64,000 nucleotides of DNA from positions 31,038 to 95,037 of the forward strand of contig CAZGCA010000005.1 of the NCBI GenBank assembly GCA_964524145.1. Reading direction: 5' to 3'. Each line of letters begins with the position of its first letter. Within the stretch, counting starts at the first letter, position 1. The notes under the pieces are model-generated. The model was not told where the DNA came from, ran no database searches, and worked only from the letters and a program-made list of their open reading frames with translations. Below are positions 1-64,000 of this stretch, piece after piece. This DNA comes from an uncultured bacterium (GTDB lineage: Bacteria; Hydrogenedentota; CAZGCA01). The position numbers and the translations under genes were made by a program.

Positions 1-1
1 C

Positions 2-424
2 CTGGGCGTCTGCCGGGGCTGCCAGATACTCAACGTTGCGTTCGGCGGAACCCTGCGCAACCTGCGCTTGGAAGAGGAGCTCAAGGAATCCCACTTCACC
101 TTCAAAGGCCACCCGGTCGAGTTGGTCCCGGACAGTACTCTAGCAAAACTGCTGGGCGTCACTCGGTTGGACAACGCCTACAGCTTGCACGGTCAGGCGG
201 CGGACAAGCCCGGCACGGGCGTGACGGTCGTCGCCACGGGTCCCGGCGACGTTGTTGAGGCTATCGAAGTCGATGCCGAGAACGAGGAAAGCTGGATCAT
301 GGCGGTTCAATGGCATCCCGAAATGGCCGTGACCGACGCGGCCCAGAACAAGGTGTTCAACGCGTTCGTCGAACGCGCCCGCAAAGCACGCCAGCAACGA
401 CTCTCCGTCACCACCCGACAGTGA
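2..424 (+). CDS. Class I glutamine amidotransferase-like / peptidase C26 (gamma-glutamyl-GABA hydrolase family), C-terminal part. The N-terminus lies outside the window.
   Basis: Reading frame is open from base 2. It encodes GVCRGCQILNVAFGGTL, the catalytic-Cys motif (GxCxGxQ) of GATase1/C26 enzymes, and a downstream WHPE motif typical of the His/Glu triad region. Confidence 0.6.
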   Translation: MGVCRGCQILNVAFGGTLRNLRLEEELKESHFTFKGHPVELVPDSTLAKLLGVTRLDNAYSLHGQAADKPGTGVTVVATGPGDVVEAIEVDAENEESWIMAVQWHPEMAVTDAAQNKVFNAFVERARKARQQRLSVTTRQ

Positions 425-721
425 TCGACCGGTTCGTTCCATTTGCGATGCACGACGATGTGGATTTATCAAAGACGTCTGGTGCATAATAGTGCGGTGG
501 CGTTCGCTTATCTCATGGGTTGGGCGACGGGTGCCAGCAGCATGGCAGGGATTCGAGATGCGTATTGACGAAATGAATATGCAGAACCGACGAAGCTACA
601 AACCTCGCTCACGACCCGATGGCAAAGAGTGCCCGTGTCTCGATATAGTCTGCTTCCGTGCACGACGAGCGGGTCTGGTTAAAGATGCTGCAACGGGATA
701 CAGTAGCGAGGGAATGGGCTC

Positions 722-1042
722 ATGAACGCAAGAACCCAGTCTATTCTGGCTGAACTGCGCCAGCGTTTCGAGGCGGTTTATGCCCAGCGGTTGGTCCACA
801 TGATGCTCTTCGGTTCCCAAGCCCGCGGAGAGGCTGAGGAGGGATCGGACATTGATGTGCTGGTGGTGCTGAAAGGCCCGGTAGACCCTGGCGAGGAGAT
901 AGCTCGCACGGGTGAGATTGTTGCGGACCTGTGTCTGGCTCACACGGTGGTCATCGCGTGCGTTTTCATGGACGAACAGAGCTTCTTGCGCCGACAGGGG
1001 CCGCTCTTGAGGAACGTCCGCCGTGAGGGTGTTGCCGTATGA
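722..1042 (+). CDS. Nucleotidyltransferase (MNT) domain protein, antitoxin-like partner of a HEPN/MNT pair
   Basis: GSQARGEAEEGSDIDVLVVL is a minimal nucleotidyltransferase GS...DxD motif. It is a 106-aa protein whose stop overlaps the next start by 4 bp (ATGA). Confidence 0.7.
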   Translation: MNARTQSILAELRQRFEAVYAQRLVHMMLFGSQARGEAEEGSDIDVLVVLKGPVDPGEEIARTGEIVADLCLAHTVVIACVFMDEQSFLRRQGPLLRNVRREGVAV

Positions 1043-1440
1043 CTGAAGACCAGCACGATCTTCTCGTAAAGGCACGGGACAGTATAAAGGCTGCCCGAGT
1101 GTTGCTTTCCGAGGGTTTCCCCGGATTCGCCGTGTCCCGAGCCTACTATGCAATGTTCTACATTGCACAAACCTTCCTCGAAGGCGAAGGGCTCTCGTTC
1201 TCAAAGCATTCGGCAGTTATAGCTGCGTTCGGCGAGCACTTTGCTCGGACTGGTCGCGTGCCCGCCCAGTTTCATCGCTTCCTGCTCGAAGCTATGGAGT
1301 TGCGACATGAGAGCGACTATGCACCACGGCGGACCATTAGCGATTCGCAGGCAATCGAGCAGATCGACCGCGCAGAAAGCTTCCTCGAACTTGGCAATAG
1401 CCTGATCGGTCCTGCATCCGACAGTCTGACCGACCATTAA
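1039..1440 (+). CDS. HEPN domain protein (toxin-like partner)
   Basis: AYYAMFYIAQTFL...SKHSAVIAAFGEHF...ELRHESDY is the HEPN R-x4-6-H/DY signature. It is translationally coupled to the upstream MNT gene. Confidence 0.7.
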   Translation: MTEDQHDLLVKARDSIKAARVLLSEGFPGFAVSRAYYAMFYIAQTFLEGEGLSFSKHSAVIAAFGEHFARTGRVPAQFHRFLLEAMELRHESDYAPRRTISDSQAIEQIDRAESFLELGNSLIGPASDSLTDH

Positions 1441-1558
1441 ACCCCGTCAATTCGGAGACGAGTGTCCCAATCTGGTAAGCAGACAACTCTCCATCACAAC
1501 TCGACACTGATCGACCGGTCGAGAATGAGATGCTCGCAACCACGAACGCCGTGAGAGG

Positions 1559-3529
1559 CTATTCGTCGACCTCTATGACGTCAAGCGGGACCGTGCCCTC
1601 TTTGACCTGCAGCACGACTGCATGGCGTCCGCGTTTCAGGTTACGTCGAGAGAAGACCGGAGTTGATGGTTCGGGTTGTGGTGAACCGAACTCCACGGTT
1701 GCTGTTTTGAGCTCGTCTACAAAGACGTCGGCCGCGCCGTACTCCGGTCGCTTCGGTGCCCATAGCGAGAAGCCCGAACCGTCGAAATTCCACTTGCCCC
1801 GCGCGTTCGGTTGCTCCGATACGGCGCCGATACCGTATCGAAATCCCGGGTCTTCAACTGCACGCCACGTCCCGCCGGCCTCACCGGCCCCAAGTATCGC
1901 TTCCGTATGAAGGTAGCGCCACCTGCCTTTTCCGCGAGTCCCGTCCACAACAAAGCGTTTCATGGTGAGATGGCTGTCTTTCCCCACCAGAATGCCTATG
2001 CCCTCTTCGACCGATTCGATAGCGCCTCTCCAGACAGTGTCGCCGTTCAGAGACAACGCCGTCTCGCCGTTGGCCTTCCGAGAAATCGCCACCCTGCATG
2101 TCCGGTTCAAGTGAAGAGGACCGGAAGCTGAGACAGCGCGTGCACCGGAGTCGTCAATTCGGGCAACACGCCATTCTGGGTCGGCCAGTTCGAGCGCACA
2201 ATATCGCGTGAGCGACAGCGGATGAAGCGTCGAGTTTGAAGTTGGCTGGTTCGGTCCCAGCGGCGCATGGTATGCCCACAGAAGCGATGCCTGGCCTCGC
2301 AGGTCCAGCTCGGCCTCAAGATTGAACGCCGAGTACACCCCTTTGAGAAGTGTCAGACTCTGTCCCTGGTGCCCGCTCAGTGTGAACCCGCGCCGGCGGG
2401 TTGGCTTGTCCCACGAACGCGATGCCAGATTGATCGTTCCGAAACCATCCTTGTCGCGCGACGGGAACATCACACGGAGCATATTGTCTGCGCCGACGAA
2501 TCCCGAAATGGTCTGGCCCCAGATGCCGTAATGTTCGTGCTCGACAGGTTCCGCGTGCCAGAATGAGCCGTACTGGAACAGTTCCCACGCTTTCGGGTTC
2601 ATCGCCTCCTCGGTCCTCACGCGGAACACAGCCTGGAAGTTGCGGTTCAGTGCGACGGAAGTGGCAGGCGCGTAGATCCAGTCCCCGTGTTTGAACGCCG
2701 GGTAGAATTCCAGCAACGGCGGATGGAAGTACATCCCCTCCACGCAGCGCAGGAACGTGGGCTCCGAATACGGACCTTCCGGTTTGCCGGACGCCATCCC
2801 GACCAGCGCCCAGCCGTGGTGAGCGCCCGAATCCATCATGGCCAGCACCAGCCAGTCTCGTTCGCGCCGGATCAACGTCGCTGCATAGGCCCGGCGGTAC
2901 TTGTCCCGATAGAACGGGTGCTCGCTTATCCGATAAATCGGCTCGGCCGTGCGGACAAACGGACCTTCCGGACGATCCGACCACGCGTAGGCTATACCGT
3001 TGTCTGCTCCGTTCGCCGGGTTCACGATCGTTTTCCAGTCGGAGTTCGCGGAAGCCCAGTCGTAAACCAGATGATACCGCCCGTCCGCGTAAACGACCGA
3101 TACGTCCGGCGCATGACCGACAGCGACCTCGTCGCCGTCGAATCGGAACGGTTCGTCGGGAAAGATCGGGCCGAGGTGCTGCCAGGACCTGCCTCGGTCC
3201 CGCGAGCGGTACGCGGTGCAGTCCATACGTTTGCCCTTGCCCATCGCGTACCCTTCCGCGTACAGACCGACATAGACGTACCAGTTGCCGCTGCAGGGGT
3301 CCTCGAACAGGAACCCGTTTACGGGCCATTCAAACGGTGGCGCACCGCGATGGATGGGGTTGCCCGGTGCCCGCTCGAACGCGTCGAACGACGGGTCCCC
3401 GTATACAGGATGCCGAAGCCAGCTATCCACCTGTGCCGCGGCCGCGAAATCAATTGCATCCACTTGACCCGCAGCTCCTGCAATACCGACGACCACAATC
3501 AGGGATATGTACCATCTCATCGCCACCAC
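1559..3529 (-). CDS. Secreted glycoside-hydrolase-like beta-propeller protein (GH43/GH32/GH117 clan suspected) with a C-terminal beta-sandwich
   Basis: N-terminal signal peptide (MRWYISLIVVVGIAGAAG). FEDPCSGNWYVYVGLY and WSDRPEGPF blades resemble the first and later blades of 5-bladed propeller glycosidases. Family assignment is unverified. Confidence 0.4.
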   Translation of the reverse strand: MVAMRWYISLIVVVGIAGAAGQVDAIDFAAAAQVDSWLRHPVYGDPSFDAFERAPGNPIHRGAPPFEWPVNGFLFEDPCSGNWYVYVGLYAEGYAMGKGKRMDCTAYRSRDRGRSWQHLGPIFPDEPFRFDGDEVAVGHAPDVSVVYADGRYHLVYDWASANSDWKTIVNPANGADNGIAYAWSDRPEGPFVRTAEPIYRISEHPFYRDKYRRAYAATLIRRERDWLVLAMMDSGAHHGWALVGMASGKPEGPYSEPTFLRCVEGMYFHPPLLEFYPAFKHGDWIYAPATSVALNRNFQAVFRVRTEEAMNPKAWELFQYGSFWHAEPVEHEHYGIWGQTISGFVGADNMLRVMFPSRDKDGFGTINLASRSWDKPTRRRGFTLSGHQGQSLTLLKGVYSAFNLEAELDLRGQASLLWAYHAPLGPNQPTSNSTLHPLSLTRYCALELADPEWRVARIDDSGARAVSASGPLHLNRTCRVAISRKANGETALSLNGDTVWRGAIESVEEGIGILVGKDSHLTMKRFVVDGTRGKGRWRYLHTEAILGAGEAGGTWRAVEDPGFRYGIGAVSEQPNARGKWNFDGSGFSLWAPKRPEYGAADVFVDELKTATVEFGSPQPEPSTPVFSRRNLKRGRHAVVLQVKEGTVPLDVIEVDE

Positions 3530-3733
3530 CGCCTGGCTCGCGACTCAATTCCAAGCTTGTTCTCTGTGCACAACGCAGTATACCACAGGATGAGACGTCC
3601 TCAAACAGATCACATTCCTTACGCGCGCAGGTACTCAGCTTGACGCCTCAGATATCCGGCTGAAAAGGACCCTCTAACCGAGACGTGGTATAATCATACG
3701 GTACTCTGCAACAACCGTCGGAAGTGCTGATGT

Positions 3734-5050
3734 GTGGGGCGAGATTCTCGACAGATGAGAAGACGCGGACGATGGATCCTGCTGGGGGCGATCGGCGTGG
3801 TGGCGTGCCTGGTTGTTGCCCACAACATCCTCGACTCGATAACCGAGCGGCGACGGGATGAATCCGTCGCGCGCCTGCAAGAGAAACTGGCGGCCCTTAT
3901 CCCGGAGTTGCAACCCGGCGGTGACGAGAACCACCCGCTGGGCATGCGTGCCCAAGCTGAGCAAGCCGCGTCGACATCTGGAGACAGAGCCGCGTATCCA
4001 CGAGGCGTTGCAGTGAGCTGGGAACATCTCTTCTCGCTGCTGGACGAAAGACTCTGCCTCAAGCCTAACCAGGGAATCGACGAGGTGTTCCTGATGGCGA
4101 ACCAGGATCTCATTCACGAAATCTGGGAACTGGCAGAACTTGGGGTCCCGCCCGTTGCAGGCGAGGCGTTAGAGGACCCGGTTGAGGAGATGTGCTCGTT
4201 TCCTGATGAGCAGGATTTGAAGTACTGCATGAGACTGCTCCGAGAAGATGCGTTTATGAAGGCTGCACAGCAGGACTATCCCGATACGGTCCGAGACATC
4301 ATCGCCTGGATGAAGCTGGGCGATACGCTCGACTATCCATTGACATACAGTCTGCAACTGCAGGTGATCATGGAGGAAGTCCTGCCTGATGCGTTTGAAG
4401 ACGGGAACACGCCGCCGGACATTACGCACGCACTTCTGACACAACTGGCCGCCAGCCGCAACCGAGAGATGTTCAAAAAGGTTTTCGTGACACAGACGAT
4501 GGATATCGGCGAGGAGATGTCCTCCATCTTCCATCCCCCTCTGGAATCGGACCCGGGGAACTGGGTCTTGGCAGCGCTGTTCCGCCCGTGGTGCAACATG
4601 AATGAACAGACCTACGCCGAGAAAGCGGACCAGTTGGCGGATTTGGTGGATCTTCCCTACTATCAGGCGGAACCAAAGCTGACGGAGATCCGCGCGGACT
4701 TGGACAGCGTTCCCCGGTCCCGCTTCGTATCCGCCGCCTTCCTTTCTTACGTGTGTAACCTTTTCGAATCTGAAGCGGACCATGAAGCCCGGCTCGATCT
4801 CGCGCGGATGGCCGTCGTTCTCGAACAACACCGCGCCCGGCACGGACAGTATCCGGACGCGCTCGATGCCGTCGCGCCGGATTTGGGCGGGGCCCTTCCT
4901 GTCGATCCGTTTACCGGCGAACCGTACCACTACGAACCTTCGGGCGACAGCTTCCAGCTATACAGCGTCGGCTCGAACCGTGTCGATGACGGCGGCAGGC
5001 AGGCGACAAGGGACGGCGACATCGCCTGGCGCGGCCGGGACGAAGAGTGA
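3734..5050 (+). CDS. Membrane-anchored hypothetical protein with one N-terminal TM and a C-terminus resembling the pseudopilin GspG tail
   Basis: TM segment WILLGAIGVVACLVVAHNIL. The C-terminal DPFTGEPYHYEPSGDSFQLYSVGSNRVDDGG resembles the GspG/type IV pilin C-terminal DPWGxPY...G.DG motif. There is no prepilin leader. Confidence 0.35.
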   Translation: MGRDSRQMRRRGRWILLGAIGVVACLVVAHNILDSITERRRDESVARLQEKLAALIPELQPGGDENHPLGMRAQAEQAASTSGDRAAYPRGVAVSWEHLFSLLDERLCLKPNQGIDEVFLMANQDLIHEIWELAELGVPPVAGEALEDPVEEMCSFPDEQDLKYCMRLLREDAFMKAAQQDYPDTVRDIIAWMKLGDTLDYPLTYSLQLQVIMEEVLPDAFEDGNTPPDITHALLTQLAASRNREMFKKVFVTQTMDIGEEMSSIFHPPLESDPGNWVLAALFRPWCNMNEQTYAEKADQLADLVDLPYYQAEPKLTEIRADLDSVPRSRFVSAAFLSYVCNLFESEADHEARLDLARMAVVLEQHRARHGQYPDALDAVAPDLGGALPVDPFTGEPYHYEPSGDSFQLYSVGSNRVDDGGRQATRDGDIAWRGRDEE

Positions 5051-5140
5051 GCACGGACTTCAATCGTGGAGCCGGTATCCTGTAGGGCGGGAAATGGGTC
5101 TTTATTGTAGAACCCGTTCTGATTCGAGGCGCGAGTTGAA

Positions 5141-6418
5141 ATGGAAGAGCTCAAATCGTTGGTCGAGAGGTCTCGTTCCAGCGACGTGGAAGCGTTCGGA
5201 CAGATCGTGCGGCGATTCCAAGACATGGCCTGCGGGTATGCCTTCTCGATCCTCGGCGATTTCCACCTGGCTGAGGACGCGGCGCAGGAAGCCTTTATCG
5301 AGGCGTATCGCCAGTTGCCGAAGCTGCGCGACCCGGATGCGTTTCCCGGCTGGTTCCGCAGGGTAGTGTTCAAACACTGCGACCGTATCAGGAGACGCCG
5401 GCGCGTGGGTACCGTCTCTCTGGAGGCGGCGTCCGACGTCGCAGCGGAAGGCGCGGGACCCGTTGAGGCTGCCGAACAGCGCGAGCTGCGAGACACTGTG
5501 CTCGGAGCGATCCGGGCCTTGCCGGAGCATCAACGAACGGCGACCGCGCTCTTCTACATCAACGGGTACTCGCAGCAGGAGATCGCCGAGTTTCTGGATG
5601 TTCCGGCAACGACGGTAAAGAAACGCCTCTACGATTCACGGCGGAGGCTGAAAGAAAGGATGCTCACGATGGTTGACGAAACGCTGAAAGCCCACGCACC
5701 GACCGACGAGTTTCCCGAGCGGATCCTGCGATTGCTTCGCGCACCCAAACCGCTCGAGATTCAGGGGCACCCCGTGCGTGAGGTATGGGAGGACGTACGT
5801 GCAGCGTTCGAAGGATGGCAGATTGTCGAGGGTACGGAGATAGAGTCGGCATCAGCTTTCCGCCGATATCTGCGCCTCTCTCCAGGCAAAGAAACGAGCT
5901 ACCAACTCATCGAGTTTGGTGACCGAGTCCTTAGGGCAACAACCACGAGTACTATCATCCAGGCGATGAGTTCTCGCACACCCCCGTTCAAGGTACTTTG
6001 CGCGGGACGGGTGTTCCGGGACGACGGGCCCAATCCAAAACACTACCCCATCTTCCATCAAGTCTCTGGAGCGCATGTCGGGCTGGGACTCGACGAGGAG
6101 AAGGAGGTAGAAGAGCTTCGCCTGACTCTCGAGCAACTCGCCGGCAGCGGTCGCGTGGCGGCAACAGAACACGAATATCCCTTCGTAAGAAGTCGAGGAT
6201 GGGAGTTGTACATCGAACAGGGGGACAGACGCCAGAACGTGGCCGGCGCGGGACTGCTCCTGCCAGAGATCGTCCAAGAAGCTGGATTGAGCCCGAAGCG
6301 GGTACAAGCCTTCGCGTTTGGCTTTGGCTTAGAGGCACTAGCGATCTGGCGCATGCAGATCGACGACATCCGCAAGCTCTGGCGGCCACCCTACGTGCCC
6401 AAAGAGTCGGACGCATGA
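5141..6418 (+). CDS. ECF (sigma-70 family) sigma factor fused to a C-terminal PheS-like class II aminoacyl-tRNA synthetase catalytic-core domain
   Basis: Residues ~1-95 match sigma-70 region 2 (ECF pattern FGQIVRRFQDMACGYAFSILGDFHLAEDAAQEAF). Residues ~130-180 match region 4 (QRTATALFYINGYSQQEIAEFLDVPATTVKKRLYDSRRRLKE). Residues ~200-425 align with the PheS core: LRATTTSTII ~ LRTHTSPVQI; PPFKVLCAGRVFRDDGPNPKHYPIFHQVSG ~ PPIRIIAPGRVYRNDxDATHSPMFHQVEG (motif 2); AFAFGFGLEALAIWRMQIDDIRKLW ~ [25 protein letters not shown] (motif 3, but with Arg replaced by Ala). Confidence 0.6.
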   Translation: MEELKSLVERSRSSDVEAFGQIVRRFQDMACGYAFSILGDFHLAEDAAQEAFIEAYRQLPKLRDPDAFPGWFRRVVFKHCDRIRRRRRVGTVSLEAASDVAAEGAGPVEAAEQRELRDTVLGAIRALPEHQRTATALFYINGYSQQEIAEFLDVPATTVKKRLYDSRRRLKERMLTMVDETLKAHAPTDEFPERILRLLRAPKPLEIQGHPVREVWEDVRAAFEGWQIVEGTEIESASAFRRYLRLSPGKETSYQLIEFGDRVLRATTTSTIIQAMSSRTPPFKVLCAGRVFRDDGPNPKHYPIFHQVSGAHVGLGLDEEKEVEELRLTLEQLAGSGRVAATEHEYPFVRSRGWELYIEQGDRRQNVAGAGLLLPEIVQEAGLSPKRVQAFAFGFGLEALAIWRMQIDDIRKLWRPPYVPKESDA

Positions 6419-6635
6419 GAGAACAGGTCGGGGGGGAGTGTGCTGCTCTCCTCCGGCACCTGACCGACGTTGGGTAGCGCTTCAATCCACACCGTTCGCT
6501 GAACCATCCTGTCCGGCATCTGCATTCTGCCATCCCCCCACTCCTCGACAGTCCCTCCATGCACAAACCGGGGAATCTTGTGTCCGGGGAAGCGGGTGCG
6601 GTACACTTTGTTGTAATGATGGCGGTAGGAGACGT

Positions 6636-8000
6636 ATGAAACGTAGAGCCAGCCTTACAGAAGGGCCTGTCGGCCGGAGGTTGTTGTTTCTGACCGTTCC
6701 GATGGTGATGGGCCTGTTCGCCATCGTGGCGTTCAATCTTGCCGATACCTACTTCGTGGCCCAGCTGGGAACAAGTGAGTTGGCGGCCATGAGCTTCACG
6801 TTCCCTGTAGTGATGTTCGTTCAGTCGGTCGCTCTTGGCCTCGGGATAGGCACGGCATCGGTGATCTCCCGGGCGATAGGAAAGGGAGACCATCGGACGG
6901 TTCAAAGATTGACCACCCATTGTCTTCTGCTGGCGTTGTCGCTTGTGTTCGTGCTTGTCGCCGCAGGGCTGCTCACCATAAAGCCGGTGTTTACTCTATT
7001 GGGGGCAACACCGGATATCCTGCCGCTGATCAGGCAGTACATGACCGTCTGGTACGTGGGGATGGTGTTCGTGACGGTGCCCATGGTCGGGAACAACGCC
7101 ATCAGGGCGGCCGGCGACACGTTGTACCCCGGTCTTATCATGATGGCGGCGGCTGGGATCAACGTCATACTGGACCCGCTGCTCATTTTCGGCCTCGCCG
7201 GTTTCCCAAGACTCGAGCTCGCTGGCGCGGCGCTGGCCACGGTTATCGGCCGGGCCATCACGCTCGTGCTCTCGTTAAGCATTCTTCACTTCCGGGAGCA
7301 GATGCTCGAGTTCTCGCTGCCTCGCTTGCGCACTCTGTGGGATTCCTGGAAGCGAATTCTGTATATCGGTATCCCGGCAGCGGCGACAACCATCATGATC
7401 CCGTTGTCCATGGCAGTAATCGTGCGCATGGTAGCCCAGTTTGGCACGGCTGCCGTCGCGGCGGTGGGCGCGGGAACTCGCGTCGAGGCGTTTGCCATGT
7501 TGGTGGTGAGGGCGTTTGGGGCAGCTTTGATACCCTTTATCGGTCAAAACTGGGGCGCGCAACGGTACGAACGGGTGCATCAGGCTCAGAAACTCGGCAA
7601 CCGGTTCTCGTTCTGCTGGGGAGTCCTGTGCGTCGTGGTGTTCCTTATTGCTGCCGCTCCCGCCGCGCGTCTGTTCAGTAAGGAGCAGGACGTGATGGAC
7701 GGGATTATCAGCTTCCTGTGGATCGTGCCGCTCGGGTACGGGCTTCAGGGGATCTGTTTGCTCACAAGCGCCTCATTCAACGCGATGAACAAACCTCTGA
7801 ATGCCGCGGCGCTCGGCCTGATTCGGGTGTTTGCGCTCTACATCCCCCTGGCGTACTTCAGCGCCCAGCTGTTCGGGTTGAAGGGGCTCTTCGGCGGAAT
7901 AGCATCGGCAAACATCATCGCCGGGATTATCGCCCTGCTCTGGGTTCGACACGCACGCGAAACAGAGGAAACCCTTCGTTCTGCGGAAGCAAACGGGTGA
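6636..8000 (+). CDS. MATE family multidrug/oligosaccharidyl-lipid efflux transporter
   Basis: 12-TM protein beginning MKRRASLTEGPVGRRLLFLTVPMVMG, the typical MATE N-terminus. It has the two-repeat MATE architecture. The ORF-track start at 6438 is probably an upstream artefact. Confidence 0.8.
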   Translation: MKRRASLTEGPVGRRLLFLTVPMVMGLFAIVAFNLADTYFVAQLGTSELAAMSFTFPVVMFVQSVALGLGIGTASVISRAIGKGDHRTVQRLTTHCLLLALSLVFVLVAAGLLTIKPVFTLLGATPDILPLIRQYMTVWYVGMVFVTVPMVGNNAIRAAGDTLYPGLIMMAAAGINVILDPLLIFGLAGFPRLELAGAALATVIGRAITLVLSLSILHFREQMLEFSLPRLRTLWDSWKRILYIGIPAAATTIMIPLSMAVIVRMVAQFGTAAVAAVGAGTRVEAFAMLVVRAFGAALIPFIGQNWGAQRYERVHQAQKLGNRFSFCWGVLCVVVFLIAAAPAARLFSKEQDVMDGIISFLWIVPLGYGLQGICLLTSASFNAMNKPLNAAALGLIRVFALYIPLAYFSAQLFGLKGLFGGIASANIIAGIIALLWVRHARETEETLRSAEANG

Positions 8001-8102
8001 AACGTCCCGGTTTTTTCCTTGGTGACACCACGTCATCTTCTCGAATTGTCTTCCTGCCAAAGGTAATGTCAAGCGGGCCGACATTGATTTGGGCCCGCGG
8101 TT

Positions 8103-8762
8103 ATGCTACCATTTAGTGCGAAAACTTCGTGCAGCACCCGGCATTTTGGCACTAGTACGGACGACGACCGACAGAGCGTGGAAGCGAAGGCTACGAGCGA
8201 GAAGGGGAGCAAAGCTCCAGACAACAAGACCGGACGACCGAGCGTGCTCAACCGCGAATCGGTAGTGTTCGTGGTGGTGTTTCTGGTGACGGTTGTTGCC
8301 GTATTTGTCCTTTACGAGTACATAAAGGACACCAAGCCGATGGCGCGCTACGTGGAGCTGATCTCGGGGCACGTGGGTACGGTTCTGCGTCTGAGCGGCA
8401 GAGACACGGTTGTCCGCGGCGATCGCGTCACGATCAAGCTGGACAAGAGTGATGCGAGCAAAAGGGCCCGGAGGTGGACGATGCAGGTTATCCCCGACTG
8501 CGGCGCTATTCCGTCGATGGCCATCTTTTGCGCCGCCGTGCTTGCGTTCCCTACCGGGCTGAGACGCAAGCTGCTCGGGGTGCTTATCGGGGTACCGTTG
8601 TTGTATGTCGTCAACGTCGGCCGACTTGTGTGCCTGGGCCTGGTCGGTCTGTATTATCGGAGCGGATTCCATTTTGCCCACGTCTACGTGTGGCAGTCGA
8701 TCTTCATCGTGTTTGTGGTCGTGATATGGATGGTGTGGGTCGATAAGGTAGCGAAAGTGTGA
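8103..8762 (+). CDS. Exosortase/archaeosortase-family protein (compact; true start uncertain, possibly near 8342)
   Basis: ISGHVGTVLRLSGRDTVVRGDRVTI ... VIPDCGAIPSMAIF resembles the exosortase G...Gn.i.l...V.eaCSG active-site Cys region. The downstream VVNVGRLV matches the conserved N-x-x-R motif. It is polytopic and hydrophobic. Confidence 0.5.
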   Translation: MLPFSAKTSCSTRHFGTSTDDDRQSVEAKATSEKGSKAPDNKTGRPSVLNRESVVFVVVFLVTVVAVFVLYEYIKDTKPMARYVELISGHVGTVLRLSGRDTVVRGDRVTIKLDKSDASKRARRWTMQVIPDCGAIPSMAIFCAAVLAFPTGLRRKLLGVLIGVPLLYVVNVGRLVCLGLVGLYYRSGFHFAHVYVWQSIFIVFVVVIWMVWVDKVAKV

Positions 8763-9307
8763 AGGAAGGCGGGCTGTTTCTAGCGAAGTTTCTGGTCTTT
8801 GCAGCGATCAGCCTTGCAGTCTTCAGCTTCGCGCTGAAACCGTACGCCTATGTTCTTATGTACGTGAGCGATGCGGCGGGCCGTGTAGCGATGGGGTACG
8901 ATATTTCTGAGCGACGGGTTGAGGGCAGCGGCGTCGGCACTGAGATAACGTTTGTTTATCGCGATGAGACGCGGCGGTTGCCGGCAGGGATAGTGGCGAT
9001 AAACGTGCCGCCGTTCTTGGCGCTCATACTTGCCGACCGCAAGTTACGGTGGCGCGAGAAACCGTTGACTCTTGGAATCGGGATGCTCGTGCTGTTTGCA
9101 AGCCACGTGCTGCTCGTATTTCTGGCTCTTGTGCTGGCGACGTCATTTCGCATTGTGGGCTCAAGCGGACTGGCCCAGGGAGTGGGTACCGTCACGTTGG
9201 CCCTGCCGTTCGTGTTGTGGATATTGCTAGTGCGTCGGGACATGATTTCGCGTGGATTCACCAAGAACGGAGACAAGACGGAGCGTGCAAATGAAGCTGG
9301 TGCGTAA
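8759..9307 (+). CDS. Polytopic membrane protein, possibly the functional partner or other half of the exosortase-like protein
   Basis: 4-5 predicted TM helices and no recognisable motif. Its start overlaps the upstream stop. Confidence 0.35.
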   Translation: MKEGGLFLAKFLVFAAISLAVFSFALKPYAYVLMYVSDAAGRVAMGYDISERRVEGSGVGTEITFVYRDETRRLPAGIVAINVPPFLALILADRKLRWREKPLTLGIGMLVLFASHVLLVFLALVLATSFRIVGSSGLAQGVGTVTLALPFVLWILLVRRDMISRGFTKNGDKTERANEAGA

Positions 9308-10241
9308 TGTGGTTGTGACGGCTGTTGTGGCTACCTGTCTGTGGCACGTGCCGGCGAACGCGGTCTGGGTGTGGACGCCCGAAACGGGCCGCTGGATAAA
9401 CCCCGCACGGCAGCCGCGGGCGACCCCTGAAGAGCAGCTGAATTACGCGCGCCAGCTCACCCGGAACGGCGACTACGACGAGGCGCTTGAGCAATTCGAG
9501 CGGTTTTTCGAGTTTTACGGCGATACCGATATAGCCGACCGGGCGCAGTTCGAGAAAGCCCAGTGTCTCGAGTCGGCGGGCGAGCATCTTGAAGCGAGTC
9601 GCGAGTACCAGAAAGTCATTGCCAACTGGCCCGATACCAAGCTATTCAGCGAAGTAATCGCCAAGGAGTATGAGATTGGGGACCGGTTCTACGAGCTTGC
9701 CCGGGAGGACAAAGACAAGTTCTTCCTGTTCCGGAACCGCAATCTGAAGCGGGCGGTCGAGGTGTACAACCAGGTGATTGAGAACCAGCGTTACACAGAG
9801 GAAGCGGCCGAAGCGCGGTACAAGATCGGGTTATGCTACTTCTCCCGAGGCCGCTACGATGACGCTCGTTTCGAGTACGACGACCTACTCGAGCAGTATC
9901 CCGCGAGCAAATGGACCCCGTTAGCGCTTTACGGGCTCGCCATGTGCAGGTACCACGGAGTGATGCCCGCAGTCTACGACCAGGAAAGGACCGAGGAAGC
10001 GCTTACGGCGTTTCAGCGGTTTGTTGATGAGTACTCCGACAACCCGCGAGTCCCGGACGCCAAGGTGAAAATACTCGAACTGCAGGAAATCGTAGCGGAG
10101 AAGAAGTTCAGGATCGCCGAACACTACCTCAACCGCGGCCGCGAGAACTCCGCGAAGATGTATTTTCTTGCGGTGCTCGAGGACTATCCGGAGACCAGCT
10201 GGGCGGAGCGTGCCCGGCCGTTTCTCGAGGAGTCGGAATGA
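9291..10241 (+). CDS. TPR-repeat outer-membrane lipoprotein, BamD/YbgF-like
   Basis: Signal peptide MKLVRNVVVTAVVATC followed by several TPR-like repeats (YKIGLCYFSRGRYDDARFEYDDLLEQYP...). It lies immediately upstream of an lptE-like gene and holA. Confidence 0.5.
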   Translation: MKLVRNVVVTAVVATCLWHVPANAVWVWTPETGRWINPARQPRATPEEQLNYARQLTRNGDYDEALEQFERFFEFYGDTDIADRAQFEKAQCLESAGEHLEASREYQKVIANWPDTKLFSEVIAKEYEIGDRFYELAREDKDKFFLFRNRNLKRAVEVYNQVIENQRYTEEAAEARYKIGLCYFSRGRYDDARFEYDDLLEQYPASKWTPLALYGLAMCRYHGVMPAVYDQERTEEALTAFQRFVDEYSDNPRVPDAKVKILELQEIVAEKKFRIAEHYLNRGRENSAKMYFLAVLEDYPETSWAERARPFLEESE

Positions 10242-10795
10242 ACCGAACTCGTCTCGTGTTAGGTCTAGCAGCGTTGCTCTTGGTGGCGGGATGCGCGTAC
10301 ACGACCACGAGCTCGCTCCCGGCCCGTTACCGGACCATACACGTTCCCGCATTCAAGAGTTCGGTCAGGGAGTACGATCTGCAGGCCGGCCTGACCAACG
10401 CTGTGAGACGAACGTTCCTCAATGACGGCAGGTTGCGTGTTGTCAATGAGGACGAAGCCGACCTCATTCTGCGGGGCGAGATAATCCAGTGCGAGATCGA
10501 GCCGATAACGTACGACAGGGATGACGTGCCGGCGCAGTTACGGGTACGGGTGGTTGCCAAAGTTGACCTGTATGACCCCGATACAGACGAAACGCTATGG
10601 TCAGAGAACCGTATGGAAGGGACGAGCAGCTTCATCGTGCGCGGACGGGCACGGGCCGTTCGACCCCGCGGCCAGACGGACCTCTCGGTCTCGAGCATCG
10701 ACTCCTTTCCGTCCGCGAACCAGGGCGAAGGCACGGCGGAGGCTATCGACGACCTTGCATCAACTATCTTCTACCGCACCGTCGAGTACTGGTAG
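10238..10795 (+). CDS. lptE: LPS-assembly lipoprotein LptE-like
   Basis: Lipobox LLVAGC; about 180 aa. The conserved lptE-holA adjacency known from Proteobacteria is present. Confidence 0.5.
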   Translation: MNRTRLVLGLAALLLVAGCAYTTTSSLPARYRTIHVPAFKSSVREYDLQAGLTNAVRRTFLNDGRLRVVNEDEADLILRGEIIQCEIEPITYDRDDVPAQLRVRVVAKVDLYDPDTDETLWSENRMEGTSSFIVRGRARAVRPRGQTDLSVSSIDSFPSANQGEGTAEAIDDLASTIFYRTVEYW

Positions 10796-10831
10796 GGCCG
10801 GCTGCGACCCTGACGGCGCTCACCCATCGAC

Positions 10832-11869
10832 ATGACCCATACCCAGTTCATCCAGTCTATTTCGAAGGGCAAGGTGAAGCCCGTCTATCTACTCTGCGGC
10901 AATGAGCCTTTCCTGGTTGAGCACACGCTTCGACGGGCGCTGAAAGAGCTTATCCCGCCCGGAAGTGGTGACGTTGGCCTGACATCGTTTCACGCCGACG
11001 AGACGGACGACAGAACGATATTCGGCGAATGCCGCACGCTGCCGTTCCTCTCGGACCGGCGTGTGGTGGTCGTGCGAAACGCGCACCTGATTGAACAGTC
11101 CGCCCGCACCGAAGCATTCGAGACGTACCTCGGGTCGGTCAACCCGACGACCGTGCTCCTTCTCGTGTCGTCTGATATCGACAAGCGGAAGAAGTTGTAC
11201 AAAGCTGTCCGGAAGTGCGGAGATGCCGAGGCGGTCGATTGCGCGCCTCCCAAGCGGAACGAGATCCCGCAATGGATAAGGGATGAGGCGAAGGCGCGCG
11301 GGAAACGGATCGCGGCCAATGCCGTGGCGGCGTTGACGAGGAGCGTGGGAAGCGATCTTCAAGTACTGACCAACGAACTGAATAACATCAGCAGCTTCGT
11401 TGGTGAGCGCGAGACGATCGAGCGGGAGGACGTCGAGGCGGTCACCTCGGTTCAGTTTCACGAACGGGTGTTCGCGCTCTCGGATGCGATCGGCGCACGC
11501 AACGCCAAGGGAGCACTTGAAATGCTCGACGGCCTCCTCGATACGGGCGAACGGGTTGCATCGGTGCTCGGCTACATTGACCGCCACTTCAAACATCTCT
11601 ACAGGACAAGACAGCTACTCGATGGCGGCGTTCCCAGGGAGAAGCTTGCCGAGAAGATGGGTGTTCATCCTTTTTTCGCCCAGAACCTGGCCGCACAGGC
11701 AACGTCGCGATCGCTTGATGAGCTGAGCGACGTGTTCGCACCGATCGTCGTGGCCGAGCTGAGCATCAAGACGTCCGCCATGCCGGAAAGGACGGCGCTC
11801 GAGATGTTGGTGCTGCACCTCTGCGGAATAGGATGGACGCCACCTCGGAAGAGCAAGCGGAAGTTATAG
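10832..11869 (+). CDS. holA: DNA polymerase III delta subunit (HolA)
   Basis: KPVYLLCGNEPFLVEHTL N-terminal clamp-loader delta signature, 345 aa, located downstream of the lptE-like gene. Confidence 0.75.
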   Translation: MTHTQFIQSISKGKVKPVYLLCGNEPFLVEHTLRRALKELIPPGSGDVGLTSFHADETDDRTIFGECRTLPFLSDRRVVVVRNAHLIEQSARTEAFETYLGSVNPTTVLLLVSSDIDKRKKLYKAVRKCGDAEAVDCAPPKRNEIPQWIRDEAKARGKRIAANAVAALTRSVGSDLQVLTNELNNISSFVGERETIEREDVEAVTSVQFHERVFALSDAIGARNAKGALEMLDGLLDTGERVASVLGYIDRHFKHLYRTRQLLDGGVPREKLAEKMGVHPFFAQNLAAQATSRSLDELSDVFAPIVVAELSIKTSAMPERTALEMLVLHLCGIGWTPPRKSKRKL

Positions 11870-11876
11870 GACAGCT

Positions 11877-12167
11877 TTACTGTGTCGGAGCGGGCTGCCC
11901 GGGTGCCGTCGCCGTCATTTTGGCGAGGGCGGATTTCTTCCGGGCGGCGGTGTTCTTGTGAATGACTCCCTGTGCAGAAGCCTTGTCGATGGCCGAGAAA
12001 GCTTGTGTCAATGCTGCTTTGATCTTCTGCTCGTCGTTTGTCTCGACGGCGGTCTGCACCTGTTTCGCAAGGGTTTTGAGCCGCGACTTGACAGCGCGGT
12101 TGCGCACGCGATGTTCCTCGCTCTTGCGAGCGCGTTTCAGGGCCGATTTCTGTTTTGGCAAAACCAT
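11877..12167 (-). CDS. rpsT: 30S ribosomal protein S20
   Basis: KSALKRARKSEEHRVRNRAVKSRLKTLAK is the canonical S20 N-terminus. It is convergent with holA, 7 bp apart. Confidence 0.85.
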   Translation of the reverse strand: MVLPKQKSALKRARKSEEHRVRNRAVKSRLKTLAKQVQTAVETNDEQKIKAALTQAFSAIDKASAQGVIHKNTAARKKSALAKMTATAPGQPAPTQ

Positions 12168-12371
12168 TCCTCCGGGTTACCGACAAAAATGCCGAATCCA
12201 GCTACAACGTCTCGATATTGTGACGCCATGATACCACCGGGAACGACGGATGTCAACAGGAATAGTCGCTGGTTGTCAGTTGGCGGTGTCTGGCATATGA
12301 CAACCGGCGCCTGAGTTATGGGTGATTGTCACGACGTGATGCACGGTAACGGTACAGGCGGGGAAGCCGAC

Positions 12372-13961
12372 ATGCCGCGTGGCGAAGGCTCGATTGTTCG
12401 CGGGACGGCGGTCTTTGCGTCCGGGACGATGTTGAGCCGCATCTTCGGGCTTGTCCGCGATATCGTTGCAGGATATTTCTTCGCCGGACCTGCGCTCGAC
12501 GCCTGGATCGTTGCATGGCGCATCCCGAACACGTTCCGCCAATTGTTGGCGGAAGGAGCGACAAACGCGTTGTACGTTCCGGTCTTCTCGGAGTACGTCG
12601 AGAAGAAGGGCAAAAGAGCCATGCTCGACCTGGCCGGCACGATGGCCACAGTAAGCGTGATATGCCTTGCCGCGGTCACCCTGCTGGGGATAGTCTGCGC
12701 CAGGTGGCTCATCAGCCCGGTCGAGCTGCTCAGAGCGGTCAGCGGGGGCGAAGGCCCGACGGCGGAGAACTTTGCGCTGACAGTAAACCTGCTGCGCTGG
12801 ACGTTCCCGTACCTGTTTCTGATAGGAGTTGCCGCCGTGTTGACAGGCGTGCTCTACACGCAGCGCCACTTTGCGGCGCCGGCATATTCCCCCGTTCTGC
12901 TGAATGTTTCGCTGATAGCGAGCTGTTTCGCGTTGCGGAGTCAGTTCCCGCACCCTGTTTTCGCGCTGGTGGTGGGTGCGCTTATCGGCGGTGTCGCCCA
13001 GTTGGCGCTTCAATCGGCGGTTGCGGCGAACAAGGGCATCTTTCCCGTCCCGAGAGCCACGTTCGGTCATCCGGGCCTCAAGCAGATAGGCATTCTCTTT
13101 CTGCCGGTGGTCGTCACCCAAGGGGTCAACCAGGTCAACCTGCTTGTCGACACCTGGTTTGCCCATTCGTTGGGCGAAGGCAGCGTGACCAGCCTGTACT
13201 ACGCCAGCCGGCTGTATCAACTGCCTCTCGGCGCGTTTGCGGTCGCAGCCTCGACGGCCGCGTTGCCCGTCATGTCACGGCTTGCGGCCGCGAAGGATTT
13301 CGACGGGCTCGTCAAGACGTTCTCGCGGGGAGTACGGCTTGCCGCGTTCCTCTGTTTTCCTGCTGTCGCCGTGATGGTCTTCGCACCTCAACCGCTGATC
13401 AGGACTCTGTTCCAATATGGAAGGTTCAGCGAGACGCTGACGTCGCGCGCCGCATGGCCCTTGCTGTTTTACGCGCTTGGACTGGTTTCGTTTGCCTCGG
13501 TGAAGACGGCGACTTCGGCGATGTATGCGATACAACAGACAAAGCTCGCCATGGTGGCCGGCGTCGCAGGGATGCTCGCAAACATCGCACTGAATTTCGC
13601 GCTTGTCCGACACATGCAAACGGGCGGACTCGCGCTCGCCACTGCGCTCTCCTTCACGCTCAATCTCGCCATACTGTTGGCGCTGCTCAAGTGGAAAATC
13701 GGCAGCTTGGACGGGCAGCGGATCGCCGGTTCGCTCTCCAGAATGCTGGTGGCTGCCGCTGGGGCGGGTCTGGCAATCAGATTGATAACACCTCATCTCG
13801 AACGGCTTATCGGCACAACGGGCATACCGGCACGGGTAGCCGTTCTGTCTGCGCTTCTCTTGGTATGCGGCACAATGTACGTCGCCGTGTGTTGGCTGCT
13901 CCGTCTCGAGGAACCGCGAGAGATCGTTCGTCAGATACGTGAACGCCGTTCGCCCCGGTAG
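12372..13961 (+). CDS. murJ: Lipid II flippase MurJ (MviN)
   Basis: VRGTAVFASGTMLSRIFGLVRDIVAGYFFAG is the MurJ N-terminus. About 530 aa with 14 TM. It sits next to rpsT, as in many genomes. Confidence 0.85.
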   Translation: MPRGEGSIVRGTAVFASGTMLSRIFGLVRDIVAGYFFAGPALDAWIVAWRIPNTFRQLLAEGATNALYVPVFSEYVEKKGKRAMLDLAGTMATVSVICLAAVTLLGIVCARWLISPVELLRAVSGGEGPTAENFALTVNLLRWTFPYLFLIGVAAVLTGVLYTQRHFAAPAYSPVLLNVSLIASCFALRSQFPHPVFALVVGALIGGVAQLALQSAVAANKGIFPVPRATFGHPGLKQIGILFLPVVVTQGVNQVNLLVDTWFAHSLGEGSVTSLYYASRLYQLPLGAFAVAASTAALPVMSRLAAAKDFDGLVKTFSRGVRLAAFLCFPAVAVMVFAPQPLIRTLFQYGRFSETLTSRAAWPLLFYALGLVSFASVKTATSAMYAIQQTKLAMVAGVAGMLANIALNFALVRHMQTGGLALATALSFTLNLAILLALLKWKIGSLDGQRIAGSLSRMLVAAAGAGLAIRLITPHLERLIGTTGIPARVAVLSALLLVCGTMYVAVCWLLRLEEPREIVRQIRERRSPR

Positions 13962-14185
13962 CCTGCGTTAATGCCGTATCTGTTTTCCGGAGAGTAACCG
14001 TTCAGAGATGGGTGGCACGTGTAATAACAACGCACCGGAACGACTCATAAGCCATAAGCGATGCGCCGGGCTCCCTTCGTTTCCCATCATGATCAAGAAA
14101 AATTGCCTTCAAAAGCCACCTCTACGATACAATGACGGGCAAAAAGACGGCCATTATCTTGCTCCACACCGATCTGCGAAGAATC

Positions 14186-17100
14186 CTAAATAAGCGCCAA
14201 CGCCGCGTTTATTACCAACTGCACATCCAAGGCGTTTACTTGTCCGTCTCCATTCACGTCCGCGTCAAAATTGCCGATGTCTATTCCGAGTGCGGCGTTG
14301 ATCACAAGTTGTACGTCTAATGCATCTATGTGATCGTCACCGTTAATGTTGCAGTTGAAAACCGTTACGGGGTCGCTGGGGCCGGCCGCAGGGGCGAGGT
14401 TACCGGCGGCGTCTGAGGCTGTGTCAGCCCCGAGCGATATACTGAGCGTACCTCCACCGGAGATATTCGAGATAGTGACTGTACGCGTTGTATTGCCGGC
14501 GCCGGACACCGTAACAACACCATTGGCCGTATCGGTTCTGTTCAGGACAACATCGTTCCAAGTCAACACCACGTTATCGGCTTCGCCGTATGTAACCGTA
14601 TATGTAATTTCCCGGGTAGCCGTAAACTCCGCCGAAGGTTCTCCGATCGAAACCGTGGGTGGCACAGTATCGAGTACGATCGTGTCGCTGAAGCTGGTTG
14701 ACGTGTTCCCAAGCGTGTCGCGGAATTGGACATACACCGTTTTCTCGCCGTCACCGGCAGTGAGTGTCCAAGGCGTGGACGCTGAGAAATCCTCCCATTC
14801 GTCCCACGTGGTTCCATCGCTGCTCAACCGCATGTCGGCTACACCTATCCCATTTGTGCCGTCTGAGGCGGTCAGGCCGACTGTAACATCGAGAGTGTTC
14901 GTATAAGTCGCACCACTATTGATAACGATAGTCCCCGTTGGCCCTGTCGTGTCCAGGTTGATGCCATCGGTTACGGTTTGGGAAATGTTGTCAGCGGCAT
15001 CCCGGAACTGGGCGTAGACGATCTTCGGGCCATCACCTGCCGAAAGGGTCCATGTTTTGCCGGTACCGACGGCTTCCCACGAACTCCAGTTTGTGCCGTC
15101 ATTGCTAAACCGCATATCTGACACGCCGGAACCGGAACCGTCGCCCGAGCTCAAGGTCAACGTCACGTCCGACGAGCTGGTCCAGTCCGCCCCGCCGTCA
15201 ATCGTTACCGTGCCGGTAGGCGCGGTGGTATCCAACGAGATCGTGTCTGTCGCGGTGGCCGACACGTTGCCGGCGTTGTCTTTGAACTGTGCGTAAACTG
15301 TCTTCCCTTCATCAAACGCGTAAAGGGTCCACGTTTTGCTGGTTGCGACTGTTTCCCACGAACTCCAATCTGAGCCATTGTTGCTGAACCGCATCTGGGC
15401 TACGCCGGACCCATTGCCATCGCTATACGCCAACGCGAGCGTAACGTTTCTGCTATCGGTCCACGCGGCTCCCCCGTTAATTGTTATGCCACCGGTAGGC
15501 GGCACGGAGTCCACCGTTACTGAAGCGCCCGTCGCCGCATTGGCGTAACCCCCGGCCGTATCCCAGGCTGTTCCTGCCGCAACCTCGATATGCAGACGCC
15601 CTTCACCCCAACAGTTGGTCAGCGTTACCGTGCGCGTCGTGTTGCCGTCACCCGACAACTCGACCGTCGCGCCCGCGGCATTTTCCGGAGCGGAAACCAG
15701 GGTAACATCGGCCGCTTCGAGCAAGATATCCGTCGCCCCCTCGTAAGTAAGGATATATTCCACCGGCCCGGAGGCCGTGGCTGTCGGCACGGGTCCCGTA
15801 ATCGTCAGTACCGGCGGCGTGTTGTCCACCGTGAACGTGCCGCTTGGCCCGATTGCCGGAGCGGTTGTGCTGCCCGCGTATGTCGCCGTGCCCGCAGCAA
15901 TAGTAATGCCGAGCGTCCCGTCTCCCGTTATGTTGCTTATGACGATCTTCTTCGCCAACGGTTCAGCCGTATCCTCGACCGTTACCGTCCCGTTGGCCGT
16001 GCCGGTCTTGTTCAAAGTGACGTTTCCAGCCGCCAGATTGACGCTGGTCGCGCCCGGATAGGTCACAGTGTAGTATACCGGCCCCGATTTCGTAATGGTC
16101 TCCGAAGGCGCGCTCAAGCCCACCATCTCGTCACCCACAACTATCGTATAGTCGCCCTGAGCCGACAGGTTGCCGTGTACGTCCTGCGAGACGATATGGA
16201 AATAGTAGACCCCGTCCGGTTTCCCGAACTCATTCCACGTGTAAAGGTCCGTGCTGTCCGGCGATACCGCCGTCACAGTTGTCGATACGGTCTGATCGAA
16301 AGCAAGATGGAACTTGGGCGTACCCGTGGCGAACGAGTCCGGATCGGTCCAGGCAAACCCTATGTTGCTGGTGTTTGATGTCGGGATAACCTGCACGTGC
16401 GGCGGCCGTGCCTCGCGGATGCGCACCGCAAAATGTGTCGGCGCCGTCAGGTGGCCGCAATCGTCCGTCGCAATCAGGTGCAGGAAATACCGGCCCAGCG
16501 AAAGATTGGTCACCTCGAGCGTCGCCTCCGCCGTGCTCGTGCTGCCCGCCGTCGGCACGCTATAGGGGCTGCGATCCCACACGTAGTAGTAGGGCGCGCC
16601 GGAAGCCGGTGCGGGCGTCCACGCCAACGCCACGTCCCGGGCGGCATACGCCGTGTGCGGGTCCACGTGCGTGCTCGATGTCACCACCGGCCCCGGTGTC
16701 GCGCCGACCGTCACCTTGCGTTCCGCCACAGGAGACAGGTAGCCCCACGTGTCCTCGCTCTGGACCAGAAACCAATGGACGCCGGATTCCACACAACCGA
16801 ACGTTACGCTCGTTTCCGTGGTTGTCGTCGAGGGCGTAGCGCCTTCGCTCGTCCCCCAGGCGTACCAGTACTTCACCACGTCCGGCACACCGCCGTCGGT
16901 CCACTCGAACGTTACCTCGACCCCGGAACCGCGCGTGTTCTCGTCAGGATGTGTCGGAGAAGACACTACCGGCGGTGCGTCGGTGACAATGAACTTATAA
17001 TGCGCCGGCGCGCTCAAAGTCCCCGCCGCGTCCATGGCGACCACGTGGAACCAGTAGGTGCCGGGGGCAAGGCCCGGCGTTATCGTAATGAGTGCAGATT

Positions 17101-19117
17101 CTGAGAACGTGTCTCTCGCGTCCGGAATCGTGTCGGGTACACTATCCTGGACGTAGTAGTAACCGGGGATAGTCACCTCTTGGGGTAACACGAAGCCGGA
17201 TCTCCAGACGTCGTTAGTCGAAGTGGGACCCGAAGAGCCGCATGTCCCTCCGCCTAACACCCATAACATGTTCTGAAACGCCACCGCTCCATGCCCCCAG
17301 CGGTACGACCACGGTGCATAAGCCCTTTCTTGCGTCCATGTTATGCCGTCTGGGCTGCTCCAGATATCTCTCATGGCAACATCGCTACAGTATTGTGGGT
17401 GGCTCCAATCTCCGTGTCCGCCCAGTACCCATAGTTTCTCCTGGAACGCCACCACCCTATGGCTCCCGCGCCCAGACCAGCCTGCGTCAGCCGTTTCTAG
17501 CGTCCATGTCCTGCCGTCCGGGCTGCTCCAGACGTCGTTCTTATAGCTACCTCCCAACACCCACAACTTGTTCTGGAGCACCACCGCCTGATGGCCCGCA
17601 CGCCTCCCGCAGCCTGCATCAGCCGTTTCCAGCGTCCATGTCCTGCCGTCCGGGCTGCTCCAGACCTCCTTCTGGGCTCCGTAGTACTCGGGTCCTCCCG
17701 GATTTCCAGCTCCGCCTAACACCCACATCTTGTTCTGGAACACAACCGCCTGATGGCCAGCGCGCCCCGGCCATTCTGCGTCAGCCGTTTCCAGTGTCCA
17801 TGTCCTGCCGTCCGGGCTACTCCAGACGTCGTTCCGATAGCCACCACCTCCCAGCACCCACACCTTATTGTGGAACACAACCGCCGGAGCCGCCGCCCAT
17901 TCTGCGTCAGCCGTTTCCAGTGTCCATGTCCTGCCGTCCGGGCTACCCCAGACGTCGTTCCGATAGCCATCACCTCCCAGCACCCACAATTTGTTCTGGA
18001 ACACCACTACCTCGTGCGCTCGCCGAGGCGACCAGCCTGCGACCGCCGTTTCCATCGTCCAACTTTTCCCGTTAGCCGCGGTTCCGATCTGTGCCTGAAA
18101 CACCTTGTTTGACGAGGGGGTGTGCGTGTCGGGGTGGGATGGGCTGTAGACATATAACCCATCGAGGTACACATTAACGTGGTGGTTCCTCTGCGACCCG
18201 TCGATGATCTGGCGGTCTGTCCCGATGACGGCGATATGGAAGTACCACGCGCCGGTGTTTGTCGCCGTATACTGGACGGTCTTCGGGTCGGCCGCGTCGC
18301 GGAAAGTTCCGCCGGTATCCACGACGGTATACCCGCTCTGATCCATGACCCATAGATAGCCATAGAGGTCTGCCCCTGCCATATAGTTTGTATAATCCAC
18401 GGTCACATCCGGACTGCAATACCATTTAGTGCTGTCCGGATGACTGGGCGAATACAGCGGCAGACGGTCCTGGAACCAGTCCGGGACGCCATCGCCGTCA
18501 GCGTCTTCAAACCCGTCGGAGACACCGTTGCCGTTCAGGTCCTGGTAGGCGTCGGGGATGCCGTTACCGTCGATGTCCTCGAAGCCGTCTGGTAGACCGT
18601 TGCCGTCGAAATCCTGGGCCGCGTCGGTGGTACCGTCCTGATCGAGATCGAATATATCGTCCGGTGTGCCGTCATCGTCTACGTCCAACCATTCCAGTCT
18701 GGTGTCTATCTCGAACAGGTCTGATTCGGGCACGCTGCTGCCGCCCGCAGCCGGAACGCTTTCCAGAAGCACCGCCGCTTCAGCGATCTGGCGTTCCGGG
18801 TGATCGTTGTAAACATGCCAGACGACCATGTTGTCCTGGCCCGGCTGGACATCATCGCCTATGTCGCCATAGACAGTACTGGCGGTAAGGTCGTACGAGA
18901 GTGCGCCATCGTCGCTGGCCGACAGACTCAGTGTCACCGGCCCTGACGGCGTGACGGACAGATCATAAAAGATGCGTACGAAACTACCGTATTGTTCTGC
19001 TTCAACATAGGTAATCTCGACCGTTTGCGCATGGACGGAACTTGTCCTCCCCAACACGGCAAATACCATAACCGACAGGACTAAACCACGCGCTAAGAAA
19101 CGACATGCCGATTTCAT
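14186..19117 (-). CDS. Giant secreted surface protein (about 1640 aa) with TSP3-like Ca-binding repeats, a Kelch beta-propeller, Ig-like modules and a C-terminal double dockerin
   Basis: Signal peptide MKSACRFLARGLVLSVMVFAVLGRTSSVHA. D-x-D-x-D-G repeats (DVDDDGTPDD...DQDGTTD...DGNGLPDG...). Six or more Kelch-like units (VVFQNKLWVLGG...RNDVWSSPDGRTWT). Three ~85-aa near-identical Ig-like modules. It ends in two dockerin type-I segments (DVNGDGQVNALDVQLVINAALALI). Confidence 0.75.
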   Translation of the reverse strand: MKSACRFLARGLVLSVMVFAVLGRTSSVHAQTVEITYVEAEQYGSFVRIFYDLSVTPSGPVTLSLSASDDGALSYDLTASTVYGDIGDDVQPGQDNMVVWHVYNDHPERQIAEAAVLLESVPAAGGSSVPESDLFEIDTRLEWLDVDDDGTPDDIFDLDQDGTTDAAQDFDGNGLPDGFEDIDGNGIPDAYQDLNGNGVSDGFEDADGDGVPDWFQDRLPLYSPSHPDSTKWYCSPDVTVDYTNYMAGADLYGYLWVMDQSGYTVVDTGGTFRDAADPKTVQYTATNTGAWYFHIAVIGTDRQIIDGSQRNHHVNVYLDGLYVYSPSHPDTHTPSSNKVFQAQIGTAANGKSWTMETAVAGWSPRRAHEVVVFQNKLWVLGGDGYRNDVWGSPDGRTWTLETADAEWAAAPAVVFHNKVWVLGGGGYRNDVWSSPDGRTWTLETADAEWPGRAGHQAVVFQNKMWVLGGAGNPGGPEYYGAQKEVWSSPDGRTWTLETADAGCGRRAGHQAVVLQNKLWVLGGSYKNDVWSSPDGRTWTLETADAGWSGRGSHRVVAFQEKLWVLGGHGDWSHPQYCSDVAMRDIWSSPDGITWTQERAYAPWSYRWGHGAVAFQNMLWVLGGGTCGSSGPTSTNDVWRSGFVLPQEVTIPGYYYVQDSVPDTIPDARDTFSESALITITPGLAPGTYWFHVVAMDAAGTLSAPAHYKFIVTDAPPVVSSPTHPDENTRGSGVEVTFEWTDGGVPDVVKYWYAWGTSEGATPSTTTTETSVTFGCVESGVHWFLVQSEDTWGYLSPVAERKVTVGATPGPVVTSSTHVDPHTAYAARDVALAWTPAPASGAPYYYVWDRSPYSVPTAGSTSTAEATLEVTNLSLGRYFLHLIATDDCGHLTAPTHFAVRIREARPPHVQVIPTSNTSNIGFAWTDPDSFATGTPKFHLAFDQTVSTTVTAVSPDSTDLYTWNEFGKPDGVYYFHIVSQDVHGNLSAQGDYTIVVGDEMVGLSAPSETITKSGPVYYTVTYPGATSVNLAAGNVTLNKTGTANGTVTVEDTAEPLAKKIVISNITGDGTLGITIAAGTATYAGSTTAPAIGPSGTFTVDNTPPVLTITGPVPTATASGPVEYILTYEGATDILLEAADVTLVSAPENAAGATVELSGDGNTTRTVTLTNCWGEGRLHIEVAAGTAWDTAGGYANAATGASVTVDSVPPTGGITINGGAAWTDSRNVTLALAYSDGNGSGVAQMRFSNNGSDWSSWETVATSKTWTLYAFDEGKTVYAQFKDNAGNVSATATDTISLDTTAPTGTVTIDGGADWTSSSDVTLTLSSGDGSGSGVSDMRFSNDGTNWSSWEAVGTGKTWTLSAGDGPKIVYAQFRDAADNISQTVTDGINLDTTGPTGTIVINSGATYTNTLDVTVGLTASDGTNGIGVADMRLSSDGTTWDEWEDFSASTPWTLTAGDGEKTVYVQFRDTLGNTSTSFSDTIVLDTVPPTVSIGEPSAEFTATREITYTVTYGEADNVVLTWNDVVLNRTDTANGVVTVSGAGNTTRTVTISNISGGGTLSISLGADTASDAAGNLAPAAGPSDPVTVFNCNINGDDHIDALDVQLVINAALGIDIGNFDADVNGDGQVNALDVQLVINAALALI
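17250..18070. repeat. Tandem near-identical 126-135-bp coding repeats (Kelch units) inside the giant surface protein gene
   Basis: Repeated DNA blocks such as cagccgtttccagtgtccatgtcctgccgtccgggctactccagacgtcgttccgatagcc recur with a few mismatches. The antisense ORF 17242..18075 also shows a periodic peptide. Confidence 0.8.
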
Positions 19118-19340
19118 AGAATATCCCTCCCGATAACCTGATTGAAGCACCTTCTCATATCCAAGCAATTACATTACTGTACTCGACTATAAACCAAAGC
19201 ACCTCCTACGTCAAGCATCGCGCCGGTAGTCCCGAGACATGGGTGATGTCCAGGTGCCCACAAACTGGCGGCGGGGGGAAGATAGGTGTTATAATTCAAT
19301 AAAGAGACCGAAACGCTTAGAAAACCAGGGGGTGATAACG

Positions 19341-20501
19341 ATGATATTCGGAAAACAAGCCGGTAAGACCCGGCGGGCAGTGGCTTGTGTGGCTGGGCTG
19401 TGTTTGATCGCAGCGCTGTTCACCGTTTCGGCCGCTGCACAACCCGGCAAGATGCGTATGCCCGCTGGCCGGGACAGCGGCGACCAGAACGCGTATAGCA
19501 CGCAACAGCAAGGGGTTACGAACGTCTCTGCGGGTTCGCGGGGTTCGTTCGTGCCCGGGGTCCAGCGTGATGCCGCACGTGCGGGAGCACCGCACACAAA
19601 ATACCGGGTGCCGCCTCAGGCACCCCCGGCTCCTGTGCGTCCAAACCCGATTCCCCCACCTCAGCCGCAGTCCCGAACCGTAATACCGGCGGTTCCCGGC
19701 TCGACCCCAACCGTCATACCGAGAGGGACGCCACCCACGATCGAGCCACGGGGTCACGGCAGCGTACCGAACAGGCCTCGCTCCGGGCCGGGTTATCATC
19801 CGAGGCGTCCGTATCGGCGCGGGGATGCGTACAACCCGTTCAGGCTTGGCGGATGGCGTGGCTGGAACTGGAACACGTACTACCACTCGCCCTTGAACCA
19901 AGGGTACACCTACTACTATCTCGGCGGCGTCCCCATGTACTACGGTTCTCCGGTCGTCGTCTACCCTGATTCCTGGTATCGCAGGGAAACGCCCGGCACG
20001 ACGGTCATTCCTCGGGTGGATCCGGTCAGACCTTCCAGCTTTGCCTCGTTTCACGATTATCTTGTCATTGAAGGAGACAAGCTGATCGCTGCCGGCAACT
20101 ACACAGAGGCGGCTGAGAAATACCGAACCGCGACATCTCAACAGCCTGAGAACGCCCGGACAAAAGTCGCCCTGGCGAACGCGCTGTTTGCTTCAGGCAA
20201 CTACGAGTTTGCCACGGAGGTGCTGCGCAAGTCGCTTCTCTGTCTCGCCGACAACGAACCGTTGCCGAACCCCGTGGGAACGTTTCCCACCAACGAAACC
20301 TTCGTGACGCTGATTCGCAAACTCGAGAGCCGCGCAGCGCTCCGTCCGGGAGATGGCTCGTTACGGTTGCTTCTCGGGTTCTACTACCTGTGCTCCGGCA
20401 GGACGGACTCCGCCATCAGCGAGCTACAGGAAACGGTGTCGCGCGACAAAGAGGACCTCGAGGCGGCATACCTGCTGCGCGTTGCACAACGGCACGGTTG
20501 A
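19341..20501 (+). CDS. Secreted Pro/Tyr/Gly-rich protein with C-terminal TPR repeats
   Basis: RBS aggggg lies 9 bp upstream of ATG 19341. Signal peptide MIFGKQAGKTRRAVACVAGLCLIAALFTVSAAAQ. The C-terminus has TPR-like helices. Confidence 0.5.
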   Translation: MIFGKQAGKTRRAVACVAGLCLIAALFTVSAAAQPGKMRMPAGRDSGDQNAYSTQQQGVTNVSAGSRGSFVPGVQRDAARAGAPHTKYRVPPQAPPAPVRPNPIPPPQPQSRTVIPAVPGSTPTVIPRGTPPTIEPRGHGSVPNRPRSGPGYHPRRPYRRGDAYNPFRLGGWRGWNWNTYYHSPLNQGYTYYYLGGVPMYYGSPVVVYPDSWYRRETPGTTVIPRVDPVRPSSFASFHDYLVIEGDKLIAAGNYTEAAEKYRTATSQQPENARTKVALANALFASGNYEFATEVLRKSLLCLADNEPLPNPVGTFPTNETFVTLIRKLESRAALRPGDGSLRLLLGFYYLCSGRTDSAISELQETVSRDKEDLEAAYLLRVAQRHG

Positions 20502-20508
20502 GCGCGCC

Positions 20509-21372
20509 TTACCGTGCGAAGCTCATGATGAGCGAGCCGACGAGGCGGTTCCATCCGTCGGCGAGCACAAACATGATCACCTTGAAGGGGAGCGAGATGA
20601 AGATCGGGGGAAGCATAAACATGCCCATAGACATGAGCGTGCTGGCGACGACCATGTCTATGATCAGGAACGGTATGTAGAGCATGAACCCGATCTCGAA
20701 CGCTATCCGCAGCTCGCTGATGACGAAGGCGGGTATCAGCACGTGTGTGGGCACGTCGTCGAGCGTGTTGGGTCTTTCGATCTCCGAGAGCCGGACAAAC
20801 AGCAGGAGATCGCGCTCGCGCGTCTGGCGGAACATGAACTCTCTGATGGGGGTGAGGGCACGGTCGAACGCCTCGGCTTGCGTAATCTCCTGAGCCATGT
20901 ACGGCTGGAACGCGTCGACGTTGACCTGTTGCCATGTGGGCGCCATCACGAAAAACGTCAGAAATAGCGCCAGCCCCACGAGCACCTGGTTAGGCGGCAT
21001 CTGCTGGGTGGCGAGCGCTTGGCGGAGGAACCCGAGCACGACGATGATCCGGGTGAACGAGGTCATCATCACGAGGATAGCGGGTGCGAGCGCCAGGATG
21101 GTTACGAGAAAGAACACCTGGAACGCGGTCATGACCTGCTGCGGTGTTTCGGCAGTGGCGACCTCGAGACCGACCCTTGGTATGGGTATGGGAGCCGCTT
21201 CTTGCGCCAGCGCCGAAGAATGAGGGAGAGCGAACACCAACACAGCAAGCGCCGCCGCCAACAGCAAGGTGGAACGTAAAGGGTGAAAAGAAAGACGTAA
21301 GGCGTAAGGTGTGAGTTGCCGGCGAAACGGTGTCGATTTTACATTGTCAGTTGTCCGTTTCAGATTTTGCAT
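20509..21372 (-). CDS. fliP: Flagellar biosynthetic protein FliP
   Basis: Signal peptide plus 4-TM core with the FliP signature ...[32 protein letters not shown]...[27 protein letters not shown]. The start is ambiguous: ATG 21372 (inside repeat copy A), ATG 21489 (copy B) or TTG 21495. Confidence 0.85.
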
Positions 21373-21493
21373 TGCCGAACGTGAGGGTATGGTGGTAAGG
21401 CCTGACCGGAAACGTAGAACGTAAAGAGGGAGTCGCGGAGAAAACCTTCTGCATCTTACATTGTCAGTTGTCCGTTTCAGATTTTGCATTGCC
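21339..21493. repeat. Two copies of a 38-bp element (21339..21376 and 21456..21493) at the fliP 5' end. A related element lies upstream of fliF.
   Basis: ttacattgtcagttgtccgtttcagattttgcattgcc appears twice, 117 bp apart. On the gene strand each copy reads GCA-ATG-CAAAATCTGAAACGGACAACTGACAATG. Confidence 0.8.
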
Positions 21494-21504
21494 AAAGGGC
21501 TCGT

Positions 21505-22275
21505 CTAGCCCCGTTCCTCACCATCGATTCCCTCGGAAAACTCCTTTATCTTCTCAAGCTCGCTTCTAAGGTCTTCGAGATGTTCGGCCACCCCGAGTCT
21601 TTCTTCAACGGGCTTGCGGCGCTCGAACCGTTTGTGGAACCTGTCGAGGTATTTTCCAAACGCGGCCGAGGTCGGCTCGGTCTCGCCTGGGGCCACCCCG
21701 AATTCGGTAAGGACTTTCGGATCGGTTATCTCCGTGATGCACGATATGGCGTTCGGGGTGGTGCCGACAACGAGTATCCTGTCGGGAAGCCTGACCCAGT
21801 AGAGCGAGGTCTTGGGAGCAAGTTGCATGCGGCCAATTATCTTGCCGAAACGTTGGTCGAGCAGAAACGTGCTCTTGCCGCCGAACTTCTTCACCAGATA
21901 CACCACGAAAAAGAAGCCGCCCAGCACAACAACAAGGGCTATGGACATTCTGACAAGGTCTTTGAACGCACTCGGTTCAACGCCGGTTTCGGCAGCAGTC
22001 TCGCGACCCGCGTAGTACTCCTCGAGTGTGAGCGATCCCTCGGTACCGAGAGCCTCCTCAGCGTCCCAGGTCTCTTCGGGTTGCAGTGCGGACTCGTCTT
22101 CGAGCGCGTCGTCAGCAATGACGGCAGCGGCGTCGGGCGCCTCTTCCTGCGCAACGGCACACGCGGCGACTGCCACAGCCGCAACGCACAATCCAACGTA
22201 ACGTAACGGTGCAGGTAGTCTGGGTCTAAGAACCATCACCTTTTCCTTCAGTGTCTTGGACCTGTTCTTCTTCAC
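21505..22275 (-). CDS. FliO/FliZ-family flagellar biosynthesis protein (putative)
   Basis: Single TM (MSIALVVVLGGFFFVVYLV) and an acidic N-terminal region. Positioned between fliN and fliP as in the Bacillus fla/che operon (fliZ/fliO). Confidence 0.45.
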   Translation of the reverse strand: MKKNRSKTLKEKVMVLRPRLPAPLRYVGLCVAAVAVAACAVAQEEAPDAAAVIADDALEDESALQPEETWDAEEALGTEGSLTLEEYYAGRETAAETGVEPSAFKDLVRMSIALVVVLGGFFFVVYLVKKFGGKSTFLLDQRFGKIIGRMQLAPKTSLYWVRLPDRILVVGTTPNAISCITEITDPKVLTEFGVAPGETEPTSAAFGKYLDRFHKRFERRKPVEERLGVAEHLEDLRSELEKIKEFSEGIDGEERG

Positions 22276-22621
22276 CCGGTTCGGCAGCGATAGTCGTCAA
22301 CCTCACAGCGAGCATATCGGCGATGACCACAATCTCGCCTCTGGCAAGGAACACGTCATTGACGAAGACATCGACCGTCTCACCAGCAAGTTTGTCAAGC
22401 TGTATGACGGCACCCTTGCGCATGTTAAGCACGTTGCGGACCAGCAACTTTGCACGGCCGAGCTCGACCGTGACTCTCAGCTTGACATCCGAGAGCATCT
22501 TGACATCTCTTGACGGACGGGCCTGCGACGTCGCATCCTGAATGGGCTCGAGTTCGGCCGGATCGTCTTTCACGACCGGGATGTCAGGTCCTGTCAGGAT
22601 AGGTCCCTTCTCAGTGGTCAA
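22226..22621 (-). CDS. fliN: Flagellar motor switch protein FliN (SpoA domain)
   Basis: VKLRVTVELGRAKLLVRNVLNMRKGAVIQLDKLAGETVDVFVNDVFLARGEIVV is the FliN/SpoA surface-presentation motif. Confidence 0.8.
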   Translation of the reverse strand: MTTEKGPILTGPDIPVVKDDPAELEPIQDATSQARPSRDVKMLSDVKLRVTVELGRAKLLVRNVLNMRKGAVIQLDKLAGETVDVFVNDVFLARGEIVVIADMLAVRLTTIAAEPGEEEQVQDTEGKGDGS

Positions 22622-22636
22622 TGGTATCTCCCTCCG

Positions 22637-23158
22637 CTACTGAATGGCGAACGAATTGAACCGGACAGCAGTAACCGCCTCGTAGCCGAGCTCCGCATTG
22701 ATCTTATCAACCATCTCCTTGCTGAGCCGCTGTTTGGCTTCAGTACTCTTTAATTGGTCGAACCTCTTGTCGGAAAGCAGCAGGATGAGCGTGTGTTTCA
22801 CCTGTGAGAGGATGGGATCGTCATCGTTCTCGAACCTCGTTTTCAGTTCGGGACTGGCCAGCGTGAGCTGTGGGTCGATTTGCAGGTACCGGTCAATGCC
22901 GCCGTGGTCAATGTTGGCTATAATCGAGCCCACATTATAGACCACTTGGGTTCCCTCCGGCTCGGAGCCCAGGATCGCTTCCAGTTCCTCCTCACTGTCC
23001 GGAGGTCCAAGCATGGGGATGAGAACGAGAAACACCACGGCACATGCCGCCCCGGCGCATCCGATAATCACGACTGCAAAGATGACCATCTTGATCATCC
23101 CCCCACCTTTCTTCTCAGTGGGTTGTTCTGGTGCTTCGTCTACCTCTTCTCCGGCCAT
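22637..23158 (-). CDS. fliL: Flagellar basal-body-associated protein FliL
   Basis: Single TM followed by YNVGSIIANIDHGGIDRYLQIDPQLTL, which is FliL-like. Located downstream of motB as in spirochaete/Firmicute operons. Confidence 0.65.
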   Translation of the reverse strand: MAGEEVDEAPEQPTEKKGGGMIKMVIFAVVIIGCAGAACAVVFLVLIPMLGPPDSEEELEAILGSEPEGTQVVYNVGSIIANIDHGGIDRYLQIDPQLTLASPELKTRFENDDDPILSQVKHTLILLLSDKRFDQLKSTEAKQRLSKEMVDKINAELGYEAVTAVRFNSFAIQ

Positions 23159-23198
23159 CTCACATTCCTCCTGACAATCATCTTCGGTGCCACCGGCA

Positions 23199-23933
23199 TC
23201 ATGTCACCGGCTCCGGTTGTCCCGTCAGGCCTCTTGGCCTCACCGTGAGCTCGACCCGCCGATTCCTGGCTCTGCCGTCCGGCGTGTCATTCGTCGCAAC
23301 GGGACGGTTCTCGCCAAACCCCGATACGAACGTCGTGGCAGCGTCTATGTCCTCCTCGTCAATAAGATACCTCGCGACACTGACCGCGCGCGCAACCGAC
23401 AGCTCGAGGTTCGATGGAAATTCCTCGGTATGGATGGGCACATTATCTGTGTGTCCTTCAACGCCAATAACCCGGTCCGGAATCTCCTTGAGCATGCCGG
23501 TGACGTCAGTCAGTATTGGCGCCGCCCCGGGTTTCAGGTCGGCCTTACCTGTATCGAAGAGAACCGGGCTCTGGAGCGTGACCTTAATGCCGCCCCGTTC
23601 AATCTGCGTGACCCGCACCTTACCTTCCAACCCGTGGACCTTAATGTACTTGGCGAGCCTGATAGCCGCGTCCTGCATTCTTCTTTGTACAGGCGGCTCG
23701 TAAATGGGCTTGATGAGCTGAAGCAACACCTCTTCCTTGTTGAGAACGCCGAGAGCCCCCTGGAGTGAGGCCATGGCCTTCTTGAACTCCTCCTCGTGGA
23801 TAGTCGAAAACGACAGAAGCAGCACGAAGAAGGTCAGTAGCAGGGTCATCAGGTCGCCGTACGTGACCATCCACCCAGGCGCGCCGCCCCCGCCGCCACC
23901 TTCATCGTCCCTGCCGCCTCTTGCTCTTGCCAT
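23199..23933 (-). CDS. motB: Flagellar motor stator protein MotB (OmpA-like C-terminal domain)
   Basis: WMVTYGDLMTLLLTFFVLLLSFS is the MotB plug/TM region. The C-terminus carries the OmpA-like peptidoglycan-binding motif (TDNVPIHTEEFPSNLELSVARAVSVARYL). Confidence 0.85.
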   Translation of the reverse strand: MARARGGRDDEGGGGGGAPGWMVTYGDLMTLLLTFFVLLLSFSTIHEEEFKKAMASLQGALGVLNKEEVLLQLIKPIYEPPVQRRMQDAAIRLAKYIKVHGLEGKVRVTQIERGGIKVTLQSPVLFDTGKADLKPGAAPILTDVTGMLKEIPDRVIGVEGHTDNVPIHTEEFPSNLELSVARAVSVARYLIDEEDIDAATTFVSGFGENRPVATNDTPDGRARNRRVELTVRPRGLTGQPEPVT

Positions 23934-23966
23934 CTCGGTAATCCAGGTCTTGTTCCGGCCCGCTCC

Positions 23967-24752
23967 CTACGCGCCCTCTTCGGCCGATGCCTCCGCAGGC
24001 TCACCTCTCATACTCGGAGCCACGAAAGCCTTCAACTTCTGCTCGACAACCCTCGGGTTGTCGCCGGATTGTATCGACAGAATGCCCTCGATGATAACCT
24101 CCTTTGTCAAAATCTCGGTGCGCGTTCTCACCTTCAGCTTGCCGGCTATCGGCAGGAATATAAGGTTTGCCACAAGCGCACCGTACAGCGTCGTGATCAG
24201 GGCAACCGCCATACCCTCTCCGATCTGCGACGGGTCCTCCATCGCAGCCAACATCGCGATGAGACCGATGAGGGTCCCTATCATCCCGAAAGCCGGCGCA
24301 TAATTGCCCATCGCTGCGAATATGCCCTGCCCCAAACTGTGCCTGTCTTCGAGAAATGCGAGTTCCGTCGTAAGTATGTCCTTGATAAGTTCGGGCGCAG
24401 TACCGTCAACGGCGAGCTGGATGCTCTTTTCGAGGAACTCGTCGCCCGCCTCGGCAGCCTGCTGTTCGAGTGCAAGAATTCCCTCGCGGCGAGCCACGGT
24501 CGCGAAGCCAACGATTTTGTCAATGACGATCGTCGGAGGGGACGCCTTGTGGAAGAAGGCGTTCCTCACAACCTTGACAACGCCGAGCACATCCTGGAGC
24601 GGAAAACTCACAAGGGTTGCCGCCACAGTGCCCCCCCCCACTATCAACAATGAAGGGATGTTTATGTACAGCTTCGGTTGTCCCCCAGTGAGTATCGCCA
24701 AGAATACGCACGCGACACCTGCTATTATGCCCAGTACGGTTGATATATCCAT
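23967..24752 (-). CDS. motA: Flagellar motor stator protein MotA
   Basis: MDISTVLGIIAGVACVFLAILTGG N-terminus, 4-TM MotA/TolQ/ExbB family, adjacent to motB. Confidence 0.85.
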   Translation of the reverse strand: MDISTVLGIIAGVACVFLAILTGGQPKLYINIPSLLIVGGGTVAATLVSFPLQDVLGVVKVVRNAFFHKASPPTIVIDKIVGFATVARREGILALEQQAAEAGDEFLEKSIQLAVDGTAPELIKDILTTELAFLEDRHSLGQGIFAAMGNYAPAFGMIGTLIGLIAMLAAMEDPSQIGEGMAVALITTLYGALVANLIFLPIAGKLKVRTRTEILTKEVIIEGILSIQSGDNPRVVEQKLKAFVAPSMRGEPAEASAEEGA

Positions 24753-24816
24753 CTCTTCCTAAAAGCCTCCAACCCCAGCGCCACCCTGCACGTCGCGCAA
24801 CGCTGCCGATAAATCC

Positions 24817-25050
24817 TTATTCAGAATCGTCCGCACCAAGAATGCCCGCCATGGTGTTCCAGGTATTGACGCTACGTTTATATTCTATCACTTTTCGCAG
24901 GACTTCGTCAACAGTTTCCTGCACCAACACCTTCTGGTCGTTCACCAGAGTTATTATTGTATCCGGGGTTGCCTCGACGAACTTTATGAGCTCGGCGTTT
25001 ACGTAGAGTTCGGTTTGATTAAGCCGTGTGAGGCGAATCATGTCGCCCAC
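24817..25050 (-). CDS. flbD: Flagellar protein FlbD
   Basis: MIRLTRLNQTELYVNAELIKFVEATPDTIITL matches the FlbD family (about 70 aa). It is found upstream of motA in spirochaetes and Firmicutes. Confidence 0.75.
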   Translation of the reverse strand: MGDMIRLTRLNQTELYVNAELIKFVEATPDTIITLVNDQKVLVQETVDEVLRKVIEYKRSVNTWNTMAGILGADDSE

Positions 25051-25153
25051 CGCCTTTCTGTTTGGCGCCGGGTGGGAGGCGGAAGGAACGCTGCCTTCCG
25101 CCTCTCCACCTCGACTGCCGTTACTACACTACCTCACGTCACTGTGACCGGGA

Positions 25154-26386
25154 TTACCTCACGAGATTAACTGTCTCGTTCAGAATCAGGTCGGCCGTCG
25201 TGACCGTTCTCGCGTTAGCCTGGAACGCACGCTGTGCGAGGATCATGTTGGCGAACTCGGTCGCCAGGTCGACGTTCGATCCTTCGAGCGCGCCGCCGAC
25301 CATGCTGCCTCGGTCGCGGTCGTTCGGAGCACCTATTCGGGCCGCGCCGCTGTTAATGGTCGTAGCAAAGAGGTTGCTGCCTTCCCTGCTCAGGCCGCCG
25401 GGGTTGCTGAACGTTGCGAGCGCGACCTGTCCGAGCGTCTCGGTCAGCCCGTTCGAGTAGACGCCGGTGATCATGCCACTGGTGCCTATCGAGAAGCTCT
25501 CCAACGTTCCCTGGGTAAACCCGTCCTGGCTCAACACCGCAACGCTCGTATCGCCCGACAACTGTGACATACCACTGAAATCGACGCTGATTGACGAGTC
25601 GGCGGCACCGTTGGCGTACGTGGTGATGGTTATTGTGCCCGGGCTACCGGCCAATACCTGCCCATCGGAGTCGAACGTGAGAACATTGCCGGCAGGCGTG
25701 GTGTTCGTACCGGCGGACACGGCACTGACGTCCCAAGTCCAGGCGCCTGGTCCCGTACGCACGAAGTCGAGCGTCACGTCCACGGGCGTTCCCAGCGAGT
25801 CATAGACTGTGATCGTTCGCTGTAACGTCGAGGTCAGCGGCGTGGCGGGATCCAGGTTGCCCACAAGCGCCGCCGCTGTTGTCGCAGCCGCAGTGCTCGC
25901 ACCGCCAAGAGGGATCGACAGTTGGCCGTACGGTCCGTTGGGATCAACGACACCGCTGACCGCCGTGAACCCCTGCGCGTAGAGACCCGTTGCGGGATCG
26001 ACCAGGAACCCGTCCCGGTCTATCAGAAACGAGCCGTCGCGCGTGAAGAAGTTCTGCGTCTGGTTCGCATCGCTCATCACGAAGAACCCGTCGCCCTGTA
26101 TGGCGAGATCGCTCAGAACGTTCGTCGTGAGCAGCGATCCCTGGGTGTAATCGGTGTCTATGGTGCCTATCCTGACACCGAGCCCGACCTGCTGCGGGTT
26201 CGTGCCGCTGGTGGCGGCTGTGCCGCCCGACGCGCCCTGCAGGGTCTGACTGAACAGATCCTGAAACAGCACGCGGGCGCCTCTGTACCCCGTCGTGTTG
26301 ACGTTGGCTATGTTGTTACCAATGACGTCGAGCTTTGCCTGCTGCCCCTGCAGCCCGCTGACGCCACTAAATATTGCTGCACCCAT
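25154..26386 (-). CDS. flgE: Flagellar hook protein FlgE
   Basis: N-terminal SGLQGQQAKLDVIGNNIANVNTTGYR and C-terminal ANMILAQRAFQANARTVTTADLIL are rod/hook family motifs. AGGAGG RBS lies upstream of the ATG. Confidence 0.9.
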   Translation of the reverse strand: MGAAIFSGVSGLQGQQAKLDVIGNNIANVNTTGYRGARVLFQDLFSQTLQGASGGTAATSGTNPQQVGLGVRIGTIDTDYTQGSLLTTNVLSDLAIQGDGFFVMSDANQTQNFFTRDGSFLIDRDGFLVDPATGLYAQGFTAVSGVVDPNGPYGQLSIPLGGASTAAATTAAALVGNLDPATPLTSTLQRTITVYDSLGTPVDVTLDFVRTGPGAWTWDVSAVSAGTNTTPAGNVLTFDSDGQVLAGSPGTITITTYANGAADSSISVDFSGMSQLSGDTSVAVLSQDGFTQGTLESFSIGTSGMITGVYSNGLTETLGQVALATFSNPGGLSREGSNLFATTINSGAARIGAPNDRDRGSMVGGALEGSNVDLATEFANMILAQRAFQANARTVTTADLILNETVNLVR

Positions 26387-26464
26387 TGTAGACCTCCTTG
26401 TCTCCGTTGCCTCTGTCAGTCGGCAACGTCGTGAGGCTTCCTCTTTCGAGGTCCGGCCTCTGGT

Positions 26465-26881
26465 TTAGCTTCCTTGTCCTGCAACCGCTCCGTTTGCCCG
26501 GACGATCACCGCACTGTCAATGTTCGTGAAGACGCTGTCGTGCATCTCCTCCTGAACCATCGCAGTGATCACCGTGCGCTTCGGCACGCTGACAACCAAC
26601 GCCACCTTGTCCATGACAAGCAGCGATTCCCGTGCGCCCTTCAGGGCTGCACTGTCGACTGCCTGACGGACAAGCGCCTGCTCGGCATCGCTCAAATGGA
26701 TCTTGCGCGTCGCAAGACGTTTCTGAGCGTGCGCCGAGAACCGTACGTCGCCGGTGCCCTTGGCGATCTCGGTGTCGAGAACCGCCTTGAAGCTCGGCGC
26801 GCCCGGCTCGGGTCGCGTTGCCGGTCGTGGTTGGCCGACAACCGGTCGCGGTTGTATTGGAGTTACTATCTTGTTAACCAT
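26465..26881 (-). CDS. Small flagellar-operon protein between flgD and flgE (TIGR02530-like, putative)
   Basis: Assignment is by position only, as in Firmicute/Thermotoga/spirochaete operons. No strong motif. Start chosen at MVNKI to minimise overlap with flgD. Confidence 0.3.
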   Translation of the reverse strand: MVNKIVTPIQPRPVVGQPRPATRPEPGAPSFKAVLDTEIAKGTGDVRFSAHAQKRLATRKIHLSDAEQALVRQAVDSAALKGARESLLVMDKVALVVSVPKRTVITAMVQEEMHDSVFTNIDSAVIVRANGAVAGQGS

Positions 26882-27298
26882 TGTTTGAACCTGCATCCAG
26901 TTGGTAGACCCGGAACACGCTTTCCAGCCGTACCGGAACACCATCCACCATCAGTACCGGTACCGAGTTTTCGAACATCACCTCGTTTACCTCACCGGTT
27001 ACCACCGAGCCGTCCGGCCCGATCGCCTCGACGCCCTTCCCGACCAGGCTCGTCGCTTGCAGGAGTCCAAACGCCTGGAAACCGCTGCGCAGATTGGTCA
27101 TCTGCTCGAGCGCTGTGAACTCCGCGAGCTGGCTCAGGAATTCGCGGTCAGAGATTGGTTCGAGCGGATCCTGGTTGGCGAGTTCCGTCGTGAGAAGCAT
27201 CAGGAAATCTTCCTGCATAAGCTCCGAGTCGGTACCCGCAATTCCCTCAGGTAGCCCGAACAACTGCGTAAATACGGGCGATACATTCAAGCTGCTCC
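26874..27298 (-). CDS. flgD: Flagellar hook-capping/assembly protein FlgD
   Basis: EDFLMLLTTELANQDPLEPISDREFLSQLAEFTALEQ is the FlgD N-terminal motif, with a Tudor-like C-terminus. A probable TTG start sits ~9 nt after an AGGAGG RBS. The ORF-track start at 27383 overlaps fliK. Confidence 0.8.
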
Positions 27299-27318
27299 AC
27301 CTCCTTTCAACTGCTTGT

Positions 27319-30207
27319 TTATGCAACCAGATCCAAATGGCCGTCGTGTGCAATCCGCGTCCGCAGATCCGCCGTTGCGACATCCAACGCGTCGTCGCGC
27401 AGGTCTTGAGCAGACGTGTCTTGGTCTGACGGCATGGTGTTGTTCCTTTCGTTGGCGAGCCAACTATCGAGCTGTTCGCCGCCGCTGGTGTCGACCGTTA
27501 CATGCACGAGCTCGACGCCTTCGTTTTGAAGCGCCTCGTGCAGCGCGGGCAATCCGCTTTCGAGCAAGCTGCGCGTTTCAGCGTAGCGCGCGACGATCTC
27601 GAGCTTGACCGCGTTGCCGTCCTGGGAGACTATCCGCAGGTTGACCTCGCCGAGAGTCGGCGGCTCGAGCCGGAGACGTATCTCCGATACATCCCTCGAC
27701 GTCATGAGCCGTGCGGACCGTACGATCTGGCCCGCGACCTTCTCAGCACGGTCTGCCGCGTAGGACTCCGGCAGAGAGAACTCCTGTTCTGCCTGCTGGA
27801 CGTTCGTCTCCTGTTGAGCGTGGTTCGAGACCGGCGTTGCAGTCTCGGCGAACGTCTCGTGGCGCGTGCCCTGTTCGGCGTTCGCGTCAGTGCCTGACGT
27901 TGCGGGCGCTTGCGCGCGTCCCTCAACACCGGCCGCCGCTGTCGCTTTCGCCACAGCTGTGCTGTCGGTTGCAGGAACGCTCTCTTGCGCCACGGGGCTT
28001 GCAGTCTCGCCCGCCTTCGCCACGTCGGCCAACGGTCCACCTTCCTTCAGGCTTTCACCCTGGCCGGAAGACTTCGTCTCGACGTTCGTGACGAACGCAG
28101 ATGCGTTGGCCCCGGCGTCAGGCGTGTAAGGTTCCACTGCCTCGGGAGCCTGGTTCGTGGTTCCGGTCGGCACAGCGTTAGGCGGCGAACCGCCTTGTTC
28201 CGCCTTGGGGTCGGCACCGGCACCGGCTTCAGCGGTTCCGATTTCGGCCGGAGCGACTTCTTGAGCCTGAACAAACGTGCGTACAGGCGCAGGTTCCGTT
28301 GTGGCGCTCTGCACACGCGGACTCGAAGCTGTGGCCGTGGCCGTCACCGTTTCCGGAACCGGAATCTCCTGCTCGTTGCCAACGAGAGGTCCTTCCTGCT
28401 CAGCCGGTTGAACCACTGAGCCGGGCGGCTGTGCTTCCTGAGCAGTCAGCTCAGGCTCTTGCAGCTTGCCACCCACAGCGTCCGGTTCGGTTTCAGGTGC
28501 CACATATTCGACTTCCGGCGGTACGGTCGATCCGACGATAGGCGCCGGAGACGGTTCTGCCGCACCAGCGGACTCGACGTCCTCTTCGAACTCGTTATCT
28601 CCGAAGAGTTGTTCGACCGAAGGCGCCGCCGGTGGTGTCGGCATCGCGCTCTCTTCCAGAGGCGAATCCGTCCCTTCGTCGACAACGCTAACGTTGGCCG
28701 GCATCTCGTCATCGACCACCGCCGCAACAACCGGTGCCACAGGTTCTTCTGTGGTCGTCAGGCCGGATGCAGCCAACACAATCGGCTCCATGGCCGCTTC
28801 CGGTGTCACCGCCGTTATCGGGCGCTCTGCATCGTCGATACTTGCGATGAGTGGCGCTGACGAAGGCTGATCAACCGGCTTGTCGGCCGGTTCCGGTTCG
28901 TCCAGTCCGGCAACCACGATCGGCTCCGGTCGTCCCACTGTAAGGCTTGGGGACGGGTTTGCGCCTACCGGTGCCGCTTCAGGGCCCTCGACTCCGTTTT
29001 GGGGAGCGGACTCATCCGCGATCTCCGGGGACACTGCAGGAACCGCAACGTCAACTGCATTCTCCGGTTCCTCGGTTCCCGTTACGACTGCCGGGTCGAC
29101 GTCAACAACCGCCGGTGCCGGCACGTTCTGCACCGTTTCCGCGGACGCCCCAGACGTTTCGACATCAGGGGTACGTTCCGCTTCATCGGTGCTCGCCGCA
29201 ACCGCAGGCATGACGTCAACAACGCTTACCGTCGGCGTGCCCTGTTCCAACCCCGTAATCGCTACGGTCTGTTCCGGAACAAGGCCGGTTGCCGGCGGCG
29301 GTTGTTGCTGCACCGCGTCCGCGAGTGCCTCGCGGGTTGGCGCGACGATATCGCCCTGCGGTTCCGCCATCTCGCCGGTCGACTGAGCCACTACCAGCAC
29401 GTCCGCATCTGGCTTCACCGTTGCGGTTTTACCGTCCGGCGCAGCCATCAGCACGGGTGCTGCGGCTGCCGAAGACGGTTCTCCGGCCGGTACTTCCGGG
29501 GCCGTTGCTGCAGGTACCGACGCGACGCCGGCACTCGGTTCAGCCGAGGATGCCACCACAATAGGATCCGGTGGCGGCACAACAGGTACACGTTCCGGAC
29601 CGGCCTGTTCGAAGCTGGCCGTCGCCGTTGTTTCCGGCGTTTCGCCGACCATCGTAACGGGCTGCTCGGCGGATTCGGTCTCAGATGGGACCGCCCCGTC
29701 TCGGGCAGCCACCGGTTGGAGCGGTCGCTCTCCGGACGCTACAGGAGACTGGTCTACCTGGGTGGATGGCACCGTCTGCGCATCCACAACCTCGAACACA
29801 TCCGGCTGGACTACAGCGTTTACAGCCGGTTGTGCTGACGAGACCACTGTCTCGGCTTCGGCATATGCAACGCCGGCTTGGCCTTCGGGCACTGCGGCCG
29901 TAGCGGATTCCGGATCAACCAGAACAGCTCCGGGCGCGTGGCCGGCGGAAACCGAAGCGGCCGTATCGCCTTCGGTTTGTCCGGGCTGTTGATTCGTCGG
30001 CGGGGACGGGTTTGTCGCAACCGTCGCGCCGACAACATCCTGCCCGGTCACGCCATCCAGCGTCCCTGCACCAGTTGCATACTGTGCAAGTATCTCGCTG
30101 AATAACGAGGCTGCGGCGTCTTCCGGCGGGCTCAAGGCAGCAAGGATGCTGCTCGCCGTCGGCAGAGACTCCACGGGCGGAATAATCACTTCACCCATAT
30201 ACATCAC
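27319..30207 (-). CDS. fliK: Flagellar hook-length control protein FliK, unusually long (962 aa) with a Pro/Ala/Glu/Thr-rich spacer
   Basis: C-terminal Flg_hook domain (IRLRLEPPTLGEVNLRIVSQDGNAVKLEIVARYAETRSLLESGLPALHEALQNEGVEL). A ~700-aa low-complexity region precedes it. Confidence 0.8.
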   Translation of the reverse strand: MMYMGEVIIPPVESLPTASSILAALSPPEDAAASLFSEILAQYATGAGTLDGVTGQDVVGATVATNPSPPTNQQPGQTEGDTAASVSAGHAPGAVLVDPESATAAVPEGQAGVAYAEAETVVSSAQPAVNAVVQPDVFEVVDAQTVPSTQVDQSPVASGERPLQPVAARDGAVPSETESAEQPVTMVGETPETTATASFEQAGPERVPVVPPPDPIVVASSAEPSAGVASVPAATAPEVPAGEPSSAAAAPVLMAAPDGKTATVKPDADVLVVAQSTGEMAEPQGDIVAPTREALADAVQQQPPPATGLVPEQTVAITGLEQGTPTVSVVDVMPAVAASTDEAERTPDVETSGASAETVQNVPAPAVVDVDPAVVTGTEEPENAVDVAVPAVSPEIADESAPQNGVEGPEAAPVGANPSPSLTVGRPEPIVVAGLDEPEPADKPVDQPSSAPLIASIDDAERPITAVTPEAAMEPIVLAASGLTTTEEPVAPVVAAVVDDEMPANVSVVDEGTDSPLEESAMPTPPAAPSVEQLFGDNEFEEDVESAGAAEPSPAPIVGSTVPPEVEYVAPETEPDAVGGKLQEPELTAQEAQPPGSVVQPAEQEGPLVGNEQEIPVPETVTATATASSPRVQSATTEPAPVRTFVQAQEVAPAEIGTAEAGAGADPKAEQGGSPPNAVPTGTTNQAPEAVEPYTPDAGANASAFVTNVETKSSGQGESLKEGGPLADVAKAGETASPVAQESVPATDSTAVAKATAAAGVEGRAQAPATSGTDANAEQGTRHETFAETATPVSNHAQQETNVQQAEQEFSLPESYAADRAEKVAGQIVRSARLMTSRDVSEIRLRLEPPTLGEVNLRIVSQDGNAVKLEIVARYAETRSLLESGLPALHEALQNEGVELVHVTVDTSGGEQLDSWLANERNNTMPSDQDTSAQDLRDDALDVATADLRTRIAHDGHLDLVA

Positions 30208-30268
30208 CTCCTTTCTCTATGAGATTTTAGCAATCCGTGTCATGCACGGAGTAATGGTCCAAGGAGAA

Positions 30269-30835
30269 TCAGCCTGTTTGTCTCAGTAACTCCTTGAGTA
30301 TCGCTGCAACGCGTTCCGCATCATCGGCAGTTGTCCCCATCTTCTCGAGAACTTTGGCTCTCGCCTTCGCGCTCATGCGGGACAGAATCTTGAGTTGGTC
30401 CTCAAGCTCAAGCTTGCCGAGCTGTGCAGCGGCCTCTTGCTCCTTCATCTCTTCATAGGTTTTCACCCAATCGGACAGTTGTGCGTCTTGCTCTTGGGTC
30501 AGCGCTTCGAATTGTGCTGTCACCTGGTCGAGCGTCTCCTGAGCGTCGCGCTGAAGCGATTCGAGATCCTTCCGCTCCATCTGCAACCGTTTCCATTCCT
30601 CTTCAATCTCTGCCTCTCTCGCTTCGAGTTCCGTCTCCCTGGCCGCCATCTTCTCAGCTATCGTCACCGGCGTGGGCGGCGCTTTGAGCTCCGTGATCGC
30701 AAGCGAGTTGGTTTTCCCGCCTCGCAGCCGCTGGATCGTTTCCGGGTTGAGATACCCTTTTTGGAAAAGGAGACCTCCCGCAACAAGCACGAAAACAAAC
30801 AGCCCCGAACCCAACGCTTTCAGTATTGTACCCAT
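30269..30835 (-). CDS. YlxF-like flagellar protein (FlaA-locus 22.9 kDa / MgtE-N-like)
   Basis: N-terminal TM, a central coiled coil and a C-terminal LKILSRMSAKARAKVLEKM MgtE-N-like segment. It occupies the ylxF position between fliJ and fliK. Confidence 0.45.
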   Translation of the reverse strand: MGTILKALGSGLFVFVLVAGGLLFQKGYLNPETIQRLRGGKTNSLAITELKAPPTPVTIAEKMAARETELEAREAEIEEEWKRLQMERKDLESLQRDAQETLDQVTAQFEALTQEQDAQLSDWVKTYEEMKEQEAAAQLGKLELEDQLKILSRMSAKARAKVLEKMGTTADDAERVAAILKELLRQTG

Positions 30836-30859
30836 GGCTACCCCTGCTGCCTCCGCGGA

Positions 30860-31318
30860 TCACACAGCCCGGTCACGAACTGCGGCTCGCACATTACCCA
30901 CCTCGTCCAGAAACTTACGCTCTTTCTCTGTCAGCAGTTTCTCGAAATCCGCCTTATCACGTTCTCTGAGACGTTCGACGGTCTTTTTCCGTTTCGATGC
31001 CTCCACAACCTCGACACGTTTTGCCTCTTCACCGTCTCTGAGTTCGACGATTCGCGCTGTCAACTTCTCGACTATCCCGCGGAGTCTCACCATGTACGCC
31101 TGGTAGTCACGCAACGAGAAGACGTCCAGGTCGCCGTGGCAATTCTCCGAGAAGTCCTGTATGCACAGCCGCTCGAGCTGGACCAACTCGGCGCGGCGGG
31201 AATCCTCTGCCCTAATCTCCCGCTGCAGCTCGGCCAGATCTTGTGCGAGCCTGTCCAGGATGCGCTTGCGGTACAACAACAGCGCCTCGTAACGGAATTT
31301 GAACCTCCTTAGAGCCAT
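30860..31318 (-). CDS. fliJ: Flagellar export protein FliJ
   Basis: Coiled-coil protein of 152 aa (RFKFRYEALLLYRKRILDRLAQDLAELQREI) immediately downstream of fliI. Confidence 0.7.
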   Translation of the reverse strand: MALRRFKFRYEALLLYRKRILDRLAQDLAELQREIRAEDSRRAELVQLERLCIQDFSENCHGDLDVFSLRDYQAYMVRLRGIVEKLTARIVELRDGEEAKRVEVVEASKRKKTVERLRERDKADFEKLLTEKERKFLDEVGNVRAAVRDRAV

Positions 31319-31350
31319 CCCTCAAACAGTCCCCTTCCGACAGGACATCC

Positions 31351-32682
31351 TCAGTGACCGCCGCCAAAGATCTCGGCAAGCTGGTCGAGATTGGCATCGA
31401 AATGGCGTTTCACCGTCAGGTTCTGTTGCAGAAACGCGTTCACCAGCGATATCTTCTTTCTTGCATAATCGATGTCGGGATTGCTTCCCTCAACATATGC
31501 GCCGATGTTAATGAGATCCTCCGCGTCGCGATACGTCGCAAGCACGTGCCTCACTTGGTTGGCGAACTCGGCGTGTTCGGGCTTCGCAACGTCAACCATC
31601 ACCCTGCTCACGCTTTGGAGAATATCGATCGCAGGATAATGGTTGCGCGACGCCATGTCTCTCGATAATACGATATGGCCGTCAAGTATCGCCCGAACCG
31701 CGTCGCCGACAGGATCGTTGATATCATCGCCCTCAACAAGGACCGTGTAGAACCCGGTGATGCTTCCCTGAGGCGACGTTCCGGCACGTTCGAGCAATCT
31801 CGGTAGGAGGGCAAACACCGACGGCGGGTAGCCTCGTGTCGTCGGAGGTTCGCCGATAGCGAGGCCCATCTCTCTCTGTGCCATGGCGAACCGTGTCACC
31901 GAGTCCATCAGCAGGAAGACGTCCATGCCGCGGTCTCGAAAATACTCCGCAACGGCCGTGGCCACCGACGCACCTTTCAGCCTGAGCAGCGCCGGTTCGT
32001 CCGAAGTCACCGCAACCACAACGGAACGTTTCAACCCCTCTTCACCGAGGTCGCGTTCGATAAAATCTTTCACCTCGCGACCGCGTTCACCTATGAGCGC
32101 TATGACATTGATATCGGCGCTCGTATGGCGCGCGATCATTCCCAGCAGCATACTCTTGCCTATTCCACTACCCGAGAATATCCCTATCCTCTGACCTTTA
32201 CCGCACGTCAAACACGAATCGATCGCCGCAACACCCGTGGCTATGTGCTCGCGTATCCTCCTGCGCTCAAGCGGGTTTATCGGTGTACTGTGGAGCGGGT
32301 ACTCGGTATCCCAGTCCATCGGGCCGTTACCGTCTATCGGGTCGCCGCGACTGTTTATGACACGGCCGACAAGACCACTGCCCACGCCCACGGTCATCGG
32401 TTTGTGCGTCGGTTCGACAATACTCTCGGGACCGATGCCGCGCATCTCTCCCAGCGGCATCAACAGCGCACGGTTCCCGCGAAACCCGACGACTTCGGCC
32501 TGCAACGGCTCGTTGTTGCGCGACGAATGGACGTAGCACAGGTCGCCAATCGAGACAGCCGGTCCGGTGGCCTCTATGACAAGCCCGACTATCTGGACGA
32601 CCTTACCCTTGATTCGAATCGGGTCGACCGACTCGAGCTTGTCGTGATACTTCGATAGGTCAAAAGCTGGTAAACTCACCAA
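31351..32682 (-). CDS. fliI: Flagellum-specific ATP synthase FliI
   Basis: Walker A GSGIGKS, the F1/T3SS ATPase fold, and an N-terminal IEATGP motif. Confidence 0.9.
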   Translation of the reverse strand: MVSLPAFDLSKYHDKLESVDPIRIKGKVVQIVGLVIEATGPAVSIGDLCYVHSSRNNEPLQAEVVGFRGNRALLMPLGEMRGIGPESIVEPTHKPMTVGVGSGLVGRVINSRGDPIDGNGPMDWDTEYPLHSTPINPLERRRIREHIATGVAAIDSCLTCGKGQRIGIFSGSGIGKSMLLGMIARHTSADINVIALIGERGREVKDFIERDLGEEGLKRSVVVAVTSDEPALLRLKGASVATAVAEYFRDRGMDVFLLMDSVTRFAMAQREMGLAIGEPPTTRGYPPSVFALLPRLLERAGTSPQGSITGFYTVLVEGDDINDPVGDAVRAILDGHIVLSRDMASRNHYPAIDILQSVSRVMVDVAKPEHAEFANQVRHVLATYRDAEDLINIGAYVEGSNPDIDYARKKISLVNAFLQQNLTVKRHFDANLDQLAEIFGGGH

Positions 32683-32686
32683 TCAC

Positions 32687-33322
32687 TCACTCCAACAACT
32701 CGGCAACTATATGGGCTATTTGCGCGTCGACCGTGCCGTTGACAAGGAGCGAGTCGGTCTGGACGAGACATCCACCCGGCTCGATCTCGCTGTCAGCAAC
32801 AACCTCGATCTTGGATATGCCGTCGAACGCCTGTGCAAGCTCGGCTTTGTGCTCGCGCATCTTGTCGACGTCACTGGGATTGACCGAGACGACGATCTGT
32901 TCTCTTTCGAGCAGCTTGGAGACCGCCCTTGTTACGGTTTGCTTCACGGCATCGTCGTCGAGTCGCACCTCTCGTTCGAGAACCTTGCGTGCAATATCGG
33001 CAGCCAGCCGTACAACGTGCGGTTCAAGCGACGCAACAAACTGGCGTTCATCTTCCACAATCTGCCGAGCAACAGCCCGCAGGGCGTCAAGTAGACTGGC
33101 AGCCTCCTTCTCGATCCGCTCTCGGCCCTCGGTTTCCCCGGCAGCGAGTCCGTCGCTGTACGCTTTCTCCCGGATGTGTTCGGCCTCTTCCTGCGCCTGC
33201 TCGATGAGTTGTTTCGGGGACAGCCCCTCGATCAGTCCTTTCTCGGCCTCAAGGGTTTCACGCGCATACGCGGACATGGTCTTGAGCTTCGCCGCGTCGT
33301 CCGGCTTGATCACTTTAGACAA
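32687..33322 (-). CDS. fliH: Flagellar assembly protein FliH
   Basis: Glu/Ala-rich coiled-coil protein of 211 aa, located between fliG and fliI. Confidence 0.6.
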   Translation of the reverse strand: MSKVIKPDDAAKLKTMSAYARETLEAEKGLIEGLSPKQLIEQAQEEAEHIREKAYSDGLAAGETEGRERIEKEAASLLDALRAVARQIVEDERQFVASLEPHVVRLAADIARKVLEREVRLDDDAVKQTVTRAVSKLLEREQIVVSVNPSDVDKMREHKAELAQAFDGISKIEVVADSEIEPGGCLVQTDSLLVNGTVDAQIAHIVAELLE

Positions 33323-34334
33323 TGATCTCGTCCTCCTCGCCGCCCCGACCCGCGATCAGAACCTCTCCCGCCTCCTCGAGTCGTCTAATAACTGTGACGA
33401 TCTTCTGTTGGGCTTCCTCGACGCTGCGCAACCTGACGGGACCCATGAACTCCATCTCCTCCTGGATAAGCGTTCGGGCCCTCTGCGACATGTTTCTGAA
33501 TATCTTCTCCTGCACCTCGGGCGTGGACATCTTCAGCGCGAGCGCGAGGTCCTTGTTGTCGATCTCTCGCAACGACTTCTGGATGCCGGCGTCGTCAACG
33601 AGCACGAGGTCGTCAAACACAAACATGAGCTTCTTGATCTCGTCGGCGAGTTCCGGGTCTCTCTCCTCGAGCTCGGAGAAGATGTTCTTCTCGATCCCCC
33701 GCTCGGTACGTATGAGCACCTCGGCGACATCCTTGATCCCGCCGGCGAAAGTGGCCCCTTGGGTGAACACCGTCGCTATCTTGCGCTCGAGCACTCGTTC
33801 GACCTCCCGGACGACCTCGGGTGCCGTTCGGTCCATGGTGGCGATGCGCATCACCACTTCGGCACGCTCCTCTTCGGGCAGTGATGCAAGGATCGTGGCC
33901 GCAGTCGCATGATCGAGGTGCGCGAGTATGAGTGCTATGGTCTGAGGGTGTTCTTCCTGGATGAAGTTGCAGATCTGTGCCGGATCGGCTTTGTTCATGA
34001 ATTCAAACGGGACCCGCTGCAACATGCCCTGCAGTCGTGAAAGAATCTCGACCGCTTTCTCCTCGCCAATGGTTCCCTCGAGCAGCGATCGAGCGTAGTC
34101 CATACCGCCCGTTACAAGGAACTCGCGCGCCTGAGCCATGTTGCGGAACTCCTCAACGACGGCAGCACGTGTCTCGGCATCGACGATACCCAGCCCTGCG
34201 ACCTCGAGCGTGATCTGTTGTATATCATCATCGGACAAGTGGGTAAAGACGCCTTTGAGCGCCTCCGGCCCCAGGGCCGCAACGATGATAGCGGCCTTCT
34301 TCCTGCCGTCAAGCTTAAGTTCTGCCATGAGCAT
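33315..34334 (-). CDS. fliG: Flagellar motor switch protein FliG
   Basis: GRKKAAIIVAALGPEALKGVFTHLSDDDIQQI N-terminus and the C-terminal torque-helix region. 339 aa. Confidence 0.9.
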   Translation of the reverse strand: MLMAELKLDGRKKAAIIVAALGPEALKGVFTHLSDDDIQQITLEVAGLGIVDAETRAAVVEEFRNMAQAREFLVTGGMDYARSLLEGTIGEEKAVEILSRLQGMLQRVPFEFMNKADPAQICNFIQEEHPQTIALILAHLDHATAATILASLPEEERAEVVMRIATMDRTAPEVVREVERVLERKIATVFTQGATFAGGIKDVAEVLIRTERGIEKNIFSELEERDPELADEIKKLMFVFDDLVLVDDAGIQKSLREIDNKDLALALKMSTPEVQEKIFRNMSQRARTLIQEEMEFMGPVRLRSVEEAQQKIVTVIRRLEEAGEVLIAGRGGEEDEIIV

Positions 34335-34400
34335 TCCCCTCCGTCATTGTTATTGAGTTCCATCTCAGCTCATTGGCATCCATGCCGACGATCTCAATCC

Positions 34401-35957
34401 TTACTCAGTCTCTGCGAGCCACGTCTTCAAAAGGTTGGCAACGGTCTCAGGTTGCTCTTGTGACAACTTGGCAACCTCTTCCTGCATACGTTCCTTTGCG
34501 AGCGCCTCGTCTGAAGGGCGAATCTCCTCCGCTTCCACGGCAACTCGTGCCGCGCGCTCCATCGGTTTGAGCCTGCGCAGCATCGTTATGAGCACCACCA
34601 GCGCCACGCCTACGACCACGGCGGGGACGAGCTGTCTGGCAGCTTCCATCATGGTTCTGCGCCGCATCTCTCGGGCAGCCTCACCCATTGCCGCCGCCGC
34701 GGCGGCTTCTGCGCTCGTGTCAAACTGAGCATCATAGACAACGACACTGTCGCCGCGGGTCAGATCTGCTCCGACCGCCGCAACGATAAGCCCCTCGATT
34801 TGCGACCGCTCATCATCGGTGAGGGCGACGTATTGGAGTTCGCCGTCTTCCGTTGTGGTGGTACGCCCTTCTATCATGGCGCTCACGCTCAGCCTCTTGA
34901 TCGTGCCCGGCGCCACCATAGTGCTGGTTTCCGTCTTCGAGAGTTCGAAGTTCGTTGTTGTTGTTTCGGTTAGCTCTTTCGTCATCGATTGGGCGGGAGC
35001 GCCCTCTTCCGTGAGCGGAACATTTGCGATCGTTCCGGCCGGCCCGACGGGCGGTGCCTCAGTGGTGGTGGACTCTTCGGTAGTGGTGTCCTCGCTGAGG
35101 ATGGCGCCTTCCGGATCGTACTTTGTCTCGGTCGTTGAAACCTGGTCGAAATCCATCACCAGAGAGACAGAGACAGCGTGGTTCGGATAGAGAGGTTCGA
35201 GCATGGCCACGATCTTCTGCTTGTACTGGGCCTCGCGCGCTGCGACGGCCGCCGTCTGTCTGTCCGCCAGTTCCGCCACGGTATCAATCTCTTCGCTGGG
35301 TTTGTGGAGCTCGTTGCGCTGCGTATCCATAACGGCAATCTTGCTGGGCGGTATGCCCGTGCTGGCAGAGACCAGATTCACTATGCCGCGCACCTCCCGT
35401 TTACCAAGAGCCCCCGGGGACGTCAGCGATAGCAGCACGCCAGCGCTGGGTTCGCGCTGTTCCGCTGCCAGGAGCCGTTCCGGCGGCACATTGATGTGGA
35501 CCCGGGCGCTGCTCACTGCGTCGTACCATCCTATCGTCCGGCTCAACTCGCCCTCGATCGCTCGTTGCTTCTGGATGTTCTGCACAAAGTCAGTTACTCC
35601 CAGTCGTGTCTGGTCGAACAGCTCATACCCCACCACACCGCCTTGGATGGCGCCTTCACCGGAAAGCTGGTTGCGCAACTGATACACCTGGTTGCTCGGC
35701 ACCAGCACGGTGGCCCCACCGTCGGCTGTCTGGTACGGAACGCCGCGCGTTTCGAGCGCGGCGATCACCGAATCAGCGCTCTCGCGGGACAGGTTGCCGA
35801 ACAGTACGGCATACCTCGGTTGGCCGCCCCAGTACGTAAGGGCAACCACCACAATGAGTGCCCCGAGAAACGCGAGTCCAATATTGATGCGTGCGCTGAG
35901 GCTTAGCTTTCCCCACGCTTTTGCTATCCCATCAACGAGCTGCCTGAGGAAGTCCAT
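34401..35957 (-). CDS. fliF: Flagellar MS-ring protein FliF
   Basis: N-terminal TM, YscJ/FliF secretin-like ring domains (VPYQTADGGATVLVPSNQVYQLRNQLS) and a C-terminal TM. 518 aa. Confidence 0.9.
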   Translation of the reverse strand: MDFLRQLVDGIAKAWGKLSLSARINIGLAFLGALIVVVALTYWGGQPRYAVLFGNLSRESADSVIAALETRGVPYQTADGGATVLVPSNQVYQLRNQLSGEGAIQGGVVGYELFDQTRLGVTDFVQNIQKQRAIEGELSRTIGWYDAVSSARVHINVPPERLLAAEQREPSAGVLLSLTSPGALGKREVRGIVNLVSASTGIPPSKIAVMDTQRNELHKPSEEIDTVAELADRQTAAVAAREAQYKQKIVAMLEPLYPNHAVSVSLVMDFDQVSTTETKYDPEGAILSEDTTTEESTTTEAPPVGPAGTIANVPLTEEGAPAQSMTKELTETTTTNFELSKTETSTMVAPGTIKRLSVSAMIEGRTTTTEDGELQYVALTDDERSQIEGLIVAAVGADLTRGDSVVVYDAQFDTSAEAAAAAAMGEAAREMRRRTMMEAARQLVPAVVVGVALVVLITMLRRLKPMERAARVAVEAEEIRPSDEALAKERMQEEVAKLSQEQPETVANLLKTWLAETE

Positions 35958-36004
35958 ATCTACTATCCTCCCTTCCCATCACAGGGCGATAGCCCTCACA
36001 TACC

Positions 36005-36125
36005 ATGTGCAATGCAAAATGCCTATTGCAATCGAGTTTCTTCGCTTCGTTCAGAATGACACTGAACCACACGTCCTTCTGCCCAATTCATTCTGCATTG
36101 TCAGTTTTGGATTGTCCGTTCGTTC
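36005..36125. promoter_or_regulatory. Intergenic fliE-fliF region carrying a variant of the fliP 38-bp element in permuted order
   Basis: tgcaatgcaaaatgcc at 36009..36024 and gcattgtcagttttggattgtccgtt at 36091..36116 share the GCAATGCAAAAT, AACGGACAA and ACTGACAATG cores with the fliP copies. Confidence 0.5.
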
Positions 36126-36127
36126 TC

Positions 36128-36436
36128 CTAAACTTGCGTCCTCATTATCTCTTCATACACTTGGATCAACCTGTTTCGGAGCGTCAACATCGTCGTGAAC
36201 GCCAAGTCGGCCTTCTCGACGGCGATAAGCGCCTCGCTCACGTCCGTGATCTCGCCTGCCACCAGATCTTTTACTGTCTGGTCGGCTTGTGCCTGCAACC
36301 GTTGCACTTCGTCAATGGTCTCTGCCAGGATCTTCTTGAACGAAGCGCCCTGTTCAGTTGTCTCCGCCGGGCCGATCCTGGGCCGGGGCATGACGTCGCG
36401 CGGCCCAATAGGAGGGATCCTGAATTGGTCGGCCAT
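36128..36436 (-). CDS. fliE: Flagellar hook-basal body protein FliE
   Basis: C-terminal EALIAVEKADLAFTTMLTLRNRLIQVYEEIMRTQV is the FliE signature. Confidence 0.85.
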   Translation of the reverse strand: MADQFRIPPIGPRDVMPRPRIGPAETTEQGASFKKILAETIDEVQRLQAQADQTVKDLVAGEITDVSEALIAVEKADLAFTTMLTLRNRLIQVYEEIMRTQV

Positions 36437-36467
36437 AGTGCTTCACCTCCGGTTCACATCAGTCGCG

Positions 36468-36884
36468 TCAGTCGCGCAATATCTCCAGTGCAGTATTGGT
36501 CATCCGCTTCGTTGCGTTGACAGCCGCGACATTCGCCTCGTACCCGCGGCTGGCGCCGATCATATCGATCATCTCCATCGGGATCTCGACGTTCGGGTAC
36601 TCGACGTACCCCTGGCCGTCGGCGTCGGGATGTCCCGGGTTGAATACCGTCTTGAACGGCGACATGTCATGCACGATCTTGACGACATCCACGCCAAATC
36701 CTTTGCGATCTGCCTTCTCGGCTTCTTTGCCCATCAAGACGACCAGTTGACGCCTGAACGGGCCGCCGTCCGGCGTGCGCGTAGTGGTGGCGTTCGCAAT
36801 GTTGTTGGCGATTATATTCATTCTTATGCGCTGGGCGCGAAGGCCGGCGGCGCTGACGTCAAATGCCGAGAATATCTTTTCCAT
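36468..36884 (-). CDS. flgC: Flagellar basal-body rod protein FlgC
   Basis: SAAGLRAQRIRMNIIANNIANATTTRT rod N-terminal motif and a C-terminal GYVEYPNVEI...NATKRM motif. Confidence 0.9.
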   Translation of the reverse strand: MEKIFSAFDVSAAGLRAQRIRMNIIANNIANATTTRTPDGGPFRRQLVVLMGKEAEKADRKGFGVDVVKIVHDMSPFKTVFNPGHPDADGQGYVEYPNVEIPMEMIDMIGASRGYEANVAAVNATKRMTNTALEILRD

Positions 36885-36898
36885 AATCTGTTGACCTC

Positions 36899-37294
36899 TT
36901 ATCTTATGGTCCTGAGCAGGTACTTCATCGCGTCGTATCGCTTCGATAGCAGGCTGCCGTACACGGTATGGCGCCCCGTGTTCTTGGCTAGCTCGGCCAT
37001 CTCGAAGTCGATGTCCACCTCGTTGTAGTCGTTCTTCATATCCCTCGAACGCCGGTCCATGAACAACCGTTCTCTCTCGATGACAAAGTGGCGCCTGTGC
37101 GTTACGCGGCCGGTGAACGCGTCTTTTCCAGCAAGTGCCCGTTTGAGCGACTTTTGGAAATCGGTCCTTGCCGGTCGGAAGTTCGGCGTATCGACGTTGG
37201 CGATGTTGTTCGCTATGAGCCGGTGGTTGCGCTCCAAAATCGACAACGATCTGCGCAGAACATCCTCGACGCCAATCCCATTAAAAGCCGCCAC
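36899..37294 (-). CDS. flgB: Flagellar basal-body rod protein FlgB
   Basis: LERNHRLIANNIANVDTPNFR is the FlgB N-terminal motif. It is the first gene of the cluster. Confidence 0.85.
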   Translation of the reverse strand: MAAFNGIGVEDVLRRSLSILERNHRLIANNIANVDTPNFRPARTDFQKSLKRALAGKDAFTGRVTHRRHFVIERERLFMDRRSRDMKNDYNEVDIDFEMAELAKNTGRHTVYGSLLSKRYDAMKYLLRTIR

Positions 37295-37490
37295 CAGTCT
37301 GCCTCCTTCTTGGCCTCAGCTCACTCCTTATTGTCGAAAGTACAACACAAACCGCAACGAGTACGAGCAAACACCATGCCGAGCCTCCGTTTCTCGTAAT
37401 CGGTTGTGCTGCAATACCTTATGCCGGGACCCCGTTGTGTCGCATGGTCTCTTCAGATGCACAATAGTCCCCTCGGGCTGCAAATTCTGC

Positions 37491-38855
37491 CTACTTATCA
37501 GTCTGGGCGTACTCCTTCAACTTGTTGCGCAACGTGCGCACACTTATGCCGAGAACCTCAGCCGTGCGTGTGCGGTTCTGCCCACATTTGTCGAGCGTCG
37601 CTTCGATGAGCACTCTCTCCGTCTGCGCGACCGTCATGCCGGCGACCACGCCAAGCCCGTCACCAGACCGGGGGGCTGTGTCGCCCAATCCGAACGAGAA
37701 GTGCTTGGGCTGGAGCAGGTCATCGCAACTCAGCACCACAGCCCTCTCGATGTAGTTTTCGAGTTCCCTGATGTTGCCCGGCCATGAGTGGTTCATGAAC
37801 ATATCGAGCAACTCGTCGGAGATGCCGGTGACGTGCCGCCCGTTCTCGCCGTTGGATCTCGCGATGAAATGGTCAACCAAAGCGGGTATATCCTCTTTGC
37901 GCTCGCGCAGCGGAGGAAGATGTATCGGGATAACGTTAAGTCTGAAATACAGGTCTTCACGAAACCGCCCCTCCCTGACCTCACGCTGCAAATTGCGGTT
38001 CGTGGTGCTCAGTATTCGCGTGTCAACCGAGATGGGTTTCGTGCCGCCAACCCGCTCGAACTCCTTCTCCTGGAGAACGCGAAGCAGCTTGGCCTGTAGT
38101 GCGATACTTATCTCGCCCATCTCGTCGAGCAGCAGCGTGCCGCCGTCGGCAAGTTCAAACCGGCCGATGCGCCGCTGGTGGGCCCCGGTGAACGCGCCTT
38201 TCTCGTGTCCGAACAGCTCGCTTTCGAGCAACCCGCTGGCCAGCGCAGCGCAGTTCAGTTTTATGAACGGCTTGTCTCTACGGCCGCCGCTGTAATGTAT
38301 TGCACGGGCGACAAGTTCTTTGCCTGTTCCGCTTTCCCCCTCGATGAGCACCGATGCCCTGCTGTCGGCGACCTTTCTTATGGTCTCGTAGACTTCCTGA
38401 ATCTGAGGGCTGGTACCGACCATGTGCTCGAAATCGTAGATCTCGGTCAGTTCCCGGCGCAGGTACTGGTTCTCGTCCTCGAGCCGCCGACGTGCAATGG
38501 CCCTGTCAACGATAAGCTCCAACTCGTCCGGCGCAAACGGTTTCATAATGTAATCCGCAGCGCCGGCCTTCATCGCAGCGACAGCCGTCTCGACAGTCCC
38601 GTACGCGGTCATCATGACAATCTCGGTCGATGGGCTGTCCTGCTTGACCCGCTCGAGCACCTGCATTCCGTCCATCCCGCCCATCTTCAGGTCGGTCACC
38701 ACCACGTGGTAGGCATTCTTGGAGAACTCCGCCAGCCCCGACGTTCCGTCTTCCGCTACCGACACACCGTAGCCGGCGCGCTCGAGCGTTTCCCGCACAA
38801 ACTCCCGCATAAGCGGTTCATCGTCAATAACGAGCACGGTTTTTTTCGCTGTCAT
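37491..38855 (-). CDS. Sigma-54-dependent response regulator (NtrC/FlrC/FleR-like: REC + AAA+ + Fis HTH)
   Basis: REC domain (VLVIDDEPLMREF...VVTDLKMGGMDG). AAA+ domain with the GAFTGA motif (GHEKGAFTGA). C-terminal HTH_8. ATG 38855 overlaps the kinase stop (ATGA). The ORF-track N-terminal extension is rejected. Confidence 0.9.
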   Translation of the reverse strand: MTAKKTVLVIDDEPLMREFVRETLERAGYGVSVAEDGTSGLAEFSKNAYHVVVTDLKMGGMDGMQVLERVKQDSPSTEIVMMTAYGTVETAVAAMKAGAADYIMKPFAPDELELIVDRAIARRRLEDENQYLRRELTEIYDFEHMVGTSPQIQEVYETIRKVADSRASVLIEGESGTGKELVARAIHYSGGRRDKPFIKLNCAALASGLLESELFGHEKGAFTGAHQRRIGRFELADGGTLLLDEMGEISIALQAKLLRVLQEKEFERVGGTKPISVDTRILSTTNRNLQREVREGRFREDLYFRLNVIPIHLPPLRERKEDIPALVDHFIARSNGENGRHVTGISDELLDMFMNHSWPGNIRELENYIERAVVLSCDDLLQPKHFSFGLGDTAPRSGDGLGVVAGMTVAQTERVLIEATLDKCGQNRTRTAEVLGISVRTLRNKLKEYAQTDK

Positions 38856-40078
38856 TGTTCCTCTCGTATAGGCAGGAGAATATCGAGGGTCGAACCTGCG
38901 TTTAGTTCGCTTTGCACCTCGATGCGGCCGTGATGCCCTTCGGTTATCTTTGCTGCTATTGCAAGTCCCAGCCCCGTGCCGCGGTCTTTGGTCGTGAAGA
39001 ACGGGTTGAAGATCTTCTCTCGGTCGTCGGGATCTATACCGCACCCGCTGTCGACGACCCTGATACGCCCGGCTTTGCCCACCAGAGGAGTTTTCTCGTC
39101 CGGAGGGAGGTCAACCCGGGACGTCTCTACGGTCAGCGCGCCGCCGTCGGCCATGCTCTGCACGGCGTTCAGCAGTATGTTGAGCAACACCTGCCTCATC
39201 TTCTCGCGGTCCGCGGTGATTATCAGGTTGCCATTGTCGTAACGTTTCTCGACAGAGATTCCCCTCGATTGGATCTCCCCGTCAAGCAGGAGAAGCACGT
39301 CATCGATCAGCCCTGGACACTCTATCTGGTCGAACTTGAACTCGAGCGGCCGGGTGAACGCCAGCAGGTCGGATACCACTTGGTTCAGGCTCTTGGTGCC
39401 TTCCAGTATCCTCTCGATAAGCTTTTTCTGTGGCGCGCTGTCCCGGAAATCGCGCGCCAAAAGCAGCGCGAACCCCTCGATTCCTCCGAGCGGGTTGCGT
39501 ATTTCGTGCGCAACGGTTGCAGCCATCTCGCCCAACGCCGCCAACCGGTCCTTGCGCCGAATCTCTTGCCTTAATTGCGTGATCTCGCGCAGATCCTGAA
39601 ACACCTTGACCGTTCCTACCGTCAAGCCGACGCTGTCGGTCACACGTGAAACCCTCTCGCTTATCGGTATCGGTTTCCCCTGTTTGCCGACGATCTCCGT
39701 TACCTGATGGTCAACAATGGACGAAGCCGACCGATGGTCAAACCTCTGGCCAAACACTGACGCATACTCTTCCGACAGCACGTCGTCCGCATCGAGGCCC
39801 GTTATCTTCCCGGCCGCACGGTTAAATGTGGTGATCCTGCCTTCGAGGTCAACAGCCACCACTCCGTCGCTCATGCCGTTGAGTATGCTGTCCAGATAGT
39901 CTTTCATCCGGTTGATTTCTTCTACTTTGCGTGCCAGCTCGCGGTTTTTGCGTTCGAGTTCCTGGTCGAGCGCTTGGATGCGCTGGGTAAGCTTCTCGTG
40001 TGCCTCCTCGAGGTGGCGTGTGGTTTCCGTGAACGCCCGGAAGCTGGCTTCCAACTGCTTCATCTGGTTGATGCTCAT
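38852..40078 (-). CDS. Cytoplasmic sensor histidine kinase (coiled coil + PAS + HisKA + HATPase_c)
   Basis: PAS domain (ILNGMSDGVVAVDLEGRITTFNRAAGKITG). H-box HEIRNPLGGIEG. N/G boxes (LLNILLNAVQ...DSGCGI...GTGLGL). No TM segment. Its start overlaps the upstream stop (ATGA). Confidence 0.85.
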   Translation of the reverse strand: MSINQMKQLEASFRAFTETTRHLEEAHEKLTQRIQALDQELERKNRELARKVEEINRMKDYLDSILNGMSDGVVAVDLEGRITTFNRAAGKITGLDADDVLSEEYASVFGQRFDHRSASSIVDHQVTEIVGKQGKPIPISERVSRVTDSVGLTVGTVKVFQDLREITQLRQEIRRKDRLAALGEMAATVAHEIRNPLGGIEGFALLLARDFRDSAPQKKLIERILEGTKSLNQVVSDLLAFTRPLEFKFDQIECPGLIDDVLLLLDGEIQSRGISVEKRYDNGNLIITADREKMRQVLLNILLNAVQSMADGGALTVETSRVDLPPDEKTPLVGKAGRIRVVDSGCGIDPDDREKIFNPFFTTKDRGTGLGLAIAAKITEGHHGRIEVQSELNAGSTLDILLPIREEQ

Positions 40079-40551
40079 GCTTTCTGATCGAGAAACTTCG
40101 CGGCTACACCTGGCCGTTGCCGGTACGCGTGAAGCGTTCTCCTCCCTTCTTTCAACTGCTCAAGTTCGTCAGATACTCCCGCTATCTTCCCGCGAACCAC
40201 CCGCTCACCGGCGGTTTCTGCGTCAATGGCGCGCTCGAGAACGCTGAGGCTGGCTTGATATGCCGTCTCAACGTCGGTTCTCATTTCCTCGGACGCCTCA
40301 TCTCGGGCAGCCAGCCAGCATTTGACAGCGGTTGCCGTACGCTCGCATGCCTGTTTAAGCAACGACAAAACCTCTTGGCGGCGCGAGCCGATCTCCTCCG
40401 CCAGAGGCTCGGAGTGATCGTCACGACTTTTTCTGAACAGCTCGCCTATCTGCACCAGCTCCTTGCAGAGCGTATCCTGTCGCACGAGGCAATCAACCAG
40501 AGTCTTGCCGCACTCGTCGGCTTCAACAGTCTGCGCACCACGTCCTGTCAT
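40075..40551 (-). CDS. Small helical hypothetical protein, translationally coupled between the TPR protein and the histidine kinase
   Basis: About 158 aa from ATG 40551, with ATGA overlaps at both ends (40548-40551 and 40075-40078). No recognisable domain. Confidence 0.4.
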   Translation of the reverse strand: MTGRGAQTVEADECGKTLVDCLVRQDTLCKELVQIGELFRKSRDDHSEPLAEEIGSRRQEVLSLLKQACERTATAVKCWLAARDEASEEMRTDVETAYQASLSVLERAIDAETAGERVVRGKIAGVSDELEQLKEGRRTLHAYRQRPGVAAKFLDQKA

Positions 40552-43547
40552 GAGCCGCCCCGAAGGTTGAGCTCGACCGCGGCGAACTCCTGTTTCGCTT
40601 TGGCTAGGTCTTTCCAGTGGGATTTGGGGAACAACGTCAGGAAATCGGCATAGTGTTTTTCGGACGCGGTATAATCCTGCTGTTGGAGACAGCAGTTCCC
40701 CTGCTGTAGTGACGCCCACTCGACGGCACCATCCGTCAGGTCGCCGAGCGACGCTATCTCGCCGTAGATGTTGCCGGCAGCCTTATAGTCGCCGATCTTA
40801 AAGAGTCGGTCGCCCCACTCAACGCAATGGGTCCGCAGGAAATCCGACGTCTTGTCTTGCCGTTGAGCCAGCGATTTCATCTCGTTCACCAACCGTGCCG
40901 CATCGGTATCGCGCTCGAGGGCTACGTACGTGCGTAACAGCACCCCATCGCCTTCGAGGGTTCTCTGGCTCGGATACATCTCGTGCGCTCTGGCGAGCTC
41001 TTTCAACGCACCGTGCAGGTTGCCGACGCCGCGCTTCGTCGTTCCAAGTTCGACCAGCGTGTTGTAGGCCACGGAATCAGGCACCCGTTTCAGGTCGACT
41101 CGTGCCAGATACTGCAGCCCCTTCTCCCACTCGCCGCACTTGAGGAACAGCGCTCCCGCCATGTACAACGCCTCGTGGTTTTTGTCTCCGCTCGCCATCG
41201 TGACGTACGTTTCCGCTGCGTCTTCATACAAACCGAGGTGCTCGTACACCTCCCCCATCTTGCGCAGAATGAGATCGCGGCGAGGCCCGGTCACGGTGTC
41301 GGCGAGTTTCGATTCCAGCACGTTTAGTGCCACCTGAGGTTGGCCTGATAGATAGTACACCTCCGCCAACTTCATGCTCGCATTGAATACGATCCCTTCC
41401 GAAGGATCCCCCGTCGCGACCTTCCGCAAGGCGACTTCGCTCTGTTCAAGGTTGCCGCTTGCAAGCGTGCTCAGACCTAGTCCGTACCACGCGTTTGTCT
41501 GGTCTTTATCCTTCCTCAACGCTTCCTTATACAGCCTGGTCGATTCGCCCCAGTTGCCGTCCTCATACTCGAGTTCGGCCAGTTCAATCATAAGAGGAAC
41601 GTTGTCCGGCCAGCGGTAGTTGCTGCTTCGGGCCGTTCGGAGTGCTTCCGGCTGCCTGTCTTGCTCGCAGAGTATCTTACACAGCAGCAGCGCCGCCGCC
41701 GTGGCGTGCTCGCTGTCGGGAAACACGTCCATCACGTTCAGACACGTCCGTTCGGCCTTCCCATAGTCTTTCTTGCCCGCAAACACCTCGGCAAGGTGCA
41801 GCAACACCTTGTCGTTACCCTCGACGGATGTCGAAACCTGAAGCCTCTTCTCAAGCTCGTCGGCGGCAGTGTCGAAGTCGCCGTTCTCAGCAGCTATTAC
41901 GCTGAGCTGTTCGTATGCCGGCGCAAGCACGTCGTCGTCGCGGGTCTCCTGCACGAGTTTCTTGAATATCTTCTCGGCGGCACTGGTTCTGCCTTGTCCC
42001 GCAAGCGACCGCGCCAGCAGGAAGTTGGCCTTATCGAGTATCGGCTCACTCTGATAATCCCACATAATCTGTCGCAACTTCTTTTCAGCGGCAACGTGAT
42101 CCCCTTCAAGGAGAAACATACGCCCGACGGCAAGTTGTACCTCGGCGATATCCGGATAATCGGGGAACTTCTGCGCAGTCTCTTCATACGTCTCGCGGGC
42201 TACCGCGTAGCTTCCGGCCCGTTCATAGAGCCCGCCCACCCGTGCCATGGCCAGCGGAACGCTGGGACTCTCCGGGTCGTGCTCGACGGCTTTCTGATAG
42301 AGCTCGCGGACGTGTCTTATTTCCGCCGGATTGGATGCTTCGTGGAGCAAGGCTTCCGACGTTTCGGCCAGCAAGAACATCATTGGCGAACGGGGGGCAG
42401 CCGGGTCTGCTTTCGCCAGCTCTTCCAGCAAGAGCTCTCTGGCTTCGACATATTCGCCGTCATCGAACAGAGATTTGGCTCGATCCAACGCCGTGATGAT
42501 AGGCGCCGGTTCCCCAGAGACCGGCTTGGAGACGTCGGGCGCCCTGTATTGAGAGCGGGAGCCCATCCACGAGTAAGCCGCCATCCAGGTAAGAATTCCA
42601 ATAAAGACGGAACATGCCACCGGCAAGATGGACCGGACACTTGCCGGAAACCTCACGACTATCCGTTTCCCCTCTGGGGGTTCTCCAGTCTCGGGTTCCT
42701 CGGCTTCCGGTTTTGCCGCTTCCTCCACCTGCGCGGCTTCTTCCAACTCGGCCGCTTCTTCCACCTCAACTTCGGCGACAAGGTCGGCGAGATCGGTTGT
42801 CGGACGCTCAGCGACCTCAGCTTCAAGTTCTTCGGTGGGAACGTGTGCCGCCGCCTCGAGCGCAGACAGAACGGCATCTTCATCTATGGCCGATTCTGCC
42901 TCGGCAGTTTCGATAGACTCCTCCGTCGTAACGGGTTCAGCTGGCTCAGTGCCTGCCACTGCCGACACCGTTTCTTCCTGATAGAGGTCGGCCTCCGCGG
43001 GTTCCGCTGCCGCAGCAACCTCCGGCTCGACTTCCGGCTGGCTCACTTCTGCCTCAGCCACCGGCTCCTCCGGCGGCACACTCAGCGCTTCCATCGCTGC
43101 AACCAGTTTGCCTTTCTCCACCCCCTCCGCCGGAGTCTCGGCTTCCTCCTCCGTTGTTTCCTCCTCCGGAGCGGGTTCCTCCTCCGGAGTGGGTTCCTCA
43201 GGCAACTCGGCAGTTTCAGGACTCTCGTCGGCCTTGGCTTCTACTCGAAGCGCCTCCTCGAACATCCTGTCGAGTTCCGTCTCGCTGATGCTTTCTGCCG
43301 TCGTGGTGCTTTCCTCGTCCGGACTAACACCCAGCTCGGCGAAAAGTCTGTCGACTTCCGTTGTTGAAAGCTCGGCCGGCATAGCGGCGTCGAGATCGTC
43401 CAGATCCTCATCTGCCGCGCCGCCGCCGCTTAAGATCGACTCGAGATCGTCCAGCGATGGCGCTTCTTCGGCCGAGTCCTCGGTAGGTTCCGCCTGTTCA
43501 GGCGCGTCTGCATCAGGGGGTGGTACCACGGGTCCGCCTCCGCGCAT
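40548..43547 (-). CDS. Large TPR-repeat protein (about 1000 aa) with an acidic low-complexity N-terminus and one TM
   Basis: Glu/Ala/Pro-rich N-terminus (EEPAPEEETTEEEAETPAEG...). TM segment ILPVACSVFIGILTWMAAYSWM. At least 12 TPR-like repeats follow. Start taken at MRGGGP (43547). Confidence 0.6.
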   Translation of the reverse strand: MRGGGPVVPPPDADAPEQAEPTEDSAEEAPSLDDLESILSGGGAADEDLDDLDAAMPAELSTTEVDRLFAELGVSPDEESTTTAESISETELDRMFEEALRVEAKADESPETAELPEEPTPEEEPAPEEETTEEEAETPAEGVEKGKLVAAMEALSVPPEEPVAEAEVSQPEVEPEVAAAAEPAEADLYQEETVSAVAGTEPAEPVTTEESIETAEAESAIDEDAVLSALEAAAHVPTEELEAEVAERPTTDLADLVAEVEVEEAAELEEAAQVEEAAKPEAEEPETGEPPEGKRIVVRFPASVRSILPVACSVFIGILTWMAAYSWMGSRSQYRAPDVSKPVSGEPAPIITALDRAKSLFDDGEYVEARELLLEELAKADPAAPRSPMMFLLAETSEALLHEASNPAEIRHVRELYQKAVEHDPESPSVPLAMARVGGLYERAGSYAVARETYEETAQKFPDYPDIAEVQLAVGRMFLLEGDHVAAEKKLRQIMWDYQSEPILDKANFLLARSLAGQGRTSAAEKIFKKLVQETRDDDVLAPAYEQLSVIAAENGDFDTAADELEKRLQVSTSVEGNDKVLLHLAEVFAGKKDYGKAERTCLNVMDVFPDSEHATAAALLLCKILCEQDRQPEALRTARSSNYRWPDNVPLMIELAELEYEDGNWGESTRLYKEALRKDKDQTNAWYGLGLSTLASGNLEQSEVALRKVATGDPSEGIVFNASMKLAEVYYLSGQPQVALNVLESKLADTVTGPRRDLILRKMGEVYEHLGLYEDAAETYVTMASGDKNHEALYMAGALFLKCGEWEKGLQYLARVDLKRVPDSVAYNTLVELGTTKRGVGNLHGALKELARAHEMYPSQRTLEGDGVLLRTYVALERDTDAARLVNEMKSLAQRQDKTSDFLRTHCVEWGDRLFKIGDYKAAGNIYGEIASLGDLTDGAVEWASLQQGNCCLQQQDYTASEKHYADFLTLFPKSHWKDLAKAKQEFAAVELNLRGGS

Positions 43548-43964
43548 TCTCCCAAAGCCGCAAGGGTAGAGTTGTCTCCCTCGACAAAAATATGTGCTGT
43601 CAAGTGCGTAACAGCACGTTAAAACACTGTACCGACGTCGTCCGTGATGTTCAGCTATATCATAGCACATTTTCGCGGTATTGTCAAGTCAATACTATCC
43701 CACAACATCTTGCGGCATGGGAACTTAACGGGATTTAACCCCATGTGCTGGGCTTACAAGCCCGGCAGAATATTCCTAGCGCGGCGGGATACTCTGAAAC
43801 AGGTGAATATGTGCAGCCGATGTATCGAGGAGCGGATCGAGGTTTTACGGTTCAAACCAAGGCCGCATATCTCGCTGGAGCCCTGGGGTGTGGGTATTGG
43901 GAAGTCTTGTATGGATTCACATTCGGGGGTGGATTGTACTACAATCAGAGAGTGAAAGGAGGGC

Positions 43965-44447
43965 ATGCAGATGAAGGTTTATCTGGTACAGCACGGTGAA
44001 CCTGTTCCGAAGGAGACGGATCCTGAACGTCCATTAACGGAGAAAGGCCGTGCGGATGCTCGGAAGGTTGCGAGGTTGCTGGGGATGTCGCAGGTCAAGG
44101 TTCCGGAAGCGTGGCACAGCGGCAAGACGCGGGCAAGGGAAACTGCGGAGATCCTTGCTGCTGCAATCGAGGCCGAAGTCTCGAAAGCTGAAGGTCTCGC
44201 TCCGCTCGATCCGGTATCCCCGGTTCGCGACAAGATAGAGGGGCGCGCGGAGGATTTGATGCTGGTGGGTCACCTGCCGTTCATGGCGCGGTTGGCCTCG
44301 CTGCTCGTGCTGGACAATGAGTTGCCGGAGATAGTAGCATTCCGCCAGGGCGGCATCGTATGCATCGAGGGCCGGGAGGACGGTGGGTGGCGGGTGGCGT
44401 GGATGGTCGTCCCGGACCTGCTTTGCGGTGATACTGGAGACGCGTGA
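43965..44447 (+). CDS. sixA: Phosphohistidine phosphatase SixA-like (histidine phosphatase superfamily)
   Basis: MKVYLVQHGEPVPKETDPERPLTEKGRADARKVA carries the RHG-type catalytic motif region of SixA. 160 aa. Confidence 0.6.
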   Translation: MQMKVYLVQHGEPVPKETDPERPLTEKGRADARKVARLLGMSQVKVPEAWHSGKTRARETAEILAAAIEAEVSKAEGLAPLDPVSPVRDKIEGRAEDLMLVGHLPFMARLASLLVLDNELPEIVAFRQGGIVCIEGREDGGWRVAWMVVPDLLCGDTGDA

Positions 44448-44475
44448 GCAACCGGGAAACGGAAGGAAGGACTGC

Positions 44476-45492
44476 ATGAACACAGGAGAACCGGAAAGAA
44501 AGCTGAAGGTGGGATTTGTGGGATGCGGAAGCCATGCGCGGATGGCAATATATCCGTGCTTGCGTATGGCACCGATAGAACTTTGCGCGGTCTGCGACAT
44601 GATACCTGAAAAGGGGCAGGAAGTCGGAGGGTGGTTCGGCGCGCAACGGATCTATACAGACCACATCGAGATGATGGAACAGGAGACACTGGACGCGATC
44701 TTCGTCGTGGCTGGCCCGAAGGTCCATCCCGTGGTGGCGTGTGACGCGCTCGACCGCGGGTTGCACGTCTGGATGGAGAAACCGCCGGCGTTGAGTTCGG
44801 CGGATGCGATCGAGGTCGTCAAGAGAAGCGAGAAAGCGGGCAAACACGTCATGGTGGGGTTCATGAAACGGTTCGCCACGGGATACGTCATGGCGAAAGA
44901 AGCGATGGGTGACCCGGCGTTTGGCACGCCGACAATGCTGCACTGTCGATATACCTCCGCTCCGTATGCTGACGAGGAGAACCATGTCCGTGATTTCGCG
45001 ATCCATCACCTTGACCTCGCACGGTTCTTCATGGGTGACGTCTCGAGGATCTACGTCGAGAAGTCTCGCATCCGGGATGGTGTTCTTGCGATAGCCGCTA
45101 CGGTGAAGTTTGTAAACGGCGCAGTGGGCGTACTGCACCTGGGCTCATGCGAAGGGTGGTTCAGCGGCGGCGAACGGGTGACGATAGGCGGCGACGAGAC
45201 CGCGGTCATAGTGGACAACGTGGTGAGTTTCCAGAGATTCCCGAAACCGGCGCCGGGACGTGAAGGCGATGCGCACCTCAAACACGGCACCTTCTGGGAA
45301 CCCAACTGGTACTATCCTGCCGACCGCAACAGCGGCCTTGTTCATCAAGGCTATGCAGGCGAGGTAAGACACTTTGCCGAGTCCATCCTCGCAGGAGCTG
45401 CTCCGAAGCCCGACATGAGGGACGGGTACGAAGCTCTGAGGCTTGTGGAAGCGATTATCGAGAGCGACGGTGCCGTGGTCGAATTAAGCTAG
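44476..45492 (+). CDS. Gfo/Idh/MocA family NAD(P)-dependent oxidoreductase
   Basis: Rossmann motif LKVGFVGCGSHARMAIYP and the EKP motif (WMEKPPALS). Confidence 0.75.
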   Translation: MNTGEPERKLKVGFVGCGSHARMAIYPCLRMAPIELCAVCDMIPEKGQEVGGWFGAQRIYTDHIEMMEQETLDAIFVVAGPKVHPVVACDALDRGLHVWMEKPPALSSADAIEVVKRSEKAGKHVMVGFMKRFATGYVMAKEAMGDPAFGTPTMLHCRYTSAPYADEENHVRDFAIHHLDLARFFMGDVSRIYVEKSRIRDGVLAIAATVKFVNGAVGVLHLGSCEGWFSGGERVTIGGDETAVIVDNVVSFQRFPKPAPGREGDAHLKHGTFWEPNWYYPADRNSGLVHQGYAGEVRHFAESILAGAAPKPDMRDGYEALRLVEAIIESDGAVVELS

Positions 45493-45561
45493 GTGCCGTG
45501 CATGGGGTCTATCGTAGAGTCCTGCCAGCGGAACAACTCGTGGTCTATCTTCTCGAGTTCG
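45483..45561. repeat. 79-bp direct repeat, copy 1 (left boundary of island). It is an orphan duplicate of the 3' end of the radical-SAM gene.
   Basis: 77/79 identity to 51387..51465. On the minus strand it encodes ELEKIDHELFRWQDSTIDPMHGT-stop, matching the radical-SAM C-terminus apart from one P-to-S change. Confidence 0.85.
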
Positions 45562-45783
45562 TAGCTGGTGGGCGCGGCACGGCGGAGCAGTGGTTCAAAG
45601 AAGGCAAGAACGCAGTGAAATGGAGTCGGCTCTCGTGTCACGACTTCATGGACAACCAGGTGCCGACTGCAACTGTTCGCCCTGGCCTATAACTTGGGCA
45701 ACTTCCTTCGCAGACTCTCAGGAATGGAAACGACTCAAAACCCGATGGGGAGGTCCGTCCCAAATTCGCACGTACAGCGCTGA
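45562..45783 (+). pseudogene. 3'-terminal remnant of an IS4/IS1380-superfamily DDE transposase, carrying a frameshift
   Basis: AEQWFKEGKNAVKWSRLSCHDFMDNQV followed, after a 1-nt insertion, by LQLFALAYNLGNFLRRL. This is the conserved C-terminal tail of this transposase family. Only ~70 codons remain. Confidence 0.6.
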
Positions 45784-45922
45784 CGGTCGTTCTTGGTGAC
45801 TGCTATCGGGCCGTGAACGACCTTCAAAGAGCGACCGTGGCAGCAGAATTGGTCTTGAATCTGTCAGTGTGTGACTATATAGTGGTTGGTAACTTGCCCG
45901 TGGTGGTCACGCGAAGGTCTAT

Positions 45923-47032
45923 ATGGGAAATGTCGGATCAATATATGGAGGTGGGATCGTGAAAACATGTTCCGTCTTATTGATGGTAGTGGTTCTCTGC
46001 CTGTTCTCATCGCCCAGCAATGGGCAGAAACACCCTGTCAAAGTAATTTTCGATTCTGATATGGCGTTGGATAGTGAAGACATGAATGCCCTTTGTCTGC
46101 TGCATGCTTTTGCTGATGAAGGTGAAGCAGAAATAATTGCCACTGTGGCTTGTGGCTATGAAACAAACAGGGCATCAGGTGCCACAATCGATGCTATCAA
46201 TACATTTTACAGTCGGCCCGATATTCCAGTAGGAACCACAAAAATACATCCGGTTTTTCATAAGTATGCCATACCATTGGCACGCAGTTCGTGGACTACA
46301 GCTGTACGCGATAATTACCCGCACGATGTTCCGGATGACGATAAATGTCCGAGTGCTGTATCCGTCTACCGGGAAGCATTGTCAAAACAACCAGATAACA
46401 GCGTGGTGATTGTGACAACAGGTTGGCTTGTGAATCTCAGAGACCTGCTGGATTCAAAACCAGACGGCAGAAGCGACCTGAACGGGAGAGAACTGGTCAG
46501 CTCAAAAGTGAAAGAACTTTCAGTGATGGGCGGATCTTTTCCGCAGGGATGGGAATATAACTTTTGCTTTGCCGGTGTTGGACGATGCACAAAATATGTT
46601 CTGGAAAACTGGCCCGAGAACGTTCCGGTAATGATAAGCGGAGTCGAGATCGGCCTGAAAATAATATCCGGGAAAGTCTATAAGGATGAGCTCCCTGATT
46701 GCCCCCTGCGTAGAGGATTAGAAGACGCCTGGAATGCCCTCAGCGCAGGTAGACCGAGCTGGGACGAAACCGCAGTGATATATGCCGTAAGGGGATTGTC
46801 ATTCGAAGGCGACGAATATTGGAAAAAACAATCCCAGGGAAGCGTATTAGTTGATGACACAACAGGGGTAACCAAATGGGTGCCCACACCTGATAAGAAT
46901 CAATCATACCTCATAGAATCCATGAATCCTGATTTACTCGCCAGATTGATGGAAAGTCTTATTGTTAACAGTACCAAGAATGCATTAAAGATCACTGATC
47001 AACCTGATTCCGCAGATGAATCAGTTGACTAA
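45923..47032 (+). CDS. Secreted inosine-uridine nucleoside-hydrolase-like protein (putative) in a lower-GC segment
   Basis: Signal peptide. FDSDMALDSEDMNAL resembles the IU-NH DxDxxxDD Ca-binding motif. Local GC is visibly lower than in neighbouring genes. Confidence 0.4.
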   Translation: MGNVGSIYGGGIVKTCSVLLMVVVLCLFSSPSNGQKHPVKVIFDSDMALDSEDMNALCLLHAFADEGEAEIIATVACGYETNRASGATIDAINTFYSRPDIPVGTTKIHPVFHKYAIPLARSSWTTAVRDNYPHDVPDDDKCPSAVSVYREALSKQPDNSVVIVTTGWLVNLRDLLDSKPDGRSDLNGRELVSSKVKELSVMGGSFPQGWEYNFCFAGVGRCTKYVLENWPENVPVMISGVEIGLKIISGKVYKDELPDCPLRRGLEDAWNALSAGRPSWDETAVIYAVRGLSFEGDEYWKKQSQGSVLVDDTTGVTKWVPTPDKNQSYLIESMNPDLLARLMESLIVNSTKNALKITDQPDSADESVD

Positions 47033-47614
47033 GGCCATGACAGGATAGAGCCAAGGAAATGTGAGGTGATCAAGAAACTGGATTTCCCTAGTAACAGATG
47101 TATGTGCGACGGCAGCGCGAAACCTTATTTGCTGACGGTCGTCCTGTCGGGAAGGGAGACGTTAGGCGGCTAAGAGACGGGCGCACGAGATGGTCTGCAA
47201 TCAGCTCGACGTGGCTGAGCGTTGGTCAAAGCAGGGGGGTCTGGACGGTTTTGCGTTGTGCTGCGACTCCTGCTTTAATTCGGGTCCTTTCCTTGGTCCG
47301 GGTCTTTTTGGGGAGATGGTGAGGCCCTATTTGACGAGGTTATGTGTGGGTCTGCGAGACCTGGGGTTTTATGGTATCAAGCATTCTGACATATAAAGAT
47401 GCCTTACTGAGGATTGCCGATTGATGGGATGGGCAGTCGCTGGTAATGTCGACCGATGATTGCTATCATCACAATCGCGTGCTACGATCCACATTAATGT
47501 ACCCGCCAGGTGCTGGCGGGGGCGAGTCTGGTGTGACTGTCTTGCCGGATTCATACGCGCGGTTTTCACCGCGCAGCGGACGTCTGAAGGGAATGCCGAA
47601 CGGAGGGTAGATCC

Positions 47615-48643
47615 ATGAATGATGTCGTGGCCGGTCTTCTAATTGTCCTCGTTGCATCAGTATTGCAGGGAAGCTTCATGGTCCCCATGTCCTACGTGAA
47701 GAAGTGGCAATGGGAGAATTCGTGGGCGCTGTTCTCAGTTCTTGGGATGATCGGATTCAACTGGGTGTTGGCCATGGTCACGATTCCCTCGCTTCTCGAT
47801 GTATACCGCGCTGCCCCAGCTGCCGCTTTGGCAACGCCTGGCGTTTTTGGCCTGTGCTGGGGCGTAGGTGCGGTCTGTTTTGGTTTGGGGGTGGCGGCAG
47901 CCGGTTTTGCCTTGGGATATGCGATAATCATGGGTATTGTGCTTAGTTTCGGGGCCTTCATTCCCATGCTTGTTCAGCACCAGGAGGAGATTCTCTCGAC
48001 AAAGGGACTGTTGGTTCTCTCGAGCTTGGCCGTCATGATTGTTGGCATTGCGGTGTTTGGAACGGCGGGGACGCGCAAGGAGAAGGAGCAAAGCGAGAAG
48101 ACGGGGGCTATCACCAAGACTTCGACATTGTCGATCAAGGTGGCTCTTGCCATCTGCATCGTGGCGGGGCTGCTTTCTTGTCTGACCAACGTCGGCTTTT
48201 CCCTTAGCGAATCGCTTGTCGATCTCGCAAAAGAGCACGACGTCTCCGAGAACTGGGCCGGCAACTCGGTCTGGGCGATCCTATTCACTTTCGGGGCTCT
48301 CGTGAATCTGGGGTATTGTGGGTATCTGTTCACGAAGAACAAATCATTCAGTGCGTACCGAGAGCCGGGTCTGTTGAGGAATTTCCTTCTGGTGGCGTTC
48401 ATGTCGTTTATGTGGATTGGCAGTTTCGTTCTCTATGGCCTGGGCGCGGGCATGATGGGCGATTGGGGCAATGTGATAGGCTGGTCGGTGTTTATCGCGT
48501 TGTCGATAACCATCGCCAACCTGTGGGGCTTCGTCCAAGGAGAATGGGCCAACACGACAGCCAAGACACGCACGTTGATGGGTACCGGCCTTGGGATTCT
48601 GGTCGTAGCCATCGTCATCACCGCATTCAGTAACCTGAAATAG
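47615..48643 (+). CDS. RhaT-like sugar:H+ symporter (10-TM DMT-superfamily)
   Basis: 342 aa with 10 predicted TM helices. The N-terminus (VVAGLLIVLVASVLQGSFMVPMSYVKKW) resembles the L-rhamnose-proton symporter family. Confidence 0.45.
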   Translation: MNDVVAGLLIVLVASVLQGSFMVPMSYVKKWQWENSWALFSVLGMIGFNWVLAMVTIPSLLDVYRAAPAAALATPGVFGLCWGVGAVCFGLGVAAAGFALGYAIIMGIVLSFGAFIPMLVQHQEEILSTKGLLVLSSLAVMIVGIAVFGTAGTRKEKEQSEKTGAITKTSTLSIKVALAICIVAGLLSCLTNVGFSLSESLVDLAKEHDVSENWAGNSVWAILFTFGALVNLGYCGYLFTKNKSFSAYREPGLLRNFLLVAFMSFMWIGSFVLYGLGAGMMGDWGNVIGWSVFIALSITIANLWGFVQGEWANTTAKTRTLMGTGLGILVVAIVITAFSNLK

Positions 48644-48656
48644 CAGGGAGGAACCC

Positions 48657-49583
48657 ATGGACAAGATTCTAGTGATAGGAAGCTACAATGTGGGGTTGAC
48701 GGTCTTTGGCCCGGCGATTCCGAAAACCGGCCAGACAATCCTGGGCAACCACTTTGACATGGGGCCTGGGGGCAAGGGGTCTAACCAAGCAATTGCCGTC
48801 GCACGTCTCGGCGGCGATGTCACCTTCCTCGCGAAAGTGGGCGGCGACTCGTTCGGCAGGGACGCCCTGGACCTTTTCCGTCGCGAGGGAATCAACACGG
48901 ACTACATTGGGACGGATGACGCGGCCCACACCGGGGCGGGCATTATCTTCGTGGATGCCGACGGAGAGAATGCCATCGGCGTCGCACCGGGCGCGAACCT
49001 GAAGCTCACGACCGATGAGTTGGACAGGGACGTCGAACTCTTTGAAAGATCGGCATGCGTGCTTATGCAACTCGAGATTGCGTTGCCCACGGTGTACCAC
49101 GCCATCGAGAAGGCAAAGGAACATTCGTGCACGGTCGTGCTGAATCCCGCACCCGCTCAAAAGCTGGATCCCCGGTACGTCTCGATGGTCGATATTCTCA
49201 CACCCAATGAGAGCGAAGCGGAGGTGCTCACCGGCGTCGCTGTAACGGACCGCGAGAGCGCCGCGTCCGCGGCCCGTGCACTGCTCTCGCAGGGCGTGGA
49301 GACAGTCATCATTACCATGGGCGAACAGGGCTCTCTGTTGGTTTCCGAGGGTGTCGAGGAGCATTTTCCGGCTTACCGGGTTGACGCGGTGGACACGACG
49401 GGCGCCGGCGATGCGTTCAATGCGGGCTTGGTGTACGCGCTGGCCGCGGGTCAAGGCATCGAAGAAGCGATAGACTTCGGTTCGAAAGTGGCGGCTATCC
49501 TGGTGACGCACATCGGCTGTGTGCCCGGCCTGCCGACGCTGGCTGAAGTCGAGGGGTTTTCTGGGAGTCCGGGGCATGGCTGA
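48657..49583 (+). CDS. rbsK: Ribokinase (PfkB family)
   Basis: N-terminal GSYNVGL...GGKGSNQA motif and the C-terminal anion hole DTTGAGDAFNAGLVYAL. Confidence 0.8.
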   Translation: MDKILVIGSYNVGLTVFGPAIPKTGQTILGNHFDMGPGGKGSNQAIAVARLGGDVTFLAKVGGDSFGRDALDLFRREGINTDYIGTDDAAHTGAGIIFVDADGENAIGVAPGANLKLTTDELDRDVELFERSACVLMQLEIALPTVYHAIEKAKEHSCTVVLNPAPAQKLDPRYVSMVDILTPNESEAEVLTGVAVTDRESAASAARALLSQGVETVIITMGEQGSLLVSEGVEEHFPAYRVDAVDTTGAGDAFNAGLVYALAAGQGIEEAIDFGSKVAAILVTHIGCVPGLPTLAEVEGFSGSPGHG

Positions 49584-50679
49584 GGACGCGCTTACCTCGC
49601 GCCAAAGAGTCAATCTCGCAATCGATCACCAAAGGCCAGACAGGGTCCCGCGCGACTTCGCCGCCGTGCCGGAGGTCTGGGAACAGCTTGGCGCATTCTT
49701 CGGCACAACAGACCGGGGGCGAATCCTGGACGTCCTTGGCGTGGATTGCCGCGTTGTTTCGTACGACCTCTTCTGCCGCGATCCCGATGTCGACGAGCAG
49801 GGCCCGGTTGGTGGAGCGTGGCGAAAGGCCGAACCCGACGGCAGCTATCGGGACATTTGGGGCGCGCACCGGATGCTCGTCAAGAACCCATTTGGTGCAC
49901 TTGACCAGTTCGCTTCGTTTCCGCTCGGGCACGCGGAGACTACCGGCGATATGCAATCCTATCGCTGGCCCAGCCCTGCATGGTGGGATTTCTCGGGACT
50001 ACGGGACTTCGCCGCACGGATCAACGATCACGCCGGCTACAACATGCGCTACCGGATAGGCGCGATTTTCGAAACGGCTTGGTCGTTGATCGGGTTTGAG
50101 AAGGCACAGCTTTGCCTGGCACTGAAGCCAGCGTTGCTCCGATACATGATGGAGCGTATCACCGAGGTCCACGAGGCAAACCTGCGGAAGGTTCTCGATA
50201 CGTGTAGCGACCTGATCGACATTGTTTACTTCTACGACGACGTCGCTTCACAAAACAGCCTGTTGATGAGTCCGGAGATGTACGCCAGCACAATACAACC
50301 CTATCACCAGCGGATTATCGAGGTTGCAGCCCGTTTCGACAAGCCTGTGATGATGCATTGCTGCGGGGCAGTGTATCCGCTCATCGAACGGTTCATTGAC
50401 ATGGGGCTGTCGATTCTAAACCCCGTGCAACCCTCAGCCCGCGACATGAATCCCGAGAAACTTGCCAACGATTTCGGCGGCAGCATCACGTTTCACGGGG
50501 GCATCGACGTGCAGCGGTTTCTGCCTTTCGCTACTCCCGAGCAAGTGAGAGATAAGGTTAGACACACCTGTGAGCTGCTGGGACGCCACGGGGGGTACAT
50601 CATGAGTGGTTCTCACCATCTTCAGGCGGACACACCCTTAGAAAACATCCTCGCCATGTATGGTGTGGCCGCGGGGTGA
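49576..50679 (+). CDS. Uroporphyrinogen decarboxylase (URO-D) family protein / MtaA-like methyltransferase
   Basis: URO-D fold signatures (PVMMHCCGAVYPLIERFIDMGLSILNPVQP...ITFHGGIDVQ). Its start overlaps the ribokinase stop. Confidence 0.55.
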   Translation: MAEDALTSRQRVNLAIDHQRPDRVPRDFAAVPEVWEQLGAFFGTTDRGRILDVLGVDCRVVSYDLFCRDPDVDEQGPVGGAWRKAEPDGSYRDIWGAHRMLVKNPFGALDQFASFPLGHAETTGDMQSYRWPSPAWWDFSGLRDFAARINDHAGYNMRYRIGAIFETAWSLIGFEKAQLCLALKPALLRYMMERITEVHEANLRKVLDTCSDLIDIVYFYDDVASQNSLLMSPEMYASTIQPYHQRIIEVAARFDKPVMMHCCGAVYPLIERFIDMGLSILNPVQPSARDMNPEKLANDFGGSITFHGGIDVQRFLPFATPEQVRDKVRHTCELLGRHGGYIMSGSHHLQADTPLENILAMYGVAAG

Positions 50680-50770
50680 AAGTAAACGGGAATCACTGCA
50701 ATATAACGATCTGTTCTACGACCAGGAGCAATTCGCCTAGGGTCGATCAAGCTACGTCTCCTGTTTCGCG

Positions 50771-51217
50771 ATGATGTTCGACTTGACGTTCTATGATCCC
50801 GTTACATACGAGTTCACAGTGGATAAGTCTGTGGAAAACGGTAAACGCGAATTCGGTGGATATGCCAGCGTCGTGCTGTGGCATGCCTACCCGCGTGTTG
50901 GATTTGACCAGAGGAACCAATTCGATTTCTACCGAGACATGCCGGGTGGTCTTAAGGGATTACGCGACTTGAGCAGGTCTTTCCACGAGAAAGGAACTAA
51001 GGTCTTCATTAACTACAATCCTTGGGACAAGGGGACCCGTCGGGAAGGCAAGCCTGATGTGGACCTGTTGGTGGAGATGGTGACAGCCATTGAAGCTGAC
51101 GGTATTCTTCTGGATACAATGAGGCAGGGGGGCGCGGAATTTCGGCGGCGATTGGATGCTGCTCGGCCTGGACCGTTGTTCAACACTTGGATTCCGATGC
51201 GTTGTGGACTTGGCTAA
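50771..51217 (+). CDS. Hypothetical protein
   Basis: 148-aa ORF with no recognisable motif. It is the last gene inside the island. Confidence 0.3.
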   Translation: MMFDLTFYDPVTYEFTVDKSVENGKREFGGYASVVLWHAYPRVGFDQRNQFDFYRDMPGGLKGLRDLSRSFHEKGTKVFINYNPWDKGTRREGKPDVDLLVEMVTAIEADGILLDTMRQGGAEFRRRLDAARPGPLFNTWIPMRCGLG

Positions 51218-51386
51218 GAAAGATTCGAGGAGCCCAAAGAGAGCTGGCCAACAAAACGCTCCAGCGAACGTTCGTGTTAGGGTAGGTCTCCCACCTGGAT
51301 AGTCGCCATTGCCGCAGGAAACACGGTCCATGTCCACCGAAAAACGACACAGAACAGGACACATTCAGCGGTTTGGGGCATCAGGG

Positions 51387-51465
51387 ATTAAGCTAGGTGC
51401 CGTGCATGGGGTCTATTGTAGGGTCCTGCCAGCGGAACAACTCGTGGTCTATCTTCTCGAGTTCG
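51387..51465. repeat. 79-bp direct repeat, copy 2 (right boundary of island). This is the genuine 3' end of the radical-SAM gene.
   Basis: attaagctaggtgccgtgcatggggtctat(t/c)gtag(g/a)gtcctgccagcggaacaactcgtggtctatcttctcgagttcg is shared with 45483..45561. Confidence 0.85.
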
Positions 51466-52490
51466 GGGCTGCCGGGCGCGAACCGGCGCGAGTACATCTC
51501 CGGCGGGTGCGTGGTCAGCAACCAGGAGAAATCGTCCACGCCGATCTCGAGGGCGAGCCGCCGCGCACGATCCATCTCCTCGTCCGAATCGTTCCACCTG
51601 AACAGTATGTACCGCCACATGATCCGGGGTTTCTCGAGGCCAAGCGAGTTCCGCAACCGCACCATCGACTCCATCACCTTGACGACCGCCTCGAAATCGC
51701 CACCCACCCTGTACTGTTCGTACACCTCCTGCGAAGCGCCGTCCACAGAGAATAGCAGCTCGTCCACGCCCGTCTCGATCACCTCGCGCTGTTTAGCCTC
51801 ATCGCGCAACAGCAGCCCGTTCGTGCTGCAATGTATGAGCATCTTCTCGTTGACGTGTTTCGCGTAACGGAGCATATCCGCGGCACGCGGATGAAGGAAA
51901 CTCTCTCCGTAGTCGTAGAACAGCAGCAGTCTTAGACCGGGGCCAAGCTGATCGATCACCGATTTGTAGGTCTCGAACGGCATTGTCTGCCGTTTCCGGC
52001 TCGCAGCGATAAGCTCGCGTCCGCACCCGGGACATCGAAGGTTGCACGCCACTATCGGCTCGATCCAGAGCCGTTCCGGCAACCGTTTCGCCGTCTCGGT
52101 TCGCGTGGCGTAGTCGATCTCCGAGTTTGCCACACGTCTGCAAAACACGCAGTAGCGGCAGGCGTACACCTCCATGGGATTGTACAGCACGCGCCGCCTC
52201 AGCCTGCGATACGGTTCACCGTTCCAGATGCTCTCGAACGGCTCCTGCTCGACGTTTCCCAGCGGCATCCATTCGAGCGTGTCCTGACAGCTACAAACCA
52301 CCGTGCCGTCGCACAGCACCGTCGTCCCAGTCCACAATTGGGCGCACCACCTTCTCGACGCGGAACGTTCGCGCGGCGCAGGCGGCCCCGGACGTATCAT
52401 TCTTTTCGCATCGAAGGCGCTCTGCTTGAGCTTAACGAGCCGTGCGTACGATCGTCGCTGCCTAAGCCGCTCCTTGATTCTCGACAACAC
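51393..52490 (-). CDS. Radical SAM protein with an N-terminal Cys-rich SPASM/twitch-like segment
   Basis: CNLRCPGC is the Cx3Cx2C radical-SAM cluster motif. The N-terminal LCDGTVVCSCQDTLEWMPLGNVEQEPFESIWNGEPY resembles the SPASM motif (C...C...lGNv...s...eiW). An additional CRYCVFC is present. Confidence 0.6.
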   Translation of the reverse strand: MLSRIKERLRQRRSYARLVKLKQSAFDAKRMIRPGPPAPRERSASRRWCAQLWTGTTVLCDGTVVCSCQDTLEWMPLGNVEQEPFESIWNGEPYRRLRRRVLYNPMEVYACRYCVFCRRVANSEIDYATRTETAKRLPERLWIEPIVACNLRCPGCGRELIAASRKRQTMPFETYKSVIDQLGPGLRLLLFYDYGESFLHPRAADMLRYAKHVNEKMLIHCSTNGLLLRDEAKQREVIETGVDELLFSVDGASQEVYEQYRVGGDFEAVVKVMESMVRLRNSLGLEKPRIMWRYILFRWNDSDEEMDRARRLALEIGVDDFSWLLTTHPPEMYSRRFAPGSPELEKIDHELFRWQDPTIDPMHGT

Positions 52491-53084
52491 AGAACAAATC
52501 CCTTGTCAACGGCGGACTCGGCCCGGTCCGCCACAACTGGATCTAAACGCTAACAGCATAGCATGAAACTCGTGTTCGATCTAACACTTCAGTGGACTCT
52601 GGGCTCCTTCAGGAAAGGGGCTTTTCTATGCGACCCCGCAGCAGGTTGCTTTTCTGTGGCGGTTATTGTATGAGGGCTGTACGATCCATGGTCCATAGAG
52701 GAACGTTATACCACCATCAAGACTTGAAAACTCTGGATGCCACCGGCCTTGCTCACACCGTACGGTTGATAGGTCAGGTTGATAGCGGCGTGAAAGACTT
52801 CAGGGTGCTGCCCAGCTTTTTGTGGCCGTGCGATCTATCATCCTCTCGGGAAAACTCGAATAGCAGTGGCAGAACAGGGCTGCGTAGAAAAAACTCCCTT
52901 TCTGACGCAGGCTCTTCAGGGTCGTTGCCATGTTGGACGCCCAGCTACCATGGGTTTCACCCACGACTACTCATATTCTTCCCATACGGTCTCTTGGGCG
53001 AGACGCCCAAGCCACGACGAACCCGATCGCAGCAGACCCGTCATCTGTCAGTTACGGCTGGCCCTCCAGCGGCTTTGAGGGGTT

Positions 53085-53186
53085 CTATCGGCCTTTCCGC
53101 TTGAGTATCGCGCTGAAACAGAAGATGTTCAGCGCGATGATTGCTGTCCAGAATATGGTCATGAACAGCCACCCGATAAGAGTCAT
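53085..53186 (-). CDS. Small (33-aa) single-TM protein, MetS-like accessory subunit of the NSS transporter (putative)
   Basis: MTLIGWLFMTIFWTAIIALNIFCFSAILKRKGR. It lies 10 bp downstream of the NSS transporter stop. Confidence 0.4.
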   Translation of the reverse strand: MTLIGWLFMTIFWTAIIALNIFCFSAILKRKGR

Positions 53187-53196
53187 AGGGTTTCGA

Positions 53197-54765
53197 TCAC
53201 TCCTGCGAGAACAAACCGCGTTTCGTCGCGCGCCGTATGCCCCACGCGAAGAACAGAAACATGCCCACGATGAGCGCTCGCGCGGCCCACAGGTACGGCT
53301 TGTCGGCGGCATCCTTGCCTTTCATCAGGAAGGTGTCGACGCCGTCGGTCACGATCCACCACGTAAGTATAGTGCCAATGAGCAGGGGAGTGACGTACTT
53401 GAAGACGTAGCGGAACACATTCGGCACTCTCAGCTCGGCTCCGCGGTGAAGTTCGTCCCATCCCTTCTCGATCCCGAACAACCAGCAGAACACGATCACC
53501 TCGATGAACGCGAACAGCGCGAGGCCGATGGTGCCCGCCCAGAAATCCATCTCGTCGAGAAACCCGTGTTTGAGAAACAAGACCGTCGGCATCGCGAATA
53601 CCAGTATGCCGACGCACACAATGCCTGTTGCACGTTGCCGGGGATACTTCAGCTCCTCCTGGAAGAAGACCACCGCCGGCCGAAACAGAGCGACCGACGA
53701 TGTCGCGCCCGCAAGAAACAGCAACAGGAACCACATCGTGCCGAACAGTCTGCCCCCGGCCATCTGCTGGAAGATCACCGGCATCGTCTGGAACGCGAGG
53801 TTAAACGAACCGCCCTCCGCGATGAGTCGCGCCTGTGCCGCCCCGAAAAACACCACCGTCGCGGGTATCGCGATGGTGCCGCCGAGAATAACCTCTGCCA
53901 TCTCGTTTGTGCCTACCGTTGCGAGGCCGCTCAAGGCAATGTCCTCGTCGTGCCTGACATGGCTCGCGAACGACTGGACGATGCCCAGCCCAAGGCTCAG
54001 AGTGAAGAACACCTGGCCAGCCGCAGTAACCCACACAGTGGGATCCGCCAGCTTCCCCCATGCCGGCACCCAGACGAACGCGAGCCCCGCGCTCACGTTA
54101 CGTTCGGGGAACGAAGGGTCCGGCGTCCCGAGTGTCAGCACTCTCACGAGAAGGACAACCGCTAACACAAGAAGCGTCGGCACACCGACCTTCGCGAGCA
54201 GTTCTATGCCGCGAGAGAGGCCGCGGCGCATGATGTACGCATTGAAAAGGAACGTTAAACCAAAGAAGATGAGTGCCGGGGCAAACGAGCTGAAGTACTC
54301 GTTCGTCTCGACGTGCTGGTAGCCGCGCAGGAATGATCCCATCCCCGCACTGGTGGCGGCGCCAAAGTACTTTCCCGTCAACGAATAGAACGCGAACCCG
54401 AGACACCATGACTCGACGTAGATGTAGTACAGGCCAATCATCGTCGGCAGAACTATGCCGAGCACGCCGAGATACTTCGATGCGGGCGCATGCCACAGCC
54501 TGTGGAACATGCCCGGCGTTGTGCCGTGCCCATACCCGCCGCCACGACGGCCAATGCTCCACTCGACCCACATGAGCGGTATGCCCATGAATAATAGGGC
54601 GATGAGGTAAGGTATCATGAATGCGCCGCCACCGTTTTGGGCCGCCTTGGTGGGGAACCGCAGGAAGTTTCCCAACCCAATGGCATTGCCGGCCATCGCG
54701 AGCACGAGCCCAATTCGCGTGGCCCACCGCTCCCGTTCATGATGCTCGTGCATTTGCCTCACCAT
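53197..54765 (-). CDS. Neurotransmitter:sodium symporter (NSS/SNF, LeuT-like) family transporter
   Basis: WATRIGLVLAMAGNAIGLGNFLRFP is the NSS TM1 signature. About 520 aa with 12 TM. Confidence 0.85.
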   Translation of the reverse strand: MVRQMHEHHERERWATRIGLVLAMAGNAIGLGNFLRFPTKAAQNGGGAFMIPYLIALLFMGIPLMWVEWSIGRRGGGYGHGTTPGMFHRLWHAPASKYLGVLGIVLPTMIGLYYIYVESWCLGFAFYSLTGKYFGAATSAGMGSFLRGYQHVETNEYFSSFAPALIFFGLTFLFNAYIMRRGLSRGIELLAKVGVPTLLVLAVVLLVRVLTLGTPDPSFPERNVSAGLAFVWVPAWGKLADPTVWVTAAGQVFFTLSLGLGIVQSFASHVRHDEDIALSGLATVGTNEMAEVILGGTIAIPATVVFFGAAQARLIAEGGSFNLAFQTMPVIFQQMAGGRLFGTMWFLLLFLAGATSSVALFRPAVVFFQEELKYPRQRATGIVCVGILVFAMPTVLFLKHGFLDEMDFWAGTIGLALFAFIEVIVFCWLFGIEKGWDELHRGAELRVPNVFRYVFKYVTPLLIGTILTWWIVTDGVDTFLMKGKDAADKPYLWAARALIVGMFLFFAWGIRRATKRGLFSQE

Positions 54766-55066
54766 GTCACTCCACGTTTACGACCAAGGTCATTCCTCCC
54801 CATCCATTGGCACTAATTTATATGATCATTGACAGAGGATAGTCAAGAACGGCGGCGAGCGCTTGAACAGCTATTTGCGTTGCTGAAGGATTCCGACCCG
54901 CTGTTTGATTACTGGATTATCGGACCAGGTATTTCTCGCAGATCTTCGCGTGGAAGAGAGTACAAATCCCAAGAGCAGCGCTGCGATGACCAGCACCACC
55001 ACGACCAAGCCAACCTTCTCCCTGCTCGTCATCTTTTCATCCCCCGCAGATTCGGATGCTTACTAC

Positions 55067-55492
55067 TTAGGAACCGGGTCGGTTCTTGCCGAGTTTCTTC
55101 TCGAGAAGATCATGTGTTGAGACGGCTTGCTTCGCCTGGAGTTTCTTGATTTCAGCCGCTGCTTGGGCAGACTCGCGGGCAAGTTCCTCCGAACACGACT
55201 CGCACAACCGCAACGTTGCGCTTATCGCGGGCTTGCCGCACCTGCCGCATTTAACGTCGTGTGCCACGGCGTCCGAAAGAATCCGGCCCTCCTCCAGGAA
55301 ACGCAGTATCCTTCGTTCAGACACCCCTGTGGATTCGGCGAGCTCTGGTACCGCCTGGTTTGGATTCTCGCGCAGCGCATCGTTTACCGTCTCGAAATCC
55401 TTCTCATCCTGCTCGAGACAATCAGGACATATAACTCCGCCTCCAGCGTTTTGAAACAGCCTCTTGCACCTTGCACAGTTTGTGAGTCCCAT
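55067..55492 (-). CDS. YvyF-like zinc-ribbon flagellar-operon protein (TIGR03826-like, putative)
   Basis: CARC...CPDC and CGRC...CESC zinc-ribbon pairs flank a helical middle region. About 140 aa, matching the architecture of Bacillus YvyF located upstream of flgM. Confidence 0.35.
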   Translation of the reverse strand: MGLTNCARCKRLFQNAGGGVICPDCLEQDEKDFETVNDALRENPNQAVPELAESTGVSERRILRFLEEGRILSDAVAHDVKCGRCGKPAISATLRLCESCSEELARESAQAAAEIKKLQAKQAVSTHDLLEKKLGKNRPGS

Positions 55493-55517
55493 CGTCCGCT
55501 CCCTTCCCGACTCCTCT

Positions 55518-56345
55518 TCAGGCGGGCTTCTGACACTTCACAGTGCTCAGAACGACCTCGGCGTTACCTTTGACGCCGGCTTTGACAATGCTGCCGTTAG
55601 GTTCCACAAGAAACGACGCAGTCAACGACTCCACCGGTTTGCCTTCAAACAACAAAGAAGCATGATCGCACTCCGAATGGTCAAGCGCGACCGTAACCTC
55701 GGCGAGCATTTTTCCCGAACTGAGCACCGGCCGCGAGACATCTTCCTCGACAGACTCTATCCTGAACGTGCCGCAACCGACCAGATACTTGTCCTCGACG
55801 CCGTCTGCCGTCAGAACCACAAGCACCTCGGGCCTCTGCATGAACGCTCGCCTTTCTTCCTGGAGAAACCTGTTGATCTCCGTGTCGGGATCGTCGGAAT
55901 GTGCTCTTAGATGCGCTACCCGCTCCTGCATCCACGACGTCATTTCGAAAACCGCGGCAAAGTTCCGCGCTTGTATCGCCTCTATATACTCTCGGACGCG
56001 ACCTGCCGAAGGACCGAGCTCACCCTCATCCTTCTCCGGGCCATCGTCTTCCACTGCGACAAGTGTCTCATGAGCTTCCTGGGTTTCCCGTCCCGCATCC
56101 CGCCACAGCTGCTTATCCCTGCGGCTGATCAAAACCAGCGGCACGAGAACGAGGCATACGATGATTACCAGGATCCAGTTGCGATTCCTGACGCGTGCAA
56201 GGTCATTATCGGTGACGCCTCGCCCCTCGCGAGCGTACTTGCGTACCATCACTGTCCCCAGCCTGTCATGGTCGTGCCCAGAACACCCCCCCCGTCTTCG
56301 GCCACGTCTCCCGCTCGTTACCGAACAGCACGCGCTGTTCTCCAA
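55518..56345 (-). CDS. Membrane-anchored hypothetical protein. The real start is probably ATG 56249.
   Basis: Single TM (WILVIIVCLVLVPLVLI) after a short cytoplasmic N-terminus. No recognised domain. Confidence 0.4.
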   Translation of the reverse strand: MENSACCSVTSGRRGRRRGGCSGHDHDRLGTVMVRKYAREGRGVTDNDLARVRNRNWILVIIVCLVLVPLVLISRRDKQLWRDAGRETQEAHETLVAVEDDGPEKDEGELGPSAGRVREYIEAIQARNFAAVFEMTSWMQERVAHLRAHSDDPDTEINRFLQEERRAFMQRPEVLVVLTADGVEDKYLVGCGTFRIESVEEDVSRPVLSSGKMLAEVTVALDHSECDHASLLFEGKPVESLTASFLVEPNGSIVKAGVKGNAEVVLSTVKCQKPA

Positions 56346-56444
56346 CTGTTAGGCTCTGTCAACGTCGATCGCTTTGCGTCACCGCACATACCATTCTATC
56401 ATGTAACCCGGCGTTGATCAACTGGTCATATTGCGCCGTCTAAA

Positions 56445-56630
56445 ATCTTACCGAAGGAAGTATTGTTGCGCCATATAATATCTTACCATGGGTGGTGGTA
56501 AGATAGTGGTAACGTCCCAAAGGTGGTAGGAGGTCCACTCTACGGTAAGACCTCTGAGTACGAGGAGGACATTGTCGCCTACACGGCGCAATACGAGTGC
56601 TTGACACAGCGCGGTTCGCGTGGTAAGCTG
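56445..56630. promoter_or_regulatory. Array of GGTAAG(A/C) / ATCTTACC half-sites including a perfect 9-bp inverted repeat. Candidate operator or structured RNA.
   Basis: ATCTTACC at 56445 and 56480. Hairpin ATCTTACCA-TGGGTGG-TGGTAAGAT at 56480..56504. CGGTAAGAC near 56536 and TGGTAAGCT near 56621. Confidence 0.4.
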
Positions 56631-57215
56631 TGTCGTGCGGTGGAAAGACGCCTGCACACATAATCGGTCTTGCGTGGGTTGAGGGGCTGGCTTGTGGCTT
56701 TGGAACCGTCCAACTTGCCTGGAGTTCAGCGCGATGGCGCTGCGGTGGGCTACGGATCGAACCCGCCGAGTGGTCTGTTTCCGCGTGTGCTCAACCCTCC
56801 TTCCGGTACATGCCTTGGCCGCGCATCGCAGGTCCATCCTCTGTGTTCCCTCAGTATCGGCTCCCAGAGCGACAATTTTTGTCACCGAGCGACGCGTTTG
56901 GGACGGGAAACTCTCTTGGCCGAGTACCGCGAACCGTCAGCCGAAGCGTTTCGTACGCCCGTCGGCACTGGGGAGGCTGTGATGTATCCGGTTGATTACG
57001 AGAACGTTATGCGGCCCGTAAGCCGATCAAGGGGCCGCTGGAGACAGGCGAGAGGGCCGCTACCGCCTCTATTGGCACGTTGCGTGCTTTTCGATACCCT
57101 GGTCCGTCGGGCTCCTTGAATGGAACTGACATGAGGGAGTGAACTTGACGGTCCTTCCGTTGGGTTGTGAGGTTGTAAGGAAACGGAGTAGCGAACAGGA
57201 AAAGGAGGAAGCGAG

Positions 57216-57680
57216 ATGAGGAAAGACAGAGGTTTCACCCTAGTCGAGTTGATGATCGTGGTTGCGGTGATAGGTATCATCGCAGCGATCGCACTCCCGC
57301 AGTTGCTCCGAAACCGCATGAGCGGTAACGAAGCTGCTGCTATAGGTGCGTTGCGCACGATCACGAGTGCCGAAGTGCAGTTTCAGGCTTCGGGGTTTGC
57401 TGACCTCGATGCCGACAACATCTATGACTATGGTACCCTGGCCGAGTTGCGTACCCCGCCGGGAGGTTCCGAGCCGTTCATAGACGAGGTGCTGGCCGGT
57501 GGTACGAAGCAGGGTTACCTGTTTACGCTGACCGTTGGTGACGAGGCGTACAACGTCACCGCAGTTCCGACCGACCCGGGCCGCAGCGGCGTCCGGAGGT
57601 TCTGGTTGGATGAGAGCGGTGTCATCCGCTTCACCACTGATGGTTCCGACGCCACGGCTGCATCACCTCCGATACAATAA
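57216..57680 (+). CDS. Type IV pilin / pseudopilin (N-terminal methylation motif)
   Basis: MRKDRGFTLVELMIVVAVIGIIAAIALP is a class III signal peptide (G/F cleavage site with Glu at +5). An AGGAGG-like RBS lies upstream. Confidence 0.85.
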   Translation: MRKDRGFTLVELMIVVAVIGIIAAIALPQLLRNRMSGNEAAAIGALRTITSAEVQFQASGFADLDADNIYDYGTLAELRTPPGGSEPFIDEVLAGGTKQGYLFTLTVGDEAYNVTAVPTDPGRSGVRRFWLDESGVIRFTTDGSDATAASPPIQ

Positions 57681-57718
57681 TTCCGGAGATGTGCTGAACA
57701 TAGCCTAGCGTGCACAGT

Positions 57719-57757
57719 GCGGGCGCCCCCTCAGGGAGGCGCCCGCGCTGTTTTTTG
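57719..57757 (+). terminator. Rho-independent terminator of the pilin gene
   Basis: GCGGGCGCC-cctcaggga-GGCGCCCGC stem-loop followed by GCTGTTTTTTGTG. Confidence 0.8.
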
Positions 57758-58179
57758 TGTGCTGGGCAAGGGGCGTATATCTTATGGGGTTGAAGCTCCT
57801 TCCTGCACGCCCTGATGGTGGGAAGTGCCGGGCGAAGGCAACCGCGTCATCACGAGGGGGGTGGAGAGGAAGCTGGAGGCAAAAGTCGGACTCGACGAAC
57901 AGAAACCGGATACAAGACAGTCGCCGCTGGGTAAGTGAGCAACGTATCAAGATGCCCTGTAATCATCTGGAGACGGTGAAGCTAAGTCCGGCGAGGCTCG
58001 GCGGGAAGAGCCACGTCTTACCTTGGGAGGTCTGCATGGTTGTCCGGAACCTTCTACAGGTTGCGTGAGGGGATCGAGCGATTCTTAATCACCGGGATCA
58101 ACAACCCGGTCTTGACAGCGCCTGGCAATACGGGTATGTTACCAGGGAACCGGCAGACGGCGGGCGCGGACACCTCCAT

Positions 58180-58437
58180 ATGTGGAATCCTGGTTCAACA
58201 CAGGAGACACGAAGGAAGGAAGGCGTCATCAAACGAACGCTCTTGGCAATAATCTTATACGCGGCCTTTCTCGCGCCGGGCATCTATGCCGCGGACGACA
58301 TCGTTATCGCCGATTTCGAGGGTGGGAATTACGGCCGCTGGGAAGTCGAGGGGGAAGTCCAAGCTGAGGGCGCGCTACGGCTGGTCGTCGGCCGTATTGG
58401 ACCCGCGCGGACACCATCTCAGCCGGTCAGATGTTGA
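58180..58437 (+). CDS. Short signal-peptide ORF, possibly an N-terminal remnant of a larger secreted enzyme
   Basis: Signal peptide LLAIILYAAFLAPGIYAADD followed by ADFEGGNYGRWEVEGE, then a stop after 85 aa. Confidence 0.3.
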   Translation: MWNPGSTQETRRKEGVIKRTLLAIILYAAFLAPGIYAADDIVIADFEGGNYGRWEVEGEVQAEGALRLVVGRIGPARTPSQPVRC

Positions 58438-58610
58438 CCAGCCTAAGGGCCGAGCGTATGCTCCTTGCAGAGCGCGCCAGAGCGGTTGCGGTCACGTCCA
58501 TATGGAAAGTGCGGCTAAGGTATGTCGGCCACGGGATTGTGCCCCACAACTGGGAAGCAGCCAGCTCTCAATGACAACAGTGGAATACGGTTCATAGAAA
58601 GATTCTCCAA

Positions 58611-60194
58611 GTGCTTATGCGTTCTGTCCGGGCTTGTTTGGTGTTTCTCGTCGCAATTGCTCCAAGCGCATCCTCGGAACAGGATGGGGCGCGCGTGGGG
58701 CAACGCATCGCTTTCCCCATAGCCGAAGACGCCGTTGATTCACCTTACGCCGTAACCGTGAATGGACAATCCATCCCCGTCGAACAGGGAACACGCATAC
58801 AGGCGACGTACTTCGCACGATTCTGGGCAAGCGGGCCCTCGGTAATCACCGTTCGTCCTACTGCGGACACCCAAGCCTCCTTTTCGCTTCGCCCAGATCG
58901 ATACAGCGCCGATGCGAAGATCGAGGCCGGGACGATCACCTTTCAGGTGGCGGACAATACACCGCGAATCCTCAAGGCCGGCGGGCTCCCCTATCTCTTC
59001 CTCTTCCCGGAGCCTCGCTTGCGTGCGCCGGACCCTTCCGCCTCACAGGTAATCGCCATTCCTCCGCACAGCGGCTCCGCCGCCCAACATGCGCGGCGCA
59101 TTCAATTCGCCATAGACCGCATGTCCACGGCTGGAGGCGGCACGGTCTACCTCCAACCCGGCATACACCCTTCGCAGGTGATTCACCTCAAAAGTCACGT
59201 CACCCTTTACCTGGCAGCTGGCACCGTGCTTCAGGGAACCGGCAGTCCCACTGATTATGAGGCTGCTCACGGCCGTCGCACCTTGATTCTCGTCGACCAT
59301 GCGGAGGATGCAGCGATCCGAGGGCAGGGCATCATAGACGGCGCCGGACATATCCTTCAGAAAGAACACGACGCGAAAGGGCATATCATTGACGCGCTTT
59401 CGTGCCGGCGTTTGAAGATTGAAGACGTCCTACTGCGCGATCCCGGGGCGTGGACCGTCCACTTGATCGGGTGCCGCGATGTCGTGATTTCCCGGGTCAA
59501 GATCCTCGGCGATTGGATGCTCGCCAACACGGACGGTGTCGATCCCGACATGTCTGAGAACGTTCTGATCGAAGATTGCTGCATCTACAGCGGCGACGAT
59601 GCCCTGGTCGTGAAGGCCACAGGCAGGCTGGGCCTGAAACGGGCATCGCACCACATCACGGCGCGAAATTGCATTGTCATGACCCGGAAAACATCGTGTA
59701 AGATTGGCACCGAGAGCCGCTACGACATTCATGATGTTCTCTTCGAGAACATTGAGATCGTGGACTCCTCACGCGGCTGCGCTCTATGGATGCGCGATGG
59801 GGCGACCTACTCCGATATTACCTTCAGGAACATCCGGATGAATCTGATGCGGCTTCCTGAGGAGAAGTGGAGCGGTGAAGCCTACCGGGTGAGCATCCAG
59901 GAGCGGGACGGCCAAGGAAAGATGCGGAACATCCTCTTCGATCAAGTCCAGGCACAGTCACCGCACCGCTCCATCCTGTTCAGCAAGATCCCACGCCCTG
60001 TGCGCGGCATCACATTCAAGAACTGTCTGTGGCGCGCTGGCGTGGATGGCACGATTCCCCACATCGAGGTTGACAATGCCGAGGCGATCTCCTTCATCGG
60101 CTGCTCCGTCGAGCGGGAGGGTATTCGTCAGCCCTTCACAAAGCGCTTGGTTCAGGGACCGTCACGGCGCGCCGTCCGTGTGAACGGCAAATAG
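58611..60194 (+). CDS. Glycoside hydrolase family 28 (polygalacturonase/rhamnogalacturonase-like, pectate-lyase fold)
   Basis: Signal peptide and a parallel beta-helix with GH28 motifs NTDGVD, GDD (CIYSGDDALVVKA) and R.K (CKIGTESR). Confidence 0.6.
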   Translation: MLMRSVRACLVFLVAIAPSASSEQDGARVGQRIAFPIAEDAVDSPYAVTVNGQSIPVEQGTRIQATYFARFWASGPSVITVRPTADTQASFSLRPDRYSADAKIEAGTITFQVADNTPRILKAGGLPYLFLFPEPRLRAPDPSASQVIAIPPHSGSAAQHARRIQFAIDRMSTAGGGTVYLQPGIHPSQVIHLKSHVTLYLAAGTVLQGTGSPTDYEAAHGRRTLILVDHAEDAAIRGQGIIDGAGHILQKEHDAKGHIIDALSCRRLKIEDVLLRDPGAWTVHLIGCRDVVISRVKILGDWMLANTDGVDPDMSENVLIEDCCIYSGDDALVVKATGRLGLKRASHHITARNCIVMTRKTSCKIGTESRYDIHDVLFENIEIVDSSRGCALWMRDGATYSDITFRNIRMNLMRLPEEKWSGEAYRVSIQERDGQGKMRNILFDQVQAQSPHRSILFSKIPRPVRGITFKNCLWRAGVDGTIPHIEVDNAEAISFIGCSVEREGIRQPFTKRLVQGPSRRAVRVNGK

Positions 60195-60477
60195 AATGGA
60201 GTATGCACGTTGCGCAGCGGGTTCTTCTCCAGGAGACCAGTGAAGAACTCCTGGGTCAGGTCATGCGCTTCTTCGCCGATGGCGGCACGGCCAAAGTCAG
60301 GTTACTCGCTATCCGCGAACTCAAATCGGTCTGGTAGGCGAAAAACAAGGTAGCGCGGGCGGTCACCGCAGGCAGGCCCAAAAAGGATCTTGTATTTGTC
60401 ATCTGCTTGTGATATCAGGTATACGATTGGGAAGTATTCTTGGCGTTCGAAACAACGATAGATAGGAGGAGTATACG

Positions 60478-61428
60478 ATGCAGAGACTGAGCCGGCGCGG
60501 TGCACTCTTTGTGGCTGTCCTGATCCTTACAGGATGCGCCTCAGAGACTGAGGTTAAAGGGCGGATCGGGATGACGTGCATGGACTTGACCAACCCGTTC
60601 TTCAAGCTGATCTCCAACGTGATGAAGGAGGAGGCTGCCAACTATGGTTACGAGGTAGTGAGTCTGGACGGTAACAATGACCCTGCCAGACAGAACAACC
60701 AACTATCCGATTTTGCGGCCCAAGGATACGACGCCATTTTTCTGAATCCCGCGGACTCGAAGGCGGCGGGCGAAGGCGTGAAGCGGGCCCATGCGGCCGG
60801 CATCCCTGTGTTTACGTTTGACGTGCAGGTTACCGACGAAGAGGCCAAGGGATTGATCGTTACCCATATCGGGAGCGATAACTATCAGGGAGGACAACTT
60901 GCTGCGGAAAGCATGATGGCCGTCACGCACGACGAGGGCAATATCGCCATCATCTCTTATCCGGAGGTGACATCCTGCATACTTCGTGTGAGAGGGTTCC
61001 GGGATTGCCTGGAAGAGAAGAACAGCAAACTCAAGATCGTCACAGAGCTATCCGGCAGGGGGAACCGCGACGACGGGTACAACACCGCGACGGATATTCT
61101 TCAGGCGCATCCCGATATTGTCGGCATATTCGCCATCAACGACCCCTCGGCACTTGGTGCATATGCCGCTGTCGTTAAGGCGCAGCGGGAGAAGGACATC
61201 ACGGTAGTCGGCTTTGACGCGTCACCCGCGGGCAAGCAGGCTGTTTTCGAGAGAAAGCTGTACGATTCGCCACAACAGTTCCCACGCAAGATGGCCACCG
61301 GTACCGTCGATGCATTCATCAAGTATCTCGAAGGCGAACCGATACCCAAACAGATCTTCATTCCTTGTGCACACTACCGACATGAAAACGCTGTCACCGA
61401 CGAAGCGCGTATCAAGGAGCAGTGGTAG
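60478..61428 (+). CDS. Sugar ABC-transporter substrate-binding lipoprotein (RbsB/LacI-type periplasmic binding protein)
   Basis: Lipobox ILTGCAS and a type-I PBP fold (GRIGMTCMDLTNPFF...YDAIFLNP...IGSDNYQGG). Confidence 0.65.
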   Translation: MQRLSRRGALFVAVLILTGCASETEVKGRIGMTCMDLTNPFFKLISNVMKEEAANYGYEVVSLDGNNDPARQNNQLSDFAAQGYDAIFLNPADSKAAGEGVKRAHAAGIPVFTFDVQVTDEEAKGLIVTHIGSDNYQGGQLAAESMMAVTHDEGNIAIISYPEVTSCILRVRGFRDCLEEKNSKLKIVTELSGRGNRDDGYNTATDILQAHPDIVGIFAINDPSALGAYAAVVKAQREKDITVVGFDASPAGKQAVFERKLYDSPQQFPRKMATGTVDAFIKYLEGEPIPKQIFIPCAHYRHENAVTDEARIKEQW

Positions 61429-61564
61429 GCGCGCTTACGCGTTGCACGCGTCGCCCACCTTAGGGGCCCCCGATCTCAAACACAAACAAATGGCAGGAGG
61501 CATCCATTTGCGAGGTGTCGCGTGAGATTGTGGGGCTCTCAGACTGCTCGTGCCCCGGGCAATC

Positions 61565-63229
61565 CTACATAATGTCGCCCAAACCCGGGCCGATCTTGGG
61601 GTCGGTCATGACGTTGACACACGCGGGCCGCCCCGAATCGATGGCCCGCTCAATCGCCGGGGCAATCTCGTCAGGTTGCTCGACGTACTCACCGTGTCCC
61701 CCCATTGCCTCGACAATCTTGTCGTATCGCCGCGGCGCAAGCTGACAGGCCACGGTCTTCCCATAATTCTTCTCGAATTCCCGTTCAACCATGCCCCAGG
61801 ATTGATCGTTCCCGATGACCGTCACGAACGGGATATTGTGGCGAATCGCCGTATCGTATTCCATGCAGGTCAGGCCGAAGCTGCCGTCGCCTGTAGTCAC
61901 GATGACCTTCTTGTCCGGGTGGGCCAGTTTGGCGGCGATGCCGAACGGCACGGCCGTACCCAGGCAGCCGAAGATCGACGACGACAAGGACAGAAACTGG
62001 CCCGGACCCGTGGCGGGCAAGCTGAGAACACCCCACACGGTCGTGTCCCCGCCACCGACGGCCACGACGGTGTCGCGATCCACAAACCGGGACACCTCGC
62101 GAAACAACCGAAGCGGATGAATAGGGACTTGGCCGGAAGTGGCCAGCGGCTCCATCATCTGGGCCACCTGGTTGCACGTCGTTTGAAGTTGGTCGACCCA
62201 TTCCTTGTGTTCCTGCTGCTTGACCCCTTGCGTCAACTGCCGAATCACCACGCCCGCGTCGCCCACAATACCGACGTCCGGCGTGCGTCCGTCGCATAGA
62301 GCGGACGGCTCGACGTCTACGCGGATGATCTTTATCGAGTCGGGAATCTCCTTCGCCTCGAGCATAAAATTGAATCGCGTGCCCAACATAATGAGCAGGT
62401 CCCCTTCGGCCAGCGCCGCCATCAATCCAGGATGCTTTCCTAACGCCGGACCCATGACTTGCGAATGGTCGTCGGGCACACAACCCCGGGCAGCGCTCCT
62501 CGTAAAAAGAGGTGCGCCGGTCTTTTCGATAAATGCTTTGAGGTCATCCTGCGCCTGGGCCCACCATACGCCGCCGCCCGCTACAACCACGGGCTTCTCG
62601 GCCTTGTCAATCAGCTCGATGGCCCGATCGATATCCTCCGGATTCCCCGCCGGCGGCGAGTGGAGAAAGAGCGACTCGGGTATACGCACTGAGTCACTGT
62701 CCACTTGGGTACACAAGCGGTCCATGGGCACTTCGATGTACGCCGGTCCCGGACGCCCCGTCGTGGCCTCACGCAGGGCTTTGCCGACGTACTCGGGAAT
62801 ACGCTCGGTCTCGTACACGGATCGCGCGTATTTGGTTATTGGTTTGACGACGTCGAGTTGAACAAAATCCTGCAAGGCGCCAGTATCAAACTCATTGACC
62901 GATACTCGACCCCCAAAGACCAGCATGGGCACGGAGCCGGCAAAGGCATTCGCAACGCCGGTGAGCATGTTCGTGAAGCCCGGGCCGGCCGTGCCGATGC
63001 ATGCGGCAGGTCTGCCCGTAGCCAACGCCCAGCCCTCGGCCATGTGTGCGCCGGACTCTTCGTGTCGCACATCGATTACGCGAATCCCTGCCTTCGCACA
63101 ACCATCAAATATCCCGTAGATATGTCCGCCAACGATCCCAAAGAGGTGGGTGATGCCCGCGTTCTTCATAACCTGCGCGGCCAGATGGCCACCGTATATT
63201 CCAGACATAGCTAATTCCTCCATTTCCAT
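61565..63229 (-). CDS. Thiamine-pyrophosphate-dependent enzyme of the acetolactate-synthase large-subunit family
   Basis: N-terminal TPP pyrimidine-binding domain (GITHLFGIVGGHIYGIFD...GTAGPGFTNMLTGVANA) and a C-terminal TPP-binding GDG motif (TTGDGSFGL). Confidence 0.65.
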   Translation of the reverse strand: MEMEELAMSGIYGGHLAAQVMKNAGITHLFGIVGGHIYGIFDGCAKAGIRVIDVRHEESGAHMAEGWALATGRPAACIGTAGPGFTNMLTGVANAFAGSVPMLVFGGRVSVNEFDTGALQDFVQLDVVKPITKYARSVYETERIPEYVGKALREATTGRPGPAYIEVPMDRLCTQVDSDSVRIPESLFLHSPPAGNPEDIDRAIELIDKAEKPVVVAGGGVWWAQAQDDLKAFIEKTGAPLFTRSAARGCVPDDHSQVMGPALGKHPGLMAALAEGDLLIMLGTRFNFMLEAKEIPDSIKIIRVDVEPSALCDGRTPDVGIVGDAGVVIRQLTQGVKQQEHKEWVDQLQTTCNQVAQMMEPLATSGQVPIHPLRLFREVSRFVDRDTVVAVGGGDTTVWGVLSLPATGPGQFLSLSSSIFGCLGTAVPFGIAAKLAHPDKKVIVTTGDGSFGLTCMEYDTAIRHNIPFVTVIGNDQSWGMVEREFEKNYGKTVACQLAPRRYDKIVEAMGGHGEYVEQPDEIAPAIERAIDSGRPACVNVMTDPKIGPGLGDIM

Positions 63230-63445
63230 AAGCCGCCATCACTACAACGATAGGCCTCGAGCGATGATAGCAGAGGGCCGCCCGGCCCCGCACCATCCCG
63301 GAAGCAGGCGTCAACAGCCAGAACCCGGCCTGCGAAGACTTCAATATGCACCATGAACCACCGTGGTACGGAACAGTATGCCCGGTGGCGTACGAGGACC
63401 GGAGGAGGCGACTCCCTCCTCCTCCTCGATTTTCGCAAACCGTTC

Positions 63446-64000
63446 CTATAGCCCCCGCCCGTCGCCGGCCGCGTCCGCGGAGAGGTCAACTGTCGCAGCA
63501 GTCGTACGACCTTGCGCCACACGCACCGAACAGGAGACCGTTCTACCGGCTCCGGAAACGGTGATCGTGTGGGGCCCCGGGTCAACGAGCCGGAACTCGA
63601 ATCCACCATCTTCATCAGTCTGAAGCATGAATGTCTCGTCAAGCACGACGGCAGCTCCCGCAACAGGTTTTCCGTTCGCTCTGACGATGTCTTTGATGCG
63701 GCCCGTTTCGTCGTCGTCCAGCCCGGAGAATGAGAGCAGGCCGCAGAATATCGCATACGCCTCTTTGCGCTGGAACCCTGTGCTGTCGAGCTTGTCCTCT
63801 GCCAGGACGGACTCCGGCTCGAACGGGTGGACAGAGACGGCAGGGCATCCGGTATGAACGAGCGTATACGCCACGCTCGGGACGGCTCGCGCTTCGATCG
63901 TTCCAACCGCTCCGGCAAGATAGTCGATGATCTGACGTGAAAGCTTTATACCTTCGGGGCTCTTGGGATAGTGGGAAACATAGGTGACACTCGAAATGTC
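63446..64000 (-). CDS. Protein with a C-terminal carboxypeptidase-regulatory-like (CarbopepD_reg) beta-sandwich domain. The N-terminus lies outside the window.
   Basis: ANGKPVAGAAVVLDETFMLQTDEDGGFEFRLVDPGPHTITVSGAG is the CarboxypepD_reg motif. The frame stays open to base 64000. Confidence 0.5.
   Translation of the reverse strand, partial: DISSVTYVSHYPKSPEGIKLSRQIIDYLAGAVGTIEARAVPSVAYTLVHTGCPAVSVHPFEPESVLAEDKLDSTGFQRKEAYAIFCGLLSFSGLDDDETGRIKDIVRANGKPVAGAAVVLDETFMLQTDEDGGFEFRLVDPGPHTITVSGAGRTVSCSVRVAQGRTTAATVDLSADAAGDGRGL

Follow-up and report, generated by a model that had tools for sequence, protein, structure and literature searches.

The two-component systems FleS/FleR (Pseudomonas), FlrB/FlrC (Vibrio) and FlgS/FlgR (Campylobacter, Helicobacter) pair a cytoplasmic kinase with a regulator composed of a receiver (REC), a sigma-54 AAA+ module carrying a GAFTGA motif and an HTH domain; their genes adjoin rod and MS-ring genes, a sigma-54 promoter lies on the neighbouring flagellar operon, and the signals that feed flagellar kinases are recognised as an open question (PMC7064773). 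The known input of FlrB, FleS and FlgS is the finished MS ring and export apparatus. FlgN is the export chaperone of FlgK and FlgL. In Salmonella, its residues W78 and Y122 bind FliJ and FlhA, respectively (bioRxiv 10.1101/2020.01.10.902387), and free FliT, another small helical flagellar chaperone, inhibits FlhD4C2 (PMC5493677). Large periplasmic TPR solenoids (about 800-1000 aa) tied to flagella have been described as PflA/PflB in Campylobacter and Helicobacter and as FlcA in Borrelia (PMC12222027, PMC8609358). Finally, the conserved N-terminal EIDAL motif of the C-ring protein FliM binds CheY (PMC6946799).

The locus described here comprises four minus-strand genes (43547-37491) of a 64-kb window, the whole stretch of DNA that was analysed. 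We propose, with a probability of about 0.55, that they form a conserved "head" operon of the flagellar cluster in Planctomycetota- and Abyssobacteria-like bacteria, in which a FleS/FleR-like switch is combined with two flagellar assembly or structural proteins. This reading is built on what the sequences show, namely the order of the genes, their domains and overlaps, motifs resembling promoters, conservation and the family of the small protein. The features are collected in Table 1.

Organisation of the operon and its promoters

The four genes precede flgB-flgC-fliE-fliF and are chained by three ATGA stop/start overlaps on the minus strand: TPR gene to small-protein gene at 40551-40548 (...GGS* over MTGRG), small-protein gene to kinase gene at 40078-40075 (...QKA* over MSINQ) and kinase gene to regulator gene at 38855-38852 (...EEQ* over MTAKK). 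A preliminary description of this DNA, which had placed the genes at the head of the flagellar cluster, was accurate on these overlaps, on that position and on the gene coordinates and sizes (999 aa for the TPR protein, given there as 1000). The three are the only real 4-nt overlaps among the more than 20 genes of the flagellar cluster, and just two others occur elsewhere in the window (at 8759 and 10238, plus strand), so that three consecutive ones are locally distinctive. As a caveat to this distinctiveness, 4-nt overlaps are common in GC-rich operons.

The ATG of the TPR gene at 43547 is directly abutted by GGGAGA; an alternative GTG at 43529, 18 nt downstream, has a GGAGG at good spacing and was chosen in some public gene calls (P0002, 993 aa). 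A longer reading frame from 43670 was excluded because its ATG falls inside the promoter -10 box.

Rather than a promoter for each gene, which the preliminary description had set against its proposal of coupling, we found one strong sigma-70-type promoter, ahead of gene 1, which is the sole minus-strand promoter-like site within 35800-44000. A sigma-54-type element, CGGCATGGTGTTTGCT, separates the regulator gene from flgB and is the single perfect match to YGGCAYG-N4-TTGCW in the window; among 18 related loci, 16 have similar GG-N10-GC/TTGC elements ahead of flgB. The genes fliG, fliH, fliI, fliJ, fliK, flgD, flgE, motA, motB, fliL, fliO and fliP follow fliF (to about 20509), and a search for a separate promoter of fliF found none.

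Table 1. Features of the four-gene operon and of the adjoining flagellar genes (positions in the window)
Feature	Position	Strand	Basis
Sigma-70-type promoter of the four-gene operon: TTGACA, 17-nt spacer, TATGAT, TG extension	43659..43687	-	11/12 consensus matches
Gene 1, bitopic TPR protein, 999 aa from ATG (993 aa from GTG at 43529)	40548..43547	-	ORF, Pfam, homologues
Acidic N-terminal tail, predicted cytoplasmic and disordered, residues 1-299	42651..43547	-	32% D+E, net charge -83
EIDAL-like motif 1, LSTTEVDRLF, residues 60-69	43341..43370	-	AF2 short helix 63-71
EIDAL-like motif 2, ISETELDRMF, residues 87-96	43260..43289	-	AF2 helix 89-107
Single transmembrane segment, residues about 304-326	42570..42638	-	Hydropathy, translation; AF2 helix 308-328
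Predicted periplasmic TPR / alpha-solenoid domain, residues about 349-995, about 38 helices	40563..42503	-	Pfam, AF2 pLDDT 80-90
Gene 2, divergent FlgN-family export chaperone (by sequence), 158 aa; conserved W79 and Y143	40075..40551	-
Gene 3, cytoplasmic histidine kinase, 408 aa: coiled coil, PAS, HisKA (H191), HATPase_c	38852..40078	-
Gene 4, NtrC-family response regulator, 454 aa: REC D55, sigma-54 AAA+ GAFTGA at 220, HTH_8	37491..38855	-
Sigma-54-type -24/-12 element, 72 nt upstream of flgB	37366..37381	-	YGGCAYG-N4-TTGCW match
Likely target operon, flgB to fliF	34401..37294	-	Pfam FlgB, FlgC, FliE, FliF
flgB	36899-37294	-
flgC	36468-36884	-
fliE	36128-36436	-
fliF	34401-35957	-

The two-component system and the conservation of its neighbourhood

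The kinase matches Pfam PAS, HisKA and HATPase_c and has no hydrophobic segment along its sequence; with its coiled coil and PAS domain it has the same cytoplasmic architecture as FleS (PMC7064773). The regulator matches Response_reg, Sigma54_activat, AAA_lid_14 and HTH_8, with its Walker A at residue 173. Both proteins are thus what the preliminary description took them for, a soluble PAS histidine kinase and an NtrC-type GAFTGA activator. This pair differs from FleS/FleR, FlrB/FlrC and FlgS/FlgR in that (i) it appears co-transcribed from a sigma-70-type promoter and translationally coupled with FlgN-family and large periplasmic TPR genes, (ii) no FleQ/FlrA-type master regulator adjoins it and (iii) it reaches no NCBIfam equivalog cut-off.

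The best NCBIfam matches, AtoS for the kinase and AtoC for the regulator, would fit the alternative that a non-flagellar AtoS/AtoC-like system, a generic TPR protein and a hypothetical protein lie ahead of flgB by chance, their overlaps and adjacency being incidental; TPR proteins are indeed ubiquitous, and two weaker TPR matches (P0004, P0006) occur in unrelated gene contexts. However, the AtoS/AtoC scores are well under the cut-offs, the small protein belongs to the FlgN family (see below) and the sigma-54 promoter is placed exactly between regulator and flgB. Above all, the order TPR-FlgN-kinase-regulator-flgB is kept in about 15 independent, highly divergent loci of Planctomycetota, Candidatus Abyssobacteria (Hydrogenedentota) and unclassified MAGs, that is, in at least two phyla and at 17-58% protein identity. 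This synteny effectively refutes chance adjacency, which we regard as very improbable, and the linkage on which the preliminary description had staked its proposal has therefore held across related genomes.

Full-length homologues of gene 1 occupy the same gene position in L004, L007, L010, L011, L012, L014, L015, L022, L025, L027, L036, L086 and L096-L099, with 17-31% identity between the TPR proteins of the conserved loci. The same loci, without L012 and with L090, show the order TPR-small-kinase-regulator-flgB-flgC-fliE-fliF. In L012, TPR and FlgN genes stand directly upstream of flgB without a two-component system, which indicates that this pair belongs primarily to the flagellar operon and not to the kinase. 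As the preliminary description had remarked, neither gene is part of canonical FlrBC/FleSR modules, and both are missing from FlrBC/FleSR-like loci in other phyla, among them KSB1, Zixibacteria and Ignavibacteria. In loci of Thermodesulfobacteriota, flagellar two-component systems are also adjoined by large secreted TPR proteins. The four-gene arrangement is apparently undescribed.

The FlgN-family protein and the TPR protein

By its sequence relationships, the 158-aa product of gene 2, "unknown" in the preliminary description, is a divergent export chaperone of the FlgN family (PF05130). Pfam FlgN is the best match of all ten other family members tested (above the gathering threshold in four), relatives match the FlgN model over its full length, and an HMM built without the window protein gives the latter 72 bits, also full length. 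Its AF2 model is a three-helix bundle (pLDDT 84), all-helical like FlgN and of near size (158 versus about 140 aa), and its two near-invariant aromatic residues, W79 and Y143, correspond in position to the FliJ-binding W78 and FlhA-binding Y122 of Salmonella FlgN. Unlike FlgN, it is so divergent that the window protein escapes direct recognition by Pfam or NCBIfam, and its gene lies in an early, regulator-containing operon, tight against a kinase gene, not beside flgM, flgK and flgL. Its matches to the solved FlgN structure 2fup (rank 17, E 0.55) and to FlgN in a PDB profile search (E 0.12) were not significant.

In all loci with the kinase, this gene and the kinase gene are spaced by -4 to +10 nt; they overlap at least in the window, in its near-identical copies (L001-L003) and in L011, L014, L015, L025 and L036. 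This very tight and conserved junction is left unexplained if FlgN is a pure passenger, and it counts against our preferred reading. In a refined form of the earlier proposal of a new input branch, the chaperone, with or without the TPR protein, could be the sensory input of the kinase, binding it when free or substrate-loaded and reporting the export state, so that assembly would feed back on the sigma-54-dependent early genes, much as free FliT acts on FlhD4C2. The orthologous kinases of L007, L011, L027 and L099 (280-319 aa) consist of HisKA and HATPase_c alone, so some partner protein must supply their input; the family also includes weak Pfam FliT matches, FliT with FlhDC is an earlier case of regulation by a chaperone (PMC5493677), and kinase input is a recognised gap in flagellar regulation (PMC7064773). 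The hypothetical target here, a histidine kinase or sigma-54 activator, is however not FlhDC, short gene spacing is normal in operons, L012 retains the TPR-FlgN pair without kinase, the conserved W and Y indicate an ordinary chaperone cycling between FliJ and FlhA, and the TPR domain is predicted periplasmic. We regard this alternative as less likely than the head-operon reading; FlgN acting on the kinase might serve as a checkpoint.

For gene 1, the large, acidic, membrane-anchored TPR protein of the preliminary description was confirmed in its acidic tail, single membrane helix and repeats. Its Pfam matches are TPR families, among them TPR_6, YfiO and TPR_21, which are of periplasmic type, and relatives with N-termini of 17-40 residues have a signal-anchor topology; the solenoid of about 650 residues is thus predicted on the periplasmic side. 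It follows that direct scaffolding of the cytoplasmic kinase would be impossible, except perhaps via the tail, and the tail in its long form is lineage-specific; the earlier idea of a scaffold holding the soluble kinase at fixed stoichiometry is accordingly abandoned. Like PflA/PflB and FlcA, the protein would be a large periplasmic solenoid tied to flagella. In contrast to them, it is bitopic with a cytoplasmic N-terminal tail and is encoded by the first gene of a regulatory operon; no homology to PflA, PflB or FlcA was detectable by sequence in NCBIfam or a PDB search (FlcA_CTERM, 24 bits for a cut-off of 300). The best bacterial Foldseek match of the TPR domain is chain 9hmf_K from the periplasmic scaffold of the C. 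jejuni flagellum, with a low TM-score (0.24-0.31) and amid many generic TPR matches.

The tail has an AF2 pLDDT below 50 apart from short helices, two of which coincide with EIDAL-like motifs (L-S-x-x-E-[VL]-D-x-[LM]-F); the L004 orthologue carries three copies (LKQSELDALI, LEQSELDALI, LSQSDIETLI). Such peptides might tether receiver domains to the membrane by binding CheY-P or the operon regulator's REC domain, and so concentrate a response regulator at the motor or flagellar pole or act as a sink for it there. In 20,000 shuffles that preserved composition the motif was essentially never obtained, and it is missing from the remaining 6,809 ORFs of the loci then compared, and the FliM motif offers a model (PMC6946799). 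Nevertheless, the pattern was set only after the sequences had been seen, and both window copies are degenerate, reading E-V-D-R-L-F and E-L-D-R-M-F instead of E-I-D-A-L-L. FliM, a C-ring protein, carries its motif at the N-terminus; here the motif occurs in internal repeats of a TPR protein anchored in the membrane. Long tail and motifs are confined to the window and L004, most family members having motif-free tails of 17-90 residues, and cannot represent the conserved function of the family. Receiver tethering is in our opinion unlikely.

Proposed function of the head operon

In the head-operon reading, the sigma-70-type promoter would transcribe the four translationally coupled genes, and the soluble coiled-coil/PAS kinase would phosphorylate the REC/AAA+/HTH activator in a FleS/FleR (FlrB/FlrC)-like manner. 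We infer that this phosphorelay reaches the flgB promoter, where the activator would open the sigma-54 site and switch on the genes for export and for the rod, MS ring and C ring. The FlgN-family chaperone most likely delivers its presumed clients FlgK and FlgL, which are hook-junction proteins, to the export gate via FliJ and FlhA, and the TPR protein is most likely a flagellum-associated periplasmic scaffold or assembly factor comparable to PflA/PflB or FlcA. The TPR-FlgN pair would be an ancient component of the flgB operon; in most lineages, although not in all, the two-component system lies between it and flgB. Unlike in FleSR, FlrBC and FlgSR systems, the target operon here appears to include fliF, fliG and fliHIJ, so that their MS-ring/export-apparatus checkpoint may not apply; if the whole early operon indeed depends on the regulator, the kinase in this bacterium must have a primary input other than the finished MS ring and export apparatus.

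Layout of the operon and its transcription signals

The four genes at the head of the flagellar cluster encode, in order, the TPR protein, the small protein, the PAS kinase and the sigma-54 activator. The three ATGA overlaps reported for them in the preliminary description, in which the TGA stop of one gene overlaps the ATG of the next, are present in the sequence at all three junctions (...ggc tcA TGA cag..., ...aaa gcA TGA gca... and ...gaa caA TGA cag...). They are the only genuine 4-nt overlaps among the more than 20 genes of the flagellar cluster, and the rest of the 64-kb window contains just two others (8759 and 10238, plus strand). Pfam agrees with the domains first proposed (TPR, PAS kinase, NtrC-type regulator): many TPR families match gene 1, gene 3 combines PAS, HisKA and HATPase_c, gene 4 combines Response_reg, Sigma54_activat, AAA_lid_14 and HTH_8, and FlgB, FlgC, FliE and FliF are encoded directly downstream. 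The start of the TPR gene is ambiguous, being either the ATG at 43547 (999 aa) or the GTG at 43529 (993 aa), which has a better spaced GGAGG and is chosen in some public gene calls. A longer ORF from 43670 was ruled out because its ATG falls within the -10 box of the sigma-70-type promoter.

Features of the four-gene operon and of the TPR protein (nucleotide positions in the window; residue numbers in the TPR protein)
Feature	Position	Strand	Remarks
Gene 1, TPR protein, 999 aa	43547-40548	minus	ORF
Gene 2, small protein, 158 aa	40551-40075	minus	ORF
Gene 3, kinase, 408 aa	40078-38852	minus	ORF
Gene 4, regulator, 454 aa	38855-37491	minus	ORF
Sigma-70-type promoter, TTGACA-17-TATGAT with TG extension	43687-43659	minus	11/12 matches; just upstream of gene 1
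Sigma-54-type -24/-12 element, CGGCATGGTGTTTGCT	37381-37366	minus	perfect match to YGGCAYG-N4-TTGCW
Acidic tail, disordered	residues 1-299		32% D+E, net charge -83
Transmembrane helix	residues ~304-328		hydropathy and AF2
Alpha-solenoid, ~38 helices	residues 349-995		AF2 pLDDT 80-90
EIDAL-like motif LSTTEVDRLF	residues 60-69, within 43260-43370	minus	acidic tail
EIDAL-like motif ISETELDRMF	residues 87-96, within 43260-43370	minus	acidic tail

The sigma-70-type promoter is the sole good site of its kind on the minus strand between 35800 and 44000. The sigma-54 element, the sole perfect match to its consensus in the 64-kb window, is housed in the 196-nt gap between the regulator gene and flgB, 72 nt upstream of the flgB start. 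Elements of the form GG-N10-GC/TTGC precede flgB in almost all related loci (handles in the range L001-L099 denote loci fetched for comparison), for instance TGGCATGAATGTTGCC in L014 and L015 and TGGCATTATATTTGCT in L086. The simplest reading of these signals is a sigma-70-driven regulatory operon whose regulator would activate the sigma-54 promoter ahead of flgB. We detected nothing promoter-like before fliF, which suggests that the MS-ring, C-ring and export genes may share the flgB-operon promoter and depend on it. Upstream of the sigma-54 element, a repeat search returned short and weak repeats only; a direct repeat (TGCAGCACAAC and TGCGACACAAC, 37403-37444, minus strand, 31 bp apart, ~25-65 nt upstream of the -24 element) could be the binding site of the activator. 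Between the sigma-70 promoter and the beginning of the TPR gene, the ~100-nt leader contains a 9-bp stem-loop followed by ATATTTTTGT (43594-43617, minus strand), which looks like a terminator or attenuator. A riboswitch in this leader is unsupported, since an Rfam scan of 37200-44000 matched nothing and the leader folds no better than shuffled sequence (z = -1.1).

Beyond fliF the cluster comprises fliG, fliH, fliI, fliJ, a 188-aa gene, fliK, flgD, a 'Flagellar_put' gene, flgE, motA, motB, fliL, fliO and fliP, and extends to ~20509; the last three genes (20509-23158, minus strand) are followed by no other flagellar gene. In the flagellar cluster fliM, fliN, fliQ, fliR, flhB and flhA are not recognisable, and the 64-kb window contains no flgK, flgL, flgM or flagellin gene; the flagellar regulon is thus divided among several loci. 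The 188-aa ORF between fliJ and fliK (30269-30835, minus strand) belongs to no Pfam family; in NCBIfam it faintly resembles FlbB, a collar protein of spirochaetes (E 0.0085; 15.9 bits, cut-off 110), and a similar-sized gene occupies a similar position in L012 and L099. Beside the cluster end (14186-20501) are found a 1660-aa Kelch-repeat/Ig-like/dockerin protein (14186-19168, minus strand) and a second TPR protein of 420 aa (19239-20501, plus strand).

The small protein and the FlgN family

The 158-aa protein, initially described as unknown, can be placed in the FlgN family as a divergent member, its membership being transitive because it passes through the homologues. Scanned directly against Pfam and NCBIfam, the protein gave nothing meaningful (no Pfam match at E<=0.01). 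Among ten homologues encoded in the same genomic position, Pfam FlgN (PF05130) is the best match in every case and covers nearly the whole profile; four exceed the gathering score of 30.5 bits (34.7, 34.9, 33.7 and 37.7 bits), the other six score 17.9 to 28.7 bits, and several also match FliT weakly. An HMM of the family built without the window protein in turn recovers it end to end with 72 bits (E 2e-24). The family itself was assembled in steps: a word-indexed search found one 90% identical copy and nothing else, an exhaustive phmmer run against 1.84 billion representatives added four proteins (151-161 aa, E 2e-6 to 8e-4), each aligning from end to end, and further members came out of loci fetched later.

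The AlphaFold2 model (pLDDT 83.6) is a bundle of three long helices, and this all-alpha fold and the length of the protein are those of FlgN (~140-160 aa). Foldseek matched the model to generic helical bundles such as Smac/DIABLO and ESCRT-III, all non-significant; the FlgN-like structure 2fup, at rank 17 and also with a non-significant E value, superposes at 2.8 A over 112 columns. Sequence and profile searches of the PDB gave no significant match either, the top one being again 2fup (PA3352, FlgN-like; E 0.12). Two residues, W79 and the C-terminal Y143 of an 'AYG/AYR' motif, are shared by 90% or more of the 15 family members compared. Salmonella FlgN needs W78 (with residues 76-78) to bind FliJ and Y122 to bind FlhA_C (bioRxiv 10.1101/2020.01.10.902387). 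The two pairs were matched by spacing rather than by direct alignment to Salmonella FlgN, and this positional match suggests a working export chaperone. FlgN binds FlgK and FlgL, and its gene usually lies beside flgM, flgK or flgL, whereas the window copy has a TPR gene on one side and a kinase gene on the other.

Conservation of the linkage and the TPR protein

The linkage was examined from three anchors (TPR protein, small protein and regulator) and by a metagenome scan, and the three independent anchors give the same picture. From the TPR protein we recovered L004 (28% identity), with the order TPR (1130 aa), small protein (149 aa), PAS kinase, regulator, flgB, flgC, fliE and fliF; two other matches, P0004 and P0006, were rejected as orthologues on account of their SPOR/ExbB-type contexts. 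From the small protein the same gene order was found in L007, L010, L011 and L099, where the kinases of L007, L011 and L099 have 280-319 aa and no sensor domain. From the regulator, searched in one genome per GTDB species, the full module was found in nine loci: L014 (uncultured bacterium), L015 (Candidatus Abyssobacteria SURF_17, of a class of Candidatus Hydrogenedentota), L022, L025, L027 (Phycisphaerae), L036, L061, L086 and L090 (Planctomycetota). The best regulator matches in this search, 62-63% identical, come from an uncultured bacterium and Candidatus Abyssobacteria SURF_17. Numerous other phyla, among them KSB1, Zixibacteria, Ignavibacteria and Thermodesulfobacteriota, have kinase-regulator-flgB without TPR-family or FlgN-family genes. 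The metagenome scan, made with a narrow small-protein alignment, gave five loci from one metagenome (L094-L098), all with a gap of +3 to +6 nt between small-protein and kinase genes; the regulator gene comes next in L094, L095 and L097, L096 and L098 end inside the kinase gene, and a TPR-family gene lies upstream of the small-protein gene in L096, L097 and L098. In L095 (1434-3773) a methyl-accepting chemotaxis protein (HAMP and MCPsignal) occupies the place of the TPR gene upstream of the FlgN-like gene.

The same order seen across anchors indicates that the linkage is real and old, and the gene association first noticed in the window thus recurs in divergent loci of Planctomycetota and Hydrogenedentota. 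The strict ATGA chaining, present in the window, is kept only in its closest relatives (L001-L003). Across loci the TPR-small junction varies from -4 to +57 nt and the kinase-regulator junction from -8 to +157 nt; the small-kinase junction alone stays tight (always -4 to +10 nt, with an overlap in about half of the loci). In L012 (5352-8569, ENA ERZ27249683) a TPR protein of 863 aa and a FlgN-like protein of 161 aa are followed by flgB 82 nt downstream, with neither a kinase nor a regulator gene and without a good sigma-54 element, so the module does not require a two-component system.

Hydropathy and AF2 divide the TPR protein into an acidic tail, a transmembrane helix and an alpha-solenoid. 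Its full-length homologues (17-31% identity) have just 17-90 residues before the transmembrane helix, a signal-anchor topology, which should put the solenoid in the periplasm; matches in Pfam and NCBIfam point there too (TPR_6, YfiO/BamD, TPR_21, YbgF-type TPR). So placed, the solenoid would be out of reach of the soluble kinase, and contact between the two, as in the scaffold first envisaged, would not be possible. The YbgF/CpoB equivalog (TIGR02795) was rejected as an identity: its 93 bits (cut-off 90.1) are summed over three separate TPR stretches of 999 aa, and the protein is unlike YbgF/CpoB (~250 aa, a coiled coil and one TPR domain, tol-pal operon) in size, architecture and gene context. 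In Foldseek the model resembles long TPR solenoids generically, and the third-best match overall and best bacterial one is 9hmf_K (E 1.4e-14, TM-score 0.24-0.31), a chain of 773 residues from the periplasmic scaffold of the C. jejuni flagellum (PMC12222027). This likeness is suggestive, the fold class matching the large periplasmic TPR superhelix of PflA, PflB and FlcA without being diagnostic of a specific link. No sequence homology to these proteins was detected: NCBIfam FlcA_CTERM scores 24.4 bits (cut-off 300), and a PDB sequence search found generic or designed TPRs only and no PflA, PflB or FlcA, although the chains of 9HMF, being alpha-carbon traces, may escape such a search. Judged on these comparisons, the TPR protein is outside every named flagellar family.

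Secreted TPR proteins of 720-870 aa are also encoded in four Thermodesulfobacteriota/'delta' loci (L042, 4848-7157; L066, 4578-7124; L080, 5723-7891; L060, 9419-12040), between a FleQ-like activator and the kinase/regulator or flgB. They have a PflA-like architecture (signal peptide, non-TPR N-terminal domain, TPR repeats) and no adjoining FlgN-like gene, and PDB sequence searches with the Thermodesulfobacteriota TPR proteins gave generic or designed TPRs only, with no PflA, PflB or FlcA.

The acidic tail of the window protein carries two motifs, predicted as short helices within the disordered region, that resemble the N-terminal EIDAL motif of FliM bound by CheY (PMC6946799). The L004 orthologue (985-2240) has three copies (LKQSELDALI, LEQSELDALI and LSQSDIETLI); the pattern essentially never arises in composition-preserving shuffles and is absent from all other 6,809 ORFs of the loci fetched to that point. 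On this likeness the tail could act as a membrane tether for CheY or for the receiver domain of the regulator. Against this, the pattern was drawn up once the sequences had been seen, it is restricted to the lineage of the window and L004, the other TPR family members having short tails without it, and the window copies are degenerate and internal in a different kind of protein, unlike the N-terminal L-S-Q-x-E-I-D-A-L-L-like motif of the switch protein.

The two-component system and the role of the module

The kinase has no hydrophobic or transmembrane segment and its phospho-acceptor is H191; the regulator contains D55, a Walker A motif at 173, GAFTGA at 220 and HTH_8. A soluble HisKA/HATPase kinase is thus paired with a REC/AAA+/HTH regulator, as in flagellar sigma-54 two-component systems, and flgB-flgC-fliE-fliF with the sigma-54 element next to it places the pair, on sequence evidence, in a flagellar cluster. 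The two-component part would work like FleS/FleR and FlrB/FlrC, yet it reaches no equivalog cut-off in NCBIfam (FlgR_Campy 318 bits and FlbD_Caul 390, both with a cut-off of 750; best matches AtoC 519, cut-off 714, and AtoS 313, cut-off 646).

The linkage is solidly conserved, and the functional claims rest on sequence and synteny. We favour, with a probability of about 0.55, a lineage-typical head operon in which a FleS/FleR-like two-component system would switch the sigma-54 flgB operon, and in which the FlgN chaperone and a periplasmic TPR accessory protein, likened to PflA/PflB and FlcA (PMC12222027, PMC8609358), would be flagellar assembly or structural proteins. In favour of this reading are L012, with TPR, FlgN and flgB genes but no two-component system, the FliJ- and FlhA-binding residues kept by the chaperone, the prediction that the TPR domain lies in the periplasm, and the Thermodesulfobacteriota secreted TPR proteins that adjoin a flagellar two-component system or flgB.

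The checkpoint sensor first imagined for the TPR and small proteins could be narrowed to one in which the chaperone, not the TPR solenoid, reports export status to the kinase, much as free FliT inhibits FlhD4C2 (PMC5493677). Two observations favour it: the chaperone-kinase junction is tight throughout, and several kinases lack a sensor domain, so that they likely have a protein partner. The kinases of known systems need the export apparatus, MS ring and rotor for their activity, and the input of flagellar kinases is described as still open (PMC7064773). We nevertheless regard this narrowed checkpoint as unlikely. Less probable still is its fullest form, in which the kinase input would be a FlgN-family chaperone made in fixed proportion, whose occupancy by late substrates sets sigma-54 early-operon transcription, and in which, in the window lineage, the bitopic TPR protein would also tie a periplasmic scaffold to cytoplasmic receivers through the EIDAL-like peptides. 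If true, a two-component system would here carry feedback of the FliT/FlhDC type.

No account of a TPR-FlgN-kinase-regulator operon turned up in full-text searches, and a survey of sigma-54 regulons reports sigma-54-dependent motility genes in Planctomycetia but does not mention this module (PMC12316311). If the two extra genes beside the head-operon switch are passengers only, the outcome amounts to an ordinary, if useful, annotation of an operon layout specific to a lineage. The finding also assigns a set of 'hypothetical' proteins to the FlgN family, and the TPR protein becomes a candidate for a new periplasmic accessory protein of the flagellum in Planctomycetota and Hydrogenedentota, phyla with motors that are, to our knowledge, essentially unstudied. 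Known flagellar kinases (FlrB, FleS, FlgS) are almost all from Proteobacteria and Campylobacterota, and a chaperone-linked kinase module found in more than one phylum may offer a cheap, testable hypothesis of what such kinases sense.

Follow-up and report, generated by a model that had tools for sequence, protein, structure and literature searches.

The island of ~5.8 kb that occupies positions 45577–51386 of a 64,000-nucleotide stretch of DNA from an uncultured bacterium of the Hydrogenedentota (contig CAZGCA010000005.1; hereafter the window) looks like the ordinary scar of a gene acquisition that proceeded without a dedicated recombinase, and not like a site-specific mobile element. It lies between two convergent chromosomal genes, encoding an oxidoreductase and a radical-SAM protein, and is bounded by direct repeats which an earlier, sequence-only reading had interpreted as the attL and attR sites of an element integrated into the 3′ end of the radical-SAM gene. 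We have found that this flanking repeat is ~94 bp of recipient DNA that was duplicated during the insertion, and not an att core shared by element and target.

Results

The features of the locus are collected in Table 1. Both flanking genes are intact. The C-terminus of the oxidoreductase is native, its length being equal to that of a 72 % identical orthologue (in L021), and the radical-SAM gene, found to be NF033640-like in an NCBIfam scan, is equal in length to its 79–81 % identical orthologues. The 79-bp direct repeats that had been described, matching at 77 of 79 positions, were recovered by a pattern search of the window as its sole two copies, at 45483–45561 (no mismatches) and 51387–51465 (two mismatches), where no copy of the 79-nt pattern is expected by chance (100 shuffles). 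Their true extent is larger: comparison of the window with itself by BLAST gave 94 nt at 93.6 % identity (88/94; 45483–45576 versus 51387–51480), and a repeat search of the window aligned as much as 102 nt, with 91 % identity. Self-BLAST detected no other dispersed repeat of comparable size within the window, the remaining self-matches being short-range repeats at 0.4–1.5, 15–18 and 21.3–21.5 kb.

Table 1. Features of the island and its flanks (positions in the window)
Feature	Position	Strand	Description
GFO/IDH/MocA-family oxidoreductase	44476–45492	+	Pfam PF01408, PF02894, PF22725; intact left flank
Direct repeat, copy 1	45483–45576		Orphaned radical-SAM 3′ end, ~29 C-terminal codons with the stop (− strand)
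IS1380/ISKpn23-like transposase scrap	45570–45711	+	142 bp, internal; ~codons 340–386 of ~451
Filler	45712–45807		96 nt; no homology to IS relatives, L048, plasmids or phages; no Pfam match
Scrap	45808–45936	+	79 % to L048 4217–4344, inverted; PhyH-like fragment: upstream region and first ~12 codons
Nucleoside-hydrolase-like gene	45959–47032	+	Pfam PF01156, 37.3 bits (cut-off 34.2); ORF open from 45923
Spacer	47033–47601		~570 bp; no recognisable gene
RhaT-family sugar/H+ symporter	47615–48643	+	Pfam PF06379 (E = 8e-27); 91 % nt to L048
Ribokinase	48657–49583	+	TIGR02152, 345 bits (cut-off 299.65); PfkB
URO-D-family protein	49576–50679	+	Pfam PF01208 (E = 5.5e-21); MtaA/CmuA-like, well under the cut-offs of those models
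Gutted gene	50660–51217	+	Residues ~46–250 of a 550–730-aa family, fused to the family's last ~20 residues and stop
Right end of insert	51218–51386		169 nt, unassigned; right joint 51386/51387
Direct repeat, copy 2	51387–51480		Working radical-SAM 3′ end and 6 nt matching the oxidoreductase 3′ end
Radical-SAM gene, N-terminal SPASM/twitch	51393–52490	−	PF13186 (residues 49–114), PF04055 (143–278); intact right flank

Copy 2 belongs, as had been supposed, to the radical-SAM gene that is still complete. The repeat begins 6 nt past the stop codon of this gene and so also takes in the very end of the oxidoreductase gene, two codons and the stop. Copy 1 had been described as an orphan duplicate that encodes the C-terminus and stop in antisense, and it is indeed a displaced 3′ end: its antisense reads ELEKIDHELFRWQDSTIDPMHGT followed by a stop, with a single P>S change. 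The 79 nt in which it follows copy 2 give way to four mismatches within 8 nt and then to the motif GGGCGCG (45570–45576), and its similarity to radical-SAM orthologues extends over 31 codons, up to 45584. No secondary structure was found in the repeat (z = +0.5), and no template for the mismatch cluster beside the left joint was found locally.

Two metagenome contigs of a sister lineage, L037 and L049, which come from two different samples and have 93–95 % nucleotide identity to the window, lack the island: in them the oxidoreductase and radical-SAM genes adjoin and run towards each other, their stop codons overlapping. Positions 1–2761 of L037 correspond to 42845–45587 of the window and positions 2661–3581 to 51392–52312, and L049 is alike. 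This is the empty site, with oxidoreductase adjoining radical-SAM gene, that the sequence-only reading had predicted, and its presence in these relatives establishes that 45577–51386 is a true insertion. Ten contigs, drawn from different samples and made with different assemblers, carry the filled allele at 99.96–100 % identity to the window; both junctions are spanned by L038 and L039 and the right one alone by L040, L043, L044 and L045, and the short-read contigs L041, L042, L046 and L047 terminate within the repeat, from which it is evident that the repeat disturbs assembly. These last four contigs could be taken as a sign that the island or the empty site had been mis-joined through the repeat. 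We find an artefact of this kind scarcely credible, however, given that the filled structure is identical in all ten contigs, that the empty site occurs in two contigs that differ from one another at 20/1024 positions, and that the two copies in the window differ from each other, unlike a collapsed repeat. An intermediate allele, for instance with an intact IS or with the insert and no orphan copy, was not found.

The informative relatives were obtained solely through a 90 %-identity cluster look-up. Exact look-ups of the 365-aa radical-SAM ORF and of P0001 gave no match. A scan of a genome collection with the radical-SAM protein returned no relative above 53 % identity and none that shared neighbours, and the top match in a metagenome scan with the oxidoreductase was the 72 % orthologue, which lacks synteny. 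The radical-SAM orthologues of 79–81 % identity (L017–L020) all lie in a single arrangement, in which the GT9 and radical-SAM genes converge on those for DUF6807 and MR_MLE; they were rejected as a test of the empty site, as none of their neighbours is in the window.

The empty-site contigs also served as an outgroup for the two repeat copies. In a five-way alignment, both copies carry the states of the window lineage where these differ from L037 and L049 (AA/GG, G/A and T/G), and against this outgroup each shows a single change of its own. Since these lineage-specific bases are present in both copies, both must descend from the host's own target. This bears on a rival explanation, according to which a circular element with an attP equivalent to the radical-SAM 3′ end integrated here and later lost its integrase and left arm through an IS insertion and microhomology-mediated deletions. 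The topology fits such a history: as in integrase islands, ICEs and prophages, accessory genes are enclosed by direct repeats duplicating a gene's 3′ end, with the orphan 3′ end downstream, the target intact and the site empty in relatives. A repeat of which both copies are host-derived nevertheless sets the locus apart from those elements and argues against this history.

At the left joint the radical-SAM 3′ region and the interior of an IS1380-type transposase gene share 7 nt of microhomology, GGGCGCG; IS relatives start to align exactly at 45570, and the motif is found in copy 2 at the equal register. Nucleotide homology of L032 and L033 is limited to 45570–45707/45711, and plasmid ISKpn23 genes match the scrap with nt 1020–1158 of a 1356-nt gene. 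The scrap is recognized by Pfam PF13701 (E = 1.9e-6) and NCBIfam NF033539 (E = 9e-8), its peptide matches are at most 94 % identical, it carries a 1-nt insertion near 45662, and neither IS end is present. A frameshifted transposase 'tail' of IS4/IS1380 type had been noted at the left end, but the IS relatives, which match just this internal piece, rule out a tail.

IS1380-family elements are able to mobilise DNA next to their right end, and in ISEcp1 units the transposase lies at one end and points into the cargo; the target-site duplication of the family is about 5 bp. The island might accordingly be imagined to have arrived by one-ended transposition of an IS and its downstream genes as a unit, with later rearrangements that destroyed the IS and made the repeat, and in keeping with this the fragment is of the IS1380/ISKpn23 family, lies at the left (upstream) end and is directed into the island. 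We have dismissed this route as improbable, in that only a frameshifted 142-bp internal piece is left, without either inverted repeat, the flanking duplication is 94 bp and not ~5 bp, at least three unrelated scraps separate the IS piece from the first gene, and several additional events would be required to produce the repeat.

The nucleoside-hydrolase-like gene has the scrap at 45808–45936 fused to its 5′ end. The start of that gene which gives a protein of 357 aa is the one called in L038, and the protein has, as judged by inspection, a signal-peptide-like N-terminal segment. Its composition (GC 0.46, GC3 0.44) departs from that of the host genes (GC3 0.67–0.78), and tetranucleotide correlation drops to 0.20–0.47 at 45–48 kb, which bears out the earlier remark on the lower GC of this gene and marks part of the island as compositionally foreign. 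The RhaT, ribokinase and URO-D genes, by comparison, are of host-like composition. The RhaT-family symporter scores under the cut-offs of the NCBIfam RhaT models, and the URO-D-family protein was found in a protein collection in a 367-aa form; a URO-D pseudogene proposed at 47190–47396 was not supported. The last gene of the insert has lost its N-terminus and has suffered a large internal deletion. It has 1041 homologues; among the matches listed, the full-length ones are mostly ~540–730 aa, and residues 1–139 of the query align at positions ~50–250 of them, while tblastn with two family members (P0244 and P0257) placed the C-terminal 19–22 residues at 51156–51221. Our gene list agrees with that given earlier, except that the 'transposase tail' is an internal fragment and the 'hypothetical protein' a fragment of a larger protein.

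Besides the left joint, at least five breakpoints were located, at 45711, 45807/45808, 45936 and ~47602 and within the gutted gene, which make the insert a mosaic. The only other context found for the island genes is L048, which contains neither the radical-SAM gene nor an integrase and has in common with the island only the RhaT–ribokinase block (91 % nucleotide identity) and the 129-bp scrap, homology to the block beginning no more than ~13 nt before the start codon of RhaT. The genes flanking this block in L048 have no relative that is at least 90 % identical and the flanks are of 47–51 % GC, so that L048 is to be regarded as a different organism, of lower GC, and the idea that it represents a source locus for the RhaT block in a sister lineage was rejected.

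When the island genes, every ORF of 50 aa or more from its unassigned parts and the longest ORFs of the remaining 64-kb window were scanned with Pfam and NCBIfam, no recombinase was matched, in agreement with the earlier statement that no integrase remains. A Pfam transposase domain was likewise absent from these ORFs of the unassigned parts and from the longest ORFs elsewhere in the window. No tRNA genes were found. Similarity to plasmids and phages was confined to the IS scrap, part of the ribokinase gene and a single 70-nt match to a phage record. The history of a decayed integrase-type island can appeal to the foreign composition of part of the insert, partly atypical composition being usual in such islands, and to a left end that is a graveyard of scraps in which an integrase gene could have vanished. 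We nevertheless consider it unlikely. Apart from the lack of a recombinase gene or remnant in the scanned ORFs, the similarity between the copies reaches a microhomology joint with the interior of a transposase gene and has no defined core end; the insert ends in truncated genes and filler, its right end coming after the gutted gene; the recurrent targeting of integrase islands was not seen, none of 20 orthologous loci having its radical-SAM 3′ end twice; the context of the island genes in L048 is unrelated; and plasmids and phages hold no counterpart. Together with the host origin of the copies, these findings leave the attL/attR interpretation unsupported.

Discussion

Our current working hypothesis is that the insertion arose by short-homology or illegitimate recombination of the single-crossover, homology-facilitated illegitimate recombination (HFIR) or template-switch type, with duplication of the target, and we regard this as probable. 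The insertion, the empty site, the host origin of both repeat copies, the microhomology joint, the mosaic and the lack of a recombinase in the scanned ORFs are observed, whereas the exact pathway and the order of events are inferred. Ancestrally the oxidoreductase and radical-SAM genes were convergent with overlapping stops (CTAG). The DNA of 45577–51386 entered between them by a process that duplicated ~94 bp of the host target, the left joint being an illegitimate one at GGGCGCG, where the radical-SAM 3′ region is attached to the transposase interior. The insert itself is a patchwork, put together through several illegitimate joints from the foreign hydrolase-like gene, the host-like RhaT–ribokinase–URO-D block and the gutted gene. 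Three candidate routes are a single-crossover or 'ends-in' integration of a chimeric molecule bearing ~100 bp of host sequence, HFIR between filled and empty alleles, and replicative template switching, all of which would yield a duplicated target stretch and microhomology joints. It should be noted that 94 bp is short for a RecA-dependent single crossover, which counts against this explanation, as do the mismatch cluster, for which no local template was found, and the lack of an intermediate allele. The left joint could also be a secondary deletion scar, in which case the original duplication would have been longer and adjoining DNA, possibly including an integrase gene, would have been lost. 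A further alternative is that a duplication of ~94 bp is the regular footprint of an unrecognized integration mechanism acting in trans at the convergent junction, with the island as its non-autonomous cargo; a chromosomal recombinase, or an integrase that makes staggered cuts and hence very long target duplications, would be examples. We hold this to be very improbable.

Events of the proposed kind have been obtained experimentally. In E. coli, most of the single-crossover events recovered with deleted circular molecules had duplications of the homologous segment, of 109–950 bp, flanking the insert (PMC3240628), and Acinetobacter, Streptococcus pneumoniae, Pseudomonas stutzeri and E. coli have all served for experimental work on HFIR or short-homology single crossover (PMC3240628; references in PMC5361080). 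As at the present locus, foreign DNA is joined without a dedicated recombinase at a microhomology of a few bases, and a flanking segment is duplicated; in contrast, those were laboratory events with designed anchors, whereas here the event is ancient and the 94 bp fall slightly under the range of 109–950 bp. HFIR has also been proposed for natural loci that retain orphaned gene 3′ ends (PMC5361080). In the Rhs and T6SS effector–immunity arrays (PMC5361080), too, incoming DNA leaves an orphan 3′ piece of the resident gene beside the new DNA, but those arrays have differing toxin tips with immunity genes and arise recurrently, whereas here one near-identical 3′ end, without evident function, was left once.

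For the annotation of genomic islands, the locus is a caution that direct repeats duplicating the 3′ end of a gene are insufficient evidence for attL and attR; comparison of both copies with an outgroup tells a host-derived from an element-derived repeat. A 79-bp repeat also suffices to fragment short-read metagenome assemblies at the locus. As to the organism, the intact genes of the island could act jointly to scavenge ribose from external nucleosides, by hydrolysis outside the cell, RhaT-family import and phosphorylation by the ribokinase. A ribose/nucleoside scavenging trait made up of hydrolase, RhaT-family transporter and ribokinase is plausible, a reading drawn entirely from the family membership of the genes. 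Although of modest importance, the island is a clean natural case, with an empty-site comparator, of the entry of accessory genes into a chromosome without a dedicated recombinase.

Filled and empty sites

The oxidoreductase and radical-SAM genes that bound the island adjoin each other directly in two sister-lineage metagenome contigs, L037 and L049, retrieved through a 90 %-identity cluster look-up. L037 (3581 bp) also carries SixA, and its oxidoreductase is followed at once by the radical-SAM gene; its positions 1–2761 align with window 42845–45587 at 93.2 % identity and 2661–3581 with 51392–52312 at 94.9 %, and because these alignments overlap, about 100 nt of L037 match both window copies of the flanking repeat. 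L049 comes from a different sample, is 98 % identical to L037 and has the same junction, so that the empty site which the sequence-only reading had proposed seeking in relatives does exist. The filled site occurs in ten contigs from various samples and assemblers, 99.96–100 % identical to the window, and two of these (L038 and L039) run across the left and right junctions alike; samples in which the clone occurs include JGI 3300008516 and 3300028837, SRR3085416 and SRR26215678. The island is thus a genuine insertion. Misassembly explains neither of the two states and is barely credible as an origin for either, since the filled structure recurs across these samples and assemblers and the empty site in two separate samples.

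Several short-read contigs end within the repeat. Four Logan contigs of the same clone (L041, L042, L046 and L047) break there, with ends at window 51440–51465; L041 starts at 45532, inside one copy, and ends inside the other, its own ends overlapping by 17 nt, and elsewhere a contig of this type could wrongly be read as a circular element.

Radical-SAM relatives in the genome collection reach at most 53 % identity. Four contigs with 79–81 % orthologues (L017–L020) were of no use as a test of the insertion, their neighbours (GT9 upstream, DUF6807 and MR_MLE downstream) being absent from the window, and nor was L021, the top oxidoreductase relative (72 %) from a scan of metagenomes, which has no neighbours in common with it. 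A GT9 heptosyltransferase gene precedes the radical-SAM gene in all four orthologue contigs and a DUF6807 gene faces it in three, the facing gene in L018 being cut and unannotated. As these GT9 and DUF6807 neighbours have been lost from the window genome, rearrangement of its radical-SAM locus preceded the island's arrival. No second copy of the radical-SAM 3' end was found in 20 orthologous loci.

The flanking repeat and its origin

A pattern search of the window placed the 79 nt repeat at 45483–45561 (copy 1) and 51387–51465 (copy 2), with two mismatches, as the sequence-only reading had described, and found no further copy; the chance expectation from shuffled sequence is none. A repeat finder lengthened the match to 102 nt (91 % identity), and self-BLAST of the window gave 94 nt at 93.6 % (45483–45576 and 51387–51480). 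It was also correct that copy 2 is the real 3' end of the radical-SAM gene, which is intact, and that copy 1 is an orphan in whose antisense the final 23 residues and the stop can still be read; one residue is changed, and similarity of copy 1 to radical-SAM orthologues spans 31 codons. The repeat starts 6 nt past the radical-SAM stop codon and so takes in the oxidoreductase's last two codons and stop as well, the two stop codons overlapping in GCTAGG. The oxidoreductase ends at its native C-terminus, as shown by a 72 % orthologue of equal length. No notable secondary structure was found in the repeat.

In a five-way alignment that included both window copies, L037 and L049, the two copies had three lineage-specific states in common relative to L037 and L049: AA for GG in ATTAAG, G for A at repeat position 25 and T for G in GCTG. 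Each also has a private change, a synonymous C>T in copy 2 and a G>A, giving P>S, in the orphan. The common states indicate that both copies descend from the window lineage's own target sequence. Host origin of both is what duplication during the insertion event would predict, whereas host-lineage states in both would not be predicted for an element importing attP from outside the population. The proposal that the repeats are attL and attR of a site-specific element is thus not supported, since both copies carry host-lineage states.

Mobility functions were sought by Pfam scans of the island genes, of ORFs of 50 aa or more from the unassigned stretches and of the longest ORFs elsewhere in the window. 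None of these has a recombinase or transposase domain, which agrees with the absence of an integrase from the island noted previously, and no tRNA gene was found. The island could still be a decayed one of integrase type, with the left joint a secondary deletion that took the integrase gene; nothing positive supports this, and we consider it unlikely. Around the island lie core chromosomal genes (flagellar genes, DNA polymerase III delta, MurJ and sigma-54 regulators), and no counterpart of the island was found on plasmids or phages besides the IS scrap, part of the ribokinase gene and one 70 nt match to a phage record.

Contents and left joint of the island

Features of the island and its bounding genes (window positions)
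Feature	Position	Strand or orientation	Remarks
GFO/IDH/MocA oxidoreductase	44476–45492	convergent with radical-SAM gene	native C-terminus
IS scrap	45570–45711
Unassigned filler	45712–45807		96 nt
L048-like scrap	45808–45936	inverted	79 %; PhyH-like gene fragment (upstream region and first ~12 codons)
Nucleoside-hydrolase-like gene	45959–47032		GC 0.46, GC3 0.44; signal-peptide-like N-terminus (by inspection)
Spacer	47033–47601		~570 bp; no recognisable gene
RhaT-family symporter, ribokinase, URO-D-family protein	47615–50679		ribokinase above TIGR02152 cut-off
Gutted gene	50660–51217		residues ~46–250 of a 550–730 aa family fused to its last ~20 residues
Unassigned	51218–51386		169 nt
Radical-SAM gene	51393–52490	-	intact; 3' end is copy 2; SPASM/twitch domain N-terminal to radical-SAM core

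The insert is a patchwork. The nucleoside-hydrolase-like gene is indeed of lower GC, against a GC3 of 0.67–0.78 in host genes, and 45–48 kb is the window's tetranucleotide outlier; GC3 of the RhaT–ribokinase–URO-D block is host-like (0.69–0.73). There is a gene where a hypothetical protein had been called, but it is a gutted piece of a longer family.

Metagenome locus L048 has RhaT and ribokinase in common with the window at 91 % nucleotide identity (L048 4907–6540, window 47615–49249). A 129 bp piece (L048 4217–4344, window 45936–45808) is inverted in the window and fused to the hydrolase-like gene. In L048 the RhaT–ribokinase pair adjoins PanB and PhyH genes, for which no relative at 90 % identity or above was found, and the flanks have 47–51 % GC, from which we infer a different organism. 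The matches indicate that two organisms of differing composition have exchanged genes, and the RhaT and ribokinase genes have moved between lineages, though not as one package linked with the radical-SAM site.

At the left joint, the 79 matched bases are followed by 8 nt with four mismatches, in which the lineage-specific T is kept, then by GGGCGCG and transposase-like sequence. As copy 2 carries GGGCGCG at the same register, the radical-SAM/IS joint is a 7 nt microhomology, a mark of illegitimate recombination or of deletion between short repeats. No local template was found for the mismatch cluster beside the joint. Nucleotide alignments to two IS relatives (L032 and L033) begin exactly at 45570 (GGGCGCGGC...) and end at 45707–45711, so the transposase piece is a 142 bp internal scrap without IS ends; it has a 1 nt insertion near 45662. 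Plasmid ISKpn23-family (IS1380-like) transposase genes match the same stretch (nt 1020–1158 of a 1356 nt gene), and the motif FYNGRGTAEQWIKEGK is conserved in relatives of the peptide up to 94 % identical. Of the frameshifted IS4/IS1380-type transposase tail in the original description, the IS1380-like character and the frameshifting insertion therefore stand, but the piece is internal and not a tail. An ISEcp1-like transposition unit is improbable, given the missing IS ends and a duplication of 94 bp.

All 120 listed matches to the 56 aa transposase peptide (P0121–P0240) are ORFs of 47–98 aa from the same part of the IS1380-family transposase, and the inspected loci of L032–L036 carry IS copies with frameshifts or truncations. 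Metagenomes may be very rich in decayed copies of the IS1380 group, or else a short query biases the search towards short proteins.

Other genes in the window

Positions 5141–6418 (+) form one 425 aa ORF joining ECF sigma-70 regions 2 and 4 (residues 22–172) to a PheS-type class II aminoacyl-tRNA synthetase core domain (PF01409, residues 206–416, E = 2e-29), a fusion that would be unusual, should the ORF be real. The gene of a 1660 aa Kelch-repeat protein that has a dockerin domain at its C-terminus (14186–19168, -) contains diverged tandem DNA repeats at 17249–18061, with a 126 nt period and 93 % matches at 17767–18004 surrounded by longer repeats of 75–82 %. At 40548–43670 (-), a 1040 aa TPR protein has a long, acidic, low-complexity N-terminal region rich in Glu, Pro and Ala, for which short imperfect DNA repeats (43139–43202) code.

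Discussion

The observations agree with recombination that needs no dedicated recombinase and proceeds by short homology or illegitimate joining, and three variants may be envisaged: single-crossover or ends-in integration of a chimeric molecule that includes some 100 bp of host sequence; homology-facilitated illegitimate recombination (HFIR) of a filled allele with an empty one; or replicative template switching, in which the template would be left at GGGCGCG and the return made 94 nt behind. All three would yield a duplicated target and microhomology joints. In E. coli, duplications of 109–950 bp of the homologous segment flank the insert in most recovered events and arose via single crossover of deleted circular molecules (PMC3240628), an architecture that is a precedent for this locus, and HFIR has been proposed for natural loci retaining orphaned gene 3' ends (PMC5361080). 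Like integrase-type genomic islands, the locus has flanking repeats and an empty site in relatives; unlike them, it has no recombinase gene, no element-borne att site or recurrent site use, and no clean ends. An integration system that acts in trans, has so far gone unrecognised and leaves very long target duplications at the oxidoreductase/radical-SAM junction is a very improbable explanation. In its behaviour the locus resembles a scar of HFIR or single crossover; it adds one more case to a type of event already known, and its chief use is as a caution when att sites are called.
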